Below are positions 1-64,000 of a stretch of DNA of 64,000 nucleotides, in pieces (positions within the stretch are counted from its first letter, which is position 1; each line of letters opens with the position of its first letter). The notes under the pieces are model-generated. The model was not told where the DNA came from and searched no databases. It worked only from the letters and a program-made list of their open reading frames with translations. Position numbers and translations under genes: made by a program. Origin of the DNA: an uncultured Candidatus Saccharibacteria bacterium (GTDB lineage: Bacteria > Patescibacteriota > Minisyncoccia > Phycocordibacterales > UBA2100). The DNA is taken from positions 52,990 through 116,989 of the forward strand of contig CAZJEQ010000003.1 of NCBI GenBank assembly GCA_964545165.1, read 5' to 3'.

Positions 1-810
1 ATCTTTCAGCGAAAAAAGGCCATACGAGAGCACGACCACGATGGTGAGCGCCGCGACAGATTTTGTGGCTACACGCATAGTCGAATCGGATATCCGCCAC
101 GATGACTTCGCCGGCTCCACGATCTCTTTAAGCTCCATTTTGTGTGGCTGCATTTTTGCAGGTGTGCGTTGAGTAGCCTCAGCAAGTGTGCGGATTTTAA
201 TTGGTGAGACAACAGGGGTGTTGCTTTTGGCGACCGTGGGCATCAGATCATGCCGCTCCTCCTTGAGGTACGTAAGTACAGGACCAGCGCCTGCGTATTC
301 GCCACGTAGTGCCTCAGGAGCGCTAATTCTCGCAAGACCCACCGATTCCACCTGCACCGCTGCAAGGAGCTTGTCCTTGTCGTTTTTATGAGCCACAAGC
401 CCTTCGCGGTCTACGTACCAACGATTTCCTATCTGACGCGAGAGTATTTTGCCCGATCGAGCGAGCTGACCGATGTAATCCTGGTTGTAACCGGTCACTT
501 TTGCTGCCCTGCTGGCCGAAATATAGTCTTTGCCATCAAAAGAGACGATGCTCTCTGGATCGTAGGCTGGGCTGCTCTGCGGTTGCTGTGGCTTAAAATC
601 GGCGGCATTCGCTTTGTAGCCGGTCAGTGAGTCAAGGCGCACATACCACAGACCTCCTACGCGCTGGGCCTCAATAAGCCCCCCGCGGGCCAGCTGGCCA
701 ATATAGTCCTGCGCATAGCCCGTAGCAGCTGCAGCCTTTTTAGAGGATACATAGATCTTGTCTCCGATAGGAAGCTCGTCCGACATAGCGGAAGTATACC
801 GTGCTTCCAT
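1..810 (-). CDS. Partial (3'-truncated at window edge) membrane-anchored protein with two tandem excisionase/MerR-type HTH (HTH_17-like) repeats
   Basis: Hand translation of the minus frame from ATG 810..808 is open to position 1 (270 codons). Two similar repeats (KIYVSSKKAAAATGYAQDYIGQLARGGLIEAQRVGGLWYV and KDYISASRAAKVTGYNQDYIGQLARSGKILSRQIGNRWYV) match the excisionase-family DNA-binding pattern. A hydrophobic segment (VAALTIVVVLSYGLF) lies near the window edge. The ORF track omitted it because no stop falls inside the window. Confidence 0.55.
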   Translation of the reverse strand, partial: MEARYTSAMSDELPIGDKIYVSSKKAAAATGYAQDYIGQLARGGLIEAQRVGGLWYVRLDSLTGYKANAADFKPQQPQSSPAYDPESIVSFDGKDYISASRAAKVTGYNQDYIGQLARSGKILSRQIGNRWYVDREGLVAHKNDKDKLLAAVQVESVGLARISAPEALRGEYAGAGPVLTYLKEERHDLMPTVAKSNTPVVSPIKIRTLAEATQRTPAKMQPHKMELKEIVEPAKSSWRISDSTMRVATKSVAALTIVVVLSYGLFSLKD

Positions 811-861
811 CTCGGCTATCCGATATAGCGCTCAAATACTGTGGATATTAGGAACTCGGAT

Positions 862-946
862 CACCGACTGTTTCAGGGTCGGGTAATTTTCTGCTGAAAA
901 TTCCCTCAGTCTTGCACCGTCGTGCTGCGAAGACCCTAAAACAGTC
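862..946 (-). promoter_or_regulatory. 17-bp imperfect inverted repeat (ccgactgtttcagggtc / gaccctaaaacagtcgg) with a nested 7-bp palindrome, between the gatB stop and the HTH-gene start
   Basis: Seen directly. It could be a gatB terminator or attenuator, or a control element for the downstream HTH gene. Confidence 0.3.
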
Positions 947-972
947 GGTGCATCCTCGTAGAAGCTGGGGGG

Positions 973-2427
973 TTAGGACATCTTCTGCTGGAGAAGATCA
1001 CGGAGCACTTGCGGGTCTCCTGCCCCGCGCAATTGCTTCATGCACTGTCCGAGGAGAAACTCGAGCGCAGCGGCCTTTCCGGCCTTAAAATCAGCCACTA
1101 CGGTTGGATTCTGGTCGATCACCGCTTGTACGGTACCCTCCAGAGCGCCTGCATCTGTTTTCTGAATCAAGTCATGCTGCTCTGCGAGCACTTCGGGATC
1201 TTTGCCCTCAGAGACAACCATGGCAAGTAGATCCTTCGCCGCGCGAGAGGAAACTTTCTTGGCCTTTACGAGATCCATGAGCTTTCTGAAATATTCTGCT
1301 GAGATCGGGGAAATATCCTGTAATTCCGTTTCTCGGATTCCGGTATCTCGGTTCATCAAGTCTTCATTTTTTGAATCTTTCAGAATTTTGACGAGATCAT
1401 TGGCAATGTAGTTGCTTGCAAGCTTTGCCGACTCGGCGTCGTAGCCGTCCGAGACGACGTCGAAGAATGCACCGAGCGCCCTGTCGCGTATGTAGGCCTC
1501 AGTATCCTCCGTACTTATACCAAGTGCCGTATAGCGAGCTCGACGTGCTGCAGGCAATTCTGGGAGCCCCTGTGCGAGCACCGTGGCATCGTAGGCAGGA
1601 ATCTCGCTCAGCATCAAGGAAGGCAGGTCAGGGTCAGGGAAATAGCGATAGTCCGCGCTTCCCTCTTTTACGCGCTGCGAGAAGGTCGCCTGCTTTGCCT
1701 CGTCCCACCCACGCGTCTCCTGCAGCACCGTGCCGCCGCTCTCCAAGACCTGTTCCTGACGTTTTATCTCGTACTCCACCGCTTTTTCCATCGTACGAAA
1801 GGAGTTGAGATTCTTCACCTCTACCTTCGTACCCAAGGTGCCGTCCTTGCTGATGGAAATGTTTGCCTCGACACGCATCTCGCCTTTCTCCATGTTGGCG
1901 TCCGATACGCCGAGGTAGCGGAGCGTGAGCTGCAGCTCACGCGCGAAATCTCCTGCCTGCTTCGCGCTGGTGATGACCGGGTCAGTGACGAGCTCCATGA
2001 GTGGGACACCAGCGCGGTTGTAGTCGATAACCGTCGCACCAGTCTTTTCGTCGTGGATGGAGCTCGCGGTGTCTTCCTCGAGATGAACGCGTGTCACCGC
2101 TACCCCATCGAGCGAGCCGCCGGAAACGAGTGGATACTCAAATTGCGAAAGCTGATACCCTTTCGGCAGATCGGGATAGAAATAATTTTTACGATCGAAT
2201 TCGGTGTAGTCCGCAAGCTTCGCACCCAAAGCGAGACCAACCTTGAGCACGTGCTTGATCGCTTCCCCATTGATAACCGGAAGCGTGCCAGGATGCGCCA
2301 TACAGACGGGGCAGATGTTGACGTTGGGCTCCGCCTCGTTGGCATCGTTTTTCGAGCGACAAAACATCTTGGTGTGCGTCTTGAGCTCGGCGTGAATTTC
2401 AAGACCAATGGTCGGCTGATAGGACAT
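973..2427 (-). CDS. gatB: Asp/Glu-tRNA(Asn/Gln) amidotransferase subunit B
   Basis: Protein MSYQPTIGLEIHAELKT...PVCMAHPGTLPV... matches the GatB family. The start is taken at the ATG 16 codons inside the tracked ORF (973..2475). Confidence 0.9.
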   Translation of the reverse strand: MSYQPTIGLEIHAELKTHTKMFCRSKNDANEAEPNVNICPVCMAHPGTLPVINGEAIKHVLKVGLALGAKLADYTEFDRKNYFYPDLPKGYQLSQFEYPLVSGGSLDGVAVTRVHLEEDTASSIHDEKTGATVIDYNRAGVPLMELVTDPVITSAKQAGDFARELQLTLRYLGVSDANMEKGEMRVEANISISKDGTLGTKVEVKNLNSFRTMEKAVEYEIKRQEQVLESGGTVLQETRGWDEAKQATFSQRVKEGSADYRYFPDPDLPSLMLSEIPAYDATVLAQGLPELPAARRARYTALGISTEDTEAYIRDRALGAFFDVVSDGYDAESAKLASNYIANDLVKILKDSKNEDLMNRDTGIRETELQDISPISAEYFRKLMDLVKAKKVSSRAAKDLLAMVVSEGKDPEVLAEQHDLIQKTDAGALEGTVQAVIDQNPTVVADFKAGKAAALEFLLGQCMKQLRGAGDPQVLRDLLQQKMS

Positions 2428-2640
2428 ATCGCCAAATCTACCAGCCTCTTCCCACGCACTCAATCCCCAACACAAGCTCAGCCCGGTCCTCCCAGTGTTT
2501 GCGGCGCGCGGCGGCGCGGTACCTTTCCCGTCCGCGATGCGCCGACTGCCGCGACAGCAAGCACTCCTCGACCCGCGACAACGAGCCGCTCGGGCAGTCT
2601 CGGGACGCCGACGCAGTTCGCGAAAGATACCGCTCTTTCA

Positions 2641-2701
2641 TGCCGAGATCCGAGATAGAGCGTAGTATAGAGCCATCTCGGATGCCGAGATGGCGAGATC
2701 C
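2641..2701. promoter_or_regulatory. Cluster of CGAGAT / ATCTCGG hexamer repeats including a perfect 9-bp inverted repeat ccatctcgg-atg-ccgagatgg (2673-2693); candidate operator
   Basis: Anchored to ORF 2499..2843. Tandem ccgagat appears at 2643-2656, the inverted repeat at 2673-2693, and another cgagatc at 2694-2700. The site lies ~215-270 nt upstream of the gatB start. Confidence 0.35.
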
Positions 2702-2870
2702 CCTGAAGAACAGATACCGGCGCGGGCGAAGCTTCGCAAATTGCTATCACTCTCGCCTGCACGCGGTTCGGCTCGATAGAGCATGGTCTTGGGAGGAGCA
2801 GTGTGATCGTGCCGAAAATCGCGCGATTCTTACCCTGGCATAGAGCCTTTTGGGAAATCGCGATACAACA

Positions 2871-2912
2871 CACCGAAAAGAAGACCGCAAGCCCTTTTGG
2901 TTCGCGGTCTTC
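2871..2912 (-). terminator. Rho-independent terminator downstream of secA
   Basis: A 9-bp GC-rich stem (gaagaccgc/gcggtcttc) sits ~30 nt after the secA stop. It is followed on the minus strand by TTTTCGGTG. Confidence 0.6.
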
Positions 2913-2941
2913 CCTTTCCGAGTCCTGATTGCGGAGCGCTT

Positions 2942-5470
2942 TTACTGCACAATGCGCCACCCTTTCTTGAGATAGTCCTCTGCTTTTTTGAATTTCATTT
3001 CAAGCGTCTCAGTGCCGTTGGTGATCTGAACTTTGTCATTGCGCGCGAATGATGCAGGAGAGAGCGATGCGCTCTGCGTAACCGAACGCGCAGCATTTTC
3101 TATTGCACGCTGCCCGGGTGCGGCGACCTGCACTGATGCTGCAGGCGCGACGCCGATGTTTGCGAGCGCGGCAAGTGATTGCTCAGCGTACGTCTCTTCC
3201 ATTCGCTGGAATAAACGAAGGCCTTCTTTTTTATATTCGATGAGTGGATCACGCTGACCATACGCGCGAAGATTTACTGAGCTGCGCAAATATTCCATCG
3301 CTTCGAGATGCTCAACCCAGAGAAAGTCGATTCCCTGCAGAAAGAGTCGGCGGACCGACGGGTAGAAATTCTCACCGAGCTCAATGCGCTTTTTGTCGAC
3401 TGCTGCGACCGCATCTGCATCACCAAAGGTGAGCCGCTCCAGCTCCCCTTCCAGATCCTGATCTGCTCCGGTGAGCATCAGCCGGCGGCGCGCATAAATG
3501 CTCTGACGCTGGATGTTGAGGACGTCATCATAGGCGAGCACGTGTTTGCGGGCATCGAAGTTGAGCTCCTCGATTTTGATCTGTGCCTTTTCGAGCGAGC
3601 GCGTAATCATCGAATTGTATATGGGTTCATCCTCAGGAATCTTGAAGGTGCCCATCACCCGTTTGATCATGTCACTGGCGAAAATGCGCATGAGACTGTC
3701 TTCGAGCGAAACGAAGAATTGTGTCTCTCCCGGATCGCCCTGACGGCCGGCGCGGCCGCGAAGCTGGTTGTCGATGCGACGTGCTTCGTGACGCTCCGTG
3801 CCGAGCACGAAAAGACCACCGAGCGCTTTCACCTCTTCGTAGCTTTCCTGCGTGCCAGGATTTCCTCCGAGCTTGATGTCGACGCCGCGACCAGCCATGT
3901 TGGTGGCGATCGTGACGCCTCCTCGCTTGCCTGCCTGCGCGATGATCTCGCCTTCACGCTCGTGATTCTTCGCATTCAATACTTCGTGCGGAATGCCTTC
4001 CTGTTTGAAGTGCGCAGCAAGGAGCTCGTTCTTTTCGACTGAGACGGTACCCACGAGGACCGGCTGCCCCTTTTCGTGGAGCGCTTTGACACTGCGTGCG
4101 ATGGCGCGCATCTTGCCGGATTCCGTCTGGAACATCTGGTCATCCAGATCACGTCGCTCAGCCACCTTATTGGTGGGCACGACCACTGTATTGAGGCCAT
4201 ATACCTTGAAAAACTCTTCTGACGAGGTGGCTGCAGTACCGGTCATACCGGCGAGCTTGCCGTAGAGTCGGAAGTAGTTTTGGAAGGTAATCGAGGCAAA
4301 GGTACGGCTCTCCTGCTGTACCGAGACGCCTTCTTTGGCTTCGATTGCCTGATGCAAGCCATCTGACCAGCGACGGCCCGGCTGGAGGCGGCCAGTGAAC
4401 TCATCGACAATAACAATGGAGCCGTCGCGGACGACGTATTCCTTGTCGTTATGGAAGAGCGCAGCGGCGCGCACGGCAGTTTCCAGATGGTGTGCGAACT
4501 TGATGCTCTGATCGGTATATATATTGTCTATACCGAGTGCCTGCTCTGCCTTCTCGATGCCGTGGTCGGTAAGCGTAATCTGCTTCTGCTTCTCATCGAC
4601 CGCGTAGTCTTCATCTCGTACCATCGTACACGCAATCGTCGCGAATTTGTCGTACAACGACTCAGCGTCGGCCACCGGTGCGGAGATAATCAGAGGGGTG
4701 CGCGCCTCATCGATCAGGATTGAGTCGATTTCGTCGACAATAGCGAAGTTGTAGCCACCCTTTTCAGGAAGGCGTTGGCGCAACTGCTCCTTCTGGTACT
4801 CAAGATTGTCTCGAAGGTAGTCGAAGCCGTATTCATTGTTGGTACCGTATGTGATGTCAGCTTCGTACGCTTCACGACGTGTGACAGGGCGGAGAAAGTC
4901 GTGCATCACCTTAAAACTACCGACAATATCAACTTCCTTCTCTTCCCCTTCGCGCTTTTCATCAGGGATGGCGAGCGGATCATATATAAATGATGCTTCG
5001 TGATTGAGAATACCAACCGTCATGCCGAGCGCATGGTAGACCTGACCCATCCATACTGCATCGCGACGAGAGAGGTAGTCGTTGACAGTGATGACGTGGA
5101 CACCGTTGCCGGTAAGCGCATTGAGGTACGCAGGGAGCGTGGCGACGAGTGTCTTGCCTTCGCCGGTGCGCATCTCAGCAATACCACCCTGGTGCAAAAT
5201 CATGCCACCGATAAGCTGTACATCGAAATGGCGCTGCCCGAGCGTACGGCGAGAGGCCTCACGGACTGCCGCGAATGCCTCAGGGGCCAGGTTATCGAGC
5301 TGCTCACCCTTTTGAAGACGTTGTTTAAACTCTGCGGTCTTCTGCTTCAATTCGTCATTGGTAAGTGCCTGCATGGCACCCTCCAGCGCATTGACCTGCG
5401 GCACAATAGGCTCCGCGCGACGTAGGGCCGCGTGGTTTTCGTCTCCAAATACTCGTTTCAAAAACGACAT
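2942..5470 (-). CDS. secA: Preprotein translocase ATPase SecA
   Basis: 842 aa. The N-terminus (...HFDVQLIGGMILHQGGIAEMRTGEGKTLVATLPAYLNAL) and DEAD-motor motifs match SecA. There is an AGGA motif upstream of the ATG. Confidence 0.95.
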   Translation of the reverse strand: MSFLKRVFGDENHAALRRAEPIVPQVNALEGAMQALTNDELKQKTAEFKQRLQKGEQLDNLAPEAFAAVREASRRTLGQRHFDVQLIGGMILHQGGIAEMRTGEGKTLVATLPAYLNALTGNGVHVITVNDYLSRRDAVWMGQVYHALGMTVGILNHEASFIYDPLAIPDEKREGEEKEVDIVGSFKVMHDFLRPVTRREAYEADITYGTNNEYGFDYLRDNLEYQKEQLRQRLPEKGGYNFAIVDEIDSILIDEARTPLIISAPVADAESLYDKFATIACTMVRDEDYAVDEKQKQITLTDHGIEKAEQALGIDNIYTDQSIKFAHHLETAVRAAALFHNDKEYVVRDGSIVIVDEFTGRLQPGRRWSDGLHQAIEAKEGVSVQQESRTFASITFQNYFRLYGKLAGMTGTAATSSEEFFKVYGLNTVVVPTNKVAERRDLDDQMFQTESGKMRAIARSVKALHEKGQPVLVGTVSVEKNELLAAHFKQEGIPHEVLNAKNHEREGEIIAQAGKRGGVTIATNMAGRGVDIKLGGNPGTQESYEEVKALGGLFVLGTERHEARRIDNQLRGRAGRQGDPGETQFFVSLEDSLMRIFASDMIKRVMGTFKIPEDEPIYNSMITRSLEKAQIKIEELNFDARKHVLAYDDVLNIQRQSIYARRRLMLTGADQDLEGELERLTFGDADAVAAVDKKRIELGENFYPSVRRLFLQGIDFLWVEHLEAMEYLRSSVNLRAYGQRDPLIEYKKEGLRLFQRMEETYAEQSLAALANIGVAPAASVQVAAPGQRAIENAARSVTQSASLSPASFARNDKVQITNGTETLEMKFKKAEDYLKKGWRIVQ

Positions 5471-5522
5471 TCAAGAATCCTACATCAAAAGCGGCGTCTC
5501 CGCGATTTCTTGTTCATGGCAG

Positions 5523-5558
5523 CTATAAAAAGGAAGACCCCGCTTTCGCGGGGTCTTC
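5523..5558 (-). terminator. Strong rho-independent terminator (11-bp stem gaagaccccgc/gcggggtcttc, loop tttc, then CTTTTTATAG on the minus strand)
   Basis: Seen directly. It lies 6 nt after the stop of the tiny ORF and ~50 nt upstream of the secA start. Confidence 0.6.
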
Positions 5559-5564
5559 TACTCA

Positions 5565-5624
5565 CTAGACGCGCTTCTTAGCCTTCTTGGCCTTCTTCTT
5601 CGTCGTCTTCTTTTTCTTTGCCAT
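5565..5624 (-). CDS. Candidate 19-aa lysine-rich peptide MAKKKKTTKKKAKKAKKRV
   Basis: ATG 5624..5622, TAG at 5567..5565. It is immediately followed by the 11-bp-stem terminator. A ~250-bp AT-rich island (5631-5880), unusual in this 60% GC window, lies upstream. It may be a real small basic protein or a chance ORF inside a non-coding transcript. Confidence 0.25.
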   Translation of the reverse strand: MAKKKKTTKKKAKKAKKRV

Positions 5625-5930
5625 ACGATGTAAATGAAATTTGTTTTACTAAACTCGACCCGCTTCGCGCGAAACGCATCAGCGTTTTATAAATTATTGC
5701 ACCGCGCGCGTAACATGATGCGCATTCGTGATAATTATGGGGATAACTTTTCATTTAAAAAAATAATGTGAAAAGAATGAAATTTTGCACGCATGAATGT
5801 ATATTCACGTCATGTACACCCCTTCATGCTTGATGCGTTGCACTGTATCGACAGAATGCTACCCTTCTTATAGGAGAATAAAGGGCGTAGCGTGGAGGGC
5901 GGCGGCACTCACATAAGACTTTCACTTTTT

Positions 5931-6119
5931 GGAGCTCGCACCCGCCTTCCACAGTACGCCTTTTTTATTTCAAAAAAGGCTGTGAAGGCGTGCGAGCTCC
6001 AAAAACGAAAGGGGTCGGGAAAACTGCAGTTTTCCCGTGTAGGAGAGTTTTGAGAACCGAGAGGTTCTCAAAGCGAAGCTTTTTGCGTGCTCGCACCCGC
6101 CTTCCACAGTGCGCCTTTT
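5931..6119. repeat. Block of nested hairpins and direct repeats
   Basis: A 70-nt extended hairpin at 5931-6000 contains an inner 9-bp stem gcctttttt/aaaaaaggc. There are perfect palindromes at 6017-6036 (gggaaaactgcagttttccc) and 6052-6069 (gagaaccgagaggttctc). A 31-nt direct repeat gctcgcacccgccttccacagtRcgcctttt occurs at 5934-5964 and 6089-6119. Positions are anchored to ORF 5990..6292. Confidence 0.5.
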
Positions 6120-6243
6120 CTCTTTGGAGCGACGATAAACGAAAAGTGCCTACCTTGCGGTTGGCACTGATCGGACTTTCTTTTGGAAGCGCCGTTAAGC
6201 ACTCACGTACGAATTCTACTGCTTGGGATGATTTGCGCAACGA

Positions 6244-8475
6244 TTACCGCACCGTACCCGATCGAATTTGTTGGATGAGCGCATCTGCTTGAGCAGCTAC
6301 CGATGGCGAAACACGCTTGGCATCCTGGAGCGCTTCGATCGCACTCGCGCTGTTGCCCCCCTCATAGAAAATTGCCGCGAGCGTGAAGTACGCCTGCACA
6401 TCATCCGGATGTGCGGTGATCTTTGCACGCCATAGTGCCGCTGCTTTCGTGTATTCCTTGCGTTCTATATACACAGAAAGGATGCGCTGATCTGCTGCTT
6501 CCCCCGTCTGTACGAAGGGCGCAATGAGCGATTCACCTTCGGCCGTTTTACCGGCTGCAATGAGCGCCGCCGCGTAGTAGAAGCGTGCGTTCTTATTGGT
6601 CATTTCAAGCTCGTAGGCAATGCGGAAGTATTCAAGCGCCTGCGCATCTTTGCCACGCAATTGTGCGTTTCGCGCGAGTTCAAAATAAATACTCTGCTTC
6701 TCAGGTGACAGATCATGCGCACGCTGCAGTGAGAGCGCCGCGTCATCGTTTTTACTAAATGCTTCTTGCACGAGCCCGAGGAACAAGGGAAATCGCGCAT
6801 CGAGCGGAGACTCTTTCGCCTGGGCCTGCATCTCTGCGACCGCGAGATCGTAAAAGCGCTGTTTAATCTCATTCGATGCGCTCGTCGACTGCACGATCTG
6901 CATGGTACCTTGGGTGAGCTGCTCACGCGCCTCTTGGGTACCAAACGAATGAATCGCGATCGCCTCCTTGAAATACTCGTAATTCTTGCTGATGCCCTCT
7001 GGGTGCTGCGCAACGGCGGAGAGCAGGAGTCGATTTTGCGTCAATGCGCGACCATTCACCCCCCATGCAACGCCCCAGATGACGATGGCAAGGGCGAGCG
7101 CGACATACGGCAACAGCTGCGTAGAGATTTTCGATGATCCAAACAGGTGTTCGGCATTGCGTGCAACACCCGCGCGCTGCGCGATATACGCCAGTACCAG
7201 AGCAAAGAGTATGTAGCTCGTCACGTTGTCGAAGACGAAAAAGTTGTGACAGAGGTACGCCGCGAGCAGGCCCGTGAGAATACTGCGCTCCACAGGAGTG
7301 AATCCCCCACGCCATATGGCCCATGTGGCAGCAGCAAAAATAGAGAGGTATGCGATGAGTCCCAGGAAGCCACCTGCGACGAGCCAATCGAAGACAAAAT
7401 TGTGTACGCGATCGAACCACGGCTCCTGGGCGTACATGCGCGGATCGTAATACTTATCAAACACGATGGCGTAGTTCTCCTGCCCCCAGCCGAGTATCGG
7501 GCGCTCCTTCACACCCTCCCAAGCGATAGACCAGTTGATGAAGCGCGCCTTTACGGTCGCATCTTGGAGCGAAATCGTCGAGAGACGATCAACGAAGACG
7601 ATTTTCTTTGCCCATGCTTGGTCCTTGAGGAGCCAAATACCGCCGGCAAAGAGAATCACCGCAACCACCGCACCTACTGAAATTCTCCAGGCGAGGCGTG
7701 AATTTTTTGACTGGAAGAGTACGAGAAGCGCTGCGAGGAAGACGCCACCGACGAGACCGAGCGTGGTACCGCGCGTACCCGTAAAGAGAAGTGCGAGCGT
7801 ATCAATGGCGATTATCGCCCCATATGCAAGCGAAAGCGGGAGACGCTCCCCCGCACGGCGCTCCTGCCACTGCTGTGCCCAGAGCATCGCCGCGATGAAC
7901 ACATGGAAGAGCATGTACACAGCAAGGTAGATGGGGTTGCCGAAAGTGGCATCAATACGTGCTCCGACACCCGCCGCACCGCCCTGCCCGAGCGTGGTAA
8001 AACCGACTACCTGCAAGAGACCATAGACGGCGAGATAGACGGAGACACCAAGCGATGTCCACCAGAGCGCACGCCAGAGCTTCTCCTTGGTGAGCATTGC
8101 CGACGCGATCACGGTCAACACAAGGACGTGCACGAGCGTGACCCACCCATCCATGCGCTCGAAGTTGCTCCAAATGCTCTTGAAAGGATTGACTCCAAAG
8201 GCATCCGAAATGCCAATGAGCGCCACAAAGATGCCGAGTGCCGCGAGAATCATCGAGCGTCGCGGGCGATATGCGGGATTTACGAGCGCAAGCGCGACAT
8301 ATGCCCCTGCCATGATCTCCACAAGAAAGCGGAAGACGAAATTTTTACCCGTAATATACGGAAAGAAGAGGTTGTAGGGGAAGTGCACTCCGTCAGCCAC
8401 AATCAGGGGCACCACCAGGAGAGCAAAAAGGCTACCGAGAACAATCCAGCGTAAGGTCTTCTCGAGCGTGGTCAT
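6244..8475 (-). CDS. O-antigen ligase/polymerase-like (Wzy_C) polytopic membrane protein with C-terminal TPR repeats
   Basis: Multiple TM helices, a Wzy_C-like central region and a C-terminal TPR-like helical repeat region. ATG at 8475, with an alternative GTG at 8532. Confidence 0.7.
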   Translation of the reverse strand: MTTLEKTLRWIVLGSLFALLVVPLIVADGVHFPYNLFFPYITGKNFVFRFLVEIMAGAYVALALVNPAYRPRRSMILAALGIFVALIGISDAFGVNPFKSIWSNFERMDGWVTLVHVLVLTVIASAMLTKEKLWRALWWTSLGVSVYLAVYGLLQVVGFTTLGQGGAAGVGARIDATFGNPIYLAVYMLFHVFIAAMLWAQQWQERRAGERLPLSLAYGAIIAIDTLALLFTGTRGTTLGLVGGVFLAALLVLFQSKNSRLAWRISVGAVVAVILFAGGIWLLKDQAWAKKIVFVDRLSTISLQDATVKARFINWSIAWEGVKERPILGWGQENYAIVFDKYYDPRMYAQEPWFDRVHNFVFDWLVAGGFLGLIAYLSIFAAATWAIWRGGFTPVERSILTGLLAAYLCHNFFVFDNVTSYILFALVLAYIAQRAGVARNAEHLFGSSKISTQLLPYVALALAIVIWGVAWGVNGRALTQNRLLLSAVAQHPEGISKNYEYFKEAIAIHSFGTQEAREQLTQGTMQIVQSTSASNEIKQRFYDLAVAEMQAQAKESPLDARFPLFLGLVQEAFSKNDDAALSLQRAHDLSPEKQSIYFELARNAQLRGKDAQALEYFRIAYELEMTNKNARFYYAAALIAAGKTAEGESLIAPFVQTGEAADQRILSVYIERKEYTKAAALWRAKITAHPDDVQAYFTLAAIFYEGGNSASAIEALQDAKRVSPSVAAQADALIQQIRSGTVR

Positions 8476-8548
8476 GGCGAAGATTGTACCCCGTAGTAGA
8501 TGTTGGCGAAAGGCGTACCTGGGTAGCGACACTTTAGAGCCGTACTGT

Positions 8549-9949
8549 CTACTTGCGTACGTGCGCGCCCCACATCTTTCTCACAAAATGGAGCACCACC
8601 TCCAGCCCGCCGAGACCCAGGAGCAGGAGAAATGGCTCCGCTGGTATACGGTACCGTGTATACGCAATGACGCCGACCAAAATGGCGAGTACGCCGACAA
8701 TCGCACAGAAAAGGAGAACTTCAGGAAGTCGTTGGTCGCGACGCCAGAGTGCGACGAGGACCTGCAGCACGGCACCGGAACACACAAGCAACCAGAGTAT
8801 TCGTTCACCGGTAGTAAACGGGTGCGCAGCTAGTATGCCAATGACCGCGCCCACGTCGCCCGCGATCACCAGCCCCGAAAGACTCACCGCTGGCTCGCTT
8901 TCTTTCTGAAGGAGCGACATATTGACCAGCTCGCGCCCAGTGTCTGCAATGCTGCTGCCAATAAAGAGCGGTATGGTCTTTACGATATGAAAGAACGCGT
9001 ACGACGGAATGTGTCCGCCGATATACTCGTCGATGATCGCTGCTTCCTGTGCTTTATACGAGAACGACCGCAACACCCTCGTATCGCTCGTGCCCAGTCG
9101 CGCAAACAACTCATCTCGAAACGCATCCTTCGGTACGCCCTGCACCTCATGTTGATATTCGACCACATTATAAAAGAGCATGTTGTAGGTCGGTGCTGAG
9201 GTAAACGCGTACGAGCCACCCAAGTGGCCATTGCGTACGAGCCACGGGCCCGCGACCAAAAGCAGCCCGAGCATGAGGGCACCGCTTCCCCACAGACAGG
9301 CGACTCCGCTTTTTCTATGACGCCACAGGTAGTACGCCAGCATCAGTGGCAAGAGAAATTGTCCGACCGGGCGCGTCAGCGTCACAGCGCCAATGAGCAA
9401 TCCGATCATCAGTGCATGACGCAGCGACGGTGCGCCCCGCTCCGGCATGATCAAGATGTACACGCACACGACCAAGAGGAAGACGAAGAGTGATTCAGAG
9501 AGAACGGTGAGCGAGTGCAACATCACCGTCGGGTCGAAGGCGAAGATGAGCGCCGCCGCAACGCCCACGACGCGCGAGAAGAAGCGTACACCAAGCCGGT
9601 AGATGAGGATGCTCGTCGTGGCAATGAGTGCTATCTGCGCGAGTGCGACCACAATCACCGAATGAAAGATCGCTAGTATGATCGCGACAAATACTGGATA
9701 GCCGGGGATCCGAAAGAATTCTGGCGGGCCGTCGGGCGTGAGGACGAAGCGATGCTCAGAGAGCATCATCTGAGCGAGGGTGTAGTAATCATGCGCATCG
9801 CCCGTCGCGAGAAGTATCTCGGGTGAGATGCCTTTTCCCGCGCCCGTGATGAGCGCCCAGATCAGGACGCCCGTGTACACGACACACACTACGGCGGCGA
9901 TACCGACGTCGAGCCAATGCTGCGAGAGGTGTGCACGTAGCCGCTCCAT
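8549..9949 (-). CDS. GT39/GT83 (ArnT/PMT-like) membrane glycosyltransferase
   Basis: 466 aa, polytopic, with the N-terminal architecture typical of the ArnT/PMT family. Confidence 0.7.
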   Translation of the reverse strand: MERLRAHLSQHWLDVGIAAVVCVVYTGVLIWALITGAGKGISPEILLATGDAHDYYTLAQMMLSEHRFVLTPDGPPEFFRIPGYPVFVAIILAIFHSVIVVALAQIALIATTSILIYRLGVRFFSRVVGVAAALIFAFDPTVMLHSLTVLSESLFVFLLVVCVYILIMPERGAPSLRHALMIGLLIGAVTLTRPVGQFLLPLMLAYYLWRHRKSGVACLWGSGALMLGLLLVAGPWLVRNGHLGGSYAFTSAPTYNMLFYNVVEYQHEVQGVPKDAFRDELFARLGTSDTRVLRSFSYKAQEAAIIDEYIGGHIPSYAFFHIVKTIPLFIGSSIADTGRELVNMSLLQKESEPAVSLSGLVIAGDVGAVIGILAAHPFTTGERILWLLVCSGAVLQVLVALWRRDQRLPEVLLFCAIVGVLAILVGVIAYTRYRIPAEPFLLLLGLGGLEVVLHFVRKMWGAHVRK

Positions 9950-9957
9950 GAAGACGT

Positions 9958-11772
9958 TTATGCTTTGTGCCCAGCTTGCAGGGCGCGCATACGAGAAAGG
10001 TAGGACTCGGGATCAGCCAACATCGCCTGCGCTGGAGCGTGCTCTTTGATACACCCCTCTTCAATGACAACAATTTCGTCGGCATCGACGACAGTGGAGA
10101 TACGATGCGCAATAACCACAAGTGTCACTGAGCCGCGCAATCCTGCGATCACCGATGTAATCTGCTGCTCCAATTCAGAATCGAGCGTACTCGTGACCTC
10201 ATCAAGTACCAGAACTTGAGGGCTTCTTGCAAGTGCGCGTGCAATGGCGAGCCGTTGACGCTCGCCCCCTGAGAGCGTAGCACCCCTGTCTCCTAAGACA
10301 GTATCGAAACCTTCCGGTAGGCGCATGATGACATCGTGCACATGGGCCTGTTGTGCTGCTCGCTCGATATCAGCGTCAGAAACGTTGTTGTTAAAGAAGC
10401 GAATGTTGTCGCGGATCGACGCATGCATCAGAAATGCATCCTGTGATACATAGCTGACAGCACTGCGCCACTGCGAAAGACCTACGGTATTCGCAGGCCT
10501 CCCATCGATGAGTAATTTCCCACTTGACGGTTCAAAAAGGCGAAGTAGCACGTCTGCGATTGAAGTTTTACCGCTGCCCGAAGGGCCGACGATACCAATC
10601 ATAGAGCCGCGCGGGATACGCAGAGATACTCCCGCGAGCGCTTTCCGGTCAGCACCCATATACGCAAGTGAAACGTTGGAAAATTCAATGGCCTCATTGA
10701 AAGAAAATGCGTCACCGTCGCGCCTATCTTCTTCCCTGTGCATCGCAAGCTCCTTTTTGAAACTCACGACATTCTCGGCAAACGGAACAAATTCCACGAT
10801 GGAGAAAAACGCTCCTTGAGTCGACTCCAAATAGACAAAGATCTTTTGTACAAGATAGATCGTAGCGGCAAAAGAAGCGAGATTAAATGACGCGCTGGTA
10901 TAGCTGATTGCAAACAGCACCATCACGAATACAAAACTAGCTGGCTGAATAAACACTGAACTCAGGAGCTTCACCACAGAGGCACGCTGTGCCGTGTCGC
11001 GCAGAAGCGTAATTTCTTCTTGCGAAGCATGCGCCACCTTCTCCACCGTCGCAGATGCTTTAATCGATTTAAAACCCTGCATATACTCGCCAATTCGATG
11101 GGAAAAGGTCTTTTCAGCTTGCGCAGTCTGCCTGCCGAGCACGCGCGCACGCATGATCAGCGGCCGAAGCGTTAAGAGAAGCGTGGTTCCTACGCCTAGT
11201 GTGATCAACGTAACGAGCGGAGAAATATTGACCGCTACGACCAAATAAATTACCGCCCCTGTAGAAGACTGCAGAAATTGCACAACAGAGTCGAGCAATT
11301 GCGTTGTTCGCTTGGCGTCCCAAAAAATCGTATTTTGCAGATGCCCCGCTTTCTGGCCCACTACAAAACCCCATGATGTATCTAAAGTACCTCGCAGGAG
11401 CGTACCGATTTCGCGCGCAAAGAAACTGGTACTAATGCGCGTGCGGATCAATGTAAAGCAGGCAAGAGCGATTGCTCTACTGAAAATCAGCAGCATTACA
11501 AATATGAGCAGGTATCGAAATTTATATTCGATACCTATGAGGGCAAAGAGTCCCTGAATGGTCTTCGAGACGACATCTGTCGGATTCCCTTCCCCGATCA
11601 AAAATGACAGCAACGGCACGATTGCATTGATGCTGAGGGCATCGAGAATCGCACTAAAAATCGCCACGCCACCGAGCACCCACAGGTGCACTCGGTAATC
11701 GCGGAAATTCTCTCGGAGCACGGAAAACATGCCACGCGGTACCTCGGGTAATAGATTAGTTCGTATCTGCAT
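9958..11772 (-). CDS. ABC exporter, fused permease/ATPase (MsbA-like)
   Basis: Six-TM N-terminal domain. The C-terminal NBD carries a Walker A, the signature LSGGERQRLAIARAL, and Walker B LVLDEVTS. Confidence 0.85.
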   Translation of the reverse strand: MQIRTNLLPEVPRGMFSVLRENFRDYRVHLWVLGGVAIFSAILDALSINAIVPLLSFLIGEGNPTDVVSKTIQGLFALIGIEYKFRYLLIFVMLLIFSRAIALACFTLIRTRISTSFFAREIGTLLRGTLDTSWGFVVGQKAGHLQNTIFWDAKRTTQLLDSVVQFLQSSTGAVIYLVVAVNISPLVTLITLGVGTTLLLTLRPLIMRARVLGRQTAQAEKTFSHRIGEYMQGFKSIKASATVEKVAHASQEEITLLRDTAQRASVVKLLSSVFIQPASFVFVMVLFAISYTSASFNLASFAATIYLVQKIFVYLESTQGAFFSIVEFVPFAENVVSFKKELAMHREEDRRDGDAFSFNEAIEFSNVSLAYMGADRKALAGVSLRIPRGSMIGIVGPSGSGKTSIADVLLRLFEPSSGKLLIDGRPANTVGLSQWRSAVSYVSQDAFLMHASIRDNIRFFNNNVSDADIERAAQQAHVHDVIMRLPEGFDTVLGDRGATLSGGERQRLAIARALARSPQVLVLDEVTSTLDSELEQQITSVIAGLRGSVTLVVIAHRISTVVDADEIVVIEEGCIKEHAPAQAMLADPESYLSRMRALQAGHKA

Positions 11773-11795
11773 AGATGCTCTGGAGGTGCTGTCTG

Positions 11796-12551
11796 TTATG
11801 TCACAAGAGGCTCTCGCTGTCGAATGTCGGCGTTGACCGCGACGATGTCGGGCCTCGTCTTCAGAAATTGTACGACATCCTCAGCGGAAAAATCGGCGTT
11901 GCGCGGATAAAGCGCTTCGTAGATCATGGAAATCACTTCGTAATCCTCCGGCGTGTCGAGTGTAAGCCGCAATGTGGGCCACCGCATATCTCCACGCGCC
12001 TCCCAGTTCTCGAGTTTGAAAAGCTGAGGATGAGAGCGAATCGAGTAGCCCGCATGCTCACGATAGGCGGCCTCAGTATCTTCTGCAGCTGCACGTTTGA
12101 GGCTCGAAAATTTATAGCACCGCACATCAAAACCGACGGGAAATGTCGCAACAAATTCGTTGCTGGCACAATCCGCATCGCGCCCATCAAGCAGCTCTAT
12201 CGCAGTATCGAGCAATCTCCAATCAACAAGTGGCGAGTCTGCCATACCCTGCACCAACACCTCAGCTCCGTATGTCTCTCCCGCCCCTACAACGCGACTC
12301 AATACATCGTCCTCGCTCCCGCGAACATACGCACAGCCCATGGCCTCGCACAGTGCGACGACACTATCATCGGCAGCGTTGGTCGTCGTCGCAACCACGA
12401 CCTCATCTGTATATCGACTGCGTCGATGGCGCTCGATCATGTGTGCCATTACTGGCTTCTGACAGAGGGGCATCATGATTTTGCCCGGAAGTCGGGTCGA
12501 TGTCATGCGCCCTTCAATGGTCGCCACGACTCGTTTGCCGCTAATTGCCAT
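11796..12551 (-). CDS. Acylneuraminate/nonulosonate cytidylyltransferase (NeuA/SpsF/PseF-like)
   Basis: MAISGKRVVATIEGRMTSTRLPGKIMMPL matches the CTP_transf_3 N-terminus. The start is set at internal M114 of tracked ORF 11796..12890, which removes the overlap with the upstream aminotransferase. Confidence 0.75.
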   Translation of the reverse strand: MAISGKRVVATIEGRMTSTRLPGKIMMPLCQKPVMAHMIERHRRSRYTDEVVVATTTNAADDSVVALCEAMGCAYVRGSEDDVLSRVVGAGETYGAEVLVQGMADSPLVDWRLLDTAIELLDGRDADCASNEFVATFPVGFDVRCYKFSSLKRAAAEDTEAAYREHAGYSIRSHPQLFKLENWEARGDMRWPTLRLTLDTPEDYEVISMIYEALYPRNADFSAEDVVQFLKTRPDIVAVNADIRQREPLVT

Positions 12552-13761
12552 AAAACGCAATCGTCTTTTTGAGAATCTCCGCCTGCTGCTCCGCACGCTC
12601 CCACTCCCAGTAGTTTGTTTTGAATGCCAGAATTTGCTTCTGCACCCGCTCAGCAACTGGACACAAGCCCTCCTGGAATTTTTGCATCGTACCGCTGTAG
12701 GTCTTTTCGAAAACACGTTCTTTGCCGCCGAAATTGATACTCGCCTCCTGATACATAGGCTCTTGGTATGAAAGCCGCCACGCGGCATAAATACCATCAC
12801 CGCCGAATTCGATAAACTTCTGGCGAAAATCGGTCCAAGCGAGACGCGGATGCACGAGCCGCACGGCGAATGACCAGTAGGAGTGTCCACAATGTGCTGG
12901 CGCGACCTGTGGCTTCAACCACGAGCATGCACCGATTGTCGCGGTCAAGAGATTCGCGACATCGATACGTCGCTGCACGAGCTCATCGAGATGCTCGAGT
13001 TGTCCCAGTGCAACCGCCGCGCAGAGCTCCGACATGCGGTAGTTGTAGCCCATTTGTGAATGGCGCGCGTAATTCGGATTTTGTATATCATCCTTCGTAA
13101 TGATGCCCTTTGCACGTGATACGCTCCGATACCCGAGTACGGAAAACCGGCGCACGTCATCTGCCATATCAGCATCGTTCGTACAGACGACTCCTCCCTC
13201 ACCTGCTGTCATGTGCTTCGTAGACTGCAAGCTAAAGCTCGACAGGTGACCGATTGAACCAACCATGCGCCCCTTGTAGGTACCGAGAAAACACTCCGCA
13301 GTGTCTTCAATGACCTTGATGCCATGCTTTTCAGCAATCGCCATAATCTCATCCATTTCAGGCGCAAGACCGTAGAGCGCGACCGGCATGATTGCCTTGG
13401 TCCGCGGTGTAATCAACTTCTCTATCGACTTCGGGTCTATCTGAAAGGTATCCTCGACAACGTCCGCGAAAACCGGTACCGCATCCGCGTGCATGATGGA
13501 CATACACGTTGAGGCCATCGTCAACGGTGTGGTAATCACTTCATCACCAGGGCGCACGCCCGCAGCATAAAGCGCCGAGTGCAGTGTTGCAGTGCCGTTG
13601 GTATGCGCTATCGCGTAGCCCACCTGAAATTTCTGAGCAAAGGCCGCTTCAAACCTGCCAAGCATTCTGCTCGGGCGGGAATTAGAGAAATCCGATGCCA
13701 GCACTTCTTCGACATAGGCTCGCTCCCTCTCACCGATACGCTGTATGCGAGCGGTATTCAT
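12541..13761 (-). CDS. DegT/DnrJ/EryC1/StrS-family PLP-dependent sugar aminotransferase (PseC-like)
   Basis: 406 aa, family-typical throughout. Confidence 0.85.
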   Translation of the reverse strand: MNTARIQRIGERERAYVEEVLASDFSNSRPSRMLGRFEAAFAQKFQVGYAIAHTNGTATLHSALYAAGVRPGDEVITTPLTMASTCMSIMHADAVPVFADVVEDTFQIDPKSIEKLITPRTKAIMPVALYGLAPEMDEIMAIAEKHGIKVIEDTAECFLGTYKGRMVGSIGHLSSFSLQSTKHMTAGEGGVVCTNDADMADDVRRFSVLGYRSVSRAKGIITKDDIQNPNYARHSQMGYNYRMSELCAAVALGQLEHLDELVQRRIDVANLLTATIGACSWLKPQVAPAHCGHSYWSFAVRLVHPRLAWTDFRQKFIEFGGDGIYAAWRLSYQEPMYQEASINFGGKERVFEKTYSGTMQKFQEGLCPVAERVQKQILAFKTNYWEWERAEQQAEILKKTIAFYGN

Positions 13762-13839
13762 GTGGTCACGATATCACACGGCATCTGCATAAAAAAGAGT
13801 CGCACCACGCGCTGCATCTACAACATGGAATGAGACAGC

Positions 13840-14421
13840 TCAATAGCGTAGTTCGGGGGCCGCACTGTATCCGGGACGGAGCGCGAGATGGCGGTGTACA
13901 TTAAAGCCGTTTTTATTCACGCCAACGGGATCCTCATAGCGCCCGACGTAGACACGGTCGCCATTATGATCTCGATCTGACGTCCAAAGAAAATCATGTT
14001 TCCACAGGATTTCTTTATGGAGCGCATGCCAGGCGAAAAAAGTCAGGGCACAGGTAACGGCGCTCGGGAATCGTTCGTTTAATAGCGCGAATTCAATATC
14101 TGCGGGATCTTTTGCGCGCGCATCCTCAAGGACATCTTTACGCACGAGATGCCATTTTCCATCCGGTGGAGTATTTGCAAAATCTTCCTTGAGATACCAA
14201 TCTTGATTGTACATGCACGGCTCTTGTGTCGACGGATCCACCCCGAAGATGTCCCTCATCGAGACCAGCGTCAGCTGCGTAAGTGACGGAGTATAGATCA
14301 AAATATGAGTTGATTCATGCTGGGCTATAGTCTCCGTGGAAAAGGGACTCTCGGGTGCGATGATCACTTCTCCCGCGAGAGCGGGAAGCACGTGTAACTC
14401 CTCTGGACCGATGATATTCAT
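13840..14421 (-). CDS. Hypothetical protein
   Basis: 193 aa with a protein-like composition, in an operonic position. I did not recognise a domain. Confidence 0.45.
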   Translation of the reverse strand: MNIIGPEELHVLPALAGEVIIAPESPFSTETIAQHESTHILIYTPSLTQLTLVSMRDIFGVDPSTQEPCMYNQDWYLKEDFANTPPDGKWHLVRKDVLEDARAKDPADIEFALLNERFPSAVTCALTFFAWHALHKEILWKHDFLWTSDRDHNGDRVYVGRYEDPVGVNKNGFNVHRHLALRPGYSAAPELRY

Positions 14422-14987
14422 AGCACTGAGAGGTATGCAATGCCCTCTTCATACGAGGCGACATCGCCTTTTTGCTGATATAGCTCAATCCTATCAAACT
14501 CCTGTGGCAGCCGTGATCGACGCGTGCCCCACGGCAGCACTTCATCCATCGAAAGCGGCGCGGGAGCATTGATCAGCCTGAGGGTCAGCGATGCATCATG
14601 CATGGCTTTCACAAATGTGAGGTACGCACGCCATTGATGATGCGGCGACGTCACGATCAAGAGCGCCTTCCAGCCTTCTTGCTGTGCGAGCTGCATAGCA
14701 CGCTCTGCTTCAGCGCGAGTATGGGGTGCGACTTCTTCAAAATAGAGTGCTGCATCCGGGAGTCCGAGCTCCAGCATCTTGCTGCGTACTTCGCGCGACG
14801 GGTAACTTCCGTAGGAGCGATCGTCCGCACTCCCAACGAGCGCAACCCGGGGCGCTAATCCTTGCCGAAATAGATCGACCGCATGGGGTGCTCGGAAAAG
14901 CCCATCACCTTGAAGCAAGAAAATAACATCACCTGCGCGCACGGGCTGCTGCTGCAAAAGCGATACAAACGTATCCTTCGGACTCAT
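14418..14987 (-). CDS. DUF218 (YdcF/SanA/ElyC-like) domain protein
   Basis: VIFLLQGDG...RVALVGSADD...LIVTSPHHQWRA matches DUF218 motifs. Confidence 0.6.
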   Translation of the reverse strand: MSPKDTFVSLLQQQPVRAGDVIFLLQGDGLFRAPHAVDLFRQGLAPRVALVGSADDRSYGSYPSREVRSKMLELGLPDAALYFEEVAPHTRAEAERAMQLAQQEGWKALLIVTSPHHQWRAYLTFVKAMHDASLTLRLINAPAPLSMDEVLPWGTRRSRLPQEFDRIELYQQKGDVASYEEGIAYLSVL

Positions 14988-16075
14988 GCAATATCTTCCC
15001 AGCGGATTGGGTCTCCGCTTTTCAGAGCACGCTTGACGCGTTTGCCCACGAGTGTCTGTTTATACTTGGGATAGATGCCGAGTGCCGGACGAAGCTCTAT
15101 CATATCGGCAACTTCGATGATCGTATTCGCCGCGATGTCACGGGCAGCGGTGAGACCGCGTCGCTGCACGATGACGGTCTCGGATTCTTCCGCGACTACG
15201 TCTTTCTTCCCGGTTCCCATTGCCGCCTCCAGATTGCGTGTACGCTCGATCATTCGTGCAAACTCGTGAGGTTCCATGGAGTGCGGATGATCTGGTCCCT
15301 TGAGCGTGCGGTCGAGCGTAAAATGCTTCTCTATGACTCGAGCGCCCCGTGTTACAGCACCGAGCGGCACCACGTCATCCGGTGTGTGGTCCGAATAGCC
15401 GAGAATGGCACCGAAGGCCTCTCGGTACGTATTGAGCACATTAATATTGGCACTCTCAAACTTCGAAGGATAATTCGTAATGCATTGCATGAGAACGAGA
15501 TCTTTGTTGCCCGTCTTCTCTATGGTGCGTACTGCCTCATCCACTTCGGCGAGCGTGGAGGCGCCAGTTGCCAACATAACGGGCTTCCCCTTCCGAGCAA
15601 CATACTCGATCATTTCGAGCCACGTGATGTCGCCTGAGCCGATTTTATAGAACTCAATACCAATCTCATCAACAAGGTCAACCGCCTCGTAGTCATACGC
15701 AGCGGTCGAAGGTGTGATGCCAATTTCCCAGCAGTATTCGAAAAATGCCTTATGCCAGTCGCGTGGGAATTCTACTTCAGCAAACACCTCATCGACCGGG
15801 CGCTTCCATGAGCCATGCACCCCCTTAAGATCCATGGTCGCAAATGCTTCGCGAGAAACAATCTTCTTAGCTTTGAAGCTCTGAATCTTGGCACAGTCTG
15901 CACCGACGCGCTTCGCCTCGCGCGCGTATTCTTTTGCTTTTTCAAGATTGCCATCAAAATTCGCACCGATCTCGGCGATAAAGTACGTCGGTGCCCCCTC
16001 GCCAATGGTTTTTGATCCAACCGAAATTTGTTGTGCAAATCCCGTGTCGTGTGGCTTATTATTCATGCGTTTCAA
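14984..16075 (-). CDS. Nonulosonic acid synthase (NeuB/PseI/LegI family)
   Basis: PTYFIAEIGANFDGNLEKAKEYAREAKRVGADCAKIQSF matches the NeuB family. Confidence 0.85.
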   Translation of the reverse strand: MKRMNNKPHDTGFAQQISVGSKTIGEGAPTYFIAEIGANFDGNLEKAKEYAREAKRVGADCAKIQSFKAKKIVSREAFATMDLKGVHGSWKRPVDEVFAEVEFPRDWHKAFFEYCWEIGITPSTAAYDYEAVDLVDEIGIEFYKIGSGDITWLEMIEYVARKGKPVMLATGASTLAEVDEAVRTIEKTGNKDLVLMQCITNYPSKFESANINVLNTYREAFGAILGYSDHTPDDVVPLGAVTRGARVIEKHFTLDRTLKGPDHPHSMEPHEFARMIERTRNLEAAMGTGKKDVVAEESETVIVQRRGLTAARDIAANTIIEVADMIELRPALGIYPKYKQTLVGKRVKRALKSGDPIRWEDIA

Positions 16076-17057
16076 GCGTCGCCAAGAGCTTCCTCATGTC
16101 CTTTTCGGAGAGGATTTGTTCGTTAGTATCACTGTAATATTCAAACCCTTCAGGCAATTTCTTCGCACCCGCGTATTTTTTCATGTCGTAATTGATCTCT
16201 TGCAGTGATGGTGAAAAGACAACATATCGATCACTCATTTCATACGCAATTCGTCCTTCTTCTTTCGTAACTAAGCACTCATGCAATTTCTCTCCCGGTC
16301 GAATACCAACAATTCGACACGTGGCCTCAGGCGCGATGGTTTTGGCAAGATCAACTAATTTCATAGAGGGAATCTTTGGTACGAACATTTCGCCGCCCTG
16401 CATAATCTCAAGACTCGTGAGTACCAGGTCCACGGCATCTGAGAGTGTGATCCAGAAGCGCGTCATACGCTCATCTGTAATCGTCAGCTCCCCCTTCGCC
16501 TTCTGCATTTGGAAAAGTGGAATCACGGAGCCGCGACTTCCCATGACATTACCGTACCGCACGACGGAGAACGCAGTCTGACGATGCCCACGATAACTAT
16601 TAGATTGCACAAAGAGTCTATCGGAACAGAGTTTTGTGGCGCCATACAGATTCACCGGGCTCGCCGCCTTGTCGGTAGAAAGTGCAATAACACGTGGGAT
16701 GTTATTGTCGAGCGCGGCATTGATAACATTCATTGCGCCGTCAACATTGGTCTTGATCGCTTCCATCGGATTGTATTCGCAGGCAGGCACCTGCTTCATT
16801 GCAGCGGCGTGGATGATGATGTCGACACCTTCGCTCGCGCGACGCACTCGTGCTGCGTCGCGCACATCACCAACAAGAAAACGCAGCTTTGGTGAATCAT
16901 TGAATTCACGCTGCATATTCCACTGTTTCAACTCGTCGCGACTGAACACGCGAATCACTTTTGGATTGTGCTCTTCGAGGAGTTTCTTGACGCACGCACG
17001 ACCAAATGATCCCGTGCCTCCAGTAATTAGGATGGTTTTACCATCAACAATCGACAT
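16059..17057 (-). CDS. UDP-GlcNAc 4,6-dehydratase (PseB/CapD-like extended SDR)
   Basis: KTILITGGTGSFGRACVKKLL... The length and motifs fit PseB/FlaA1. Confidence 0.8.
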   Translation of the reverse strand: MSIVDGKTILITGGTGSFGRACVKKLLEEHNPKVIRVFSRDELKQWNMQREFNDSPKLRFLVGDVRDAARVRRASEGVDIIIHAAAMKQVPACEYNPMEAIKTNVDGAMNVINAALDNNIPRVIALSTDKAASPVNLYGATKLCSDRLFVQSNSYRGHRQTAFSVVRYGNVMGSRGSVIPLFQMQKAKGELTITDERMTRFWITLSDAVDLVLTSLEIMQGGEMFVPKIPSMKLVDLAKTIAPEATCRIVGIRPGEKLHECLVTKEEGRIAYEMSDRYVVFSPSLQEINYDMKKYAGAKKLPEGFEYYSDTNEQILSEKDMRKLLATLETHE

Positions 17058-17113
17058 ACCGCGCGACTATACCACGCGATAGACTACCTGGGAACAGGTG
17101 CTGCATGTGTGCA

Positions 17114-17929
17114 TCATGCCGTCGCAGAGAGTCCCGAGATAACCGGGGGTATCTCATGGGTGAGGTCGCCTCGTATATATGCGTCTACCATATCGTTATT
17201 GAAGAGATCATAGATGACCCTGAGATGCTCGGGTCGAAAGTCTGCCTCTCGATAGAGTCGGCCCGCAGAACGCTGCTCATGAGCCTCGAAACTCCCGTCG
17301 AGTACGCGCTTCTTCAAAAGCGCCACCATGTCACGGCTCGATTGGACAACGGTCTTACACGCCACATCGTGAATACCGTCACCGGCTTCCAGGACAGGCA
17401 GTGATTGATGGATGATGGCACCCGCGTCCGCTGCAGCGACAATTTGATGAATAGTTGCGCCACAATACTGCGGCTGCATATTATAGAAAGGCCAGAACAG
17501 CGTCGCGGCTCCGCGATACCATGGCGAGAGACCCAGATGCAGATTCACGCGATCACGGGGGAGTGCGGCGAGTACCGGATCCTTGATAAGCATGGTCCCG
17601 AAAATAACGACAACATCTGGTGCGCACGACGTCACGAATGACGCGGTTTCAGCAGTGTTGAGTGAGGCTGGGGTACAGTAACGCACCGGTGTAGAAGTAA
17701 AAACCGACTGAGCGGTACGATCTCCGAAGTACTTCTTCTCCGCAATGACACGGTCCTCAAAATGACGCACGAAATTTTGAAGATCATGCGCAGAGATATT
17801 CGGCGGCGGTGTCGGAGACATGTGCTCGCGCTGCATGCACACTACACCGCACACCTCTACGGCATCGAGAATAGCTTTATGGAAGGCCACGTGCCTCCGG
17901 TGGTCGCCTGAAAAAAGGAGGACTTTCAC
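17114..17929 (-). CDS. Formyltransferase-family protein (Fmt N-domain-like)
   Basis: The motif VNLHLGLSPWYRGAATLFWPFYN resembles the formyl-transferase active-site region. Confidence 0.6.
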   Translation of the reverse strand: MKVLLFSGDHRRHVAFHKAILDAVEVCGVVCMQREHMSPTPPPNISAHDLQNFVRHFEDRVIAEKKYFGDRTAQSVFTSTPVRYCTPASLNTAETASFVTSCAPDVVVIFGTMLIKDPVLAALPRDRVNLHLGLSPWYRGAATLFWPFYNMQPQYCGATIHQIVAAADAGAIIHQSLPVLEAGDGIHDVACKTVVQSSRDMVALLKKRVLDGSFEAHEQRSAGRLYREADFRPEHLRVIYDLFNNDMVDAYIRGDLTHEIPPVISGLSATA

Positions 17930-18016
17930 CTCCGTACTCTATAGCGTGCCGTACATGCGCGCAACATGCCAAAGTGCTAGAATGCTGGTCACATACGGCT
18001 CCAGCCTCGCACCATC

Positions 18017-19324
18017 ATGCACCACGCGCCTGACGCAGCATCGTTCGACCGATTACTGGAAAGACTGTTCCCTATTTGTCGGAGCATCACGGGGAGTGGC
18101 GTGAGAGAGACACTCAAGATACTGAACGAATACATACCTCTCACGATTCACGAAGTCCCGAGCGGCACGAAAGTTTTTGATTGGACCGTCCCGTCAGAGT
18201 GGAATATTGCGGATGCGTATATAAAAAATAGTCGGGGCGAGCGCATCATTGATTTCAAGGCAAACAATCTGCATGTCGTGAATTACAGCACGCCAGTACA
18301 CCAATCAATGACGCTCGCGGAATTGCGCCCACATCTGCATTCTCTGCCGGAGCAACCCGATATTATTCCCTACAAGACCTCCTACTACCATCCAAACTGG
18401 GGCTTTTGTCTTACACACAATCAAGCGCTCGGCCTTACCGATGACACGTACGAAGTTGTCATCGACTCGACGCTCGCGCCGGGCAATCTAACGTACGGGG
18501 AATTGTTTGTGCCCGGAGAAATCGAAGAGACGGTGCTGATTTCTTGTTACGTGTGCCATCCGTCTATGGCTAACGATAATTTAAGCGGTGTGGTACTTTC
18601 TACCTTTCTCGCGCGCGAGATTCTCGCGAAGCCGCGACGCCATTCGTATCGCTTTCTATTTGTCCCCGAAACAATTGGCACGATTACCTGGCTTGCGCGC
18701 AATGAGCAAGCGGTCTCACATATTGCTCACGGACTCGTCGCCACATGCATCGGAGACAAGGGGCCGTTTACCTACAAGAAAAGCCGAAGTGGTAGAGCGC
18801 AGATAGATTTGGTAGCCGCGCAGGCGCTCCGAGAAGCCGGCGTACCTCACTCCATCATTGATTTCGCTCCGACCGGGAGCGATGAGCGGCAGTATTGTTC
18901 GCCGGGATTTGATCTTCCTGTGGGATCCTTGATGCGCACCATGTACGGTCAATTCTCGCAGTACCACACAAGCGCTGACGATCTCTCCTTCGTGCGCGGT
19001 GAATATCTGGTGCAGAGCCTCTCACTATACAACGCCATTGTCTCACTGCTTGAGACGAATGCGCGATTCGAAAGAAATCACCTGTACAAAAATATTAACC
19101 CGAAAGCAGAGCCACAGCTTGGCAAGCGCGGCCTCTACACGGCGATCGGTCCATCCAAAAATGAAGCAGAAAATGAACTCGCGATGTTCTGGGTGCTCAA
19201 TCTCTCTGACGGGACGAATTCGCTGCTCGATATTGCGCTCAGATCTAACATCCCCTTTGAGCGGATCCGAGAGATCGCCGATATTTTGATCGAACATCGT
19301 CTACTTGAAGAAGTCCGCGCGTAA
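18017..19324 (+). CDS. Aminopeptidase-like (M28-fold, DUF4910-type) protein common in polysaccharide loci
   Basis: 435 aa. Recognised from memory only. Confidence 0.4.
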   Translation: MHHAPDAASFDRLLERLFPICRSITGSGVRETLKILNEYIPLTIHEVPSGTKVFDWTVPSEWNIADAYIKNSRGERIIDFKANNLHVVNYSTPVHQSMTLAELRPHLHSLPEQPDIIPYKTSYYHPNWGFCLTHNQALGLTDDTYEVVIDSTLAPGNLTYGELFVPGEIEETVLISCYVCHPSMANDNLSGVVLSTFLAREILAKPRRHSYRFLFVPETIGTITWLARNEQAVSHIAHGLVATCIGDKGPFTYKKSRSGRAQIDLVAAQALREAGVPHSIIDFAPTGSDERQYCSPGFDLPVGSLMRTMYGQFSQYHTSADDLSFVRGEYLVQSLSLYNAIVSLLETNARFERNHLYKNINPKAEPQLGKRGLYTAIGPSKNEAENELAMFWVLNLSDGTNSLLDIALRSNIPFERIREIADILIEHRLLEEVRA

Positions 19325-19327
19325 TCG

Positions 19328-21253
19328 CTATTGACGCACGAAGCCGGCAGGACGAGATGGCAAATCTTCGCGCAAAAACGCTGCCAATCGCTCCGACGAA
19401 TGGCCATCAAAGGCGTACTCTCTCCTGAGAAACTCCTTGCCACGTTCGGCCACTTCTTGCCGATGCACAGGCTGCACAAGTGCTCTCATCGCGTCAACGA
19501 GAGCTGCATATGAAGCGGCTCCGACGCCGGCATCTTTAAAGCGCGCACGGAAATACGTATCGTACGCTTTTACTGGGTACAGCACGAGTGCCTTCTCAGC
19601 AATCAGCGCCTCGAACATCATGGTCGAATTACCCACCATGACTACGTCGGCCAAGCGTAGTACCGGAAACGCATCGCCATCAACGCACGCAATACCACCA
19701 TCGGGAAACACTTCAGAAATGAACCGCTGATACAGCGTCGTCATTGATCCGGGTCGGAATTTAAGGATGAGTTGGATATCGGGCACCGCGTCGTAAAGCG
19801 CTCGCAGTTCGCGTATATAGGCAGCACATTCGTGCGGATAAAAATCCATGTACAGCGAATTCGGACCTTCGGTCGGGAACGCCACCACCACGATCATCTT
19901 CTCAGGATCAAGGCCAAATCGCCGGATGTGGGCCACGCGCTCAGCCTGCGACAGTGCTAAATTTTGCAAATACGCATCAAACCGCGGCGATCCGATGGGC
20001 CGCACACGCTCAGGCGCGATGCCTAACTGCGCACGCATCATCTCTTGTGTCCCCCGACCATACGCCGCCAAATACGCCGCTTCGATGCGAGAACGTACGG
20101 TACGTGGGTCCACGATTTCTATTGCGTGCTGCAGTTCGATCGACGGCACGTTGAGTGCATACGCCACACGTGTCGCTACGAAGAAGTGTGGCTGCCGTCC
20201 GCTGTGACTGGCGCGCAAGACGACGCGATTACTCTTTTCCGTGCGTATGATGCGCTCCATCGCAAGCGCCTCTGCAATGACGCGCACCGCGTACGTGCGG
20301 ACAAGGTCGCGCGCTGCGTCTTCGACAAGCGGCCACCAATCGAGATTAGGAGAAACATGGCGGACAACCACTCTGATCGCTGGCATAGCACGCTGATACG
20401 CGGCGACATACTGCTTCGCTTCTTCAGCGGCAGCGGCACGCATATCGTCAGTCATCACGTCCAACGGATGCACAAACCGAATTCGATGCGAAAGAATAGC
20501 GCTCCACGGAATATTCTTGAATTCGCTGCGATCCATCAAGACAAGCTCTGCATCCGGCATGTGCTTGAGCAGTGGCGCGATATGCGACCAATATTCACTT
20601 GCAAATATTTTTATCTGACGCGTCGGTACACTCCATCGCACCAGTGCATTGAGCACGCGAAGTGCGCGATGTCGCCATGTTATACGCTCATGCAGCACCG
20701 TGCTCGGCGGCACACTCGCACCTTGCCCGATCACGCGTGTGTGCATACCGCGCCGTGCGATGACGAATCGCACGGCGTCAGTGAGCGCGCGTGCCTCAAA
20801 AAAAGCCAAGGGCCCGGCGCCATAGGAAATCCTCCGACCCCCTTCAGGAATGATGATTTCAGCCACATGCGGATGCGCCTCAACGACAGCTTCCACATGA
20901 TGTGCAAAGCGAAGCACGCGCTGGAGGTAAATTCTGAGTGGCGGTTCAAGGGCTTCACCAATGCGCACCTCTCCATGACGAAAGAAGGTCATCTCTGGTA
21001 TGCGATACCATAGACGAGCGAACGATTCTGCATTCGAGAGTACCTGCTCGAGTGCCTCGGCACTCCCCTGGTAGCGATCAAACGGCTCATGCGGTACGCC
21101 GCGTGCACGCAGCTCCTCTTGCGCCCAGAAATCCAACGCAATAACGGTCGGCGTCGCTTCCGTTGTGCGGACCTCTTCGGATATCTCGCGAGCCGTCCGT
21201 GCATCACATGCGATGATCAAGCGTTCTGGTGTCATATACGAACCTGTATGCAC
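19328..21253 (-). CDS. GT-B-fold glycosyl/glycerophosphotransferase (TagB/TagF/KpsS-like)
   Basis: The C-terminal region DVVMVGNSTMMFEALIAEKALVLYP resembles the nucleotide-binding half of TagF/capsule transferases. Confidence 0.4.
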   Translation of the reverse strand: MHTGSYMTPERLIIACDARTAREISEEVRTTEATPTVIALDFWAQEELRARGVPHEPFDRYQGSAEALEQVLSNAESFARLWYRIPEMTFFRHGEVRIGEALEPPLRIYLQRVLRFAHHVEAVVEAHPHVAEIIIPEGGRRISYGAGPLAFFEARALTDAVRFVIARRGMHTRVIGQGASVPPSTVLHERITWRHRALRVLNALVRWSVPTRQIKIFASEYWSHIAPLLKHMPDAELVLMDRSEFKNIPWSAILSHRIRFVHPLDVMTDDMRAAAAEEAKQYVAAYQRAMPAIRVVVRHVSPNLDWWPLVEDAARDLVRTYAVRVIAEALAMERIIRTEKSNRVVLRASHSGRQPHFFVATRVAYALNVPSIELQHAIEIVDPRTVRSRIEAAYLAAYGRGTQEMMRAQLGIAPERVRPIGSPRFDAYLQNLALSQAERVAHIRRFGLDPEKMIVVVAFPTEGPNSLYMDFYPHECAAYIRELRALYDAVPDIQLILKFRPGSMTTLYQRFISEVFPDGGIACVDGDAFPVLRLADVVMVGNSTMMFEALIAEKALVLYPVKAYDTYFRARFKDAGVGAASYAALVDAMRALVQPVHRQEVAERGKEFLRREYAFDGHSSERLAAFLREDLPSRPAGFVRQ

Positions 21254-21271
21254 GTATCTACGCGCGATAGT

Positions 21272-22072
21272 TCACGCGTGGTCAAACGTGTCTTGAAGCG
21301 AAGCGATGCGATGTTCGAGCGTAAAGAATACGCCAAAAATTTCTCGCAGGAGGAACGCCCAGAAAAACGCCGCATACGTGTAGATCGCGAATGAGAGCAA
21401 CGGATGGCCTGCAAGATCGGCAAACCACAGACGCTCTGCAAGCGATGCCAAGAAAAGTACGATGACCATGACTGCAAAATAGCGAAGACTGTAGACAAAC
21501 TGCTTGAGCGAGCGTACCGAGCCGACCGATGGATGTGCATCATCATGAAGCACCGGCGTCTCCACACTTCGCGTCGGTAGAGTGAAATTCTTGCGGTGCT
21601 GCGCGTAGTGCACGTACATATAGCGCGGAAGATCTCCATTGACGCGCGTAAATGTGAGCGCGAGCGCACCGAGCATGCCGGTGACGAGAAGCGGCATATT
21701 CGGCGTACCGAATGCATCCGACACCCAGAGCGTGAGTCCAAAAAAGAAGAGACTCTCCATTCCAACATGATTCAATAGATCAAGGTAGACCCCGCGAAGA
21801 GAATATTTCTTTTTATATCGTGCAACTTCTCCATCAGTGGCATCGAGGACGATACAGAGATAGGTGAGGAAGAAGCCAAGCCATATGGAGCCGAGCGCCA
21901 GCGCGAGCGCACCGACAATTCCCGTCAGGAGCATAAGGACCGTGATCTGATTGGGGGTCACGCTCGTCGAAAGGAAAAGACGCGTGAGGTAAATCGAGAG
22001 CTTCCGCTGCAATATAGGATGCCCTGCGACATTGGTCTGCAACATACCCCGCAATGTTTTGATCGATTCCAT
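21272..22072 (-). CDS. CDP-alcohol phosphatidyltransferase-family membrane protein
   Basis: LDATDGEVARYKKKYSLRGVYLDLLNH matches the D-x2-DG-x2-AR...G-x3-D motif, with the last Asp replaced by His. Polytopic. Confidence 0.7.
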   Translation of the reverse strand: MESIKTLRGMLQTNVAGHPILQRKLSIYLTRLFLSTSVTPNQITVLMLLTGIVGALALALGSIWLGFFLTYLCIVLDATDGEVARYKKKYSLRGVYLDLLNHVGMESLFFFGLTLWVSDAFGTPNMPLLVTGMLGALALTFTRVNGDLPRYMYVHYAQHRKNFTLPTRSVETPVLHDDAHPSVGSVRSLKQFVYSLRYFAVMVIVLFLASLAERLWFADLAGHPLLSFAIYTYAAFFWAFLLREIFGVFFTLEHRIASLQDTFDHA

Positions 22073-22114
22073 GGTGCGATAGTACCCTAGAAAATTCCCG
22101 TTGGATACACGCCC

Positions 22115-23227
22115 TTAGAGCATCTCGGCGAGAGTCTCGCGGACGGCATGCTCCGTAAATCGGCGTGGGTTGTTCGCCGCGCGCTGCTCGGATACGTCAG
22201 CGAGAATGGTCGAGAAATCTGTCTGTGCAATGCCAAATTCCGAAAGCCGCGTGGCGAGACCACAATCATGGATCAGCATGCCGAGCTGCTGCGCTGCGGC
22301 CTCCGCATCTCTCGCACCTATTAACGTGTTGATCTCAGCAAGCGCGTCACGCACGTACTGTGCGCCTCGCTGGTCGTTGCAATCTGCGTCCGTCACCTCA
22401 GCATTAAAACGGATCAGCTGGCCAATCGAGAGTGCGACCGCATGGCCATGCGGTATGCCGAAGTGCGCGGTAAGCGGATAGGAGAGCGCGTGCGAGGCCG
22501 TGGTGCGAGAGATATTAATTGCCTTGCCGGCGAGGTGCGCGGCACGCATCATTCCCTCCCGCGCCGCCTTGTCACTCTGTATCGCGCCACGGAGATTCGC
22601 CAGCGCGAGCGTGATCGCTTCACGTGCATATGCTTTTGACTCATTCGTTGATCGCACCGACCAGTACGATTCAACACCCTGACAAAGCGCATCGAGCCCG
22701 GATGCGGCTGTGACAGCGGCGGGCAGATCGTACGTGCACACAGAATCTGCGATCGAATACTCAGGCAATATATATTCGTGGTCGAGTGAATACTTTTTGC
22801 TGCCGATGTAGACCACTGCAAATTGTGTCGCCTCGCTGCCCGAGCCCGCGGTCGTCGGGATGGCGATCAGTGGTACGCCCCTGTGCTCTAACTTCGCCGA
22901 CCCTTCTACATATGCGGTAGGCGCATCGGTCTGTGCGGCAAGCGCGTTCACGCTCTTGGCCATATCAATAACGCTGCCGCCGCCAATGGCGACGACGCAC
23001 TCAGGATCGAATGCGCGATATGCCGCGATACCCTTCGCCACCTCTTCGATCGCGGGATTCGGCGAGAAATCAGAAAACCGCTCAACCTCGACTCCCTCCA
23101 GGCACGGAGCTACCAGTGGCTCGACCGATGCGTACGACGCACCGCCCGTGACGAGCAAGACGCGCTTGGCGCCCAGCTTCTGTATGATCTCGCGCAGCGC
23201 TTCGATGTGTTGGAATTCTTGCTGCAT
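22115..23227 (-). CDS. Iron-containing (group III) alcohol dehydrogenase; phosphonoacetaldehyde reductase (FomC/PhpC)-like
   Basis: Fe-ADH motifs (VLLVTGG..., AIGGGSVIDMAKS). It is adjacent to the ppd and pepM homologues. Confidence 0.7.
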   Translation of the reverse strand: MQQEFQHIEALREIIQKLGAKRVLLVTGGASYASVEPLVAPCLEGVEVERFSDFSPNPAIEEVAKGIAAYRAFDPECVVAIGGGSVIDMAKSVNALAAQTDAPTAYVEGSAKLEHRGVPLIAIPTTAGSGSEATQFAVVYIGSKKYSLDHEYILPEYSIADSVCTYDLPAAVTAASGLDALCQGVESYWSVRSTNESKAYAREAITLALANLRGAIQSDKAAREGMMRAAHLAGKAINISRTTASHALSYPLTAHFGIPHGHAVALSIGQLIRFNAEVTDADCNDQRGAQYVRDALAEINTLIGARDAEAAAQQLGMLIHDCGLATRLSEFGIAQTDFSTILADVSEQRAANNPRRFTEHAVRETLAEML

Positions 23228-23234
23228 ACCTCCA

Positions 23235-24365
23235 CTATCGCTTCTTGAGGAATTTCATCAAGTCCTTTTTATTCTGAAGCGGCGTGCGGGTGGGGCGTCC
23301 CAGATCTTTGCGGCTCCCGCCAGCGATGCGGATCTCGAGGAGTGCCGGTCCTTTCGCTTTCTTGAGCTTCGCCATACCGGCTTTGAGGTCTTTCGATGTC
23401 GAGGCGACGACAGCATCACGATACCCAGATGCCTCAGCGATCTTCTTAAAATTCGCGACGAAGCCTGCTGTGGGTTGTCCGCCGACGGATTCGTGTACGC
23501 CATTGTTGAAGACGATGTGCTTGAGGTTTTTTGGCGCTGCCTGGCCAATGACGGTCCAGCCGCCGAGGTGCATGATCGCCGCGCCGTCGCCATCGAAGCA
23601 GTAGACCGGGCGCTTCGGCTGCGCGAGTGCAATACCGAGCGCGATCTGCGAGGCGTGTCCCATGGAGCCCACGGTCAGGAAATCGCGGTGATGACCGGCC
23701 TTATGTGACTGCCGATGCTCGAAGAGTTCTCGTGACAATTTCCCCGTGGTCGAGACGACCACTGCATTCTCCGACACAAAAGCGGACATGATGTGGAGCG
23801 CTACTTCGCGCGTGAGCGGGTAATCGACACCGACTTGCTTCTTGGGCTTGTACGCTTCAAATGTACCTTCGCGCACCACAAGTGCAACGGGTCGATTTTC
23901 TTTCTTCGCTTTCGCGACGAGCTGCTTTACGCACGCGATCGCTTTGCGCTCGTCGGCGGGCAGAACCGCGTGCGCGATGCCGAGCGTCTTCAAAAGCGGG
24001 ATGGTGAGCGGACCCTGCGCGAGATGCTGCGGCTCATCGTGTTTTCCCGGCTCGCCGCGCCAACCGATGATCAGGAGAAGTGGCACAGCGTAGACCTTGG
24101 CGTGCGCCAGCGAGAGCAAGGGATTCACCGCATTGCCAAGCCCAGAATTCTGGAGATACACCGCAGCGATTTGTCCCGAGGCGAGATAGTGCCCCGCGGC
24201 AATCGCGACGGCATTCCCCTCATTGGCGGCGATGACATGTGATGTCGGACGTGCTCTGTCTGTGACGTAGGCGCAAAAATCCTTGAGCAACGAATCTGGC
24301 ACGCCAGTAAAAAATGTAACACCCTTCTTCTGCAGTGCGTCGAACAGTATCTTCGGGCGCACCAT
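23235..24365 (-). CDS. Phosphonopyruvate decarboxylase (TPP-dependent)
   Basis: 376 aa. N-terminus MVRPKILFDALQKKGVTFFTGVPDSLLKDF is typical of Ppd/AepY/Fom2. Confidence 0.8.
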   Translation of the reverse strand: MVRPKILFDALQKKGVTFFTGVPDSLLKDFCAYVTDRARPTSHVIAANEGNAVAIAAGHYLASGQIAAVYLQNSGLGNAVNPLLSLAHAKVYAVPLLLIIGWRGEPGKHDEPQHLAQGPLTIPLLKTLGIAHAVLPADERKAIACVKQLVAKAKKENRPVALVVREGTFEAYKPKKQVGVDYPLTREVALHIMSAFVSENAVVVSTTGKLSRELFEHRQSHKAGHHRDFLTVGSMGHASQIALGIALAQPKRPVYCFDGDGAAIMHLGGWTVIGQAAPKNLKHIVFNNGVHESVGGQPTAGFVANFKKIAEASGYRDAVVASTSKDLKAGMAKLKKAKGPALLEIRIAGGSRKDLGRPTRTPLQNKKDLMKFLKKR

Positions 24366-24367
24366 AG

Positions 24368-25720
24368 CTACTGAGCACCTCCCTTCCAGTCGATGAGGCG
24401 GAGAATGTTTTTCAAGGGCATACAGTACGCCTCGTCTGCCTCATGCGAGCGACCATGCTCGAGGATGGACTCGGCCGTCTTGACCATGGCAGGATAAGCA
24501 CTTCTGAGAAGGTGATTGGCATAGATCACCATGTTGACCCCTGCTTTCTCAAGCTCTGCTTCCGTGATGACGTTGTAGGTCGTTGGCACCGCGACGAGCA
24601 TCACTTTGTCTTTAAATTTCGCATACGCTTTGCAGAATTCGAGAACCTCTGCGGGATCCTTTTCTTTACTGTGGATCATGATGCCATCCGCACCTGCCGC
24701 AATATAGGCCTTTGCACGAATGAGCGCATCCTCAACCCCTTTCCCAGCGATAAGACTCTCGAGTCGCGCGATGATCATAAAGTCTTCCGTCACCTGCGCG
24801 CGTTTTCCTTCGTGGATCTTGTGCGCGAATGCATCCACATCCTCGAGCTGTTGCTCAACTTCGGTGCCGAAGAGCGAATTCTGCTTGAGGCCGCGTTTAT
24901 CTTCTATGATCACCGCCGAGACACCAAGGCGCTCGAGTGTGCGCACCAGATACGGGAATCGCTCTGTCATCCCACCTGTGTCGCCATCAAACACCAGCGG
25001 CTTCGTCGTGACTTCGAGGATGTCGTGGAGCGTGGTGACACGCGAGGTGTTGTCGACGAGCTCGATGTCGGGCTTACCCTTGGACGTCGAATCCGTGAGA
25101 CTCGACGACCACATAAAATCGAAATCGCGCTTCACGCCGTCGACGACGACCGAGGTGTGCTCGGCGATAAGTCCCGTGAGTCCGTTGTGCGCTTCGATAC
25201 CACGGATGAGGGGCTTTGCCTGCAGCAGCCGATTCAAGCGTTTGAGACGGATCTGCGGAGTGGTGCCAATTTCTTTGAGCGCCGCATTGAGGGCGGTGGA
25301 TGAGACACCGCGCGTGTACGGCACCTCGACGAGCTGACCTCCCCACGAGCTGAGCGTTTCGATGACCTGCTCGCGCGTGCGGCGCTGCACCCCGTGTTTC
25401 CAATCGTCGCCATGCACCACAACATCAGGTTTGTACTTTTTCAGATTCGGGCGGTAATCGAGAGTTTTTTGTGGCACGACCTGCGAGACCCCTTTTATAT
25501 TTTCGATCACGACTTTGCGCTGCTCATACGGCATGTGTGGCAGGCGCTTGTAGCTCGCGATAGCGGTATCCGTGAGGAGGCCGACGGTGACGTCGCCCAA
25601 CTCCGCACCCTTTTGGATGATATTCAAATGTCCGGGATGGACAAGATCTGCGCTCATGCCGATGTAGACCTGGGGGTGCTTTTTAGACGGCGAGGAGCTC
25701 TTTTTGTTGTTTTTGACCAT
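24368..25720 (-). CDS. Fused cytidylyltransferase / PEP phosphomutase (Fom1-like)
   Basis: N-terminal HxGH nucleotidyltransferase ([18 protein letters not shown]). C-terminal PepM/ICL-fold ([15 protein letters not shown]...). Start set at internal M20 of tracked ORF 24368..25777. Confidence 0.8.
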
Positions 25721-25788
25721 GTCAGCAAAGTACAACTTTTGGGCCAAAATTGCAAGTCCCTTACGGGGACAGCGCATCTCTGCAGCGA

Positions 25789-26919
25789 TCAGCTGCTGCG
25801 TCGGATGAATTCCATGATGCGCTCAGTGCGCTTCTGCCAGGAGTGCTGCTCGGCAAGAGCGCGAGCCCGCTCCAGCATCGCCTGGTCGGCGCTCTCGAGT
25901 GCACGGCGTACGCTCTCGGTGAGCGAGTGCGCATCATCCGGCTCGTACCAATACACATCCCCTTCGGCGATAAAGCTCTTGAGGGCCGGTGTCGCGCTCG
26001 CGACAATCGGGCGTCGTGCCGCCATGTATTCATACACTTTCATGGGCGTCGTGTGTCGAAATGACTCTTCGTTGGTTGTGGTGCCTAAAATGATCAGTGC
26101 ATCGGCGGCGGCAAGCCAGGTGGGTACCTGCGCGGGACCGCACTCGCCCATGATGCGCAGATTCGGCGGGCGCATGCCGCCGACTACCGCATCCCACTCG
26201 GCTTCGGAGCCGCCGACCACATAGAAGGTAATATCCGGCATCGCGCGCGCCGCATCATGCAAGATGTCGAGCCCCTTCCAATCAAAGAAGCGGCCGAGAT
26301 ACAGCGCACTCTGTTCGTCACTCGACAATCCGAGGCGTCGGCGCGCCTCTTCGCGGGATGGCATGGATTCATAACGGGCAAGGTCCACGCCATTGGGCTC
26401 GATCAGGATCGGCACATGCGGTGCGGTGAATCCATTTTCCGAGGGTGTGTTATGCACGCTGGTCGCAATAATGCCGTCCGCGTGTCGGAAGAAAAACCGA
26501 TTGAGCAAGGTGCGCGATTTGCCGGTGTGCATTTCCGCAAAGACCGGAAATCCACGTCGAATGAGCAACGCGTACGAGAAGGTGTCCATATCTATCGTAT
26601 AGACGACTGCCTTTCCTCGCATCCGCTCGCGCAAAAGGTACAGTCCACTCGTGACGATAAACACGAGCGAACTGAGAAAGAACCAGAAACGCCCGCTCGC
26701 GTATCCATCGATCCCCGGGAGAATCCGTGTCGGTATATCGACACGCAGTTCATAAAAATCCTTCATCGTTGCCGAAGAAGCGGCGCGCGTGCGCGGTATC
26801 ACCAGCTCGAGATCGACGCCGGACTCAATAAACGCCTCACACATCTTGGCGATCTGGACACCGTATGCCTTCTTGTTCGGCAGACGCGCATTTACCACGT
26901 AGTAGATCTTTGCTTTCAT
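25789..26919 (-). CDS. GT4 glycosyltransferase
   Basis: GT-B architecture with C-terminal E-x7-E-like motifs. Confidence 0.8.
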
Positions 26920-27701
26920 AGCTGCGGTGAGTCGAGCACGTCGCCGTTTCGAGATGCAGAAAAAAGCACCACGCGCCCGCCGGGCACATCCGTCGTCGAG
27001 ACGCGGTGTGTTTTCTGTAGTGTCGCGACAGCCTCATCAATAGATCGTCCGGTTTTTACCGGGTGCAGCTCTCCGAGGATCAGTCGAACATGCGGCAGGG
27101 CGCGAGTGGATTGCAGCACATCGAATTCCGCTCCCTCGATGTCGATCTTGAGGATGTCGACCGACTCGTCTCCCACGATCTCGTCGAGCGTCACCGATGC
27201 GACAAGCCGCTCGACGGCCTCATCTGATCGGAAAAAAGACGATTGCGTACTTCTATCGGACTCAAAGAAACTGATCTCCCCTCCGCTGGCCGATACTGCC
27301 GCTTGGTGCAGCTCGATCTTGGCATCATGCGCAAAATTCTTCTGGAGCGTGGCAAAGGCCGCCGCGCCCGGTTCGTATGCGCGAATCTGCGCTTCCGGAT
27401 ACTTCAAACGAAACCACAGTACCGAGATGCCGATATTTGCTCCGAGATCGATAATGGTGCGGACGCGCTCGAGATTCGTTTCGTACGAGCCGGTCACGAA
27501 CACGTCGTTGATTGTATAGATGTCGCCAATATCGCCCGTGAGATGAACAATGCCGGAGCGACCGAAGGCGCGCAGCGAGACCGTGTAGGCGCCTGCGTAC
27601 CACACGAGTGCATGGTACAAAAGCTTCATCGCAGACAGCGGATCCGCTGCGCAGTGGATGATCTGCATCACGATGCGGACTTTGTTGAAGAGTCGTTTCA
27701 T
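26916..27701 (-). CDS. FkbM-family SAM-dependent methyltransferase
   Basis: IIDLGANIGISVLWFRLKYPEAQIRAYEP. Start set at internal M68 to remove the overlap with the upstream GT4. Confidence 0.7.
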   Translation of the reverse strand: MKRLFNKVRIVMQIIHCAADPLSAMKLLYHALVWYAGAYTVSLRAFGRSGIVHLTGDIGDIYTINDVFVTGSYETNLERVRTIIDLGANIGISVLWFRLKYPEAQIRAYEPGAAAFATLQKNFAHDAKIELHQAAVSASGGEISFFESDRSTQSSFFRSDEAVERLVASVTLDEIVGDESVDILKIDIEGAEFDVLQSTRALPHVRLILGELHPVKTGRSIDEAVATLQKTHRVSTTDVPGGRVVLFSASRNGDVLDSPQL

Positions 27702-28714
27702 AGTGAGGAGAGGATCTTTGTGGTCAATGCGGTCAGCGAATGGCGCGCTTCGACCTCCGCGCGAAGCTGTGTGACATCGATCGATGCGGCTGCGGTGATT
27801 GTCTCTGCCAGGATCTCGGGAGCGTTGTCCTCGAGAAAGAGGCCGGTACCCGCGAGTAGGGATCGGAAGGGTGCACTCGATGAGATGGCGGGAATGCCGC
27901 ACGCGAGCGCTTCGAGGACGACCTTATCATAGCCACCGGTCGCGCTGATGTTTACGAGCACGTCACTCTCGCGTAACTTCCCGGGCAACTCCGCGTATGC
28001 AACGGCACCCGCAAACTGTACCCGGTCTTTGTAGGATCGCGTACCGATCTCATCCTTGAGTAGCCCGGCGTATATGCGCTCCTCTTCGGTAAGCGGTGTG
28101 CCTATAATGGTCAACGTAAAATCGACCGCGCGTCTGTGCAGCTCATCGCAGGCGAGCAGTATTTCCCGTAAGCCCTTGGAGGCAGCGATGCGGCCGATCG
28201 AAACAATCCGCAATCCCTGGTGCGGTGCACGAACGCCCGGAGAAAAGCGCTCGGTGTCGATGCCGTGTCCGACGACTCGTATTTTCTTTGAGCGAATGCC
28301 GATGCTCGCCGGCGAGACGGTAAATATGACGTGGGCAACGAAAGCTGCTACTCGGAGCCACAGTGTGATGCTTTTGTGCACGTACCACAGACCGATTCGC
28401 TTATTCCAGAGCCGCCAGAGAATCCCACCGAGCACGACGTACTGGGGATTCATATGGACAAATACCGCATCGTACTCGCTTCGGAGTGTCCCTATGAGTC
28501 GATAAAATCGAAGCAGGTAGCCGAGTCGCGAAACGCCTGATTCCTTGCCGAGTGAATGGACTGTTACGTGAGAAGGTAGTGCATGCACACCTTCCTGCAA
28601 GGTGATGACGTGAATCTGCTCACATGCACGCGCCAGCGCCTCTATTTGCCCATGAAAAAAACCGAGATTTGAATGCTCTCGATCCACCACTTGCGTGACG
28701 ATGAGCAATTTCAT
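27698..28714 (-). CDS. GT4 glycosyltransferase
   Basis: 338 aa GT-B. Confidence 0.8.
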   Translation of the reverse strand: MKLLIVTQVVDREHSNLGFFHGQIEALARACEQIHVITLQEGVHALPSHVTVHSLGKESGVSRLGYLLRFYRLIGTLRSEYDAVFVHMNPQYVVLGGILWRLWNKRIGLWYVHKSITLWLRVAAFVAHVIFTVSPASIGIRSKKIRVVGHGIDTERFSPGVRAPHQGLRIVSIGRIAASKGLREILLACDELHRRAVDFTLTIIGTPLTEEERIYAGLLKDEIGTRSYKDRVQFAGAVAYAELPGKLRESDVLVNISATGGYDKVVLEALACGIPAISSSAPFRSLLAGTGLFLEDNAPEILAETITAAASIDVTQLRAEVEARHSLTALTTKILSSL

Positions 28715-28718
28715 TTGG

Positions 28719-29591
28719 TTATTTTACCCCGCGCTTTTTAGTGACGCCTGCTCCGTAGACGCCTTGCAAGAGATTGAGATCTTTTTTGGTCGCGAGAAGG
28801 AGCGCGATATTTTTCTGCTCAAGTGAGGCCAAGACCGCATTCCCTGCCTTGTCACCTACCTGCTTAGCATAGAGCTTTCGGAGTGCTGCGAAATCCTTGA
28901 TGAAACACGCACCACCTGCGCCACGACCGCTTTTGTGAATCGGACGCGCATATCGATTCGATACATACGGATCTGCCTCGATGGTTTGCTGAATGACATT
29001 CCAATCGCCGTTGAATGACTTCGTAAGATCGTACAAAAGATTCGACAGCATGACCTGGAAATAGCCGTTGGCATTGTGCGCATACTTCGCGATTTCTCCC
29101 TCATCCGAATCGCAGATGATAGAAAACGGTGCTTTCGCGAGCGTCGAGAGAACGAGCTTCGCCGCCACTTTATGTTTTGCGCCCGCGGTCGGCATGCCGA
29201 CGATGTTGGAAAATGGGTGTGCTGCATCGTATGCCGCGGTTGCGACGGAGAGAAACTCCGGAGACGACAACACGATCACGCGTGGATTTTGCTTCTGGAG
29301 TTTCTTTGTAGTGCCGGGAAGCAACGTCGATTTCACGACGGCAATCTTACCGTCGCCCACGAGCTTGATACCGGCATCGACAATCGAATCGTCAAATCCC
29401 TTGGGAGTCGTTGGCGTCGGTACGCAGACGAAGACAATATCGCAGGCCGAGATGGCCTCCTTGTTTTTCACGTATTTCGGCTCGAGTGAATAGCGGACGA
29501 CCGAGTAGCCGCGCTTCTCAAAATCGTCCGCGTAATTGCCGCCGACGAAGCCCTGGCCCACAAACCCGATAAGTGGCTTTTTGCCTTTCAT
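28719..29591 (-). CDS. Short nucleotide-sugar dehydrogenase (UDP-Glc/GDP-Man dehydrogenase family) lacking the C-terminal UDP-binding domain
   Basis: Rossmann N-terminus GFVGQGFVGG and catalytic GGACFIKD motif. It is only 290 aa, against ~430 for full-length UGDH. Confidence 0.6.
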   Translation of the reverse strand: MKGKKPLIGFVGQGFVGGNYADDFEKRGYSVVRYSLEPKYVKNKEAISACDIVFVCVPTPTTPKGFDDSIVDAGIKLVGDGKIAVVKSTLLPGTTKKLQKQNPRVIVLSSPEFLSVATAAYDAAHPFSNIVGMPTAGAKHKVAAKLVLSTLAKAPFSIICDSDEGEIAKYAHNANGYFQVMLSNLLYDLTKSFNGDWNVIQQTIEADPYVSNRYARPIHKSGRGAGGACFIKDFAALRKLYAKQVGDKAGNAVLASLEQKNIALLLATKKDLNLLQGVYGAGVTKKRGVK

Positions 29592-29679
29592 TAGGGCGTA
29601 TTATGGTCATTTTTAACGCTCATGCAAATGAGCGTGCCGCCCATTTCCCTGGGCCCATTGCCGTACTACAATCACTCGC

Positions 29680-30645
29680 ATGGCACTGCGCGCACGCGAT
29701 ATCCGCACGCTCCTCTTTTCGGCGCTCGATCTTCTGCAACTTCCACGCCTCGTGCAGACCACCGCGCCTCGTATTCTGCTCTATCACGGGGTGACCGACG
29801 AGCACGGTGAAGGCATTTTCAACTATCGCGGTAAATTCGTGACGACGCGCGCTTTCCGCGCGCACCTCACGTACTTCAAACGCACCTTCGAGGTCGTGGG
29901 ACTCGCCGAACAGGTGGAGCGCATCAAGGCGGGCACTGCCGCGCGTACGTTGTCGATCACGTTCGACGATGGCTATGCCAACAATTATCACGAGGCATTC
30001 CCTATTCTGCGCGAGCTTGGTGTGCCAGCGACATTTTTCGTGACGACCGACTTTGTCGACAAGAAGCAGCCGCTTCCGGTCGACATCATTGAGTACGCAA
30101 TCGGCGCGGCCAGTGGATCACGCGAGGACCGCATCAAGACAGATCTCGCACTGCGCCAAAAGATGAAGGCACTCCCCGTAGCGGACGCGCGTGCACTCTT
30201 GGAAGAGGTCATCCGCACATACGGCCGCGATCTGCGCATAGATATCGAGCGCACATCGTATCGCCCGCTGACCTGGCAGCAAGTAGCAGAGATGGAATCG
30301 GCTGGCATGACCTTTGCACCGCATACGCGTACGCACCCCATCCTCTCTCGCCTCTCACAAAGTGAGGCGCGCGAGGAGATCGTCGGATCAAAAGAGGCGC
30401 TTGCCGCACATGCCGCGCATCCGCTCAATATCTTCGCCTGTCCCAACGGCGGCACAGACGACTTTACCGCCGAGACGATCGAGATCCTCAAGACAGCGGG
30501 ATTCGCCGCCTCGCTCACGACCGACGCGCGCGCCATCGTACCGACCGACGACGCATTTGCCTTGCCGCGCTTCACGATGGATGGCGCCAACGACATGTCC
30601 CGCGCGAGACTGATCGTCAGCGGTCTCTACAATAAGCTCACGTAA
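29680..30645 (+). CDS. Polysaccharide deacetylase (NodB homology domain)
   Basis: LSITFDDGYANNYHEAFPILRELGVPATFFV. Confidence 0.8.
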   Translation: MALRARDIRTLLFSALDLLQLPRLVQTTAPRILLYHGVTDEHGEGIFNYRGKFVTTRAFRAHLTYFKRTFEVVGLAEQVERIKAGTAARTLSITFDDGYANNYHEAFPILRELGVPATFFVTTDFVDKKQPLPVDIIEYAIGAASGSREDRIKTDLALRQKMKALPVADARALLEEVIRTYGRDLRIDIERTSYRPLTWQQVAEMESAGMTFAPHTRTHPILSRLSQSEAREEIVGSKEALAAHAAHPLNIFACPNGGTDDFTAETIEILKTAGFAASLTTDARAIVPTDDAFALPRFTMDGANDMSRARLIVSGLYNKLT

Positions 30646-31489
30646 TGATGCGGCGCAGAAGTGCTCGCACGACGCGCTGCACAAGTGCGAGGGCTCGGTG
30701 CGCAGGGCTGCCAAAAGTGCGCGAGACGATGTAGTGCTCGACACCACCAAACCCTTTTTTGAAATCGAGATGCGATTTGTCGTGCGCACCGGTGAGCCCA
30801 AAGTCGATGACCCGCGCTCCTTCGGTGATCGCGAGACGAATCATTTCGTCGTAGACGAGATTATTCACCCGCTGTGGCCAGCGGGAGGGGTCTGAGACGT
30901 TTTCCAAGAGATGTACGTATTCGCTGTGCACAATGTATACGGTGCTTCCCACGATCTTCTCGCCATCTCGTGCAACAACACAGCGCAGCGTATCGCCAAA
31001 GCACGCTTCAAGAGTTTTGAAATATTCGAGCCCGTGGGGCTTGGAGCCCAATCGGCCACGCGTCTCGAGATACAGATCGTGCCAGCCTGCTGGAATGGAT
31101 CCCCGTAAGACTTCGAGTGTAAACGAGGCTTCGCGCGCTCGCCTTGTCTGATTGCGCGTCTTGCCGTCGTAGAGATCCATGCGCGACTCGGCACGCATGC
31201 CTGGAGGGACAGCGAGCACGGGATGGAGATGTCGCGCGCGGAAGCGGTCTTGCGGGAGCGAAAAGCAACCCTCGACGACACCGTGTCTTCGCCCAATGAT
31301 CTCGGCTCGCTGTACAATCGCGGCACTGTCGCCAACAGTATAGAAACTTCCCCATCCGCCCCAAAAGAGTTTACCCCGGCTATCACGGTAGAGCGGCATG
31401 CCCTCTTCCTCAGCAACAAATGTCACACCAAATGCACGCTGCAAGAACGTAGCTGCGCCAGGATGCCGTGAGAGGCCGTACGTGGTCAT
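30638..31489 (-). CDS. GNAT-fold acyltransferase (FemAB/BioF2-like)
   Basis: Weak family resemblance only; the start is uncertain. Confidence 0.4.
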   Translation of the reverse strand: MTTYGLSRHPGAATFLQRAFGVTFVAEEEGMPLYRDSRGKLFWGGWGSFYTVGDSAAIVQRAEIIGRRHGVVEGCFSLPQDRFRARHLHPVLAVPPGMRAESRMDLYDGKTRNQTRRAREASFTLEVLRGSIPAGWHDLYLETRGRLGSKPHGLEYFKTLEACFGDTLRCVVARDGEKIVGSTVYIVHSEYVHLLENVSDPSRWPQRVNNLVYDEMIRLAITEGARVIDFGLTGAHDKSHLDFKKGFGGVEHYIVSRTFGSPAHRALALVQRVVRALLRRIIT

Positions 31490-32688
31490 ATTGCCATATG
31501 GTGCCACTCATTCACTGCTTTTGCGATGGCAAGCGCATCCGCTTTCGAGACATGCCGATGCGTCGGCAGATTGGCGATATGCTCAGCCATCTTCTCTGCC
31601 GTCGGACACTCGCCGGCGTACGAGGTGAGTGGCAAAACCTTTTTAGGGGCGACCGGCGCGTCGTACCACGTGTCGTGAATATCCACGCCGATTTTCTTGA
31701 GTGTCGCGATAAGGCCCTCTCTATTCCTTACGCGAACGGGGAAGCGCAGTACGGTAGCGTGTGGGATCGCGGCACATGCCTCGGCGAGCACAAGAGCCTG
31801 CTCGAGCTCTCGCGTATAGATCGCGGCAATCTCTCGGCGGTGCGCGATATCTTTCTCAAGACCGATGAGCACTTCCAGCGTGCGCCTGCAGAGCGCATCG
31901 GGCAATTCGCGTGCCTGCTTCTTCTTTTGTGAAGACTGCGTGGCGGGCTGCATTTTGTAGAAGGACCGGAGCAGTGCCTGTATGCCTTTGCCGAGACCGA
32001 TGGGGTAGGTCATGCGGATGATGACCGTGATGAGGAGGTACAGACGATTTTTCATCTGCTGAGAAAATGTCACGGGCGTGCGAGCCACAGAAATGTGCGA
32101 CTGGTATGCGGCGTTGCGCACTACCAACGCACCACCAGAAATCGCATCTACGATTTTGTCCTGGCTGAAGGACAGCATGGTGAGATCCCCCATGGTACCC
32201 ACCTCCTCTCCCGAGTCGTAGCGCGTACCCACCGAATGCGCGAGATCTTCGATAAGCACGACGCCACGCTCTTTGCAGAGCTGTGCTATGGCGCCAATCT
32301 CGCACGGAAATCCGAGCGTGTTTTGTATGATCGCGACTTTGATATCTGGATTCTTATCGAGTGCTGCGCGGAGTGTATCGGCAGAGAAATTGAGCGATGT
32401 CTCAGTGATATCGAGATAGCGGGGCACATATCCGCTTTTCACGACTGCTTCGTATACCGCAAAACATGTAAACCCATTGATAGCGACCCCGGAGCCGGGT
32501 GCACCAATTGCATCGAGTGCGAGACCAAGTGCTTCGCGCCCCTTATAGGTCAAAAAGGTCTTACCGCCGTATCGCGTATCAAGCAGGTCGATGAGTCGCT
32601 GACGCGCACCTGTGCTGCCCACAGAAAACAACACGCGTAGCGCCGACACGAACGTGTAGTTGGAGCCCAAAGAATTAAAGATGTTCAT
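31486..32688 (-). CDS. DegT/DnrJ/EryC1/StrS-family sugar aminotransferase
   Basis: Start set at internal M29 (MNIFNSLGSNY...). Confidence 0.85.
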   Translation of the reverse strand: MNIFNSLGSNYTFVSALRVLFSVGSTGARQRLIDLLDTRYGGKTFLTYKGREALGLALDAIGAPGSGVAINGFTCFAVYEAVVKSGYVPRYLDITETSLNFSADTLRAALDKNPDIKVAIIQNTLGFPCEIGAIAQLCKERGVVLIEDLAHSVGTRYDSGEEVGTMGDLTMLSFSQDKIVDAISGGALVVRNAAYQSHISVARTPVTFSQQMKNRLYLLITVIIRMTYPIGLGKGIQALLRSFYKMQPATQSSQKKKQARELPDALCRRTLEVLIGLEKDIAHRREIAAIYTRELEQALVLAEACAAIPHATVLRFPVRVRNREGLIATLKKIGVDIHDTWYDAPVAPKKVLPLTSYAGECPTAEKMAEHIANLPTHRHVSKADALAIAKAVNEWHHMAI

Positions 32689-32794
32689 GTTGTGTACGTG
32701 CGCATTGTGCGGCTCTGCCTGTGAAAGATCAATTCTCCGGATGTGCGTGCACCTCTCCGCGGGCCATGCCATAGTGGTCTCATATTTACTTCGT

Positions 32795-33439
32795 ATGGAC
32801 GTGACGAAACAATCATTTGAGAGTGCCGCCGGCGTTCAGGCGATGAATGTCCATGGATTACGCGATGGGGAGGAGCGCATCATTACCCATTTCGCTCCCG
32901 CGAGCCGCATACTCGATATTGGATGCGGTACGGGCCGTACCACCGCCATATTGAAAGACCGCGGATTCAACGTGGTCGGTATGGACTACTCGGCGGCAAT
33001 GATCGCGAAAGCGCGCGCGCAGCGACCTGATATTACATACGATGTTATGGATGCATCCGCACTCTCATACGCCGATGCGTCCTTCGACAATGCATTCTTT
33101 TCGTATAACGGCCTCGGCTTTGTGTATCCCGAGGCAGCACGCCTCAAAGCGCTCTCGGAGATCCATCGCATCCTCAAGCCCGGTGGTATCTTCGCCTATT
33201 CATCACATCGCTTAGTCATGCCCAACACAATCGGCCGCTTAAAGAATGATCTTATGTCGATGATGCACGGCTACGTGTACCCCTATCATCGCACCGCAGA
33301 GCAGGGCGAGTCGATTGTGATGATCGGCTATCGAGGCTCAAAGGCGCGGCAGATTGCGCAGCTGAAAGCGGCGGGTTTCGAGCTTCTTGAATGCTTCACG
33401 GCCAAAGACGATTTCTATATTTGTCGCAAATCTCGCTAG
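32795..33439 (+). CDS. Class I SAM-dependent methyltransferase
   Basis: ILDIGCGTGRTTAILKDRGFNVVGMDYS. Start set at internal M46. Confidence 0.7.
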   Translation: MDVTKQSFESAAGVQAMNVHGLRDGEERIITHFAPASRILDIGCGTGRTTAILKDRGFNVVGMDYSAAMIAKARAQRPDITYDVMDASALSYADASFDNAFFSYNGLGFVYPEAARLKALSEIHRILKPGGIFAYSSHRLVMPNTIGRLKNDLMSMMHGYVYPYHRTAEQGESIVMIGYRGSKARQIAQLKAAGFELLECFTAKDDFYICRKSR

Positions 33440-35568
33440 AGTCTTCCGATCCAACCTTTGAGGCGCAGCGTGACGAACGAGACAAGGAGCATAAGTCCAT
33501 GACGAACGGGGAAGAGCTTGCTCTCTCCGATACGGACACGGTACGGAATGTGATACTCCGCAAAACGTACGCCTGGCGCGCGTGCGGCACGTATTTTGAT
33601 TTCTTGTGAGAAGGGCATGTCATCACTCTCCGGCATGATGCGATCAATGAGATCCCGCTTGAAAACCCACATTCCTGATTGTGAATCGCTCAGCGAGAGT
33701 AGGAAGAGCGTGTTCGCGATAAAGGTAAATCCCCAATTGCCGAGGCGGCGGATCATGGTCATCGATTCGCTATTGGTCAGCGGGAATCGCGAGGCGGATA
33801 CGAAATCCAGGTCATTGTCATTGAGGAATTTGAGGATCTGTGGCAACTCCTCTGCGGGATACTGATTGTCCGCATCGAATGAGGCGATGATGCGCCCTTC
33901 CGCGGAGCGGAATCCACACGCGAGCGCCGCACCATACCCCTGTTTGTCTTCGCGCACGACACGCGCGCCATTTTCTGTGGCAACCTGCGCACTGTTGTCG
34001 GTCGAATTATTGTCGACCAACACGATTTCGCGGACACCCTTCGGGATGGCGGCAATGACCGGACGAATAGAATGTTCTTCGTTGTAACAAGGAATGACCA
34101 CTGACACCTCAGCAAGCGTCGCACCGGGATGAGTGGTATCACGCGTACGCTCGTTCTTCGCCTTCTGCATGCGCGACACAATAGCATATGCACCGACTAC
34201 CGCGAGAATCGCGATGTACGGCGCGGCCGGAACCCGATAGCGCGCCATGGCAAGCGGCCCCGTGAGGATCGCAAAATAGCCGATGAGGCCGGCGAGGATG
34301 AGTATTTCGATACGTCGCCAATTTATGGCCCAGCCGATCAAAGCGAGGAGCGTCAGCGCGAGGAGTACGAGACTCTCGAGAATGATGGGCAGCGCAAAGC
34401 TGATCGCTCGCAGATCAGCGGGGAGTGCGAGTGCCTCTTTGACCGTATTGAGTGTCGACGAGGTAAATCCAACATTGTCGCGCTGCTGCGCAAGGATTTG
34501 CTTATAGGCGGTAGCGCTCCCACTCAGAAAATAAATAGGTAGATGCGCAAGGTGGAACTGCGCGTAATGCAGCGGATCGGCACTGATGAAGTACTTGGCG
34601 AGGGCACCATCATAATTATCGGCGCGCTCACCTACTGGTACGATCTGCGCCTGCGCTGCGGCAATATCGCGATCGACCGCGGCAAATTCAGGTGCTTCAA
34701 GATGCCGCGCAGGGTAAAAGACAGACGTTGGGTGTGTCTTCTCCATTTCGCGCCATGCCAAAAAATCACGCACAAACCAAAACATCAGATTCCCCGATCC
34801 CCCGTGCGCGATCTCAGCCTTGCCGAAAATCGCATGATTGCGCATAAGCCACGGCGTCAGCAAGATCGCGATGATGACGAAATACACACCGATCGCGCTC
34901 AAGAGCGCACGCAGACGCACCTCACGTGCGACATACTCTTTGACCACCAAGGCTACTGGCAAGACAAGGATGAGGAATTGTCCGATCGCGCGATTGAGCG
35001 TTGCAATCGCGACCAGTGCGCCGACCAGTGCCCAGCGGAAAAAAAGCGTCGGACGCGAGGTAAAGAACGCAAGATAGATCGCTAAAACGATGAGTGATGC
35101 GAAGAGTCCGTCGGACATAATAGTGGTATTCGAAAACACCACCATCGGATCAAGACCAAACATCAACGCGGCGAGTACCGCGAATGCGGGCGGCACAAAG
35201 CGTCGAGCCACCAGATATACGAGCGCAGCGGCGAGGAGCGCGAGCAACGTTTGAATAACAACGGTAGGAGTAAAAGAGCCGGTCACCGCTTTCACGGCAG
35301 CGAGAAATGCTGGGTAGCCAGGCGGCCACATGCGGTGCGGTGTCAAATCCGGCAGATCCGCAAAAACGCCATGCTCAAGGAGCGTATCCGCATACTGCGC
35401 ATAGGAGAGCGAGTCTCCAGGCACGATCGGATAGACGGGCACCATCGCATTGCCTGCTGAAGCCACGCTCATGTAGACAAACGAAAGCAGGTGCGCGCAC
35501 AGCACGAGGAGGACAACAAAAATGATGAGCGTGCGGTCGCGCGAGCGAAGATCAGGGAGGGCTTCCAT
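33436..35568 (-). CDS. Fusion protein: N-terminal ArnT/GT39-like polytopic domain + C-terminal GT2 polyprenol-phosphate glycosyltransferase (ArnC/DPM1-like)
   Basis: 12+ TM helices. The C-terminal region VSVVIPCYNEEHSI...LVDNNSTDNS...SFDADNQYP is a GT2 domain. Confidence 0.75.
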   Translation of the reverse strand: MEALPDLRSRDRTLIIFVVLLVLCAHLLSFVYMSVASAGNAMVPVYPIVPGDSLSYAQYADTLLEHGVFADLPDLTPHRMWPPGYPAFLAAVKAVTGSFTPTVVIQTLLALLAAALVYLVARRFVPPAFAVLAALMFGLDPMVVFSNTTIMSDGLFASLIVLAIYLAFFTSRPTLFFRWALVGALVAIATLNRAIGQFLILVLPVALVVKEYVAREVRLRALLSAIGVYFVIIAILLTPWLMRNHAIFGKAEIAHGGSGNLMFWFVRDFLAWREMEKTHPTSVFYPARHLEAPEFAAVDRDIAAAQAQIVPVGERADNYDGALAKYFISADPLHYAQFHLAHLPIYFLSGSATAYKQILAQQRDNVGFTSSTLNTVKEALALPADLRAISFALPIILESLVLLALTLLALIGWAINWRRIEILILAGLIGYFAILTGPLAMARYRVPAAPYIAILAVVGAYAIVSRMQKAKNERTRDTTHPGATLAEVSVVIPCYNEEHSIRPVIAAIPKGVREIVLVDNNSTDNSAQVATENGARVVREDKQGYGAALACGFRSAEGRIIASFDADNQYPAEELPQILKFLNDNDLDFVSASRFPLTNSESMTMIRRLGNWGFTFIANTLFLLSLSDSQSGMWVFKRDLIDRIMPESDDMPFSQEIKIRAARAPGVRFAEYHIPYRVRIGESKLFPVRHGLMLLVSFVTLRLKGWIGRL

Positions 35569-35573
35569 ACGAA

Positions 35574-36644
35574 TTATCCTTGCGCTGCACGCACTGCTTT
35601 GAGGTACGCCGCTACGTATTCTTCAAATGACTGGTACGGATAGTCGCGAAGTATTCCTTCACGCTTGCCGTTTGTGAACCATTCACGAAGCGCTTCAGGA
35701 AATGCGTCCCCAGAGACGACCTGCGCACCTGCTTCGCGTGCGATGCCGACATCGGTCGAGAGAACTGGTGTGCCACTCGCGAGTGCTTCCACGATAACGA
35801 GTCCGTACCCTTCGTAGCGCGACGTCACGAGCACGAGATCCGCAACGGAATAGTAGGGAGCGGCTGCTTGTTCACCCTCGAAAAACACCCGCTCAGCGAC
35901 CTTGAGCTTGCGGACTTTATCTTCGAGGAGCGCGCGCTCGCTACCGGTGCCCACAATAATGAGGCATGCATCTGCCGGAGCCGAAAGCGCGAATGCCTCT
36001 ACAGCAAGGCACGGATGCTTCTCTCGCTCCAGACGCCCTACGAACAGCAGCTTTGTATTGAACGACGAAAAGCGCGCGGCAAGTGCTTGATGTGGCGGTG
36101 CTTGTCGCAACATCTCCACATCGGCAAATATCGGGAGTACGAAGATCGGACAACTGAAGGCACTGTGCTTCTCTATCGATCGCTTGATGCGCTCGGATAC
36201 CACACGAATACTGCCAGCACGCGCGAGGACAAAACGCGCGATCATTACACGGATGGTATTGAGGATCGAATGCGCATGGTACGCCGGGTCGAAGAGGTCG
36301 GTGTGGACCTGCACATGGAGTGGAACGCCCTGCATGCGCGCGATCACATACGCGATGAGCCCTGCTTCAAAGGGGTCCTGCGCCGAAATGACATCGGGGC
36401 GCGGGAGCCGCCGTGCAATACGCAGCGCATCAAGTCCATAGAATATCTTTGCGGCTGAATTGGTCGGATATACCGCAAGCTGCCCGCTCCTGCGCTCGGC
36501 AAACCCATCACTCACGAGCGAGAAACTAATATCGTCGAGCGCACCAAAGGCGCGGGCGTATGCTTCCTGCCGTGCGCTGCCCGCGCTTCCTGCCACCAGG
36601 TCGCCGCGCTGCGATCTGTCGGATCCGATCTGGAGGACTCTCAT
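35574..36644 (-). CDS. GT4 glycosyltransferase
   Basis: C-terminal EGYGLVIVEALASGTPVLSTDVG. Confidence 0.75.
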   Translation of the reverse strand: MRVLQIGSDRSQRGDLVAGSAGSARQEAYARAFGALDDISFSLVSDGFAERRSGQLAVYPTNSAAKIFYGLDALRIARRLPRPDVISAQDPFEAGLIAYVIARMQGVPLHVQVHTDLFDPAYHAHSILNTIRVMIARFVLARAGSIRVVSERIKRSIEKHSAFSCPIFVLPIFADVEMLRQAPPHQALAARFSSFNTKLLFVGRLEREKHPCLAVEAFALSAPADACLIIVGTGSERALLEDKVRKLKVAERVFFEGEQAAAPYYSVADLVLVTSRYEGYGLVIVEALASGTPVLSTDVGIAREAGAQVVSGDAFPEALREWFTNGKREGILRDYPYQSFEEYVAAYLKAVRAAQG

Positions 36645-37636
36645 GCGCGCGGTGTGAGGGCAATAAATTCTCGGGCAATGTCCTCATAGGTGCGTACCTC
36701 TTGAAACGCAGCGATCGTGTGCCGCATCCGGTTGTACTCATCACCGTCGAGGAGGCGCTCAATACCCTGCGCCATGCTCTCTTCGTCGAGCGGATCAACG
36801 ATGACGCCCATACCCTTGAAATACTCGGCATAGCCGGAGTATTTGGTAAGCAAGAAGGGTTTCCCGCAACGAATCGCCTCAAGGATGAAATTCGGCGTCA
36901 CATCGGAAACAGACGGCAGCACGACCGCATACGCTTTTTTCATACGTGCCATGACCTCGTCATGCGGCACCGTACCTTCTTCAAGCACGATATCGGGATG
37001 CTGCGCGCGTACGCGGTCAAAGGCGCGACGGAAAGCAGGCGCATTCTTGAGCTTGATCTGTCGCCCGAAATAGATGAAATTCTTTTGTGTAGCAGGCACA
37101 CCACCGAGCTTCTCAGGCATCGCATTTTCAATCACGTGCGTATGATCCTCATCGAGCAGGTACGCCTCGCCCCAGATCCGCTTCTGCCACTCCGATGAAA
37201 AGGCAACATCTACATTCTGCAAAACAAACTGCGTCACACGATAAAGTAATCGCTCCTTTCCATTCCATTTCTCTTGCTGTTGATAGAAGCTCGGAAGCGG
37301 CACCAAATCACCCGTACGCTCCACGTAGCGCTCCCAGATAAAATCACCGCCAATGCGCGCGACCGTGCACACACCACGCACCTGCTTCACGATGGCCGCC
37401 GGTAGGCCCGTCGTCATCGTGTCGAAGGCAATCACAAGGTCCGCCCCGATCGAGGCGCGCACGAGTCGGATGGTGTAGACCAGGTGGCGAATACCGCTCG
37501 GATACTTGATTGCACTAAAAACTTGGAGGTCCACCGTGTGACCCATCTTCTCGAGGGCGTCTTTGAGCCCCTTCGCATAGGTCGCAGGACCGCCGATATC
37601 CGGCGGGAAAATACTCGTGGCGAGCACGATCTTCAT
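36641..37636 (-). CDS. GT4 glycosyltransferase
   Basis: MKIVLATSIFPPDIGGPATYAKGLKDAL. Confidence 0.75.
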   Translation of the reverse strand: MKIVLATSIFPPDIGGPATYAKGLKDALEKMGHTVDLQVFSAIKYPSGIRHLVYTIRLVRASIGADLVIAFDTMTTGLPAAIVKQVRGVCTVARIGGDFIWERYVERTGDLVPLPSFYQQQEKWNGKERLLYRVTQFVLQNVDVAFSSEWQKRIWGEAYLLDEDHTHVIENAMPEKLGGVPATQKNFIYFGRQIKLKNAPAFRRAFDRVRAQHPDIVLEEGTVPHDEVMARMKKAYAVVLPSVSDVTPNFILEAIRCGKPFLLTKYSGYAEYFKGMGVIVDPLDEESMAQGIERLLDGDEYNRMRHTIAAFQEVRTYEDIAREFIALTPRA

Positions 37637-37693
37637 GGACGTAACTATACCCCGTGAGATATGCGCTCGGAATACCCAGGAAAATGTACACCT

Positions 37694-38911
37694 TTACCTC
37701 ACGTGATGTATCAAAAGCGCCTCAAATACGCGCTCTTTCATTGCCTTAGCGATCACACTCCAATCGTACTTCTCAGCGACGAGCTTTTTTGCACTGTCGA
37801 CAACGTGCTTGACCAAGACTGGGTTCTGCATGTAGCGCTCCACAGCGCGCGCGATAGATGCGGGATCTTGCACCGCACAAAAGACGCCTGTCTCACCATC
37901 GGTGAGAAAATCTGGGATGCCACCGACGGGTGTTGCGACAACGGGAATCCCTGCGGCAAATGCTTCTACGAATGAATTGCCGAATCCCTCGATGATGGAG
38001 GGGCGCACAAAGATGTCTGATATCTGGTAGAGCGCGGGGAGCGTCTCATGCCCGATGTGTCCTGCCCATATGACGCGGTCGCTGACACCCGATTCCTCGG
38101 CGATGCGCTCAAGCGCTGCGTGATCCTCCCCGCTCCCCGCGACGAGGAGCTTCACATTGGCAGGCAGATGTGGGAGTGCGCGGATGATGTCTTCCACGCC
38201 TCGCGACAAGACGAGTCGCGAGGCAGTGAAGAGAAAGACATCACCCATGTGTTTATTGAAACGGACCTTCAGCTCCATCGCCCGCTCTTCCGAGATTCGC
38301 TCGGAAAACTTCGCGACGTCCACGGCATTTGGAATCACTTCGATGCGCTTGGTATAGCCGAGCATACGCATCTCTTTGGCAATGAAATTCGAAATCGCTT
38401 TTACGAGATCGGCCTTTAGGTAGATCTGTTTGTAAAGGGGCCAGATGAGCGCGAGGAGTGGGCGACGAGTAGCCATCTCCACGAGCGCTCGCCCATCCTG
38501 CAATTCGAGATAATACGGTGTCTTGGGATGCGTCCACTTGAAGAAGAGCGCGGCGAATGCCGCCTGATTGGCCATCAGCGCCCAGGTCATGTCGTATCGC
38601 TGCTCGGCATGCAGACGCAGTGCTGTGAAAAATGCCGTGAAGGGAAATAGCGCCTTGGCCATTTTGAGCGCGAAGGGGAGTGCGCGATCGGAGACTTTTG
38701 CATTCGCGACGGTAAAACCGATGCGATGCACCGTGATATTCCCTACCCGCTCGACTCGCGGCAAGGCGCTATCGAAGCGCAGTGTAATCATGTCGAACTG
38801 GTACTCATTCGGATCGAGTCGATCGGTGATCTCTTTCATCGCCACCTCTGCCCCACCAACATATGGGAAATACGTGAGGGAAAATATGAGAATCCGTTTC
38901 ATTGCTGTCAT
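37694..38911 (-). CDS. GT4 glycosyltransferase
   Basis: LTYFPYVGGAEVAMKEI...EGFGNSFVEAFAAGIPVV. Confidence 0.8.
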   Translation of the reverse strand: MTAMKRILIFSLTYFPYVGGAEVAMKEITDRLDPNEYQFDMITLRFDSALPRVERVGNITVHRIGFTVANAKVSDRALPFALKMAKALFPFTAFFTALRLHAEQRYDMTWALMANQAAFAALFFKWTHPKTPYYLELQDGRALVEMATRRPLLALIWPLYKQIYLKADLVKAISNFIAKEMRMLGYTKRIEVIPNAVDVAKFSERISEERAMELKVRFNKHMGDVFLFTASRLVLSRGVEDIIRALPHLPANVKLLVAGSGEDHAALERIAEESGVSDRVIWAGHIGHETLPALYQISDIFVRPSIIEGFGNSFVEAFAAGIPVVATPVGGIPDFLTDGETGVFCAVQDPASIARAVERYMQNPVLVKHVVDSAKKLVAEKYDWSVIAKAMKERVFEALLIHHVR

Positions 38912-38982
38912 CCTAGCGGGTATTCATAAAAACCGAAAGCGCGTCACGACCAAATGTCGTGACGCGTAGAGATCAGGGAATT

Positions 38983-39447
38983 TCACTTGGGCGCGGTCGC
39001 AATGAGCCCTGCTCCTGCGACCACTAGGATGATGCCCGCAAATGCTCGCCAACTCCAGGCTGCGGCGTCGAAGTACTGCGGCGCGCACCACGCGAGCACG
39101 ATCGCCGCGACGAAGGTCAGGGGGCTCGCGATGTTGGAGACCGCGACCGCAAGACCAGAATTCGGTGCGATCATCACCGCGTGGAAGAGCATGTTATTGG
39201 CGAGTCCACCAAAGACCAGCCCGACGCAGAGAATTCCCGCGACGATCTGCCATGAGGGGAAAAACTCCACCCGAGGCGTTGCGAGGCACAGTCCGAAGAG
39301 CGTGACAGAAACGGCGCTCCCCACGAAGTACCAGACCACGAAGACACTGCTCGGGACGCCGAAATTCTTACTGAAAAACGGCATGGCGAGCCACGCCGGC
39401 GCGAGCAAGAGGGCCGCGAGAGCAGATTGGGTAAGCCAGGTGGGCAT
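38983..39447 (-). CDS. Small 4-TM EamA/SMR-like transporter, possibly a polyprenyl-phospho-sugar flippase subunit (ArnE/ArnF-like)
   Basis: 154 aa, four predicted TM helices. It lies next to ArnT/ArnC-like genes. Confidence 0.45.
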   Translation of the reverse strand: MPTWLTQSALAALLLAPAWLAMPFFSKNFGVPSSVFVVWYFVGSAVSVTLFGLCLATPRVEFFPSWQIVAGILCVGLVFGGLANNMLFHAVMIAPNSGLAVAVSNIASPLTFVAAIVLAWCAPQYFDAAAWSWRAFAGIILVVAGAGLIATAPK

Positions 39448-39518
39448 GAAGCCTCCTCAAATTTTGACGGCCCTGATTAGAGCACTATTTCAATAAGGTG
39501 TCGAGTCAAGCGAGAACC

Positions 39519-39562
39519 CTATAGAAATACAAAACGCCACGGTCATCGAAGTCCGTGGCGTT
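39519..39562 (-). terminator. Rho-independent terminator after the DUF218 gene
   Basis: 10-bp stem aacgccacgg/ccgtggcgtt, followed on the minus strand by TTTTGTATTTCTAT. Confidence 0.55.
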
Positions 39563-39584
39563 CCTAAAGTTCAATTGTTCTGCT

Positions 39585-40217
39585 CTACGCCGGAAGCGGC
39601 TTGTAGGTGCCGGTGAGAACGCTGGCAATCCCGCGCAGCTCGAGCATGTCGCGAAAAGCGAGGTCGCCTTCGCCAAACGCTTCGAGCATGGACTGGAAGC
39701 GATCCGGGTCTTCGACGAGCAGGAACGCTTCGGCCGGCCATCGCGGAATGTGACGCACGTACAGACCGGACATCTGCGCCTCAAGCCGCGCAAGGTGATA
39801 CTTGCTGCTGACCAAGGCGTAGTTTTCAGGGGCGAATCCGCCCATCTCCCGCTCCATGACAGAATACGCATCCATCGACGTGGTGGTGCCGGATTGCGTG
39901 TGGGCAACGATCTCGCCGGCGGCACCGAAGTCCTTCTCGAGAATAGCCTTGAAGGCTTCGCTCCGGCTGATGTGCTCATCCGGATAGCGATCCTCCTTCC
40001 CGCCGATGATCACGATGCGGTCGGCGAAGCCAAGCCGGGTCATGGCGGCGATGCCACGAAAACGCAGCTCGCCGAAGAGACAGGCCGGCGAAGCCACCTT
40101 CAGCGTCGAGTATTGGAGCTCGGCACATCGAAAGCCGCTCTTGGCCTTGTCACACTTCTCGACTTCTGCAGTCATGCAGAAAGCAGTCAACTTCCGATTA
40201 AGCAGTTTCTTTGACAT
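39585..40217 (-). CDS. DUF218 (YdcF-like) domain protein, second copy
   Basis: IVIIGGKEDR...LVSSKYHLARLEA. A GGAGG SD lies 7 nt upstream of the ATG. Confidence 0.6.
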   Translation of the reverse strand: MSKKLLNRKLTAFCMTAEVEKCDKAKSGFRCAELQYSTLKVASPACLFGELRFRGIAAMTRLGFADRIVIIGGKEDRYPDEHISRSEAFKAILEKDFGAAGEIVAHTQSGTTTSMDAYSVMEREMGGFAPENYALVSSKYHLARLEAQMSGLYVRHIPRWPAEAFLLVEDPDRFQSMLEAFGEGDLAFRDMLELRGIASVLTGTYKPLPA

Positions 40218-40288
40218 CTCTACCTCCTCAACGAACAGGAGGGAGATTATGCCACCTAAATATACTTTTGTCTAGTAGTCACACGAGC

Positions 40289-41155
40289 CTATTTTTGGGC
40301 TTTGAGTGACTCAATATAGTCCTTGATGGAGTGTTCTGCTTTCCAGCCAAATTCTTTTTCGGCCTTCGTGGTATCACAGAGAGACTCCATGCGATTGCCC
40401 GGGCGCTCAGGCAGCATCACGATATTGTCGGTAAACATCTTGGCGACTTCCAAGACCGCAAATGATTCGTGCGAGCCGAGACCATACTCATCCCCCTGCC
40501 CTTTTTCGCCGACGAGCACGAGGCCGCGCGCGAGATCATCGACATGCGTAAAATTGCGCTTCTGCGTGCCTGGTGCGCGCACCGTGATCGGCTGATTATT
40601 TTTGTAGAGCGTCTTGAAAATACCGATCGCGGTCGCATACGGTCCTTCTGTCTCCTCGCGCGGCCCATACGCGTTGTAGAAATACGTGATCGCAAACGGG
40701 AGGTTGTACCAATGACCAAAATTGCGGACCAATTCTGTATTCGATGCCTTCATCCACGCATACGGCGATTGATCACGGCCCATGCCACCATCGGCGAATT
40801 TGGTCGATGATCCGGCGTACACGATCTTGCAGCCACGCTTTTTCCAATACTTGAGTACCTGGAAGGTGCCCTGCACATTGGACTCCCACACGGTGTCGAG
40901 ATCATTGAAGCTCTGCTCCACGCGTGAGTATTCACCGAGGTGGAAGATGATTGCGGGATTGAGATGCCCCGCGAGCTGTTCGATGTCCTTGGTGTGACCC
41001 TCGATGTACTCCGCTCCCGCGACGTGATTTTCTTTCTTGCCGATGAAGTAGTTGTCGAGCGATACGACGTGGTAATTCGGGAGGAGCAATTCGATAAGCC
41101 GCGAGCCGATCATGCCCGCGCCACCCGTGACCAGCACCGTCTGTTTCTCTGTCAT
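40289..41155 (-). CDS. NAD-dependent epimerase/dehydratase (extended SDR)
   Basis: VLVTGGAGMIGSRLIELLL... plus the YxxxK region. Confidence 0.8.
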   Translation of the reverse strand: MTEKQTVLVTGGAGMIGSRLIELLLPNYHVVSLDNYFIGKKENHVAGAEYIEGHTKDIEQLAGHLNPAIIFHLGEYSRVEQSFNDLDTVWESNVQGTFQVLKYWKKRGCKIVYAGSSTKFADGGMGRDQSPYAWMKASNTELVRNFGHWYNLPFAITYFYNAYGPREETEGPYATAIGIFKTLYKNNQPITVRAPGTQKRNFTHVDDLARGLVLVGEKGQGDEYGLGSHESFAVLEVAKMFTDNIVMLPERPGNRMESLCDTTKAEKEFGWKAEHSIKDYIESLKAQK

Positions 41156-41173
41156 GCACGAAGCCTACACGGC

Positions 41174-42517
41174 TTAACGGCTTTCATCAATTATGTTCCA
41201 CTCACCTTTCTTGGCATGTTTGATGGCATACACGGCACCGCATGCGGCGAGCGACAGCGCGAATGCCGCCAGCCACCAGAGATAGCTGCCAGTATCCACA
41301 CTGCCCGCAGCAGCAAGCGAAGATGACGCCACGATGGATGTTGTTGTCGCAACTTCCTGCGGCCGTGCCTCCTCATCTACTCGAGACACCGTACTCGGCA
41401 CAAACGTGCGAGTGACCGCCGGTGGAGCAACGGTCACCGCGACTGACGGTGCGGGAGCAAATGCAGCAGGGGCAGCGCTCAGGAGTTCGGCGCGCATGCC
41501 GTTGGGGTACTGCAGTTCCGTCTGCGGTCCCACGGTAAAGCCGAGCGTGCTGTTGGGAATGCGGAGTGTTTCGCCTTCGAGAATAACGGTTCCGTCGGGG
41601 AAGACGAATGACCTCCCGAACGAGCGCACGAGCCACCGGGAAATATCGATGTCTCTCCCCGCTTCATTTCCTATCGAGATTGATCCATCTGCGTTCACGC
41701 TGAAGTGCAGCTCCGCTGGCTCAGCAGTGACGAGAATGCGGTCCGATGCCGCCGAGATATGTTGCGCAATCGTAAGGACGACTACGTACGTGCCGGGGTA
41801 TGAAAAGTTATGGAGAACGCTACTGCCATCCGCGACCGTGCCATCGCCAAAATTCCAATTGAAACGCACATTGTCGACAATCTCTTGATCGCGATTGTAT
41901 GCCCGTCCGCGAAATTCTGTGTCGGCTCCCACGATGACCATACAATTCTCACCACCATCGGCAAAGACGGCTGCGACGGGTGGTGCCACATACGAAGACA
42001 CGATCGTACTATTCGATGATTGCGAAGATGCGGTTGTCGAGGTGCTGGTTTGCGAATTCGTATTCTGATTGCTCGATGAGCCGCTCCCGATGGTGATGAG
42101 TTGCGTCGCGGTCCACGTCGCGCCTGCTGGATCCCAGCCCGTGCAGGTCGAGCCCGGGCGAAGCGCGGCTTTGACGGTGAGCGTAACGGTGCCCGAAGAG
42201 GCATCGCGGTAGTAGAAATTGCGGCGGAATTGGCTTGTCGAGAGCGTGAGCGAGAGTGCCGAAGTAGGTGTCGCTGGCCACGAGCTCTCGTTGGTCGAAA
42301 ATTCTCCCGAAGCAGACGAGGAGGTGACCTGCATACACACGCTATTACCGTTGACCGCGACGCCAGCAGCATCCTGCGCTTCGATCGTGATCTGCGCCGA
42401 TACCGTCGATGGTGCGACACTCTGCACGTCAGTCGTGAATGCGATGTGATCAATTGCCGCAGCTCCCACGAAAGACGGGAGCAGGAGTGCGACGAGGACA
42501 AGAGAGATCCTCCTCAT
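41174..42517 (-). CDS. Cell-surface protein: signal peptide, beta-rich domains, Ser/Thr-rich linker, PKD domain, C-terminal TM anchor
   Basis: MRRISLVLVALLLPSFVGAAA signal. PKD motif WNFGDGT...HNFSYPGTYVVVLT. C-terminal YLWWLAAFALSLAACGAVYAI plus a KHAKK tail. The tracked TTG extension to 42646 is rejected. Confidence 0.65.
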   Translation of the reverse strand: MRRISLVLVALLLPSFVGAAAIDHIAFTTDVQSVAPSTVSAQITIEAQDAAGVAVNGNSVCMQVTSSSASGEFSTNESSWPATPTSALSLTLSTSQFRRNFYYRDASSGTVTLTVKAALRPGSTCTGWDPAGATWTATQLITIGSGSSSNQNTNSQTSTSTTASSQSSNSTIVSSYVAPPVAAVFADGGENCMVIVGADTEFRGRAYNRDQEIVDNVRFNWNFGDGTVADGSSVLHNFSYPGTYVVVLTIAQHISAASDRILVTAEPAELHFSVNADGSISIGNEAGRDIDISRWLVRSFGRSFVFPDGTVILEGETLRIPNSTLGFTVGPQTELQYPNGMRAELLSAAPAAFAPAPSVAVTVAPPAVTRTFVPSTVSRVDEEARPQEVATTTSIVASSSLAAAGSVDTGSYLWWLAAFALSLAACGAVYAIKHAKKGEWNIIDESR

Positions 42518-42591
42518 ATGTGCATTATGACGCACACCTAGTATGTGCAAGTGCTCATGGGGCATCGGATGTGGATTTTGCGAACCCCCTC

Positions 42592-42635
42592 CCCTGCAGA
42601 TATAAATACGCGGTCGCGTATTTATATCTGCAGGG
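42592..42635. repeat. Perfect 20-bp-stem palindrome ccctgcagatataaatacgc-ggtc-gcgtatttatatctgcaggg
   Basis: It lies between the stop of the TraD-like ATPase gene and the start of the PKD gene. No T-tract follows on either strand. CTGCAG occurs in both arms. Confidence 0.5.
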
Positions 42636-42687
42636 CAACACAGCAAAAGAACACAAGATCGATTTGAATACCAGGCAGCGCGGCCGC

Positions 42688-44607
42688 TTAATCGTTTTTC
42701 TGCAATATCTCTTTGAGCGTGCCGTGCGAGATTTCGCCATGGTGGCGATCGCGCTCAGGTGTTTCGGGGCGCGGTGGGCGGGGCTGCTCTTGACGCTCCT
42801 CGCGTGCCTGCTGCTGCGGTGGTGTATGCGGCTCAGATCGGGGCACAAAGGCATCACGCGCAGCCTGTTGCTCACGCGGTGCACGGTGCATCTGCTGCAC
42901 GGTCTGCGGTCGCGGCTGCTCGCGCTTCTGTTCCCGCTTCTCACGGAGCACATCGATAGGTGAGCGTGTCGGCATCGCGATAGGTGCAGCGGTGCTCTTT
43001 GCAATACCTTCTGCGCGCGCCTTCTCGATCGCGTCACGCAGCGAATTGCGCTCTACTTTCTCGCGCTCTGCACGTACTACGGGCGCCGGAGCGTGGGCCG
43101 TATCGCGTGGCGCAAATACGGCGCGCGATTGTGAGAGTGGTGGCGATTGGGTCACGGCGACCGCTCGCGCAAGGACCGCACGCGGCTCGGTCCCCTCGTC
43201 GCGGGGCCGCGTGCCATAGGCACTCCCTTTTCGCTCCTTCTTTTCCTTTGGGGGCGCAATAAATTCCAGCTGCTTATTGTTGGTCACTGCTTCAACATCC
43301 ACACGGACACGCCCGTATTGCGCGCGTGAATTCGTAACCACATCGTCACGGTACGTAATCGCCGGCGCCTCGATGGGCGGAATGGTCTCGGCAGAAAACG
43401 GCGCCGTACCCACCCCGTCGATCATGAGCGTGAGGTAGATCTGCCCGATGCCGAGGCCGACCAAATCTTCTGGGAGGAAGGTGGGCTTAAAGACCGTCTC
43501 GAGTACTTCGGCGTCAAACGGGCCCACGCGGAACACGATGAGTGTGCCGACGTTGCCGAACACGGCATCGCGCACCTCCTCTTCCATCTGTTCGATGTAC
43601 TGGTTGGCGAGTGTGAGTGCGAGTTTGTATTTGCGTGATTCTGAGAGAATGTCGGCGAAGGCCTCGTTCATCATCGACTGGAATTCGTCGACATAGAAAT
43701 AAAAGCGCGGCAGGCGCGCGAGGCGCGCTGCTGGCTCATCGGCGCGCGACATCGCAGCGAGATAGATCTTGACCGTGAGCATGGATCCCAAGAGTGCGGC
43801 GTTACTCTCACCCATGCGCCCCTTGGAGAGGTTGACGATAAAGATCTTTTTCTCGTCCATGATTTTGCGCAAATCAAACGAGGAGTGCGGCTGCCCGATA
43901 ATGTTGCGGATCAGCGGATTCGCGGTGAATTGACCAATCTTGTTTTGAATAGCCGGCGTCGCTTCGCGGGTATACGTATCGGTAAAATTCGCGAATTCGT
44001 CCGTCCAGAATGCTTTTACGATCGGGTCCGAGATCTTCTCAATCACGGCATTGCGAAAGGTCTTGTTGGTGAGCATGCGATTCACATCGAGGAGCGTTGA
44101 GTCCGGATACTCGAGCAGCGCGAGCAAGGTATTTTGCAGGATGTATTCCATACGTGCTGACCACGCGTCCACCCAGATACGCTTGAGCGCCCCCATGAGG
44201 CCAGAGACGACGAGGTGGCGCTTGTCGAAGCCGACATCTTCCATGACGTTGAAGCCGAGCGGGAAATCCGTATCAAACGGCGCAAAGTACACGACGTCTT
44301 TCACGCGGTGCTCAGGGATGAAATCGAGCAGCTTCTCAGCGGTCGAGCCGTGCGGATCGATAAAGGCTATGCCCTCGCCATTTTGGATATCTTGAATCGC
44401 CATGTTCTCGAGCATGGTCGATTTACCCATACCGGTTTTACCGATGACATAGACGTGCTTACCGCGATCTACTGCACGAATACCAAACATCTCGCGCTTT
44501 CCGCGCGTATGGGTCGTCGCAAAGTAGGTAATGCGACGCTCATCGTCGTGCTGATCCGGATGTACTTTCGGACCTGTATCGGGTGCATCATGATGGTCCC
44601 CAGACAT
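42688..44607 (-). CDS. Soluble FtsK/HerA-superfamily P-loop ATPase of the TraD/TraG/VirD4 (TrwB_AAD_bind) type, copy 1
   Basis: Walker A VIGKTGMGKST. Walker B YFYVDEFQ followed by ...LALTLANQ. No N-terminal TM helices. A long Arg/Glu/Gln/Pro-rich disordered C-terminal tail. Confidence 0.65.
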   Translation of the reverse strand: MSGDHHDAPDTGPKVHPDQHDDERRITYFATTHTRGKREMFGIRAVDRGKHVYVIGKTGMGKSTMLENMAIQDIQNGEGIAFIDPHGSTAEKLLDFIPEHRVKDVVYFAPFDTDFPLGFNVMEDVGFDKRHLVVSGLMGALKRIWVDAWSARMEYILQNTLLALLEYPDSTLLDVNRMLTNKTFRNAVIEKISDPIVKAFWTDEFANFTDTYTREATPAIQNKIGQFTANPLIRNIIGQPHSSFDLRKIMDEKKIFIVNLSKGRMGESNAALLGSMLTVKIYLAAMSRADEPAARLARLPRFYFYVDEFQSMMNEAFADILSESRKYKLALTLANQYIEQMEEEVRDAVFGNVGTLIVFRVGPFDAEVLETVFKPTFLPEDLVGLGIGQIYLTLMIDGVGTAPFSAETIPPIEAPAITYRDDVVTNSRAQYGRVRVDVEAVTNNKQLEFIAPPKEKKERKGSAYGTRPRDEGTEPRAVLARAVAVTQSPPLSQSRAVFAPRDTAHAPAPVVRAEREKVERNSLRDAIEKARAEGIAKSTAAPIAMPTRSPIDVLREKREQKREQPRPQTVQQMHRAPREQQAARDAFVPRSEPHTPPQQQAREERQEQPRPPRPETPERDRHHGEISHGTLKEILQKND

Positions 44608-44621
44608 GCGAGAAGTATAAC

Positions 44622-44733
44622 CTTGAAATTCTCAGCTGAGAATTTCAAGAGTTACACCCGGTCACACCTCTGCAGAGGTGTGACGTTGGGTGTCACCTTG
44701 GTCTTATCAGAGAATTTCAAGAGTTACACCCGG
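44622..44733. repeat. REP-like composite element
   Basis: Hairpin A cttgaaattctc-agct-gagaatttcaag at 44622-44649. Hairpin B gtcacacctctgcagaggtgtgac at 44661-44684. A partial second copy gagaatttcaagagttacacccgg at 44710-44733. Confidence 0.5.
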
Positions 44734-44765
44734 GCACGTCAAGTGGGAATGCGAACAAGCAACAA

Positions 44766-46334
44766 TTATTCCGTTGGCAGCGATGCTGCGGGCGCGTATT
44801 GATTGCGTACAAAGGTGATCAGTTTGGCGACATCCCCCGATGAATCTCGCGAACCGAGCACCACGACCGCCAGCAAGCGATTTTGTGCACCGATTTTCAC
44901 GTCGTACACGCCGGCGTAGGTCTCCCCTGCGTCGTTGGTCTGTCCGATTTTGCCGCCGACAAAGGTACCGGGAACATTTTTGAGCACATTGAAATTCGCG
45001 ATTGATCCAAACACAGGAGTCCCATACGCAGAATCTTTGAGATCGCCCGAGGTTATCGAAAAGACGAAGCGCCGATTCTCGTGAATATATTTGAGGAGCG
45101 TAAAGAGATCTTCCGGTGTCGAGAGATCATTCTTGGCTCCCGAGGGATCGCTAAAGAGCGTGTGCGTGAGTCCGATCGCACGCGCCTTGTCGTTCATCAG
45201 CGACACGAAGCGCTCCCTGCCGATTGAACGCGCCAGTGTCTCAGCTGCCTCATTAGAGCTCTCTTGCAAGAGGAGGAACAATAAATCGTACGCACGGTAG
45301 TGCATCCCCGCTTTTAAGCGCGGGACAGAAGTATACACAATCGCCTCGCGGGGCACGGTCACTTCTTTATCAAGATTAATGTACTCCGTCGCGACCAGCG
45401 CAGTCACGAGCTTGGTAATCGAGGCAATCGGTGCGGTAGACGAGGCGGCGCTGTTCATCAAGACGGTGTGATTGGTGAGATCGGCGACGATATACCCACT
45501 CGCACTCACTGCCGGCCCCTTGAGCTGGTACGCGAAGGGGTCACGCGTCGGTGCCTCGTTGTACACCACGACCGGCATACCGACCGTGGCGAGCGCGTAG
45601 ACTTTTTTCGCATCCTCAGTCGAGAGGCGGATGCAGCCGCCGGAGTATGTCGACGAGACTGCTGTGCCATCGGCATAGTACGGCCAGCCGTGAATGAAAA
45701 AATTCCCTTGAAAATCCATGCTGTACGGCATGTACACATCGCCAAACGACGAAAGATGATTTTCTTCCTTGGTCTGAATCTTATAGATGCCCGCCGGCGT
45801 CTCCCACCACGAGCCCACCTTACCCTTGGCACCAATCGGTACTTCGAGTGCCGGTGCGCCATCGATATATACGGTGAGCCGCATTGCAGAGAGATTCGCA
45901 TCGACAAACGACGCCTTGGCACTGACGAGCGATTCGATGGTCTCACCGTAGTACCCCGGATCAGAGAGTGCCGGCAACGCACCGTATTCGAGCGGGAGTG
46001 TCGTTGACGCGGTCTGCGGCACTGATATCGAATACACCGCCCGAGGATTTGCATACAGATACGAGGCGGCGGCCGTCGCGAGACAAGCACAAGCAATCGC
46101 GGCGTAGGTCAAAAGCGCGCGATTGCTTCGCGGCGCCTTGTCTGACGCCGGTGGCTTAGGGGGCACCACCACGGCCGGCGCGGGTGCTGCGACGGGTGGC
46201 AGCGGTGTCGTGGCCTCTCGCAGCTCATCAGCTGTCCACCCTTCAAGCGCCAGGCGCTCCGAGATCACGCCGTCCGCCATGCCAAGTGCGCGATACTGCG
46301 CGATGCGCACAGCGAGATCTTCGACGCGTGTCAT
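44766..46334 (-). CDS. Bifunctional-looking cell-wall enzyme: N-terminal L,D-transpeptidase (YkuD) + C-terminal D-Ala-D-Ala carboxypeptidase (S11/PBP5-like), N-terminal TM anchor
   Basis: YkuD catalytic motif HGWPYY...SGGCIRL. SxxK (SITKLV) and SxN (SSN) motifs with a KTG-like GGKIGQT. Confidence 0.65.
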   Translation of the reverse strand: MTRVEDLAVRIAQYRALGMADGVISERLALEGWTADELREATTPLPPVAAPAPAVVVPPKPPASDKAPRSNRALLTYAAIACACLATAAASYLYANPRAVYSISVPQTASTTLPLEYGALPALSDPGYYGETIESLVSAKASFVDANLSAMRLTVYIDGAPALEVPIGAKGKVGSWWETPAGIYKIQTKEENHLSSFGDVYMPYSMDFQGNFFIHGWPYYADGTAVSSTYSGGCIRLSTEDAKKVYALATVGMPVVVYNEAPTRDPFAYQLKGPAVSASGYIVADLTNHTVLMNSAASSTAPIASITKLVTALVATEYINLDKEVTVPREAIVYTSVPRLKAGMHYRAYDLLFLLLQESSNEAAETLARSIGRERFVSLMNDKARAIGLTHTLFSDPSGAKNDLSTPEDLFTLLKYIHENRRFVFSITSGDLKDSAYGTPVFGSIANFNVLKNVPGTFVGGKIGQTNDAGETYAGVYDVKIGAQNRLLAVVVLGSRDSSGDVAKLITFVRNQYAPAASLPTE

Positions 46335-46426
46335 GCCCCGATTTTATCATCCATCTCGAGGAATCTGGATAAAATCGATGAGGTGCAGCGTTCATGAACG
46401 CCTGAGTGGAGTGGTACCTGTAATGT

Positions 46427-47560
46427 CTATTGGTACTGAATGTAGAGGGGCTGTGGCGATAGCTTCAACAGTTCACTCGGCTGGAACATACCGGTCGACG
46501 GAGCGAAGAGATCGTTCTTATAGAAGAGCTTAAACCCGGTGAACTGCACAGGCTCTGGCACGATGACACGGGTATAAGTGCCGATCTTTTTGGCTTTGTC
46601 GCCCCAGCCGTCCATGTCCATCACAATCTGTACTTCCGGGAGCGGCTTAATGAGTCTGGTGTTGGTCACCATGTCCTGTGTAAAGCGGTGCACGATGAGA
46701 ATTTTTGGCGGGAGGTTATTCTCGCGCACCAATCGCGCCAGATATTCTGCAGCAAAATTAATATCCGCCGCATCAAACGAGCCAATCACACGCCCTGGCG
46801 GCGCTCCTGTTTTCATCGAGAACTCCGGATCCACACCAAGATGGACCTTCGGATTCTTGAGGTACTCCTCGTAGTGCGGCAATTCTTTCTGCAGTGTCGA
46901 GAGTCCCACCTGGAAATCGATAAACACGATGCCGTCGATCTTCTCTGCAATCGCGAGTGCTTTATCGATCTGGTCATCCGGCATGCGCAGCGTATACATG
47001 CCGTCTTTTTGCGGGAGGCTCTGCGCGGTTGTCACGATGTAATGAATAGCGGGGATGACCGGTGTCTTGGGATCCGCCGCTTCCCACTTCGCAACTTCCG
47101 CGCGCAATTTCTCGAGCATGACCGGCTCATCGTATTCGCCGAGCACGCCCATGCCACGCGAATAGAAATTGCCGTAGTACGCGACGATGCGATTAAACGG
47201 TAGGAGCGCACCTACGTTCGGATATGGTGCATTTTTGACCGGCCATTTGATCGCCGCTTTTTGCGCAGCAGAAGCGGTGGTCGATGCGAGGAGCGCGAGC
47301 GTCGTCGAGCTGAGATTGGCATTGGCGAGCAGCTTGGCGTCGTAGGCTTCACGATCAAGCTCAGGCGCACGCGGCTTGAGCGGTGTCGTAAATTGCCCCG
47401 TCGACGATGCACTGGCTCCCGTGCGATCAAAATTGACCGCATTGCCAAACATCAACGGTCCGAAAAAAACATAGATGAGAGATATCGCGAGCAGCGCCAC
47501 GCCGACATAGATGCCGAAGCGTGCTCCGCGATGCATCTCACGCTTTGATGCACGTGCCAT
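46427..47560 (-). CDS. Membrane-anchored hypothetical protein (possible glycoside-hydrolase-like TIM-barrel, DUF4015-like)
   Basis: N-terminal TM. Recognised from memory only. Start set at internal M29. Confidence 0.35.
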   Translation of the reverse strand: MARASKREMHRGARFGIYVGVALLAISLIYVFFGPLMFGNAVNFDRTGASASSTGQFTTPLKPRAPELDREAYDAKLLANANLSSTTLALLASTTASAAQKAAIKWPVKNAPYPNVGALLPFNRIVAYYGNFYSRGMGVLGEYDEPVMLEKLRAEVAKWEAADPKTPVIPAIHYIVTTAQSLPQKDGMYTLRMPDDQIDKALAIAEKIDGIVFIDFQVGLSTLQKELPHYEEYLKNPKVHLGVDPEFSMKTGAPPGRVIGSFDAADINFAAEYLARLVRENNLPPKILIVHRFTQDMVTNTRLIKPLPEVQIVMDMDGWGDKAKKIGTYTRVIVPEPVQFTGFKLFYKNDLFAPSTGMFQPSELLKLSPQPLYIQYQ

Positions 47561-47561
47561 G

Positions 47562-47759
47562 CTATTCGAGCGTGGTGTCTTCTTTGTGTGAGTGAGGTGC
47601 GCGCAAAATGCCAGCGCGACGACGTACCGCAATACCGAGGCCAATGACGATCACGCCGAGGATAAAGAAAATAACCGTGTCCCAACTGCTGGGGAAGCCG
47701 AGAAACGGAAGCAGTGCGACCAAGGCGCCTGCGAGCATGATGAGCGTATCGAGTGTCAT
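47562..47759 (-). CDS. Small 2-TM membrane protein (65 aa)
   Basis: Strongly hydrophobic. Its stop abuts the start of the downstream gene. Confidence 0.4.
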   Translation of the reverse strand: MTLDTLIMLAGALVALLPFLGFPSSWDTVIFFILGVIVIGLGIAVRRRAGILRAPHSHKEDTTLE

Positions 47760-47772
47760 GCCCGCAGTATAA

Positions 47773-47843
47773 CCTGAAGATTCTCACCAGAGAATCTTCA
47801 GGGTTATGCCCGGTCACGTCCCTGCAGGGACGTGACCGGGCAT
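47773..47843. repeat. REP-like composite element, second locus
   Basis: Hairpin A cctgaagattctc-acca-gagaatcttcagg at 47773-47802. Hairpin B atgcccggtcacgtccctgcagggacgtgaccgggcat at 47806-47843. Same architecture as at 44622-44684. Confidence 0.5.
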
Positions 47844-47849
47844 AGCAAA

Positions 47850-48542
47850 CTACTTTTCGACTATCACGACAAATTCGCCGCGCACGGCGCCGCGCTTCTT
47901 GAGCGATTTGGCGATTTCGAGTGGCTCGCCCGATACAAATTCTTCATGGAGCTTGGTGATTTCGCGCGCGATTGCAACTTTCTCGATACCGGCTTTGGCG
48001 AGCTCCTGCAGTAATTTCTCGATGCGGTGAGGGGATTCGAAGAGGACGACCGTGTATTCACTCGCGGCAATCTTCTTGATCGCGGTCTGTCTCCCCTTTT
48101 TGTGCGGCAAAAATCCGAGGAAGGTAAAGGCGTCACTTGCGAGTCCCGCGATCGAGAGTGCGGCGGTAACTGACGATGCTCCCGGCACCGCATCGATCAC
48201 GATCTCGGGCAGGTGCTCGCGCACATATGCGATGAGTCGCGCGCCCGGATCAGAGATACCCGGTGTGCCTGCGTCGGAGACGAGGACCACATGGTCACCC
48301 GCCTCGAGTCGCGCGCAGATTTCCTTCATTTTCTTGCTCTCGGTCGCCGCATCCATGCGCTGCACGGAGGTGCGGATACCGTAATGCGCGAGGAGCTTGG
48401 AGATGACACGCGTGTCTTCCGCATATATCACCGTCGCCTCCTTCAAATTCCAAAGGCCACGAAAGGTCATGTCACCCATGTTGCCGATGGGTGTGGCTAC
48501 GACGGAGAGTTTGCCCTGCGTTTCTTCTGAGTGCTCACTCAT
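47850..48542 (-). CDS. rsmI: 16S rRNA (cytidine1402-2'-O)-methyltransferase
   Basis: KLSVVATPIGNMGDMTFRGL...VSDAGTPGISDPG matches RsmI. Confidence 0.9.
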   Translation of the reverse strand: MSEHSEETQGKLSVVATPIGNMGDMTFRGLWNLKEATVIYAEDTRVISKLLAHYGIRTSVQRMDAATESKKMKEICARLEAGDHVVLVSDAGTPGISDPGARLIAYVREHLPEIVIDAVPGASSVTAALSIAGLASDAFTFLGFLPHKKGRQTAIKKIAASEYTVVLFESPHRIEKLLQELAKAGIEKVAIAREITKLHEEFVSGEPLEIAKSLKKRGAVRGEFVVIVEK

Positions 48543-48621
48543 GAGAAGACGCTACCATTAGACGATACGAATGTACATAGTCAAGGTTTTGTGGTACGGT
48601 CGTCGCGGCAAGGAGGAACCA

Positions 48622-49086
48622 ATGCCCACTCGTTACAACGACCACGACTGCTTGATGTTCGTCATGCAGGGAGACGCGACGCGCGTATTCAGCGTGTTCG
48701 ACCTGCCCGATAACAAGGGCGCGCTCGACGAATACGTCGGCACCAGGCTGACCTCGTACAATCTGTGCGACCACCAGGGGGACCTGAGCGACTACTGCGC
48801 CCTCATCACGTACGGCACCGCCAAATACTTCTTCTACGTGCGCGTGCAGGAGGAAGACAATCGGCGTATCGCCCGCATGTTCTTCGGCGAGACGCTCATG
48901 CCAGACATGGTAGAGAAGTTGCGAGCGTGGCGCGAAAACAGCGAAACCGAGGCCGCTCTCCGCAACAAGGATGTCGCAGGAGCGCACGCACTCGAATCGT
49001 TCAAGCGCGTATTGGAGCGCACCGGCATCATCATGGCCCACGGGTTGCCGGAGCATGCATACTTCCGTATCGCGCCCGCGCGCTAG
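48622..49086 (+). CDS. Hypothetical protein (154 aa)
   Basis: AAGGAGG sits 6 nt upstream of the ATG at 48622. Composition is rich in Tyr/Phe/Asp/Lys, unlike the antisense ORF. An intrinsic terminator follows. Confidence 0.5.
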   Translation: MPTRYNDHDCLMFVMQGDATRVFSVFDLPDNKGALDEYVGTRLTSYNLCDHQGDLSDYCALITYGTAKYFFYVRVQEEDNRRIARMFFGETLMPDMVEKLRAWRENSETEAALRNKDVAGAHALESFKRVLERTGIIMAHGLPEHAYFRIAPAR

Positions 49087-49107
49087 CGCGATGCGCCCCG
49101 ATCATGG

Positions 49108-49140
49108 ACGGCCCGTTTTCACGGGCCGTTTTGTTTTAAT
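49108..49140 (+). terminator. Rho-independent terminator (stem acggcccg/cgggccgt, TTTTGTTTTAAT)
   Basis: Seen directly. An A-tract on the other side could make it bidirectional for convergent murC. Confidence 0.65.
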
Positions 49141-50419
49141 CTGCGATCTGCTCAGCGACTTTGTAGATATCGCCCGCACCCATGAAGAGGACGAGATCAT
49201 TTGCTCCGGTCGAGGTAAGAATTTCAGTGCGAATGGTGTCGAAATTCGGGAGTGCGACGACGTTTTGGTTCACCCGCTCAATCGCGACCGCAAGCTTCTG
49301 ACTCGAAATCTCGGTCGTGTTCTCTTCTCGTGCCGCATAGATCGGTGCGAGAATGACGCGATCCGCCATCGAGAGCGCCCCGACGAATCCCGCAAATAGG
49401 TCACGCGTGCGTGAATAGAGGTGCGGATGAAAGACCACGACGATGTTCTTCTCGGGGAAACGCTCGCGCGCCGCCACAATCGTCTTCTCGATGGCTGTCG
49501 GGTGATGCGCGTAGTCATCGTAGACCTGCGCACCCTGCAGTGTCTCACCTTTGTATTCAAATCGACGCCACGAGCCCTTGAAATCAATCAACGCTTTGTC
49601 AGTAAATTCTTCTTGCAGGTGGGGAAAGGCGGCACGCGCGGTGGCCTTGGCGGCACGTGCATTCATGCGATTGAATTCACCGATCTGTGCGAGCTCTGGC
49701 ACGGTCTGCGTCGTGTAGTCGATGATCGGCGCTGTGGCATCTCCCAATACCGCCGCGATAACCGGATCATACGGATTGGTCACGATGCAGCCATGCGCCG
49801 GGACCGACTCGGCGGCTTTTTTAAATGTCTCCTGGAGCGCCTCAAGATTCGGGAAGTAATCAGTGTGATCGAGCTCGATATTCGTGATCACGAGAATTTC
49901 TGGCGAGAGCTTCAAGAGGTGATCGCGATATTCGCACGCTTCGACGACGAGCAGATCCTCGCGGCCTGCCAAGAAATTCGAGCCGAAATCGCGCACGATG
50001 GAACCGACGATTGCCGTGGGACGCTTCTCGGCATAGTCGAGAATCTTGGCGAGCATCGCGGTCGTCGTGGTCTTACCGTGCGTTCCTGCCACCGCAATGG
50101 TGCGCATCGTCCGCGAGACCTCTCCGAGCGCTTCAAAATATGAGAGTTGTGGGATATCAAGCTCACCAGCGCGTACGCGTTCGGGATTCGTACTCGGTAC
50201 CGAATCGCTATAAATCACGAGTTCAATTTCCGCAGAGAGGAGCGCTTGCTCATGCCCGATAGTCACGACCGCGCCTTTCTCGGCCACGAGCTGCGTCGTA
50301 GGACTCTCATCGCGATCAGATCCGCTGACGATCTTGCCCTGCGTAATGAGCAGTTGCGCGAGTGCCGACATCCCAATGCCGCCAATCCCGACCATATGTA
50401 CGCGATTCGGTATCGTCAT
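49136..50419 (-). CDS. murC: UDP-N-acetylmuramate--L-alanine ligase
   Basis: MTIPNRVHMVGIGGIGMSALAQLL... is the MurC N-terminus. Start set at internal M11. Confidence 0.9.
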   Translation of the reverse strand: MTIPNRVHMVGIGGIGMSALAQLLITQGKIVSGSDRDESPTTQLVAEKGAVVTIGHEQALLSAEIELVIYSDSVPSTNPERVRAGELDIPQLSYFEALGEVSRTMRTIAVAGTHGKTTTTAMLAKILDYAEKRPTAIVGSIVRDFGSNFLAGREDLLVVEACEYRDHLLKLSPEILVITNIELDHTDYFPNLEALQETFKKAAESVPAHGCIVTNPYDPVIAAVLGDATAPIIDYTTQTVPELAQIGEFNRMNARAAKATARAAFPHLQEEFTDKALIDFKGSWRRFEYKGETLQGAQVYDDYAHHPTAIEKTIVAARERFPEKNIVVVFHPHLYSRTRDLFAGFVGALSMADRVILAPIYAAREENTTEISSQKLAVAIERVNQNVVALPNFDTIRTEILTSTGANDLVLFMGAGDIYKVAEQIAD

Positions 50420-50756
50420 GAAGCGAGCATACCATCTCGTGCAATACATTCGCTACTTCACGCAAACGCGATACACTGAAGCTGTGAAGAAAGCGCCAAC
50501 AAAAGCAAAATTCAATTTCGAGCAGCTGAAAACGACAGCGACACACCTCGACATTCGCGTGCGCATGAAGGCATTTACGGAATATTTCGATATGTTTGAG
50601 GAATTCCCCTCATATCTCTACGACAATAGCTCAGGCATCGATGAGACATTACTGAGCACGGTTGAGAAGCTCCGAGAAAATCCCGACACCAGTAAGCAAA
50701 TGAAAATCGGCATCGAGCTTCTGCTCAATCGCCTTCCTTCCGCGCAGATGCGCTAG
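50418..50756 (+). CDS. Hypothetical small protein (112 aa; an alternative start at 50565 gives 63 aa)
   Basis: It fills a 337-nt gap between murC and gnd and has a protein-like composition. No clear SD. Confidence 0.3.
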   Translation: MKRAYHLVQYIRYFTQTRYTEAVKKAPTKAKFNFEQLKTTATHLDIRVRMKAFTEYFDMFEEFPSYLYDNSSGIDETLLSTVEKLRENPDTSKQMKIGIELLLNRLPSAQMR

Positions 50757-51668
50757 TTACCTCACTTTGTGGCCGCCAAATTGGCCGCGCAGCGCTGAGA
50801 CGACTTTACCAACAAAGCTCGGATTGTTTTCTGAATCGATGCGAAATTGGTACGAATCTTCAATCACCGGCGCCGGTACGTTAAATTCTTTTGCTGTCTT
50901 GACCGTCCATTCGCCTTCTCCCGTGTGCCCGATGGTACTAGAAATATCCGCGAGATCCTGACCACTCTCCTTGATCGCCGATCCTGCCCATCCAACAAGT
51001 CGCGATTCGATGACGCTACCGTTGTTGTAGATCTCGGCAACATCCTCGAGATTGATCGCAAAAGGGGATGCTTTGAGCACGCCAAATCCTTCGGCAAGGG
51101 CCTGCATCATGCCGTATTCGATACCGTTATGAACCATCTTAACGAAATGCCCCGCGCCCGCGCCCGGGAAGAATTTGTATGCCGTGCCGTCTTTGGCCAG
51201 ATCCTGGAAAAGTGGCTCGAATGCTTTGAATGCACTCTCGTCACCACCGACCATGAGGCACGCGCCGTTGAGTGCGCCACCGGGGCCGCCGGAGAACCCG
51301 ACATCTATAAAGCGAATACCTTTTTCGGCGAGCTGCTTTCCATGCTCGATCGATTCTTTGTAAAACGAGTTGCCGCCGTCCATCACCACGTCGCCCGGCT
51401 GCAAAATACTCGCGAGCTGTCTGAGGACATCTTCAACCGGCTTGCCCGCAGGGACCATCAGCCACACGAGACGCGGGGTATCACTCCCTGCGATCTCCGC
51501 AATGCTCGTGATCTGCTTCATGCCGGTCTCCATGGCCAATGCAGCGGTGACCTCCGCATTCATATCCATGCCTGCTACCGACCACCCTTTCTGCGTAAGA
51601 CGGCGGACAATGTTGGCACCCATCTTGCCAAGGCCGAGTATATTGAGCTCTTTTTTCATGTCAGTCAC
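50757..51668 (-). CDS. gnd: 6-phosphogluconate dehydrogenase, short (~300 aa) form
   Basis: LNILGLGKMGANIVRRL NAD-binding N-terminus plus the 6PGD fold. Confidence 0.8.
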   Translation of the reverse strand: MTDMKKELNILGLGKMGANIVRRLTQKGWSVAGMDMNAEVTAALAMETGMKQITSIAEIAGSDTPRLVWLMVPAGKPVEDVLRQLASILQPGDVVMDGGNSFYKESIEHGKQLAEKGIRFIDVGFSGGPGGALNGACLMVGGDESAFKAFEPLFQDLAKDGTAYKFFPGAGAGHFVKMVHNGIEYGMMQALAEGFGVLKASPFAINLEDVAEIYNNGSVIESRLVGWAGSAIKESGQDLADISSTIGHTGEGEWTVKTAKEFNVPAPVIEDSYQFRIDSENNPSFVGKVVSALRGQFGGHKVR

Positions 51669-53103
51669 TGATATCTGATTGTTCTAAAATTTCTTTCGTA
51701 TCAGGAGTGTACACCATGAGCGGCACGACATTCTGTTGCCAGGCTGCAAGGATCGGATCAGTAAAGCGCCACATCGCACGCACCTCCGCGGTCGAGATAA
51801 AGAGCGTCTGGTCGCCGCGCACACCATCGAGCAGCAGCTTCGCGTACTCCTCGACATACGCAACCTTCGCCTGCGGCTCGCGGAGCAGATAGTGAAATTC
51901 ACGACGCTCCGTCGCAAACGAGAAGCCCGGCGTCTTGGACCAGAATTCGATGAGAATCTCTTCGCGCGGCTCCAATCTGATTACGACCTCGTTTTTATGA
52001 TGCGGCTCCTCTGGTGGGCAGAGGCACGGCTGCGGATGACGGAACACAATACGGATTTCCTTTTGCGCGCTGCCAAGACGTTTCCCACCCTCCATCGTAA
52101 TCGGGACGCCGCGCCAATTCGGATGATCGAGGTAGGTGCGTACCTTAAAGAATGTCTCCGTCTCAGAATCCGGCTTCACACCATCAATCGCACGGTATCC
52201 CTCATACTGGGCGCGCACGGTCGAGCGCTCGATTTCTTTCTCGGACAAAGAGGGGAGGCACGCCAGGATCTCCGCTCGGCGCTCCTGAATAGCCGCCGCG
52301 TCAAAGCTCTCTGGGTGGCGCATCGTAAGCAGCGCGAGGATCTGCAGGAAGTGATTTTGTCCGACATCACGAAATGCGCCGACGTCGTCATAAAAGGCGC
52401 CGCGCTTCTCCACACCGATTTCCTCCAGCATGCTGATTTTGATGGATTCGATGAGCTTCGAGCCCCACTGCATCTCGAAGAGATTGTTGGCAAAGCGGAA
52501 GGTGAGTATGTTTTGCAACATTTCCTTGGCGAGGTAATGATCGATGCGATAGATCTGGTCCTCAGAAAAATACTGCGCGAGCAAGAGATCCAGCTCACGC
52601 GCTGTATCGGTATCCACACCAAAGGGCTTTTCCACCATCACGCGCATCCAGCCGCCGCCCGGCCCACACGGCTCCGAGAGACGCGAAGAGGAGAGTTGCT
52701 TAAAGATCGTTTCGTAAAATTCGGGTGCAACCGAGAGATAGAAGAGCTTGTTCGAGCAGACACCCCATTCCTGATCGAGCGTATCAAAGGTCGACTTCAA
52801 CGCCGCGTAACTCTCAGACTCGTCGAAGTCACCGCGCTGGAAGCGGAAAATCTTGAGAAAAGAGGCGAGTTCGTGCTTGGTAAATTTCTTGTTGCGGTGC
52901 TCGCTAATAGTCGTGACGATAAAATCTGCAAAAGTCTCATCCGTCAGATCACGGCGCGAGAATCCCACCACATGGAACATGGAGGGGAGTTCGTCCTTCT
53001 CGTATAAATAGTAGAGCGCGGGAATGACCTTGCGACGCATCAAATCTCCCGTCGCTCCAAACGCCACCAGAATCGTCGGAATATTCTCATGTGGCGCGAC
53101 CAT
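51661..53103 (-). CDS. zwf: Glucose-6-phosphate 1-dehydrogenase
   Basis: ILVAFGATGDLMRRKVIPALY and RIDHYLAKEMLQN motifs. Start set at internal M66. TATAAT lies 8-13 nt upstream of that ATG. Confidence 0.9.
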   Translation of the reverse strand: MVAPHENIPTILVAFGATGDLMRRKVIPALYYLYEKDELPSMFHVVGFSRRDLTDETFADFIVTTISEHRNKKFTKHELASFLKIFRFQRGDFDESESYAALKSTFDTLDQEWGVCSNKLFYLSVAPEFYETIFKQLSSSRLSEPCGPGGGWMRVMVEKPFGVDTDTARELDLLLAQYFSEDQIYRIDHYLAKEMLQNILTFRFANNLFEMQWGSKLIESIKISMLEEIGVEKRGAFYDDVGAFRDVGQNHFLQILALLTMRHPESFDAAAIQERRAEILACLPSLSEKEIERSTVRAQYEGYRAIDGVKPDSETETFFKVRTYLDHPNWRGVPITMEGGKRLGSAQKEIRIVFRHPQPCLCPPEEPHHKNEVVIRLEPREEILIEFWSKTPGFSFATERREFHYLLREPQAKVAYVEEYAKLLLDGVRGDQTLFISTAEVRAMWRFTDPILAAWQQNVVPLMVYTPDTKEILEQSDISD

Positions 53104-53214
53104 AGCGCTCGCATTATACCCGCCGGATACTGATAAGTTTGACTTCCCCCCTACCCTGTTCTCCGTTGAGTTATCCACAGGTCCGAGATCACACCCGAGA
53201 GCCATAATGATGAC

Positions 53215-53400
53215 CGCGTTCGAACACTCGTAGGTGGAAAGTGAATCAGGGTGCAATTCCCTGGCTGTCGCGCAACCGTATAGTCGGAGCCTTTCCATTC
53301 CCCTCTTTCAAGGGCTACGTTCCGGCTCGCGCCAAGTCACCTTCCACAACTCCCCTTGTGGATCCTCATGACCCCGCGATCCGGGGTTTGTCGCGTATGT
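53215..53400 (+). ncRNA. Candidate cobalamin (AdoCbl) riboswitch
   Basis: The core 53234-53291, GGUGGAAAGUGAAUCAGGGUGCAAUUCCCUGGCUGUCGCGCAACCGUAUAGUCGGAGCC, aligns by eye to the recalled E. coli btuB segment AGGGAAUCCAGUGCGAAUCUGGAGCUGACGCGCAGCGGUAAGG and to the T. tengcongensis GGGUGAGAAUCCCGCGCAGCCCCCGCUACUGUGAGG. A 6-bp hairpin ACCCCG-CGAUC-CGGGGU plus UUGU follows at 53371-53390, just before the ATG. Not verified with a covariance model. Confidence 0.4.
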
Positions 53401-53401
53401 C

Positions 53402-55414
53402 ATGCAGGAAGTTGCAGAACAACCAATTGATTACGTATCCGAAAATAGTGTCGGCGATTTTGATTTTGAGCGCCCATTTGAAATTGCTAATGAAAACGAG
53501 ATGCAGCTGTCCGACGAGGAGGTCTCTCCCGAGCTACTCGCCGCGAACGACATCGATCCAGTGGGAGAAGCGATACGCCCGTATGTAGGTGAACAATCGG
53601 AGACGGTAACGAGAGCAGAAAATATAATGGAGATAAAAGATGGCGAACTAGTGGATAACAACAGCGGGCTATCTCTCACGCGAATGCTTGAAACATCTGG
53701 AAGCGATGCGGACAGGGCGCTGCACCAAGACATGATGCGGCAATGGCAAGAGGGCGGCAGCAATTTTTTTGTAAATCCGATATTGGAACCTGAATACTTT
53801 CCCGGCGGAGAGCGCTATTTCATTACAACGATGATCCTTGAAGCTGACGGCAAGAGTGTCAGTTATGAGACGCGCACTATTACTACTCTGTACAAGGACG
53901 AGGACGAGACGCCAGCGCGTGATAACGAATACGCGGAGTCCAGCTCTCAGCAATGGTCTGAACACACAGGGTCTCAGGAAATCGAGGCGAATTACCCGCA
54001 GAATGAACTCGCATATATGGAGCAGGCGGCAGCAGTTACGGTTGAAGAACCAGAGTCTGCCGATACCGAAGCAGCCATTACTACTACCGCACGAGAAAAC
54101 ACTCAATCTCAGCTTGAAGCAAACGTACCGACTACGATGGAGGTTCGTACAGAATCTGAAAAATCTATTGAATATTCGTACGCAGAAATTGCGCATCCAC
54201 GAGAAATACAGGCGCAGATATTAGGAGAATTCCTCGCCATGGAACAATTGCCTGCCATACCAGTAGAAGACGATTTTAATGAGCCAATTATCTTGAAGGC
54301 ACCTGAGCCAGCACAAGACATCCTGAACGAGGCACAGCGCGTTGAGCACTCAGAAACAAATCGGGCTCCTGTTGAAATCCCCACAAACAATGTTCCGAGA
54401 TTTGTAGAAACTCAAACCAGTGAAGTCATATTTGAACAAGCCGAAATTGTCCAAGAGCTCGCTGAGCAACCAGAAGTAACCGTACAGATTAAGACCGAGG
54501 TTCCTCGCACTAAACCTGCTGCTACCAGAGAAGTGCAGAGGATCGACGTACAGGACGCAGAGCTTCCGACATATGATTTTAAAGATGCGATTGATGAGAT
54601 CAGAGAAGTGACCTCAGTGGTTATAGAACAACAAGAGAAGCCCGTTGTGAAAGAGATTACGGAGCTTAAGCCAGAAGTAAAAACTGTCGAGCCACAAATT
54701 GTAGAAATCTTTAGAGGTCGCCGTGGTGCGCGACCAACGACTGAATCGGGATCATCAAGATCAAATCACGAGGAGCGGGCAGAGGAGCTGCGTACTGAGC
54801 CACAATCAATCGCCGAGCGAGCTGTCGAGCAGACACTTGAGCGATTCGCCGCTGAAATGATTCGCGCACGTCCCACGCAACAAGAAGATGCACACCGAGA
54901 GCCGTTCGTTGAGCTAAATGTACGTGCAGCTAATGAACATGATCTGGTCGTTGAAGCTGATGAGCAGGCACTGACCACACGTGAGCACGTACGAGTCGCA
55001 GAGAAAGTTGCGCCAATAATCCTTGAACAAAAGCCGACCATTTCATCAGAAACTCGTCTTCCCGATATTCCAGAAACACGTACTGATGAATCTCTACACA
55101 TCCCAGAGGAGCCTGCCGCTCAACCACATGTGACTGCTGAAGCCGCTCCTCAACGCACAGCGCATGAATCAGGCACTGTTGTTCCCTTCCCTGACCTCGC
55201 TCGCCCTGAGACAAGAGCAGCCTCTGGCATTGAACATATTCTTGAGCAGCTCCGCCTTCCCCGCTCCGCGAACACTCCTGAAGTGATCCGTGCTGCCAAC
55301 GAGAACCTCCGCACGAGCGCATCAAGTAATCTCGCTATGTCCGACGATGCCGACAATCAACCACGTACGCGCACCGTCAAATCTGGTCCGATCACGATGA
55401 GAATTGCCGCCTAA
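53402..55414 (+). CDS. 670-aa highly acidic (Glu/Gln/Asp/Thr/Ala-rich), low-complexity, probably disordered protein
   Basis: A long ORF on the plus strand. The Glu-rich composition is unlike the Arg/Ala/Pro-rich spurious ORFs in this window. No signal peptide, TM helix or recognisable domain. Confidence 0.5.
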   Translation: MQEVAEQPIDYVSENSVGDFDFERPFEIANENEMQLSDEEVSPELLAANDIDPVGEAIRPYVGEQSETVTRAENIMEIKDGELVDNNSGLSLTRMLETSGSDADRALHQDMMRQWQEGGSNFFVNPILEPEYFPGGERYFITTMILEADGKSVSYETRTITTLYKDEDETPARDNEYAESSSQQWSEHTGSQEIEANYPQNELAYMEQAAAVTVEEPESADTEAAITTTARENTQSQLEANVPTTMEVRTESEKSIEYSYAEIAHPREIQAQILGEFLAMEQLPAIPVEDDFNEPIILKAPEPAQDILNEAQRVEHSETNRAPVEIPTNNVPRFVETQTSEVIFEQAEIVQELAEQPEVTVQIKTEVPRTKPAATREVQRIDVQDAELPTYDFKDAIDEIREVTSVVIEQQEKPVVKEITELKPEVKTVEPQIVEIFRGRRGARPTTESGSSRSNHEERAEELRTEPQSIAERAVEQTLERFAAEMIRARPTQQEDAHREPFVELNVRAANEHDLVVEADEQALTTREHVRVAEKVAPIILEQKPTISSETRLPDIPETRTDESLHIPEEPAAQPHVTAEAAPQRTAHESGTVVPFPDLARPETRAASGIEHILEQLRLPRSANTPEVIRAANENLRTSASSNLAMSDDADNQPRTRTVKSGPITMRIAA

Positions 55415-55418
55415 ATAA

Positions 55419-57086
55419 ATGCGTATGTCCGACAAGAAAATCCCCTACTACAATCTCCGCCAAGAAGCCGAAGCAGGCAGACTTCCGATGCTTATCGGTC
55501 GCTTTGAAGAAATCGAGCGCCTGGATCGCATTGTGAATCGTCGCGTGAATAATAATGTCGCCATCGTGGCGCAGAGTGGCACGGGCAAGACAGCGCTCGT
55601 CTGGGGCTGGATGCGACACCTCACCTCACGAGAAGAATTCGCCGCACTCGAATTACTACAATTCGACACTGAGCACCTCTACGCGCTTGATGACGATCCG
55701 GCGCTCGAGGAGCGGTACATCGAAGCGCTCTTACACCTCCCGCAGTGCGTGCTCTTTATCGACGATTTCGGCCGTGAAGTCTCGCGCAACAGCGTGCTGA
55801 TGCAGCGGATCTTCCGCATCTACAAACGCATCCTCAAAGAAGCGCACATCCACATCGTACTCGCGATGACACCGCAAGAGCACGAGTGGTTTGAGCGCGA
55901 ATTCGCGGCATTCCTCCACCTCTTTGAGGTCGTTACGCTGAAGGAGCAGACTGCTCAAGAGCACGTACGCATCTTGAGCCGCACGATTCCCCAGCTCAAC
56001 AAAAAACATCGCATGATCGTGCCTGATTCGTCACTGCGCGAAGTCGTGGCATTCACCGAGCGCTTCCCGGCGCTCGGGCAGATGCCGAAAGCCGCGATCC
56101 GCATCCTCGATGAGAGTATTTCCTACAGTGCCTCCAAGCATCGCAAAGTATTGCGCCAAGACGCTATCGCGCATGTGATCGAAGCGAAAACGGGAGTGCC
56201 CAAATCCCGCCTCAATGCCGATGAGCTCGCTGATATCAAACATCTCGAGACCTCACTCAATGCCCGCGTGCGCGGCCAGGGCGATGCCATTGCACGGATT
56301 GCCAAGACGCTGCAGCGTGCAAAGCTCGGCCTCCGCAATCCCGATCGACCACTCGGCTCCTTCCTTCTCCTGGGTCCCTCCGGCGTCGGCAAGACCGAAA
56401 CCGCAAAGAGCGTCGCAGATCTTATCTTCGGCCGCTCCGAGAGCTTTGTGCGCTTCGATATGTCCGAATTCCAGCAAGACCATACGGTGCAACGACTCAT
56501 CGGCGCCCCCGCCGGATACGTGGGCTTCGAAGAAGGCGGTGCGCTCACCAATCAGCTGCGCAAAGAGCCGCACTCGCTGGTCCTCCTCGACGAAATCGAA
56601 AAAGCGCATCCCAAGGTCTTCGATATTTTCCTCCAGGTACTCGACGACGGCCGCCTTACCTCAGGACAGAACGAGACCGTCGATGCGCGCAACGCAATTG
56701 TGATGGCCACCTCAAATGCTGCGGTCCCAGAAATTCTTGACGTGTTTGCACATACTGACGGGCAGGTCGACGAAACGTTTATGCAAGAAAAAGTAATGCC
56801 GGCGCTCGCCAAGACCTTCCGTCTGGAATTTATTAATCGTTTCGATGCGATCCTCGTTTTCAAGCCACTCTCGGTATCAGGCCTCATCGAAATCGCGCAG
56901 CTGGAGATCAAGAAGATCGAGAAGCGTCTCGAGCGACACGGCGTGCAATTCGATTTTGTGCCCGCAGAGATAGAAGCAAAAATCGCGACACTTGCTGATC
57001 CACGTTTTGGTGCTCGTCCAGTGAAACGCTACATCGAAGAGACCTGCGAGACATTACTCGCCGACACCTTACTCGCCTCACGATAA
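55419..57086 (+). CDS. Compact ClpA/ClpB/ClpC-family AAA+ ATPase (two AAA modules, no N-domain or M-domain; D1 Walker B degenerate)
   Basis: D1: IGRFEEIERLDRIVNRRVNNNVAIVAQSGTGKTALV, with Walker B VLFIDDFG (DD in place of DE). D2: LLLGPSGVGKTETAKSVA...LVLLDEIEKAH...DGRLTSGQNETVDARNAIVMATSNA. Confidence 0.8.
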   Translation: MRMSDKKIPYYNLRQEAEAGRLPMLIGRFEEIERLDRIVNRRVNNNVAIVAQSGTGKTALVWGWMRHLTSREEFAALELLQFDTEHLYALDDDPALEERYIEALLHLPQCVLFIDDFGREVSRNSVLMQRIFRIYKRILKEAHIHIVLAMTPQEHEWFEREFAAFLHLFEVVTLKEQTAQEHVRILSRTIPQLNKKHRMIVPDSSLREVVAFTERFPALGQMPKAAIRILDESISYSASKHRKVLRQDAIAHVIEAKTGVPKSRLNADELADIKHLETSLNARVRGQGDAIARIAKTLQRAKLGLRNPDRPLGSFLLLGPSGVGKTETAKSVADLIFGRSESFVRFDMSEFQQDHTVQRLIGAPAGYVGFEEGGALTNQLRKEPHSLVLLDEIEKAHPKVFDIFLQVLDDGRLTSGQNETVDARNAIVMATSNAAVPEILDVFAHTDGQVDETFMQEKVMPALAKTFRLEFINRFDAILVFKPLSVSGLIEIAQLEIKKIEKRLERHGVQFDFVPAEIEAKIATLADPRFGARPVKRYIEETCETLLADTLLASR

Positions 57087-57090
57087 ACCT

Positions 57091-57408
57091 ATGCACACAC
57101 GCGAAACACTTCCATCCCGCGAGCATTTCACCAACACTGCGGCGCCAGCGACGCAGGAAAAGGCACGTGTCTCACTCGCGCATGCCGACGAGATCCATGC
57201 GAGCCGCCGCACCATGCTCGAGGGTCTTGCCTCGAAAATCGGCTCACGCCTCTTCGAGGCCCTCTCGCGCAAAGTCGACCACGAACGCAGCGCCCTCGTC
57301 GAGATGATCGAGCGCGATGCGAAAGCCGCTGAGACCAAGCGCCGACTCGATAAGGTGCTCAAAACTGAATACTTTACGTACCGAAAACTTGATACCAATT
57401 TACTGTAA
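57091..57408 (+). CDS. Small alpha-helical hypothetical protein (105 aa)
   Basis: It starts 4 nt after the clp-like stop and ends 4 nt before the next start. Confidence 0.5.
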   Translation: MHTRETLPSREHFTNTAAPATQEKARVSLAHADEIHASRRTMLEGLASKIGSRLFEALSRKVDHERSALVEMIERDAKAAETKRRLDKVLKTEYFTYRKLDTNLL

Positions 57409-57412
57409 TCCT

Positions 57413-58693
57413 ATGCATACGGTCTCTATTGGCGAAAATGTGTACCACGGCAAGCGACGCCTGATTGAATACGCGGCAGATGATCGTCTGCGCCATATGT
57501 ACATGATTGGCAAAACGGGCGTCGGCAAATCGACGATTTTCCAAAATATGTGTCTGCAGGATATCGAGCGCGGCAGTGGTACCTGCTTTATTGATCCCCA
57601 TGGAGAATCGATTGAATGGCTCCTCGCGCGCATCCCCGCGGATCGCCTCCAAGACGTCGTCCTCTTCGACCCAAGTGACACCGACTACCCCTTTGGGCTC
57701 AACCTCCTCGAGGCGCGCGACGAATTCGAGAAGGATTTCCTCGTGAATGAATGCATCCAGATTTTCTACAAACTCTTCGATCCTAAGAAGAGCGGCATTA
57801 TCGGTCCCCAATTCGAGCACTGGCTGCGCAATGCCGCACTCACCGTGATGGCCGGGCCTGACGGCGGATCAATTCTCGAAATCCCGCGCCTCTTTGTCGA
57901 CAAAGAATTTGAGCGCACGAAACGCGCGCACCTCACGGATCCGCTCGTCCTCGATTTCTGGACCAAGCAGATGGCAAAAACGTCGGATTTCCACAAGAGC
58001 GAAATGCTCAACTACTTCATGTCGAAATTCGGCCCCTTCATCAACAACGCCATGATGCGCAATATCATGGGCCAGCATGTGAGCAGCTTCGACTTTAGTG
58101 CACTGATGAATGGGCGCGCCATCGTGCTCGCCAATCTCTCCAAAGGCAAGATCGGCGAAATGAATGCGCACATGCTCGGCCTCATCCTGATCTCGCGCTT
58201 GCAGGCGGCGGTGCTAGGGCGCGCCAAAGACCCGCCACAGAGCCGCACCCCCTTCTATCTGTACGTCGACGAGTTTCAAAACTTCTCGACCGACACGTTT
58301 ATCTCGCTCCTCTCTGAGTCACGTAAATACGGCCTCGGCATCCATCTGACCAATCAATACCTCTCACAGCTGCCGGAGAGCATCCGCGATTCGGTACTCG
58401 GCAACGTCGGCACGATGGTCTCATTCGAAGTCGGTGCTGAAGATGCACGTCTCTTGAGTGATGAATTCGCACCGATGTCAGAAGCAGATTTCATGGGACT
58501 CCCGCGCTTTAATTTCTTCGTAAAACTTATGATGGGTGGGAAAACCAGCGAAGTCTTCTCGGGCGTCGGGCTGCCGCCACAAGACATCGCCGCGACGAGC
58601 GCCTCGCGTGAGAGCGTGGTCGCATTGAATCGCCTCGCCTATGGCTGGCCGCGCACGCTCGTCGAAGAGACCGTGCATCACCAGCTTCGCTAA
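57413..58693 (+). CDS. Soluble TraD/TraG/VirD4-type (FtsK/HerA superfamily) ATPase, copy 2
   Basis: Walker A MIGKTGVGKST. Walker B FYLYVDEFQ followed by ...GIHLTNQ. Collinear paralogue of the 42688..44607 product. Start set at internal M33 of the tracked ORF. No TM. Confidence 0.65.
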   Translation: MHTVSIGENVYHGKRRLIEYAADDRLRHMYMIGKTGVGKSTIFQNMCLQDIERGSGTCFIDPHGESIEWLLARIPADRLQDVVLFDPSDTDYPFGLNLLEARDEFEKDFLVNECIQIFYKLFDPKKSGIIGPQFEHWLRNAALTVMAGPDGGSILEIPRLFVDKEFERTKRAHLTDPLVLDFWTKQMAKTSDFHKSEMLNYFMSKFGPFINNAMMRNIMGQHVSSFDFSALMNGRAIVLANLSKGKIGEMNAHMLGLILISRLQAAVLGRAKDPPQSRTPFYLYVDEFQNFSTDTFISLLSESRKYGLGIHLTNQYLSQLPESIRDSVLGNVGTMVSFEVGAEDARLLSDEFAPMSEADFMGLPRFNFFVKLMMGGKTSEVFSGVGLPPQDIAATSASRESVVALNRLAYGWPRTLVEETVHHQLR

Positions 58694-59376
58694 TCCCGAA
58701 AGAGATCGCGATAGATATCCTCAGCTGGATCAATGAGCGCTTCCTGTGCATCCACGAGATCGACGAACTCCACTGGCGCATCCGTGATGATGGCGAGCGG
58801 TTGCTGCTCACTGCCCTCGCCTGTCACGAGCGTCGCCGCGGTCGCGAGCGAGTCGGCGACGTTGGTCTGCGTCACCTCCATTGTCTTGCCGAAAATATCC
58901 GGCGTCCCACGGTAATCGCGCACACCGCGAACGCCTGCATACCCGAGTGCCACGCCGGTCACACCCGCGCGCAACGGCGCCACACGACTATCTGTAATGA
59001 CGATCCCGAGGTTTGATATATCAAACTGCTGCATCAGCGCCCTGCGTAGACGCTCGGCAGAAGCGAAACAATCTGCGGGAAGCAAGACAAGCCGCCCATC
59101 GCTATTCGATTCATCGATGCCAGCGTTTACGATCGCGATGCCCTGCCGCACGGTGAGCCACCACTTCGGCAAAATTTGTTTCGTCCAGGAACTCTCCGAT
59201 TCGATTAGCTGCTGCTTCTCTAGGCTCGGCGCTGTGCGACCCTCGGCGAGCGCGACCACCTTCGAGGCGATCGCGAGGATAGAACCATCGGCAAGCTGCG
59301 GTATGTGCTCGGCAATAAACGCTGCGAGATCCTCACCTTCGGCGAAGATACGAGTGCGAATCGGCGTGACAATCAT
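58690..59376 (-). CDS. CofE-like gamma-glutamyl ligase family protein (F420-0:glutamate ligase fold)
   Basis: Family resemblance across the length (…GIVITDSRVAPLRAGVTGVALGYAG…). Confidence 0.6.
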   Translation of the reverse strand: MIVTPIRTRIFAEGEDLAAFIAEHIPQLADGSILAIASKVVALAEGRTAPSLEKQQLIESESSWTKQILPKWWLTVRQGIAIVNAGIDESNSDGRLVLLPADCFASAERLRRALMQQFDISNLGIVITDSRVAPLRAGVTGVALGYAGVRGVRDYRGTPDIFGKTMEVTQTNVADSLATAATLVTGEGSEQQPLAIITDAPVEFVDLVDAQEALIDPAEDIYRDLFRD

Positions 59377-60080
59377 ACCGCCTTAGTGCGTACGTCGTCG
59401 GCTTTCCAAATTTCCTGATGCTGGGCGGGGCTCTCGAGCGCCACATTATCGAGGACGATGCGCGCGACATCCGACGGCTCCATCGAGGTCGCGTAATCTT
59501 CGTGCTTATTATCGCCAAAAAGCGTCGTTTTGATGCGATACGGGTAGACGCCGATCACCGTGATGCCGCTATCTTTGACCTCATCGCGCACCGCCTGCGT
59601 GAAGCCTTCGGCGGCGAATTTGCTCGCGCTGTATACCGCCCCGAGCGCTTTGCCTTTGAGCGAGCGCACCGAAAGGATATTTACGATGATGCCTGCGCCC
59701 TGCTCGCGCATGTGCTTCGTCGCCTCGACCATGCCGTAGGCGGTGCCGAAATAATTCACCTCGATGAGCTGATGTGCTTTGTTGAAATCGACATTCTCCA
59801 CCGGCGTGTAGGGTGTCCAGACGCCTGCGTTGTTGATCCAAAGATCGATCTTTCCCCACTCCTCCATGGCGGCACGGCCGAGTGCCTCGACCTGATCGCG
59901 ATCAGTCACATTGCAGTGCATCGTCGGCATATCGAGCTCGACACCAAGGTCCGACAGCTCGACTGAATCGAGATCAGAGATGAGCACCTGCGCGCCACGC
60001 GCAACCAGCGCGCGTGCAATCTCGCTGCCTAATCCGCGTGCTCCACCGGTGAGAACTACTTTCGCGTCTTTTAATTCCAT
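59373..60080 (-). CDS. SDR-family oxidoreductase
   Basis: KVVLTGGARGLGSEIARAL... plus YxxxK. Confidence 0.85.
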   Translation of the reverse strand: MELKDAKVVLTGGARGLGSEIARALVARGAQVLISDLDSVELSDLGVELDMPTMHCNVTDRDQVEALGRAAMEEWGKIDLWINNAGVWTPYTPVENVDFNKAHQLIEVNYFGTAYGMVEATKHMREQGAGIIVNILSVRSLKGKALGAVYSASKFAAEGFTQAVRDEVKDSGITVIGVYPYRIKTTLFGDNKHEDYATSMEPSDVARIVLDNVALESPAQHQEIWKADDVRTKAV

Positions 60081-60083
60081 ACA

Positions 60084-60425
60084 CTATTTTATGAGCGGCT
60101 CGCCGCTATGTATATGAAAGTGCAGATGTTTTGAATCCTGATAGTTGCCGATATTGGTCAGTACCCGCGCGGCACCATGTTCCTTCTCGACAGTAGAGGC
60201 TATCGACTTGATCACGTCGAACATCTCAAGAAAGATCGCATTGTCATCCGGGGTGAGCGACAAGAGCGACGAGATATGCCGCTTGGGGATGACGACGATA
60301 TGGACCGGATACAACGGGCGCGTATGGTGAAAAGCGAGCACACTGTCGCTCTCGTATTCTTTTTGCACAGGAATAGTTCCAGCCAATGCGACATCACAGT
60401 AAAAATCATTCCCTGAATATTCCAT
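60084..60425 (-). CDS. HIT-family (histidine triad) protein
   Basis: HLHFHIH motif. 113 aa. Confidence 0.8.
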   Translation of the reverse strand: MEYSGNDFYCDVALAGTIPVQKEYESDSVLAFHHTRPLYPVHIVVIPKRHISSLLSLTPDDNAIFLEMFDVIKSIASTVEKEHGAARVLTNIGNYQDSKHLHFHIHSGEPLIK

Positions 60426-60513
60426 ATATTGGTGAGCATGGAGAGATTTGAGCTCTCGCGGGTTTCCCTATGCGCTTCACGTATCGCCGAGACGTACGCG
60501 CTTCCGGATTGAG

Positions 60514-60595
60514 TGGGCGTGGGGAGACTCGAACTCCCAACCCTTGCGGGATACGCTTCTGAGACGTACGCGTATACCAGTTCCGCCACACGCCC
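60514..60595 (-). tRNA. tRNA-Leu (anticodon CAG), type II with long variable arm; CCA not encoded
   Basis: The hand-folded minus-strand sequence GGGCGTG-TG-GCGGAACTGGTATACGCG-TACGT-CTCAGAA-GCGTA-TCCCGCAAGGGTT-GGGAG-TTCGAGT-CTCCC-CACGCCC-A has a 7-bp acceptor stem, a T-loop TTCGAGT and anticodon loop cT-CAG-Aa. Coordinates are anchored to ORF 60448..60675. Confidence 0.8.
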
Positions 60596-60745
60596 ACTCA
60601 ATCCGCAAAACTTATAGGCAATTCCGCCACATGCCCGATGGGGGCATTCTAATCGAAAGCACGTTTTTTTCATAAAAAGCTGCCGCGCCCACTCGTCACC
60701 CCTGATGGAGCTTGAGCGGACGCGGAAGTGGGAAAGCCCCCATGT

Positions 60746-61324
60746 TCAGGCGCGCTGGATCACGGTTGCGACAAGGATGCCGTCGCCTTGGACGCATTGC
60801 ACGCGGAATCGATCTTTCGACGACGGAGTGCCGAGCTGTGCGCGAGCGAACACGTCGTTGGGCACGCTGAGCTTGTTGCCCTGCGCCGTCTGGCCATAAT
60901 GCGTCCTCTTGGTTGGCCTGAGGCGCAGCGAAATGGTGATCCACTCATTCGGATCATGCGCTTGAGGCGCAGGCACGGAAACTGGTTCCGCTCGCGGTGC
61001 TGAGATGATATGCACAGGGTTCTTGTGGAGACCCCAGTACCACGCATCTGCGCGTTCCAAGCCGCGCGCACCTCCAGGAAACACCGACACGAAAACCTGG
61101 TCTTCTGCCTTCGGTCGAGGATGAGCGGGCGTGAGAGTACACCGGACAAATCCCCTGAGCGTATTGGTGACTTGGCGTGCCGAGTGGATCAGCACTGTGC
61201 GGCCGGGATCGTCGACGATTCGCACGACCCCGAAATCTTTGTCCGCCACGAAGAAGTTCACGAGAGCCTTCAGGTATACGTCTGCGGCATGCGCCGCGAT
61301 CTGATCTGATGAAACATGCAACAT
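60746..61324 (-). CDS. Hypothetical protein
   Basis: 193 aa from internal M24 of the tracked ORF. No domain recognised. Confidence 0.4.
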   Translation of the reverse strand: MLHVSSDQIAAHAADVYLKALVNFFVADKDFGVVRIVDDPGRTVLIHSARQVTNTLRGFVRCTLTPAHPRPKAEDQVFVSVFPGGARGLERADAWYWGLHKNPVHIISAPRAEPVSVPAPQAHDPNEWITISLRLRPTKRTHYGQTAQGNKLSVPNDVFARAQLGTPSSKDRFRVQCVQGDGILVATVIQRA

Positions 61325-61444
61325 GCGACGTCCCTCCAATCTACACGTACGATACACCTCAGCGTGTAAAAAAGAAAAGAGCCCGCGTCGCAATCATGCG
61401 AGGCGGACCCTTCGTGTCCTGACTTACGGTGTCAGGGAACCGTG

Positions 61445-61966
61445 CTAGCCGCGAGTGCCAGTGCGACGGCGCTCATGCGCGTGATCGTTGTCGTTGCGAG
61501 CCTTGCGGCTGCGGCCGCCGAGAACCTGCGCATGGCTCGCGGCACCCGTTGCCTTGACCAGCTCGAAGATGCGCTTGCGCACGCGAGGCTCGCGGATCTT
61601 GTAGTAGGCGCGCACCAATTCGAGCGTCTCGCGCTTGATCAGCGGATCCTTCTCCTGCTCGAACGGGGTCGCCTGTTCGCGCAGATTGACCACGTTGCTG
61701 CCACGGCGCGGAGCCGTCTGGCCGGGTGCCTTCCGGGTCGCCGCCGGCATCTCATCGAAGAAGTAGGAGACGGGCACGTCGAGCACCTTGGCGAACTCGT
61801 ACAGCCGGCTGGAGCCGATGCGATTCGACCCCTTCTCGTACTTCTGGATCTGCTGAAACGTGAGGCCGACGGCGTCACCGACAGCGGTCTGGCTCATGCC
61901 GAGCAGGCTACGGCGTTGGCGAATGCGAGTGCCGACATGAACATCAACAGGATGGCTTCGTGCCAT
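61445..61966 (-). CDS. XRE-family (Cro/C1-type HTH) transcriptional regulator
   Basis: GTRIRQRRSLLGMSQTAVGDAVGLTFQQIQKYEKGSNRI is a canonical HTH_XRE. Confidence 0.8.
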   Translation of the reverse strand: MARSHPVDVHVGTRIRQRRSLLGMSQTAVGDAVGLTFQQIQKYEKGSNRIGSSRLYEFAKVLDVPVSYFFDEMPAATRKAPGQTAPRRGSNVVNLREQATPFEQEKDPLIKRETLELVRAYYKIREPRVRKRIFELVKATGAASHAQVLGGRSRKARNDNDHAHERRRTGTRG

Positions 61967-62054
61967 GGTGTGCTCCCAAGAACAGTTGAGACCAAGGGTG
62001 ACAGAATGTCGCCCCTTTAAGTCCTAGACTCTCTAACATGAATTAGTAGCGATG

Positions 62055-62732
62055 TCAAGAGTCAGTATTCGACGGTAAGCGCAGCGATTCACGATGCGTA
62101 CCGTCCCAAGCTATTTTGCCGTGGACGACCAAATTGGTGATGAACGGCTGCTTCGCCTGCTCTGCTTCTTTGACCTGCCGCCCGATTTCGGCGACATCCA
62201 TCTCTGCCGTGAGCGGAATGCGGTGCTCATAGAAAATGGGTCCGCGATCATATTCCTCAGTGACGAAATGCATCGAGAATCCCGTCTCGGTAATCTCGCC
62301 ACGATCGTACGCCGCTTTCACGGCCTCGTGGATGTGATGGCCGTACATCCCCTTCCCGCCGAAATGACCGTAATGGTATGAGAGGAGTGCGGGATGAATG
62401 TTGATCGTGCGACGCGAATCGAGTCCGTGCACCTTTTTCATCCAGCCCGAGAGTGCGACCCATTCTGCGCCGAAGCGATCCACGACATCTTGATACAACA
62501 CTCCCACATTCTGCAGAATATCGGAGTGTTGTACGGCGGGGTCGAAATGAATGAAGCGGACGCCTTTGCGATCGGCGCGCGAGCGCACGCCGCCGTACTC
62601 GTGATTGGATACGACCGCCACGATATCGGCCTCGAGATCCCCTCCTCGGCTGTGATCGACAAGATTCTCAAAGCCCGAGCCGCCGTCCACGGCGCTACCG
62701 GAAGCAAATACGATGAGTCGGGGCCTGGCCAT
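62055..62732 (-). CDS. purN: Phosphoribosylglycinamide formyltransferase
   Basis: RLIVFASGS...INIHPALL... are formyl-transferase motifs. Start set at internal M41. Confidence 0.8.
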   Translation of the reverse strand: MARPRLIVFASGSAVDGGSGFENLVDHSRGGDLEADIVAVVSNHEYGGVRSRADRKGVRFIHFDPAVQHSDILQNVGVLYQDVVDRFGAEWVALSGWMKKVHGLDSRRTINIHPALLSYHYGHFGGKGMYGHHIHEAVKAAYDRGEITETGFSMHFVTEEYDRGPIFYEHRIPLTAEMDVAEIGRQVKEAEQAKQPFITNLVVHGKIAWDGTHRESLRLPSNTDS

Positions 62733-62742
62733 AGACGTGTGA

Positions 62743-63954
62743 GTGTACCTTGCTATCATACGCGGCATGAAGAAATTCGGCACGCCCGGCAAGCCATCCT
62801 CCGTCAAATTACTCATGCTCGGCGCCGGTGAGCTCGGCAAAGAAGTCATCATCGAAGCGCAGCGGCTCGGTGTCGAGACGATTGCATGCGATCGCTACGA
62901 AGGCGCGCCCGCGATGCAGGTCGCGCACCGTTCCTACGCCTTCAACATGCGCGATGGCAAGGTCCTGCGCGAAGTGATCGAAAAAGAGCAGCCCGATTTT
63001 ATCGTGCCCGAGATCGAGGCGATCGCCACCGACGAATTGGTGAAATTGGAAAAAGAGGGGTGGACCGTGATTCCCACTGCCCGCGCCGCGCAGCTCACCA
63101 TGGATCGCCAAGGTATTCGCTCACTCGCTGCGGAGAAATTGAAGCTGCCCACCTCGCCGTATCGATTTGCGTCATCGTACGAAGAATTGGAGGCGGGTGC
63201 GAAGGCAGTCGGCTTCCCCTGCTTTATCAAACCGACGATGTCATCGTCCGGCCACGGTCAGTCGATGGTCAAAAAGCCGGCTGATCTCAAGAAGGCCTGG
63301 AAGTACGCGATGGAAGGTACGCGCGCCAACACCGGCATGGTGATCGTCGAAGGCGCCATCACATTTGATTACGAGATCACGCAGCTCACGGTGCGCCACG
63401 CGAGCGGGATCAGCTATTGTGAGCCGATTGGTCACATCCAGATCGACGGTGATTATCGCGAGAGCTGGCAGCCGCACCCCATGTCAAAAATCGCACTCAA
63501 GAAAGCACGCGAGATTGCGGGCAAAGTAGTGAATGAATTGTGTGGCAAAAAGGGTCGCGGCATCTTTGGCGTCGAGCTCTTCGTCAAAGGCGATAGGTGC
63601 TGGTTCTCCGAGCTCTCGCCCCGCCCGCACGACACCGGCATGGTGACCATGGCGAGTCAAAACATGAGCGAGATGGAGCTGCATGTGCGTGCCATCCTCG
63701 GCCTCCCGATTCCCGAGATCACCTGCACGCCCGGTGCATCGGTCCCGATCCTCGCCGAGGTAAAGACCGAGAATCCCTCATACATCGGCGTCGCCGATGC
63801 GCTCAAAGAGCCACAGACGTGGGTGCGCATTTTCGGTAAGCCCAACTCGCCCGGACACCGTCGCATGGCGGTCGTCATCGCACTCGACAAAAACGTGAAA
63901 GCGGCACGTGCCAAAGCGCAGCGTGCCGCCAAGAAAATAAAAGTAAAAAAATAA
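62743..63954 (+). CDS. purT: Formate-dependent phosphoribosylglycinamide formyltransferase (ATP-grasp)
   Basis: Collinear with, and by eye >50% identical to, E. coli PurT (…[13 protein letters not shown]…[11 protein letters not shown]…). An alternative start lies at 62767. Confidence 0.9.
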
Positions 63955-64000
63955 GCCTCGGCGCTTGGCCGAGGCGAGTGTGGGTTCGTCACCGTACAAC

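Follow-up and report, generated by a model that had tools for sequence, protein, structure and literature searches.

Cobalamin riboswitches (Rfam clan CL00101: RF00174, RF01482 and RF01689) are located in 5'-UTRs and feature a common aptamer core and the helices of a four-way junction. The B12 riboswitches characterised so far are, with few exceptions, OFF switches. ClpB/Hsp104 disaggregases and ClpV are built from two AAA+ modules. Type IV coupling proteins (T4CPs), such as TrwB/VirD4, Cagβ and DotL, consist of a RecA-like nucleotide-binding domain and an all-alpha domain, and small helical partners are encoded alongside, as in the Cagβ-CagZ and DotL-IcmSW-LvgA complexes. Type VII systems (EccA/EccC-WXG100) unite a cytosolic AAA+ protein and an ATPase of the FtsK/HerA superfamily with small helical proteins and C-terminal signals. 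Lastly, ssrA-type degrons (...LAA), which ClpX and ClpA recognise, are short Ala-Ala-COOH tails. A locus in the 64,000-nt stretch of DNA analysed here (the window) resembles each of these systems in part (Table 1). The initial annotation held that no described system unites these parts, and no prior description of such an operon was found in the literature.

Table 1 Features of the riboswitch-led operon in the window.
Feature	Position	Strand	Remarks
Intergenic leader	53104..53401	+	between divergent zwf and gene 1; contains riboswitch and putative expression platform
Extended aptamer domain	53229..53319	+	RNAalifold consensus of six short-class leaders; weaker support than core
Cobalamin riboswitch aptamer	53234..53298	+	Rfam RF01689 (AdoCbl-II)
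Terminator-like hairpin, putative expression platform	53371..53391	+	ACCCCG / CGGGGU, 5-nt loop, then UUUGU
Gene 1, 670-aa polyacidic protein	53402..55414	+	
C-terminal tail codons of gene 1 (SGPITMRIAA)	55382..55411	+	family consensus LNGITLRRAA-COOH
Gene 2, 555-aa compact ClpB-like double AAA+ ATPase	55419..57086	+	Pfam AAA_2 1.4e-57, ClpB_D2-small
Gene 3, 105-aa basic protein	57091..57408	+	pI 9.6
Gene 4, 426-aa soluble type-IV-coupling-protein-like ATPase	57413..58693	+	

The window derives from a CPR genome that is Kaiserbacteria-like, and ORF calling revealed four plus-strand ORFs in a row (670, 555, 105 and 426 aa). The junctions read TAA-ATAA-ATG, TAA-ACCT-ATG and TAA-TCCT-ATG, so all three gaps measure exactly 4 nt. 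The operon is flanked on both sides by minus-strand genes, zwf upstream and F420_ligase-like and SDR genes downstream. Two ORF starts were corrected. The longest ORF for gene 4 starts at 57317, and homologues place the start at 57413; a 545-aa minus-strand ORF overlapping the aptamer is an over-extended zwf, the start of which lies at ~53103 according to Pfam coverage and the orthologue in the related locus L004, which begins with MVAP.

Gene order is kept in 47 loci. The tight intergenic spacing is preserved among relatives, and the next downstream gene is mostly on the opposite strand, which supports the proposal that the four genes form a single unit. Cassette-bearing genomes are labelled Kaiser-, Nomura-, Paceibacterota/Parcubacteria or Doudnabacteria; a contig labelled Magasanikbacteria also carries the cassette and ends before the leader. 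The observation made in the initial annotation is thus confirmed, and is stronger than could be seen at that stage.

The leader matches RF01689 with 39.6 bits, the gathering score being 36.5 (E = 6e-6 for the whole window). The aptamer belongs to a compact AdoCbl-II-like class that differs from the Rfam model by lacking the P6 extension and the inner P2 helix; members of the same class in L007 and L010 also score above the gathering score. P1 and the helices of the junction carry compensatory changes. The aptamer and a second hairpin (53301-53304 with 53311-53314) lie within an outer helix formed by CGUAG (53229-53233) and CUACG (53315-53319). From 53204 onwards, the leader (ATAATGA...CGCGTTCGAAC...CGTAGGTGG) is conserved in L004, L007, L008 and L010.

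A B12 aptamer precedes the cassette in all 38 related loci whose 5' region is intact; these are labelled Kaiser-, Nomura-, Paceibacterota and Doudnabacteria. This count combines Rfam matches, matches to a custom covariance model and the aptamers of L008 and L009, in which a hairpin is inserted in a loop, an insertion that escapes Rfam. Two structural aptamer classes occur among the cassette loci, and the core nucleotides are retained. RF01482 exceeds the Rfam curated threshold in L001 and L003 (58 and 65 bits), and curated-threshold matches were also obtained in L007, L010 and L023. The custom model yielded 35 plus-strand matches, each ending at most ~130 nt before the acidic ORF, and identified no aptamer in 35 non-cassette loci. 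In these 35/35 loci, the ATPase homologue, mostly membrane-anchored, lies outside the cassette. In the aptamer alignment, 92% of cells are paired, double-change cells number 111 versus 36 in shuffles, and the covariation score is 0.418 versus 0.03-0.12 in slid controls. The initial annotation had likened the leader to a cobalamin riboswitch and had named covariation and gene order in relatives as checks; both came out in favour of that annotation. The identical core is found upstream of DUF4430 and TonB-receptor genes in other organisms, and classic B12-uptake genes are driven by it elsewhere. In contrast, the cassette genes encode neither transport nor biosynthesis functions, nor B12-independent isozymes.

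The terminator-like hairpin stops 10 nt upstream of the start codon. Equivalent hairpins followed by a run of 4-7 U are present in L004, L008, L009, L010 and L011, with different stem sequences. They are short, weak structures (-5 to -12.5 kcal/mol) that the consensus scanner did not call. Since B12 riboswitches are mostly OFF switches and a terminator-like hairpin precedes the start codon, the operon would be expressed when B12 is scarce.

The best PDB match of the gene 2 protein is ClpB (2e-100), and its D2 module is 50-60% identical to that of ClpB. The protein falls below every NCBIfam equivalog cut-off, and lies far under those of ClpB, ClpA and ClpV. Walker A and B motifs read GTGKT and FIDD in D1, and GVGKT and LLDEIEKA in D2. 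In 26 family members, the residue that follows the D1 Walker B aspartate is never E, being D, N, T or S instead, so the hydrolysis-dead D1 is a family trait. D1 is a nucleotide-binding module without the catalytic Glu and pore-loop Tyr of ClpB/Hsp104 and ClpV, whereas D2 is fully canonical; a degenerate D1 beside a canonical D2 had been noted in the initial annotation. Also missing are an N domain, a ClpP loop and the coiled coil of the M domain. The initial assignment to the Clp-type unfoldases stands, in a refined form: the protein is ClpB-like rather than ClpA/C-like.

Gene 1 encodes a protein with a pI of 4.4 and 136 D+E versus 61 K+R residues (E 15%, A 10%, T 8%, P 7%, V 7%), which is probably largely disordered. 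It has no match in Pfam or NCBIfam, and no TM segment was found. Its equivalents, ranging from 240 to 910 aa, are acidic in nearly all loci (D+E 0.16-0.28), evolve fast and are barely alignable. The sole conserved feature of the family is the C-terminal tail, which ends in A in 42/47 proteins, ends in AA in 34/47 and carries G-[IV]-x-[LMI] in 35/47; AA-final proteins account for ~1.4% of the other ORFs of the same loci. The tail, overlooked in the initial annotation, lends support to the suggestion made there that the acidic protein may be a cargo or adaptor. As with ssrA-type degrons, the tail is short, conserved and Ala-Ala-final, and the protein that bears it is encoded beside a Clp-type motor. 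Unlike these degrons, the tail is part of the gene and not added by tmRNA, and its recognition is putative. Degradation of the tailed protein is not implied, because the Clp-like protein has no ClpP-docking loop. Some acidic ORFs located beside a membrane-anchored ATPase paralogue, with no Clp-like gene present, are also AA-final, which points to recognition of the tail by the ATPase rather than by the Clp-like protein.

The gene 3 family is conserved at the same position in nearly all loci, and the protein has no match in Pfam or the PDB. A single long alpha-helix spanning residues 19-104 is predicted by an AF2 model based on a two-sequence alignment (pLDDT 84), and the protein is probably a coiled-coil adaptor.

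The gene 4 ATPase has a Walker A motif GKTGVGKST, a Walker B motif YVDEF and an all-alpha insert at residues ~104-235. Sequence matches to TrwB, TraG-D_C and HerA are weak, and an AF2 model of moderate confidence (pLDDT 71.7) matches Cagβ, HerA, DotL, TrwB and VirB4. No hydrophobic or TM segment was detected (maximum KD19 score 1.34). About 7,900 of 8,000 scored candidates are matches at E <= 0.001, and identity ranges from 68 to 100% among the best 120 matches listed. In other CPR lineages, its orthologue forms the C-terminal half of membrane-anchored proteins of ~850 aa. These data agree with the initial view of a soluble coupling-type ATPase of the FtsK/HerA superfamily, the nearest relatives being T4CPs (Cagβ, TrwB, DotL) and not FtsK or EccC, to which it had been compared. 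As in the T4CP complexes, a small helical partner (gene 3) is encoded nearby, and a candidate substrate (gene 1) bears a signal-like tail at its C-terminus. Unlike T4CPs, the gene 4 protein has no N-terminal membrane anchor and no T4SS or relaxase beside it; it is paired with a Clp-type unfoldase, B12-regulated, chromosomal and highly conserved. The loose resemblance to type VII secretion proposed initially does not amount to family membership. The ATPase is of the T4CP type, with a single nucleotide-binding domain and no FtsK_SpoIIIE domain, gene 3 is predicted to form one helix without a WXG motif rather than a WXG100-type hairpin, and gene 2 is Clp-type and not an EccA of the CbxX/TPR type.

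Sister genomes carry the same riboswitch at the same chromosomal slot, where it drives transcobalamin-like surface B12 binders (DUF4430), which stand on their own or are fused behind the cassette. In L009, a DUF4430 gene and a 539-aa DUF4430/toroid gene lie 22 nt 3' of the cassette, and in L005 a DUF4430 gene adjoins the riboswitch. In L096, the riboswitch drives a DUF4430 gene and a 543-aa gene in place of the cassette; the convergent F420_ligase-like orthologue (60% identity) is present there too, as is the downstream tRNA-Leu(CAG). The linkage is thus seen in 2/38 cassette loci and in one syntenic locus only. Transcobalamin-type binders have DUF4430 as their C-terminal domain (PMC4350170). 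The initial annotation had missed this linkage. Because the operon is linked to such genes, the cassette may belong to a B12-acquisition regulon. No B12-binding motif is recognisable in the four cassette proteins, and gene 1 contains no DxHxxG. Moreover, the cassette itself cannot be a transporter, since none of the four proteins has a membrane segment.

Precedents for a role in secretion exist in hemophore export and in the Dot/Icm coupling complexes, which have small adaptors. The acidic protein would be an effector or an extracellular B12 scavenger; the Clp-like motor would thread it, and the T4CP-like ATPase would deliver it to a channel (type IV or other) whose genes lie elsewhere. We regard this as possible but unlikely. 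Gene 4 has the T4CP fold, and its top matches are DotL, TrwB and Cagβ, the regulator of which, CagZ, is small and helical. The gene 1 tail is C-terminal, hydrophobic and Arg-rich, as are known T4SS signals, and gene 1 evolves fast, a trait of conflict and surface proteins. On the other hand, gene 4 is without the membrane anchor through which T4CPs dock to the channel, and no T4SS is known to use a ClpB-like partner. Paceibacteria have VirB4-type T4SSs, and most T4CP homologues of Patescibacteria are distant from virB4 (PMC12102498); among the window ORFs of at least 500 aa, none was a T4SS gene (VirB4 type).

A substrate of a different nature, DNA, is conceivable, as the T4CP, HerA and FtsK relatives of gene 4 are DNA translocases. 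Lack of B12 would stall the B12-dependent class II ribonucleotide reductase (RNR), and the cassette, with the T4CP-like protein as DNA motor, would help to import or process DNA as a source of deoxynucleotides, in parallel with the B12 riboswitches established upstream of nrdAB/nrdDG, which induce B12-independent RNRs. A class II RNR gene lies directly upstream of the riboswitch in L003 and L019, but these two loci, the only ones with this arrangement, are 96% identical to each other. The cassette contains no nuclease, DNA-binding or channel component, the conserved tail and the Clp-type motor point to a protein substrate, and the linkage observed is to B12 binders, all of which makes this explanation improbable.

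It is more doubtful still that the riboswitch is incidental or decayed and that the cassette serves general proteostasis or the epibiont lifestyle, with no relation to B12. The window aptamer is just 3 bits over the Rfam threshold with two model helices missing, and Rfam at its gathering threshold missed 9/12 related leaders. However, the association is complete over several CPR labels and two aptamer classes, with the core kept and strong covariation, aptamers are absent from the 35 non-cassette loci, and DUF4430 genes are linked to the operon. The least credible reading is a HerA/AAA+-type module of anti-phage defence or of a mobile element, as the PADLOC domain-level matches (DolB and PDC-M37B for D2, mad8 and HerA for the ATPase) span generic ATPase cores only, cassette position and neighbours are conserved, GC content resembles that of the remainder of the window, the identity of the ATPase among its best 120 matches is unlike that of defence islands, and a vitamin riboswitch is no defence regulator.

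We give about even credence to a B12-starvation-induced protein-handling machine that is part of a B12-acquisition regulon. The cobalamin riboswitch in the 5' leader would control a translationally coupled four-gene operon, the products of which may assemble into a cytoplasmic two-motor machine. One motor would be a ClpB-type AAA+ ring in which D2 is the sole working motor; the other would be a T4CP-type ATPase, hexameric and no longer anchored in the membrane. The remaining parts would be the coiled-coil adaptor of ~105 aa and the fast-evolving, polyacidic disordered protein, whose ...G-I-T-L-R-R-A-A tail may be the handle by which one motor grips it. Precedents are the ssrA-type ...AA tails for Clp unfoldases and the C-terminal signals for T4CPs. 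As a counterpoint, an unfoldase would be superfluous for a client that is mostly disordered. Operon and riboswitch are conserved together across many ultra-small CPR/Patescibacteria, in which the putative machine would sit in a B12-acquisition or B12-starvation regulon.

The cassette comprises four genes encoding an acidic protein (gene 1), a Clp-like AAA+ protein (gene 2), a small helical protein (gene 3) and an ATPase resembling type IV coupling proteins (T4CPs; gene 4). The initial annotation had described four plus-strand genes separated by 4-nt gaps in minus-strand surroundings, and both the ORFs and the junction sequences (TAA-ATAA-ATG, TAA-ACCT-ATG and TAA-TCCT-ATG) agree with this layout. 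The junctions indicate that the 4-nt gaps are real and that separate ribosome-binding sites would not fit. The start of gene 4 is placed by its homologues at the ATG of 57413, not at an in-frame ATG further upstream (57317). Minus-strand neighbours are zwf and a 6-phosphogluconate dehydrogenase gene upstream, and an F420_ligase-like gene and a short-chain dehydrogenase gene downstream. The GC content of the operon (0.51-0.56) is the same as that of the window overall, and the closest matches of window proteins are named Candidatus Kaiserbacteria, Paceibacterota and Parcubacteria, which places the organism in the CPR/Patescibacteria. To our knowledge, CPR genomes are not expected to encode an F420 ligase homologue. 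Two other window ORFs, at 19328-21253 (minus strand, 641 aa) and 46427-47644 (minus strand, 405 aa), have no Pfam match at E <= 0.01.

Coordinates of the cassette, its leader elements and related features (positions without a locus name refer to the window; names beginning with L denote related loci retrieved for comparison)
Feature	Location	Strand	Remarks
Gene 1	53402-55414	+	ORF, 670 aa
Gene 2	55419-57086	+	ORF, 555 aa
Gene 3	57091-57408	+	ORF, 105 aa
Gene 4	57413-58693	+	ORF, 426 aa
RF01689 (AdoCbl-II) aptamer	53234-53298	+	Rfam, 39.6 bits vs gathering score of 36.5
Terminator-like hairpin	53371-53391	+	ACCCCG/CGGGGU, then UUUGU
zwf, longest ORF	51661-53298	-	545 aa; runs opposite to the riboswitch
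F420_ligase-like (CofE-like) gene	58690-59376	-	convergent to the operon
tRNA-Leu(CAG)	60513-60595	-	about 2 kb further on
Second soluble T4CP-like gene	42688-44607	-	639 aa; PF10412 (3e-8), PF02534, TraG-D_C
Compact aptamers with an extra hairpin of about 22 nt in the GGUG…AAUUCC loop	L008 390-475; L009 3128-3215		read by eye
Riboswitch-controlled transcobalamin-like pair	L096 (reoriented) about 6570-8800; L009 8303-10432		signal-anchored DUF4430 protein of 138-161 aa and a protein of about 540 aa
Class II (B12-dependent) ribonucleotide reductase gene	L003 1572-3908; L019 362-2698		same strand as and immediately upstream of riboswitch and cassette
Berkelbacteria-type cluster	L063 34-13209; also L050, L052, L071, L059, L047		two membrane-anchored T4CP-like ATPases, about 850 and about 1000-1070 aa

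Related loci were gathered through the ATPase, by which 80 genome loci were retrieved in addition to earlier metagenomic ones; cassettes devoid of the ATPase would escape such a set, the sequences analysed cover parts of genomes, and the taxon labels of many contigs were assigned automatically. Wherever the identity of the ATPase to that of the window reaches 58% or more, a Clp-like gene lies directly upstream (47 loci, including metagenomic ones), so that the gene order first seen in the window is conserved in relatives. The F420_ligase-like gene and the tRNA-Leu(CAG) gene form a synteny block common to the window, L009 and L096. The tRNA gene is also found in L004-L008, L011 and L016, and the F420_ligase-like gene in at least L004 and L008.

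As judged from its sequence, the leader is a cobalamin riboswitch (clan CL00101), an assignment based on the score, on covariation and the conserved core, and on its sense-strand position in the 5' leader. The resemblance noted in the initial annotation is thus upheld. In L001 and L003, two unrelated contigs of metagenomic and genomic origin featuring the same four genes, RF01482 (AdoCbl) lies directly 5' of the first gene, scoring 58.2 and 65 bits (cut-off, 50), and above-threshold Rfam matches also occur in L007 and L010 (RF01689) and in L023 (RF00174). At the gathering threshold, Rfam recognised 3 of 12 related leaders. A covariance model of our own (R1), built from twelve leaders of the long class, matched 35 cassette loci, always on the coding strand and with no more than about 130 nt between the end of the match and the first ORF. 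In 35 loci carrying an ATPase homologue outside the cassette, R1 detected no significant aptamer and gave one non-significant match. R1 does not match the compact aptamer of the window at E <= 1, and assignment of the latter rests on Rfam and on a manual/RNAalifold alignment of the short class. The aptamers of L008 and L009 are reported neither by Rfam at the gathering threshold nor by R1; with these two counted, an aptamer is present in 38/38 cassette loci having the 5' region on the contig.

The core GGUG..AAUCC..GCCGCWACNGU..AGUCNG is retained in 35/35 R1 matches. In an alignment of 36 sequences, 92% of the pair cells are standard pairs, and double changes are observed at 12 of 17 pairs (111 cells, vs about 36 in shuffles). 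The alignment reaches a covariation score of 0.418; shuffled alignments give 0.113, and sliding the partners gives 0.03-0.12 (maximum 0.118). The same operon is associated with two aptamer classes. The long class carries a P6 extension and a 3' UCCCGAGCAGGA hairpin, neither of which is present in the compact class (window, L004 and L007-L011). From the literature on class I and II cobalamin riboswitches, we presume that the compact class may favour cobalamins with small upper ligands. The true zwf start lies at about 53103 (MVAPHENIPT…), as judged from Pfam coverage and the L004 orthologue; over-extension of zwf by automatic gene callers may hide the riboswitch.

Directly before the start codon, leaders of the compact class carry a short GC hairpin and then 4-7 U residues; the stem sequence varies and the hairpin is kept. 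Hairpin energies are weak (-5 to -12.5 kcal/mol), and a consensus promoter/terminator scan of the leader reported nothing, so that the terminator-like hairpin is a weak, alignment-based call. An "anti-P1" pairing in the minimum-free-energy fold of the window was dropped, as by eye it is not kept in relatives. Characterised B12 riboswitches repress once the ligand is bound, and it is mostly from this precedent that we infer an OFF switch acting by transcription termination.

The best 120 of about 7,900 proteins matching gene 4 are 68-100% identical to it, and the Walker A (GKTGVGKS) and Walker B (VDEF) motifs are invariant. Pfam identifies TrwB, TraG-D_C and DUF87, not FtsK_SpoIIIE, in the protein. 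The AF2 model (pLDDT 71.7, limited confidence) matches, in order of E-value, Cagβ, HerA, DotL, TrwB and VirB4 (Foldseek: Cagβ 1.9e-6, DotL 2.6e-5, TrwB 3.4e-5; TM-scores 0.5-0.6). Gene 4 would thus share the RecA-like nucleotide-binding and all-alpha domains of T4CPs (VirD4/TrwB) but lacks their N-terminal transmembrane anchor, since Walker A begins at residue 33 and the maximum KD19 is 1.34. The predicted T4CP fold and the missing anchor agree with the initial description of gene 4 as a soluble coupling-type ATPase. Neither T4SS nor relaxase genes were found among window ORFs of at least 500 aa or in the cassette flanks.

Patescibacteria possess 5,713 VirD4-like genes, only 148 of which are near virB4, and exaptation "cannot be ruled out" (PMC12102498). 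In Berkelbacteria-type CPR, the orthologue of gene 4 (50-55% identity) is the C-terminal half of a protein of about 850 aa with an N-terminal membrane segment, and neither a Clp-like gene nor a riboswitch is found within 7 kb. In these clusters (L063 type), from which the riboswitch and the Clp-like gene are absent, the two anchored ATPases flank a protein of about 170 aa along with a Sigma70_r4 + HARE-HTH protein. Acidic ORFs precede the ATPases; one matches DUF5663, and several end in Ala-Ala. The Berkelbacteria-type cluster may represent the ancestral arrangement of the cassette ATPase. The second soluble T4CP-like protein of the window, which features a long Pro/Gln/Arg-rich C-terminal extension and adjoins a PKD-domain protein, is 39% identical to the cassette ATPase and orthologous (47% identity) to the second membrane-anchored ATPase of the Berkelbacteria-type clusters. 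CPR therefore hold two conserved T4CP-like paralogues, both of which are anchorless in the genome of the window.

Gene 2 is nearest to ClpB (PDB 4d2q, 2e-100). The alignment to E. coli ClpB begins at residue 166 and omits residues 401-530, indicating that gene 2 lacks the N and M domains. The change of the Walker B motif from DE to DD in the first AAA+ module (D1), alongside a canonical second module (D2), had been noted in the window protein, and the loss of the Glu proves to be family-wide. D1 Walker B reads FID-[D/N/T/S] in 26/26 members, in which the catalytic Glu is replaced and Walker A is kept, and the pore-loop Tyr is also missing from D1 in the 26 family members. D2 retains GPSGVGKTE, LLDEIEKAHP, the GYVG pore loop and the Arg-finger region. 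Thus, gene 2 differs from ClpB/Hsp104 in its domains and in lacking two competent AAA+ modules, and it scores well under all NCBIfam equivalog cut-offs (TIGR03346, 394 bits vs 1232). It differs from the ClpP partners ClpA, ClpC and ClpE in the docking loop of D2: no [IVL]G[FL] tripeptide of the IGF/IGL type occurs after TSNAAV, and the region is alignable to ClpB nearly without gaps.

Gene 3 encodes a conserved family of about 105 aa. A homology search with the window protein returned just two near-identical sequences, and a profile of 30 locus-derived homologues has no match in PDB or Pfam. AlphaFold predicts one continuous helix spanning residues 19-104 (pLDDT 84 from a two-sequence alignment, limited confidence).

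The gene 1 product is polyacidic (pI 4.4), is rich in E, A, T, P and V, and shows no family match, hydrophobic segment or B12-binding DxHxxG motif. Its counterparts, of 240-910 aa, can scarcely be aligned and in nearly all loci are acidic. A subset has an N-terminal stretch of about 120 residues in common (…KGGE..DWELEYKG…ALHQ.MLAQWK.GG…), part of which is retained in the window protein. Nearly all counterparts share a C-terminal tail, the consensus of which over 47 tails is L-N-G-I-T-L-R-R-A-A. Alanine occupies the last position in 42/47 and the second-last in 38/47 tails; among the remaining ORFs of these loci, those ending in AA make up about 1.4%. The terminal Ala-Ala resembles ssrA-type tags, which are read by Clp pores, and the hydrophobic, Arg-rich character of the tail resembles T4CP signals. 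A tmRNA gene, sought in 56 loci for comparison of the native ssrA tag with the tail, was not found. That some acidic ORFs next to the membrane-anchored paralogue, in loci devoid of a Clp-like gene, also end in AA favours the ATPase as the tail reader.

A metagenome scan for the aptamer core returned 120 loci, at least seven of which are the cassette. In many others, the core is followed by genes encoding small membrane-anchored DUF4430 proteins or a TonB-dependent receptor. Transcobalamin-type B12 binders have DUF4430 as their C-terminal domain (PMC4350170), which implies that this aptamer type controls recognised B12-uptake genes elsewhere. In L009, a DUF4430 gene lies 22 nt past the ATPase stop codon on the strand of the cassette. 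It is followed by a gene whose 539-aa product combines a DUF4430 domain with a C-terminal hydrophobic segment and a borderline match to squalene-cyclase-like repeats, and then by a convergent F420_ligase-like gene. In the metagenomic, Kaiserbacteria-like L096, the riboswitch drives only a DUF4430 gene and a 543-aa gene; the convergent F420_ligase-like orthologue is 60% identical to that of the window, and the same tRNA-Leu(CAG) gene lies downstream. In the window, the riboswitch and the cassette are found together with this F420_ligase-like gene and this tRNA gene, and in L005 a DUF4430 gene directly adjoins the riboswitch. A single chromosomal slot thus carries either the B12 binders or the cassette, or the two together, with the same sensor in control. 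The Kaiserbacteria-like transcobalamin-like pair are likely surface B12 binders of CPR bacteria.

Uncharacterised proteins of about 450-570 aa are encoded after cobalamin riboswitches with the same core in eight metagenomic loci (L124, L203, L108, L094, L190, L095, L170 and L105). The sequence begins MAVAAE in four of them, and the C-terminus is Cys-rich and zinc-ribbon-like in at least three. In four loci the next gene encodes a NadD-like cytidylyltransferase, and three loci have a LexA-like gene on the upstream side. Two of these proteins, compared with Pfam, gave no match. They look like further members of the B12 regulon.

Read from sequence, a B12 sensor is coupled to a self-contained unit, which encodes a pair of ATP-driven ring motors, a coiled-coil protein and a disordered polyanion bearing the tail. 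We propose that low B12 would switch on the four-gene unit, that the four products would act jointly, that the tail would be the handle by which a motor engages the gene 1 product, and that the unit would serve B12 acquisition or the response to B12 starvation. We give this composite reading an even chance of being correct. Within it, export of the acidic protein via a channel encoded elsewhere seems rather unlikely. A role in dNTP salvage, to which the class II ribonucleotide reductase (NrdJ) gene beside the cassette might point, is quite improbable, as this adjacency is confined to two near-identical loci, L003 and L019. That the riboswitch is incidental to the cassette is nearly excluded by the association of the aptamer with the cassette and by covariation. 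A defence system is nearly excluded too, since PADLOC gives matches of the ATPase core to different systems and none for genes 1 and 3. The likeness to EccA/EccC of type VII secretion put forward in the initial annotation does not extend to membership, which is rejected on all three parts: gene 4 lacks FtsK_SpoIIIE, gene 3 is predicted to form one helix without a Pfam match in place of a WXG100 hairpin, and gene 2 is of the Clp type, not a CbxX-type EccA.

We rate the cassette as a coupling-protein/unfoldase module recruited to a riboswitch regulon, with a considerable probability of its being a system of a new kind. The full-text literature searched contains no description of the cassette, of its riboswitch link or of a B12 riboswitch in CPR, PMC12102498 being the closest report; the initial statement that no described system combines these parts therefore stands. 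More tentatively, the cassette might be an unrecognised vitamin-acquisition machinery specific to ultra-small episymbionts. At low B12, the cell would make a polyacidic tailed protein along with a dedicated threading motor derived from ClpB and a coupling ATPase that has been exapted and lacks an anchor, and the two ATPases would deliver or cycle the polyacidic protein so as to gain cobalamin from the environment or the host. If so, it would provide the first function for thousands of "orphan" VirD4-like Patescibacteria ATPases and the first AAA+/T4CP machine under riboswitch control. The question of the thousands of VirD4-like ATPases remote from T4SS, raised in PMC12102498, becomes testable, with the riboswitch ligand, a candidate client with a defined tail and partner proteins as handles.

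A metabolite-sensing RNA is a rare computational clue linking unknown genes to a physiological signal, which is here vitamin B12. CPR/Patescibacteria account for a large share of bacterial diversity, and most of their conserved genes have no known role. Known cobalamin riboswitch regulons comprise transport, biosynthesis and isozyme replacement; the four-gene operon falls outside these classes, pointing to a wider B12 regulon. As a natural ligand-controlled element, the riboswitch could also serve Patescibacteria genetics.

Follow-up and report, generated by a model that had tools for sequence, protein, structure and literature searches.

A probable cobalamin riboswitch in the leader of a conserved four-gene operon of Paceibacteria

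Riboswitches are among the most reliable markers for assigning function by association, and genes located behind B12 riboswitches have repeatedly proved to encode new corrinoid transporters or binding proteins. Bacteria of the candidate phyla radiation (CPR) are hard to culture and probably rely on other cells for their cofactors. Familiar representatives of the cobalamin riboswitches include the Cbl-I aptamers of E. coli btuB and T. tengcongensis (4GMA) and the Cbl-IIa aptamer env8HyCbl (PDB 4FRN). The Cbl-IIa class is defined by a bulged J1/3 that contacts the ligand, together with a P6 that is capped by a loop (PMC7367189). A short J1/13 linker followed by the stem-loop L13 belongs to the known cobalamin-riboswitch architecture (PMC5028336), and the L5–L13 kissing loop, including an unpaired purine and the required stem-loop L13, is common to these RNAs (PMC5028336; PMC7367189). 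Selectivity for AdoCbl as opposed to MeCbl or HyCbl is not readable from sequence (PMC7367189). Cobalamin riboswitches may also precede genes of uncertain function, as at ppe2 of M. tuberculosis (PMC11260477). Full-text literature searches returned no link between cobalamin riboswitches and Patescibacteria or the CPR and nothing relevant on the CPR and ribonucleotide reductase; the two-ATPase operon described below is unmentioned in the searchable literature.

Here, we describe an RNA element that precedes a four-gene operon in a bacterium assigned, by the names of its protein homologues, to Paceibacteria/Kaiserbacteria (CPR). We consider it likely that the element is a functional cobalamin riboswitch that is OFF with B12, such that the operon is expressed when the vitamin is scarce. 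The call is supported by the family score, by conservation of the element at the operon, by covariation in P1 and P3–P6, and by the coordinated variation of L5 and L13. Intrinsic terminators and their complementarity to the L13 box, both found in relatives, lend further support. B12 as the ligand and the OFF polarity are inferred. The RNA itself is an addition to a known riboswitch clan (Rfam CL00101), albeit with an unusually reduced aptamer; the novelty lies in the regulon.

The window, by which we mean the entire 64,000-nt stretch analyzed, was searched with cmscan against Rfam 15 at gathering thresholds. Only two matches were returned, a tRNA and the AdoCbl-II family RF01689, the latter with an E value of 6.1e-6 (64 kb, both strands, 4227 families) and only 3 bits above the gathering score of 36.5. 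The match lies on the sense strand of the leader, which is bounded by a −10-like box on one side and the ATG at 53402 on the other (Table). A preliminary description, made from the sequence alone, had likened a 58-nt core (53234–53291) to the conserved region of cobalamin riboswitches, and this core coincides with the J3/4-P4-P5-P6-B12-box part of the RF01689 match. A permissive scan of positions 53000–53600 (E up to 10) recovered the match again, with an E value of 5.7e-8. All other matches in that scan stayed at or below 19 bits, the next riboswitch being FMN (11.7 bits, E 6.1); no SAM family, SAM-I included, was matched there, and neither was any cobalamin-clan family on the minus strand. 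The preliminary description had named the absence of a hit above threshold, a hit on the other strand, or a better hit in another family such as SAM-I as grounds for abandoning the assignment. None of these outcomes occurred: the plus-strand clan match exceeds its gathering score, and no other family scores better. In the alignment, the window lacks model positions 10–19 and 71–74, which fall in the outer-helix/J1/3 region, and matches nearly all of the upper-case consensus positions.

The element (53215–53400) is situated between two divergent genes, zwf on the minus strand and a 670-aa open reading frame on the plus strand. A minus-strand frame of 545 aa (51661–53298) overlaps the element and was dismissed, its 5′ part being an artefactual prolongation of zwf. 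A start at 53103 suits the Pfam G6PD domains of the zwf product, glucose-6-phosphate dehydrogenase, and the orthologue in locus L002 is 477 aa long. Given that the overlapping frame is spurious, the element is intergenic.

Table. Positions of the leader elements and operon genes within the window
Feature	Position	Strand	Detail or basis
DnaA box TTATCCACA	53171–53179	+	perfect consensus, just upstream of presumed promoter
−10-like hexamer CATAAT	53203–53208	+	would place transcript start near 53215
P1 5′ strand CGUAG	53229–53233	+	pairs with CUACG 53315–53319 (RNAalifold, 7 clade members)
Cobalamin aptamer core	53234–53298	+	RF01689, 39.6 bits; covariation on 36 relatives
P3	53234–41 with 53291–98	+	
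J3/4	53242–46	+	
P4	53247–51 with 53259–63	+	L4 = UGCAAUU
P5	53266–68 with 53272–74	+	L5 = CGC at 53269–71
P6	53276–78 with 53285–87	+	6-nt loop UAUAGU
J6/3	53288–90	+	AGC
Variable hairpin, CCCU/AGGG stem	53301–53314	+	inserted between P3 3′ strand and P1 3′ strand
P1 3′ strand CUACG	53315–53319	+	RNAalifold, 7 clade members
P13/L13 hairpin GGC-UCGC-GCC	53324–53333	+	4 nt after P1
Middle hairpin CCACAA-CUCCCC-UUGUGG	53344–53361	+	covarying stem
Terminator-like hairpin CCCCG CGAUC CGGGG, then UUUGU	53371–53391	+	sequence; not called by terminator scan
Gene 1	53402–55414	+	670 aa, acidic (136 D+E vs 61 K+R)
Gene 2	55419–57086	+	555-aa ClpB/ClpA/ClpV-like double AAA+ protein
Gene 3	57091–57408	+	105 aa, no family match
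Gene 4	57413–58693	+	426-aa soluble TrwB/TraD/HerA-type P-loop ATPase, distant

Homologues of the Clp-like protein encoded by gene 2 are listed under names that include Candidatus Kaiserbacteria, Paceibacterota, and Parcubacteria. On their contigs, the four genes are kept together and the flanking genes vary. In seven of the closest loci, a cobalamin-clan family of Rfam matches just upstream of gene 1: RF01689 in L002 (41.2 bits), L004 (37.0 bits), L001 (32.5 bits), L089 (31.2 bits), and L085 (23.5 bits), and RF01482 in L086 (34.7 bits) and L091 (65 bits). Locus L005 gave no Rfam match at E values up to 1, and its element was found by our own covariance models, R1 and R2. Searching metagenomes with the protein of gene 4, which is highly conserved, contributed 80 more loci. 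When a further 15 loci were compared with Rfam, 8 passed a gathering score: four with RF01482 (L114, L143, L157, and L098), two with RF00174 (L155 and L118), and two with RF01689 (L126 and L124). Relatives at the same position thus exceed the gathering score in three families of the clan. A contig scan with an alignment of the Clp-like protein was less productive, in that generic ClpB peptide patterns led to ordinary ClpB/ClpC loci from all phyla and to one true relative (L005).

Model R1, built from the window clade only, proved too narrow and misaligned the 3′ parts of distant relatives; it was replaced by R2, built from trimmed cores. R2 yielded one match per locus in 50 loci (E ≤4e-10), all on the plus strand and all upstream of gene 1, with no further match on either strand of 809 kb. 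Among the related Paceibacteria/Kaiserbacteria loci with contig sequence far enough upstream of gene 1, the element therefore accompanies the cassette in 50 of 50. Loci negative with R2 were of two kinds, those whose contig ends inside or before gene 1 and those with a distant gene-4 paralogue and no Clp gene (L165, L169–171); L136 was checked by eye and has the element. Riboswitch and cassette were found together in all loci examined, with Clp protein identities as low as 42%.

The window RNA is predicted to fold into a minimal aptamer consisting of P1, a P3–P6 four-way junction with a simple-loop P6, and an extra hairpin between P3 and P1. Among the seven loci of the window clade, RNAalifold and inspection recovered P1, a continuous P3, P4, P5, P6, and the variable P3–P1 hairpin. 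Both P1 and P3 undergo compensatory changes inside this clade; in P1, for example, a C-G pair becomes U-A in L005 (UGUAG/CUACA) and a G-C pair becomes G-U in L089. For the wider family, 40 distinct leaders were parsed by script and their cores aligned once variable insertions had been trimmed, of up to 35 nt in L4 and of 12–87 nt in the P6 loop. Across 36 orthologous leaders, 93.4% of the cells in P4–P6 are paired, a fraction inflated for P4 and P6 because complementarity was among the criteria by which the script located the P4 5′ arm and the P6 3′ arm. Both sides change in 8 of the 11 pairs, and the covariation score of 0.482 compares with at most 0.143 for slid controls and was reached by 0 of 500 shuffles. 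Exchanges (U-A to A-U and G-C to A-U) are also seen in P5, for which fixed offsets were used. In P3, uninterrupted pairs number 8.5 on average, and the strands are complementary in nearly all loci despite differing sequences. Base-pair covariation hence supports the predicted P3–P6 junction, in an alignment partly built using complementarity.

Outside the core, several leader elements are shared to differing degrees. The hairpin at 53301–53314 varies in length and sequence, yet it remains paired throughout the window clade; it is absent from all Rfam cobalamin models. The stem of the middle hairpin covaries, reading CCGCAU/AUGCGG in L002 and CCGCA/UGCGG in L004 and L085. Upstream of P1, the −10-like sequence (CATAATGA/GATAATGA) lies at a constant distance in L001, L002, L004, and L089 of the window clade and also in L085, and a consensus promoter scan returned no full sigma-70 match.

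Beyond the aptamer, a short linker leads to an invariant box that differs between classes in step with L5. Most loci combine an L5 of UGCCG with the L13 box CC-CGAGCA-GG, giving five pairs and one bulged A. Loci L091 and L113 have UACCG with CGAGUA, and L114 has GCC with CGAGCA. In the window clade, UCGCG is combined with GGC-UCGC-GCC, such that CGCG at 53328–31 in P13/L13 could pair with L5 extended by one base (CGCG, 53269–72). This kissing loop would comprise four G-C pairs only. The P13/L13 hairpin CUCGCGCC is invariant in all seven clade members, as is its L5 partner, and support for the interaction in the window consequently comes from comparison between clades. Taken at this level, the window clade and its relatives carry a predicted L5–L13 kissing loop of the known architecture. 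A kiss between L5 and the terminator-hairpin loop (UCGC with GCGA) was considered at first and dropped, since the P13 box fits the known architecture better and covaries with L5 across clades.

A hairpin followed by a U-run separates the aptamer from the start codon in 25 of 40 leaders under strict criteria, and a visual reading of the leader tails indicated a weaker hairpin and U-run in most of the remainder. In most relatives, strong terminators precede the start codon by 4–60 nt or more. Within the main class, complementarity to the L13 box extends over the 5′ arm and the loop of the terminator, as with CCCGAGCAG and CUGCUCGGG in L112. The corresponding duplexes reach −13 to −19 kcal/mol, compared with about −5.5 for shuffles, and in 16 of 28 leaders no more than 10 of 200 shuffles were as good. 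For the window, the preliminary description had placed a hairpin and U-run immediately before the start codon. The hairpin is there (53371–87), with a stem of 53372–53376 and 53382–53386, an optional A53371-U53387 pair, and its end 14 nt before the ATG; the U-run fell short, as the 5–6 bp G+C stem is followed by only three U, and the consensus terminator scan made no call.

The window also offers a candidate anti-terminator, in which UCGCG (53327–31) would pair with CGCGA (53375–79) and GUCA (53336–39) with UGAC (53369–72). Minimum-free-energy folding of the platform yields this pairing in the window, L002, L004, and L085. Its box–terminator complementarity was equaled by 36 of 300 shuffles, which for this G+C-rich sequence is not distinguishable from chance, and the corresponding values in L002, L004, L005, and L089 were likewise not significant. 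At this locus, the exact switching helix is thus a putative one. A pairing of the P3 5′ strand with the 5′ arm of the middle hairpin, seen in the minimum-free-energy fold of the window, was set aside because it is not conserved in L005.

We propose that transcription starts probably near 53215 and that, upon B12 binding, the L5–L13 kissing loop would form and hold P13. With P13 held, the hairpin at 53371–87 with its U-run could fold, and transcription would stop or initiation at the ATG 14 nt downstream would be impeded. Without B12, an anti-terminator would arise instead, from pairing of the L13 box with the hairpin's 5′ half, allowing the operon to be read through. Because the anti-terminator would form without B12 and the terminator with it, the operon would be expressed when B12 is scarce.

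Compared with AdoCbl-II ("AdoCbl-variant", RF01689; Cbl-IIa), the window element is alike in its score, its P3–P6 four-way junction, and its GNAAUUC loop L4. It further shares the simple-loop P6 without extension, the B12-box J6/3, and the short linker to an L5-complementary P13. It differs in lacking a bulged J1/3: P1 would stack directly on the 5′ side of P3, whereas an additional hairpin intervenes on the 3′ side. Its L13 (UCGC) contains no ribosome-binding site, the start codon lies ~70 nt downstream, and the output resembles termination with an anti-terminator rather than sequestration of a ribosome-binding site, ahead of genes that are not B12 genes. With regard to Cbl-I, the leaders of distant orthologues match RF01482 at 53.6–66.7 bits and RF00174 at 38.5–45.5 bits. 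These leaders feature a P6 extension hairpin, and their L13 loop, CGAGCA or UCGAGUAA, resembles the RF01482 consensus loop UCGAGGCAA. The window, in contrast, has neither a P2 module nor a long P6 extension, and both L5 and L13 are changed in its clade; even in the relatives, the P6 extensions are single hairpins of 12–87 nt and not a P7–P11 domain. Judged from these alignments, one orthologous lineage spans Rfam families, with the window being RF01689-like and other clades being of class I type. In a different organism, M. tuberculosis, ppe2 likewise has a cobalamin riboswitch ahead of a non-classical gene of uncertain function (PMC11260477). That aptamer is atypical in a different manner, its mechanism is linked to a uORF, and cob genes are present in the operon; the present cassette contains no recognizable B12 gene.

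The reduced form of the window aptamer raises the question of whether it still functions. The preliminary description had offered a degenerate relic as its alternative, meaning an aptamer that has decayed in the window genome and no longer regulates. The score just over the gathering score, with part of the model deleted, would agree with decay, as would the uncalled terminator with its weak U-run and the loss of the 12–87 nt P6 extension hairpin that most relatives possess. However, the same minimal architecture occurs in seven loci whose Clp proteins are only 63–90% identical, and compensatory changes have accumulated among them in P1, P3, P4, P5, and P6. The core and the L5 and L13 boxes are invariant in these loci while neighboring hairpins vary freely. 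Moreover, L157 independently has a short L6 and still passes RF01482. With the element conserved, and showing compensatory changes, at the operon in every related locus examined, we judge decay to be very improbable and abandon this alternative.

Two further explanations retain a working RNA and alter either what it senses or how it acts. Variant subtypes with a changed ligand are known from other riboswitch classes, and an aptamer lineage that senses a non-cobalamin compound would account for the non-B12 genes of this operon. The atypical gene association, devoid of any transporter, biosynthesis, nrd, or metE gene, is in keeping with such a change, and so are the altered L5 and peripheral elements of the window clade. 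We nonetheless regard a new ligand as unlikely to a high degree, given that relatives at the same operon fit canonical cobalamin models well (65–67 bits, RF01482) and that the clan junction sequences are retained, namely J3/4 GGAA, L4, the GCCGCAAC-GGUAA stretch, and the AGUCCG B12 box. A gene for B12-dependent ribonucleotide reductase located directly upstream in L091 and L113 also favors cobalamin. Little probability likewise attaches to a different output from the same aptamer and ligand, such as control of gene 1 translation or mRNA stability, or a terminated leader RNA that acts in trans in the manner of the B12-riboswitch-controlled sRNAs of Enterococcus and Listeria. Such an output would suit the weak U-run of the window and the distance of 14 nt between the end of its hairpin and the ATG, and it could give a role to the additional conserved leader elements, the middle hairpin and GUCAC. 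Most relatives, however, have strong intrinsic terminators whose 5′ halves are complementary to L13, a classic transcriptional design, and L13 is free of a Shine-Dalgarno sequence. A cobalamin riboswitch that governs transcription of the operon accordingly remains our preferred reading.

The genes behind this riboswitch are unusual for the clan. Genes 2 to 4 follow gene 1 at 4-nt spacings, and the four constitute the operon because the next gene lies on the other strand. The preliminary description had noted that the downstream genes are not B12 genes, which agrees with our searches: none of the four proteins matches a B12 family in Pfam, NCBIfam, or PADLOC, and a PDB search with the N-domain of gene 1 gave no such link either. 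The usual cobalamin regulon (B12 transport or biosynthesis, cobalt transport, metE, nrdAB, nrdDG) has no match among them. The description of an acidic protein ahead of a Clp/TraD-like operon was also borne out, with gene 2 being ClpB/ClpA-like below equivalog cut-offs and gene 4 being a distant TrwB/TraD/HerA-type protein. No membrane segment is predicted in any of the four proteins.

Gene 1 encodes a conserved N-terminal domain of ~110 aa, a long and poorly conserved acidic middle, and a conserved C-terminal tail (...GPITMRIAA / ...NGITLKRAA). It has no Pfam, NCBIfam, or PADLOC match, and the AlphaFold2 model of its N-domain (pLDDT 73.7) has no fold match in the PDB. Gene 2 matches Pfam AAA_2 (1.4e-57), ClpB_D2-small, and AAA_lid_9 and consists of two AAA modules only. 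AAA_2 and ClpB_D2-small are shared with ClpB and ClpV/TssH, from which gene 2 differs in the absence of the N and M domains. Its NCBIfam scores remain far below the equivalog cut-offs for ClpB (394 vs 1232 bits), ClpA (362 vs 993 bits), and TssH (350 vs 885 bits), and, when its sequence is read against the ClpA loop, it presumably lacks the IGF/IGL tripeptide for ClpP docking. The position of gene 3 is occupied in relatives by a gene of 79–106 aa. Gene 4 is 71–95% identical across the family, has Walker motifs, and gives weak TrwB/TraD/CedD/HerA matches that are confined to the P-loop region (TIGR03743, 43 vs 366 bits; PDB TrwB, E 0.029). Compared with the coupling ATPases VirD4/TrwB/TraD, it has no N-terminal membrane anchor and no full-length model match, and the cassette contains no other secretion-system genes.

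These features are best explained by cytoplasmic products in which gene 1 is largely disordered with an ssrA-like ...AA tail and gene 4 is an ATPase of hexameric type. Because the conserved tail recalls the ssrA degron, gene 1 may be a substrate or adaptor of the neighboring ClpB-like unfoldase. The sole B12 link at the loci is nrdJ, encoding class II ribonucleotide reductase, which in L091 and L113 immediately precedes the riboswitch. Of 40 related leaders, 27 have a DnaA box with at most one mismatch ahead of the aptamer, where ~0.07 would be expected per 220 nt, nearly always in the same orientation as in the window; two extra matches are on the minus strand. A functional role of this box is putative. 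DnaA boxes and B12 riboswitches both regulate nrd genes in other bacteria. Since nrdJ and the DnaA boxes hint at deoxynucleotide supply or replication, our best guess, held with low confidence, is that the operon serves a B12-starvation response tied to B12-dependent deoxynucleotide supply or to replication. Put more specifically, and tentatively, the cassette could be a hitherto overlooked B12-responsive machine of Paceibacteria, cytoplasmic and driven by ATP, that has a DnaA box at its promoter and is switched on in B12 starvation. It would either secure corrinoid for the B12-dependent ribonucleotide reductase or, when this symbiont finds no B12 in its environment, bypass or brake deoxynucleotide-dependent replication.

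In every locus examined, a predicted B12 riboswitch is tied to an operon that is highly conserved and restricted to ultra-small members of the CPR. This association provides a testable statement on four otherwise uninformative proteins, namely that they would be made when B12 is scarce. If the starvation-machine reading is true, riboswitch-controlled genes would gain a new functional class, and the operon would offer a way into the B12 dependence of the CPR. In addition, a single orthologous lineage documents the change from a P6-extended to a minimal aptamer with matching changes in the kissing loop, which makes it useful for understanding the evolution of cobalamin riboswitch classes. Within the window, tblastn detected no NrdJ, and Pfam scans of 28 of the larger open reading frames detected no B12-related family. 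The rest of the window carries ordinary chromosomal genes, among them gatB, secA, glycan synthesis genes, mur ligases, gnd, zwf, and purT.

Of 40 related leaders, 27 carry the DnaA-box motif, with at most one mismatch, upstream of the aptamer and nearly always in the same orientation; the chance expectation is ~0.07 per 220 nt. The putative DnaA box TTATCCACA may indicate co-regulation of the operon by DnaA. Alternatively, the motif may be a promoter element specific to the lineage. At the related locus L136, TTATCCACA lies within the leader, with the aptamer on one side and the L13 box (candidate kissing partner of loop L5) on the other, and is part of the hairpin CUGUGG-UUAU-CCACAG. Given this placement inside a leader hairpin, the motif may therefore play an RNA-level role as well.

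Locations of features in the window and at related loci (L-numbers)
Feature	Position	Strand	Remark
DnaA-box consensus TTATCCACA, perfect match	window 53171-53179	+	~25 nt upstream of -10-like CATAAT
TTATCCACA motif in leader	L136 1437-1452		
Middle hairpin	window 53344-53361		between helix P13 and terminator; stem covaries; also in orthologues and many class-B leaders
Gene 1 C-terminus	window 55385-55411		ssrA-like Ala-Ala tail, also in orthologues
Class II (B12-dependent) ribonucleotide reductase	L091 2557-4893; L113 1-1695	same as riboswitch	directly upstream
ORF covering riboswitch	window 51661-53298	-	real zwf start 53103
Second TrwB/VirD4-like protein, longer (639 aa)	window 42688-44607; adjacent PKD-domain protein 41174-42646	- (both)	Pfam TrwB_AAD_bind, 3e-8
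cspA-thermoregulator-like match	L002 16148-16564	-	35 bits vs gathering score 78
Glycan-synthesis cluster	window 12500-38900		
PEP-mutase/cytidylyltransferase fusion	window 24368-25777	-	inside glycan-synthesis cluster

The loop of the middle hairpin is a conserved CAUA in several leaders of class B, the class of the L112 leader (GCGUCG-CAUA-CGACGC and similar), and is C/U-rich (CUCCCC, CCUCCUC) among the seven loci of the window clade. Both L4 and the P6 loop of the orthologous aptamers can accommodate large hairpin insertions (22-35 nt in L4 of L005, L085, L112, and L127; ~90 nt in the P6 loop of L102 and L104), and in several loci these insertions push the Rfam score below the gathering score. 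Members of the window clade and L157 lack any such insertion in P6. The minus-strand ORF spanning the riboswitch was dismissed as an artefactual N-terminal extension of zwf.

Nearly all gene 1 proteins end in ...NGI(T/R)(L/M)(K/R)xAA-COOH, while their middle portions are hardly alignable; the gene for the ClpB-like unfoldase adjoins gene 1. The class II ribonucleotide reductase gene occurs neither in the window nor at related loci other than L091 and L113.

Elsewhere in the window, the second TrwB/VirD4-like gene adjoins the PKD-domain protein gene; the pair precedes the riboswitch operon by ~9 kb and has no cobalamin element nearby. At L002, three cold-shock-domain genes adjoin the sub-threshold cspA-thermoregulator-like match. 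The large glycan-synthesis cluster encodes NeuB, DegT aminotransferases, glycosyltransferases, and an O-antigen ligase, and its PEP-mutase/cytidylyltransferase fusion suggests that surface glycans are decorated with phosphonate.
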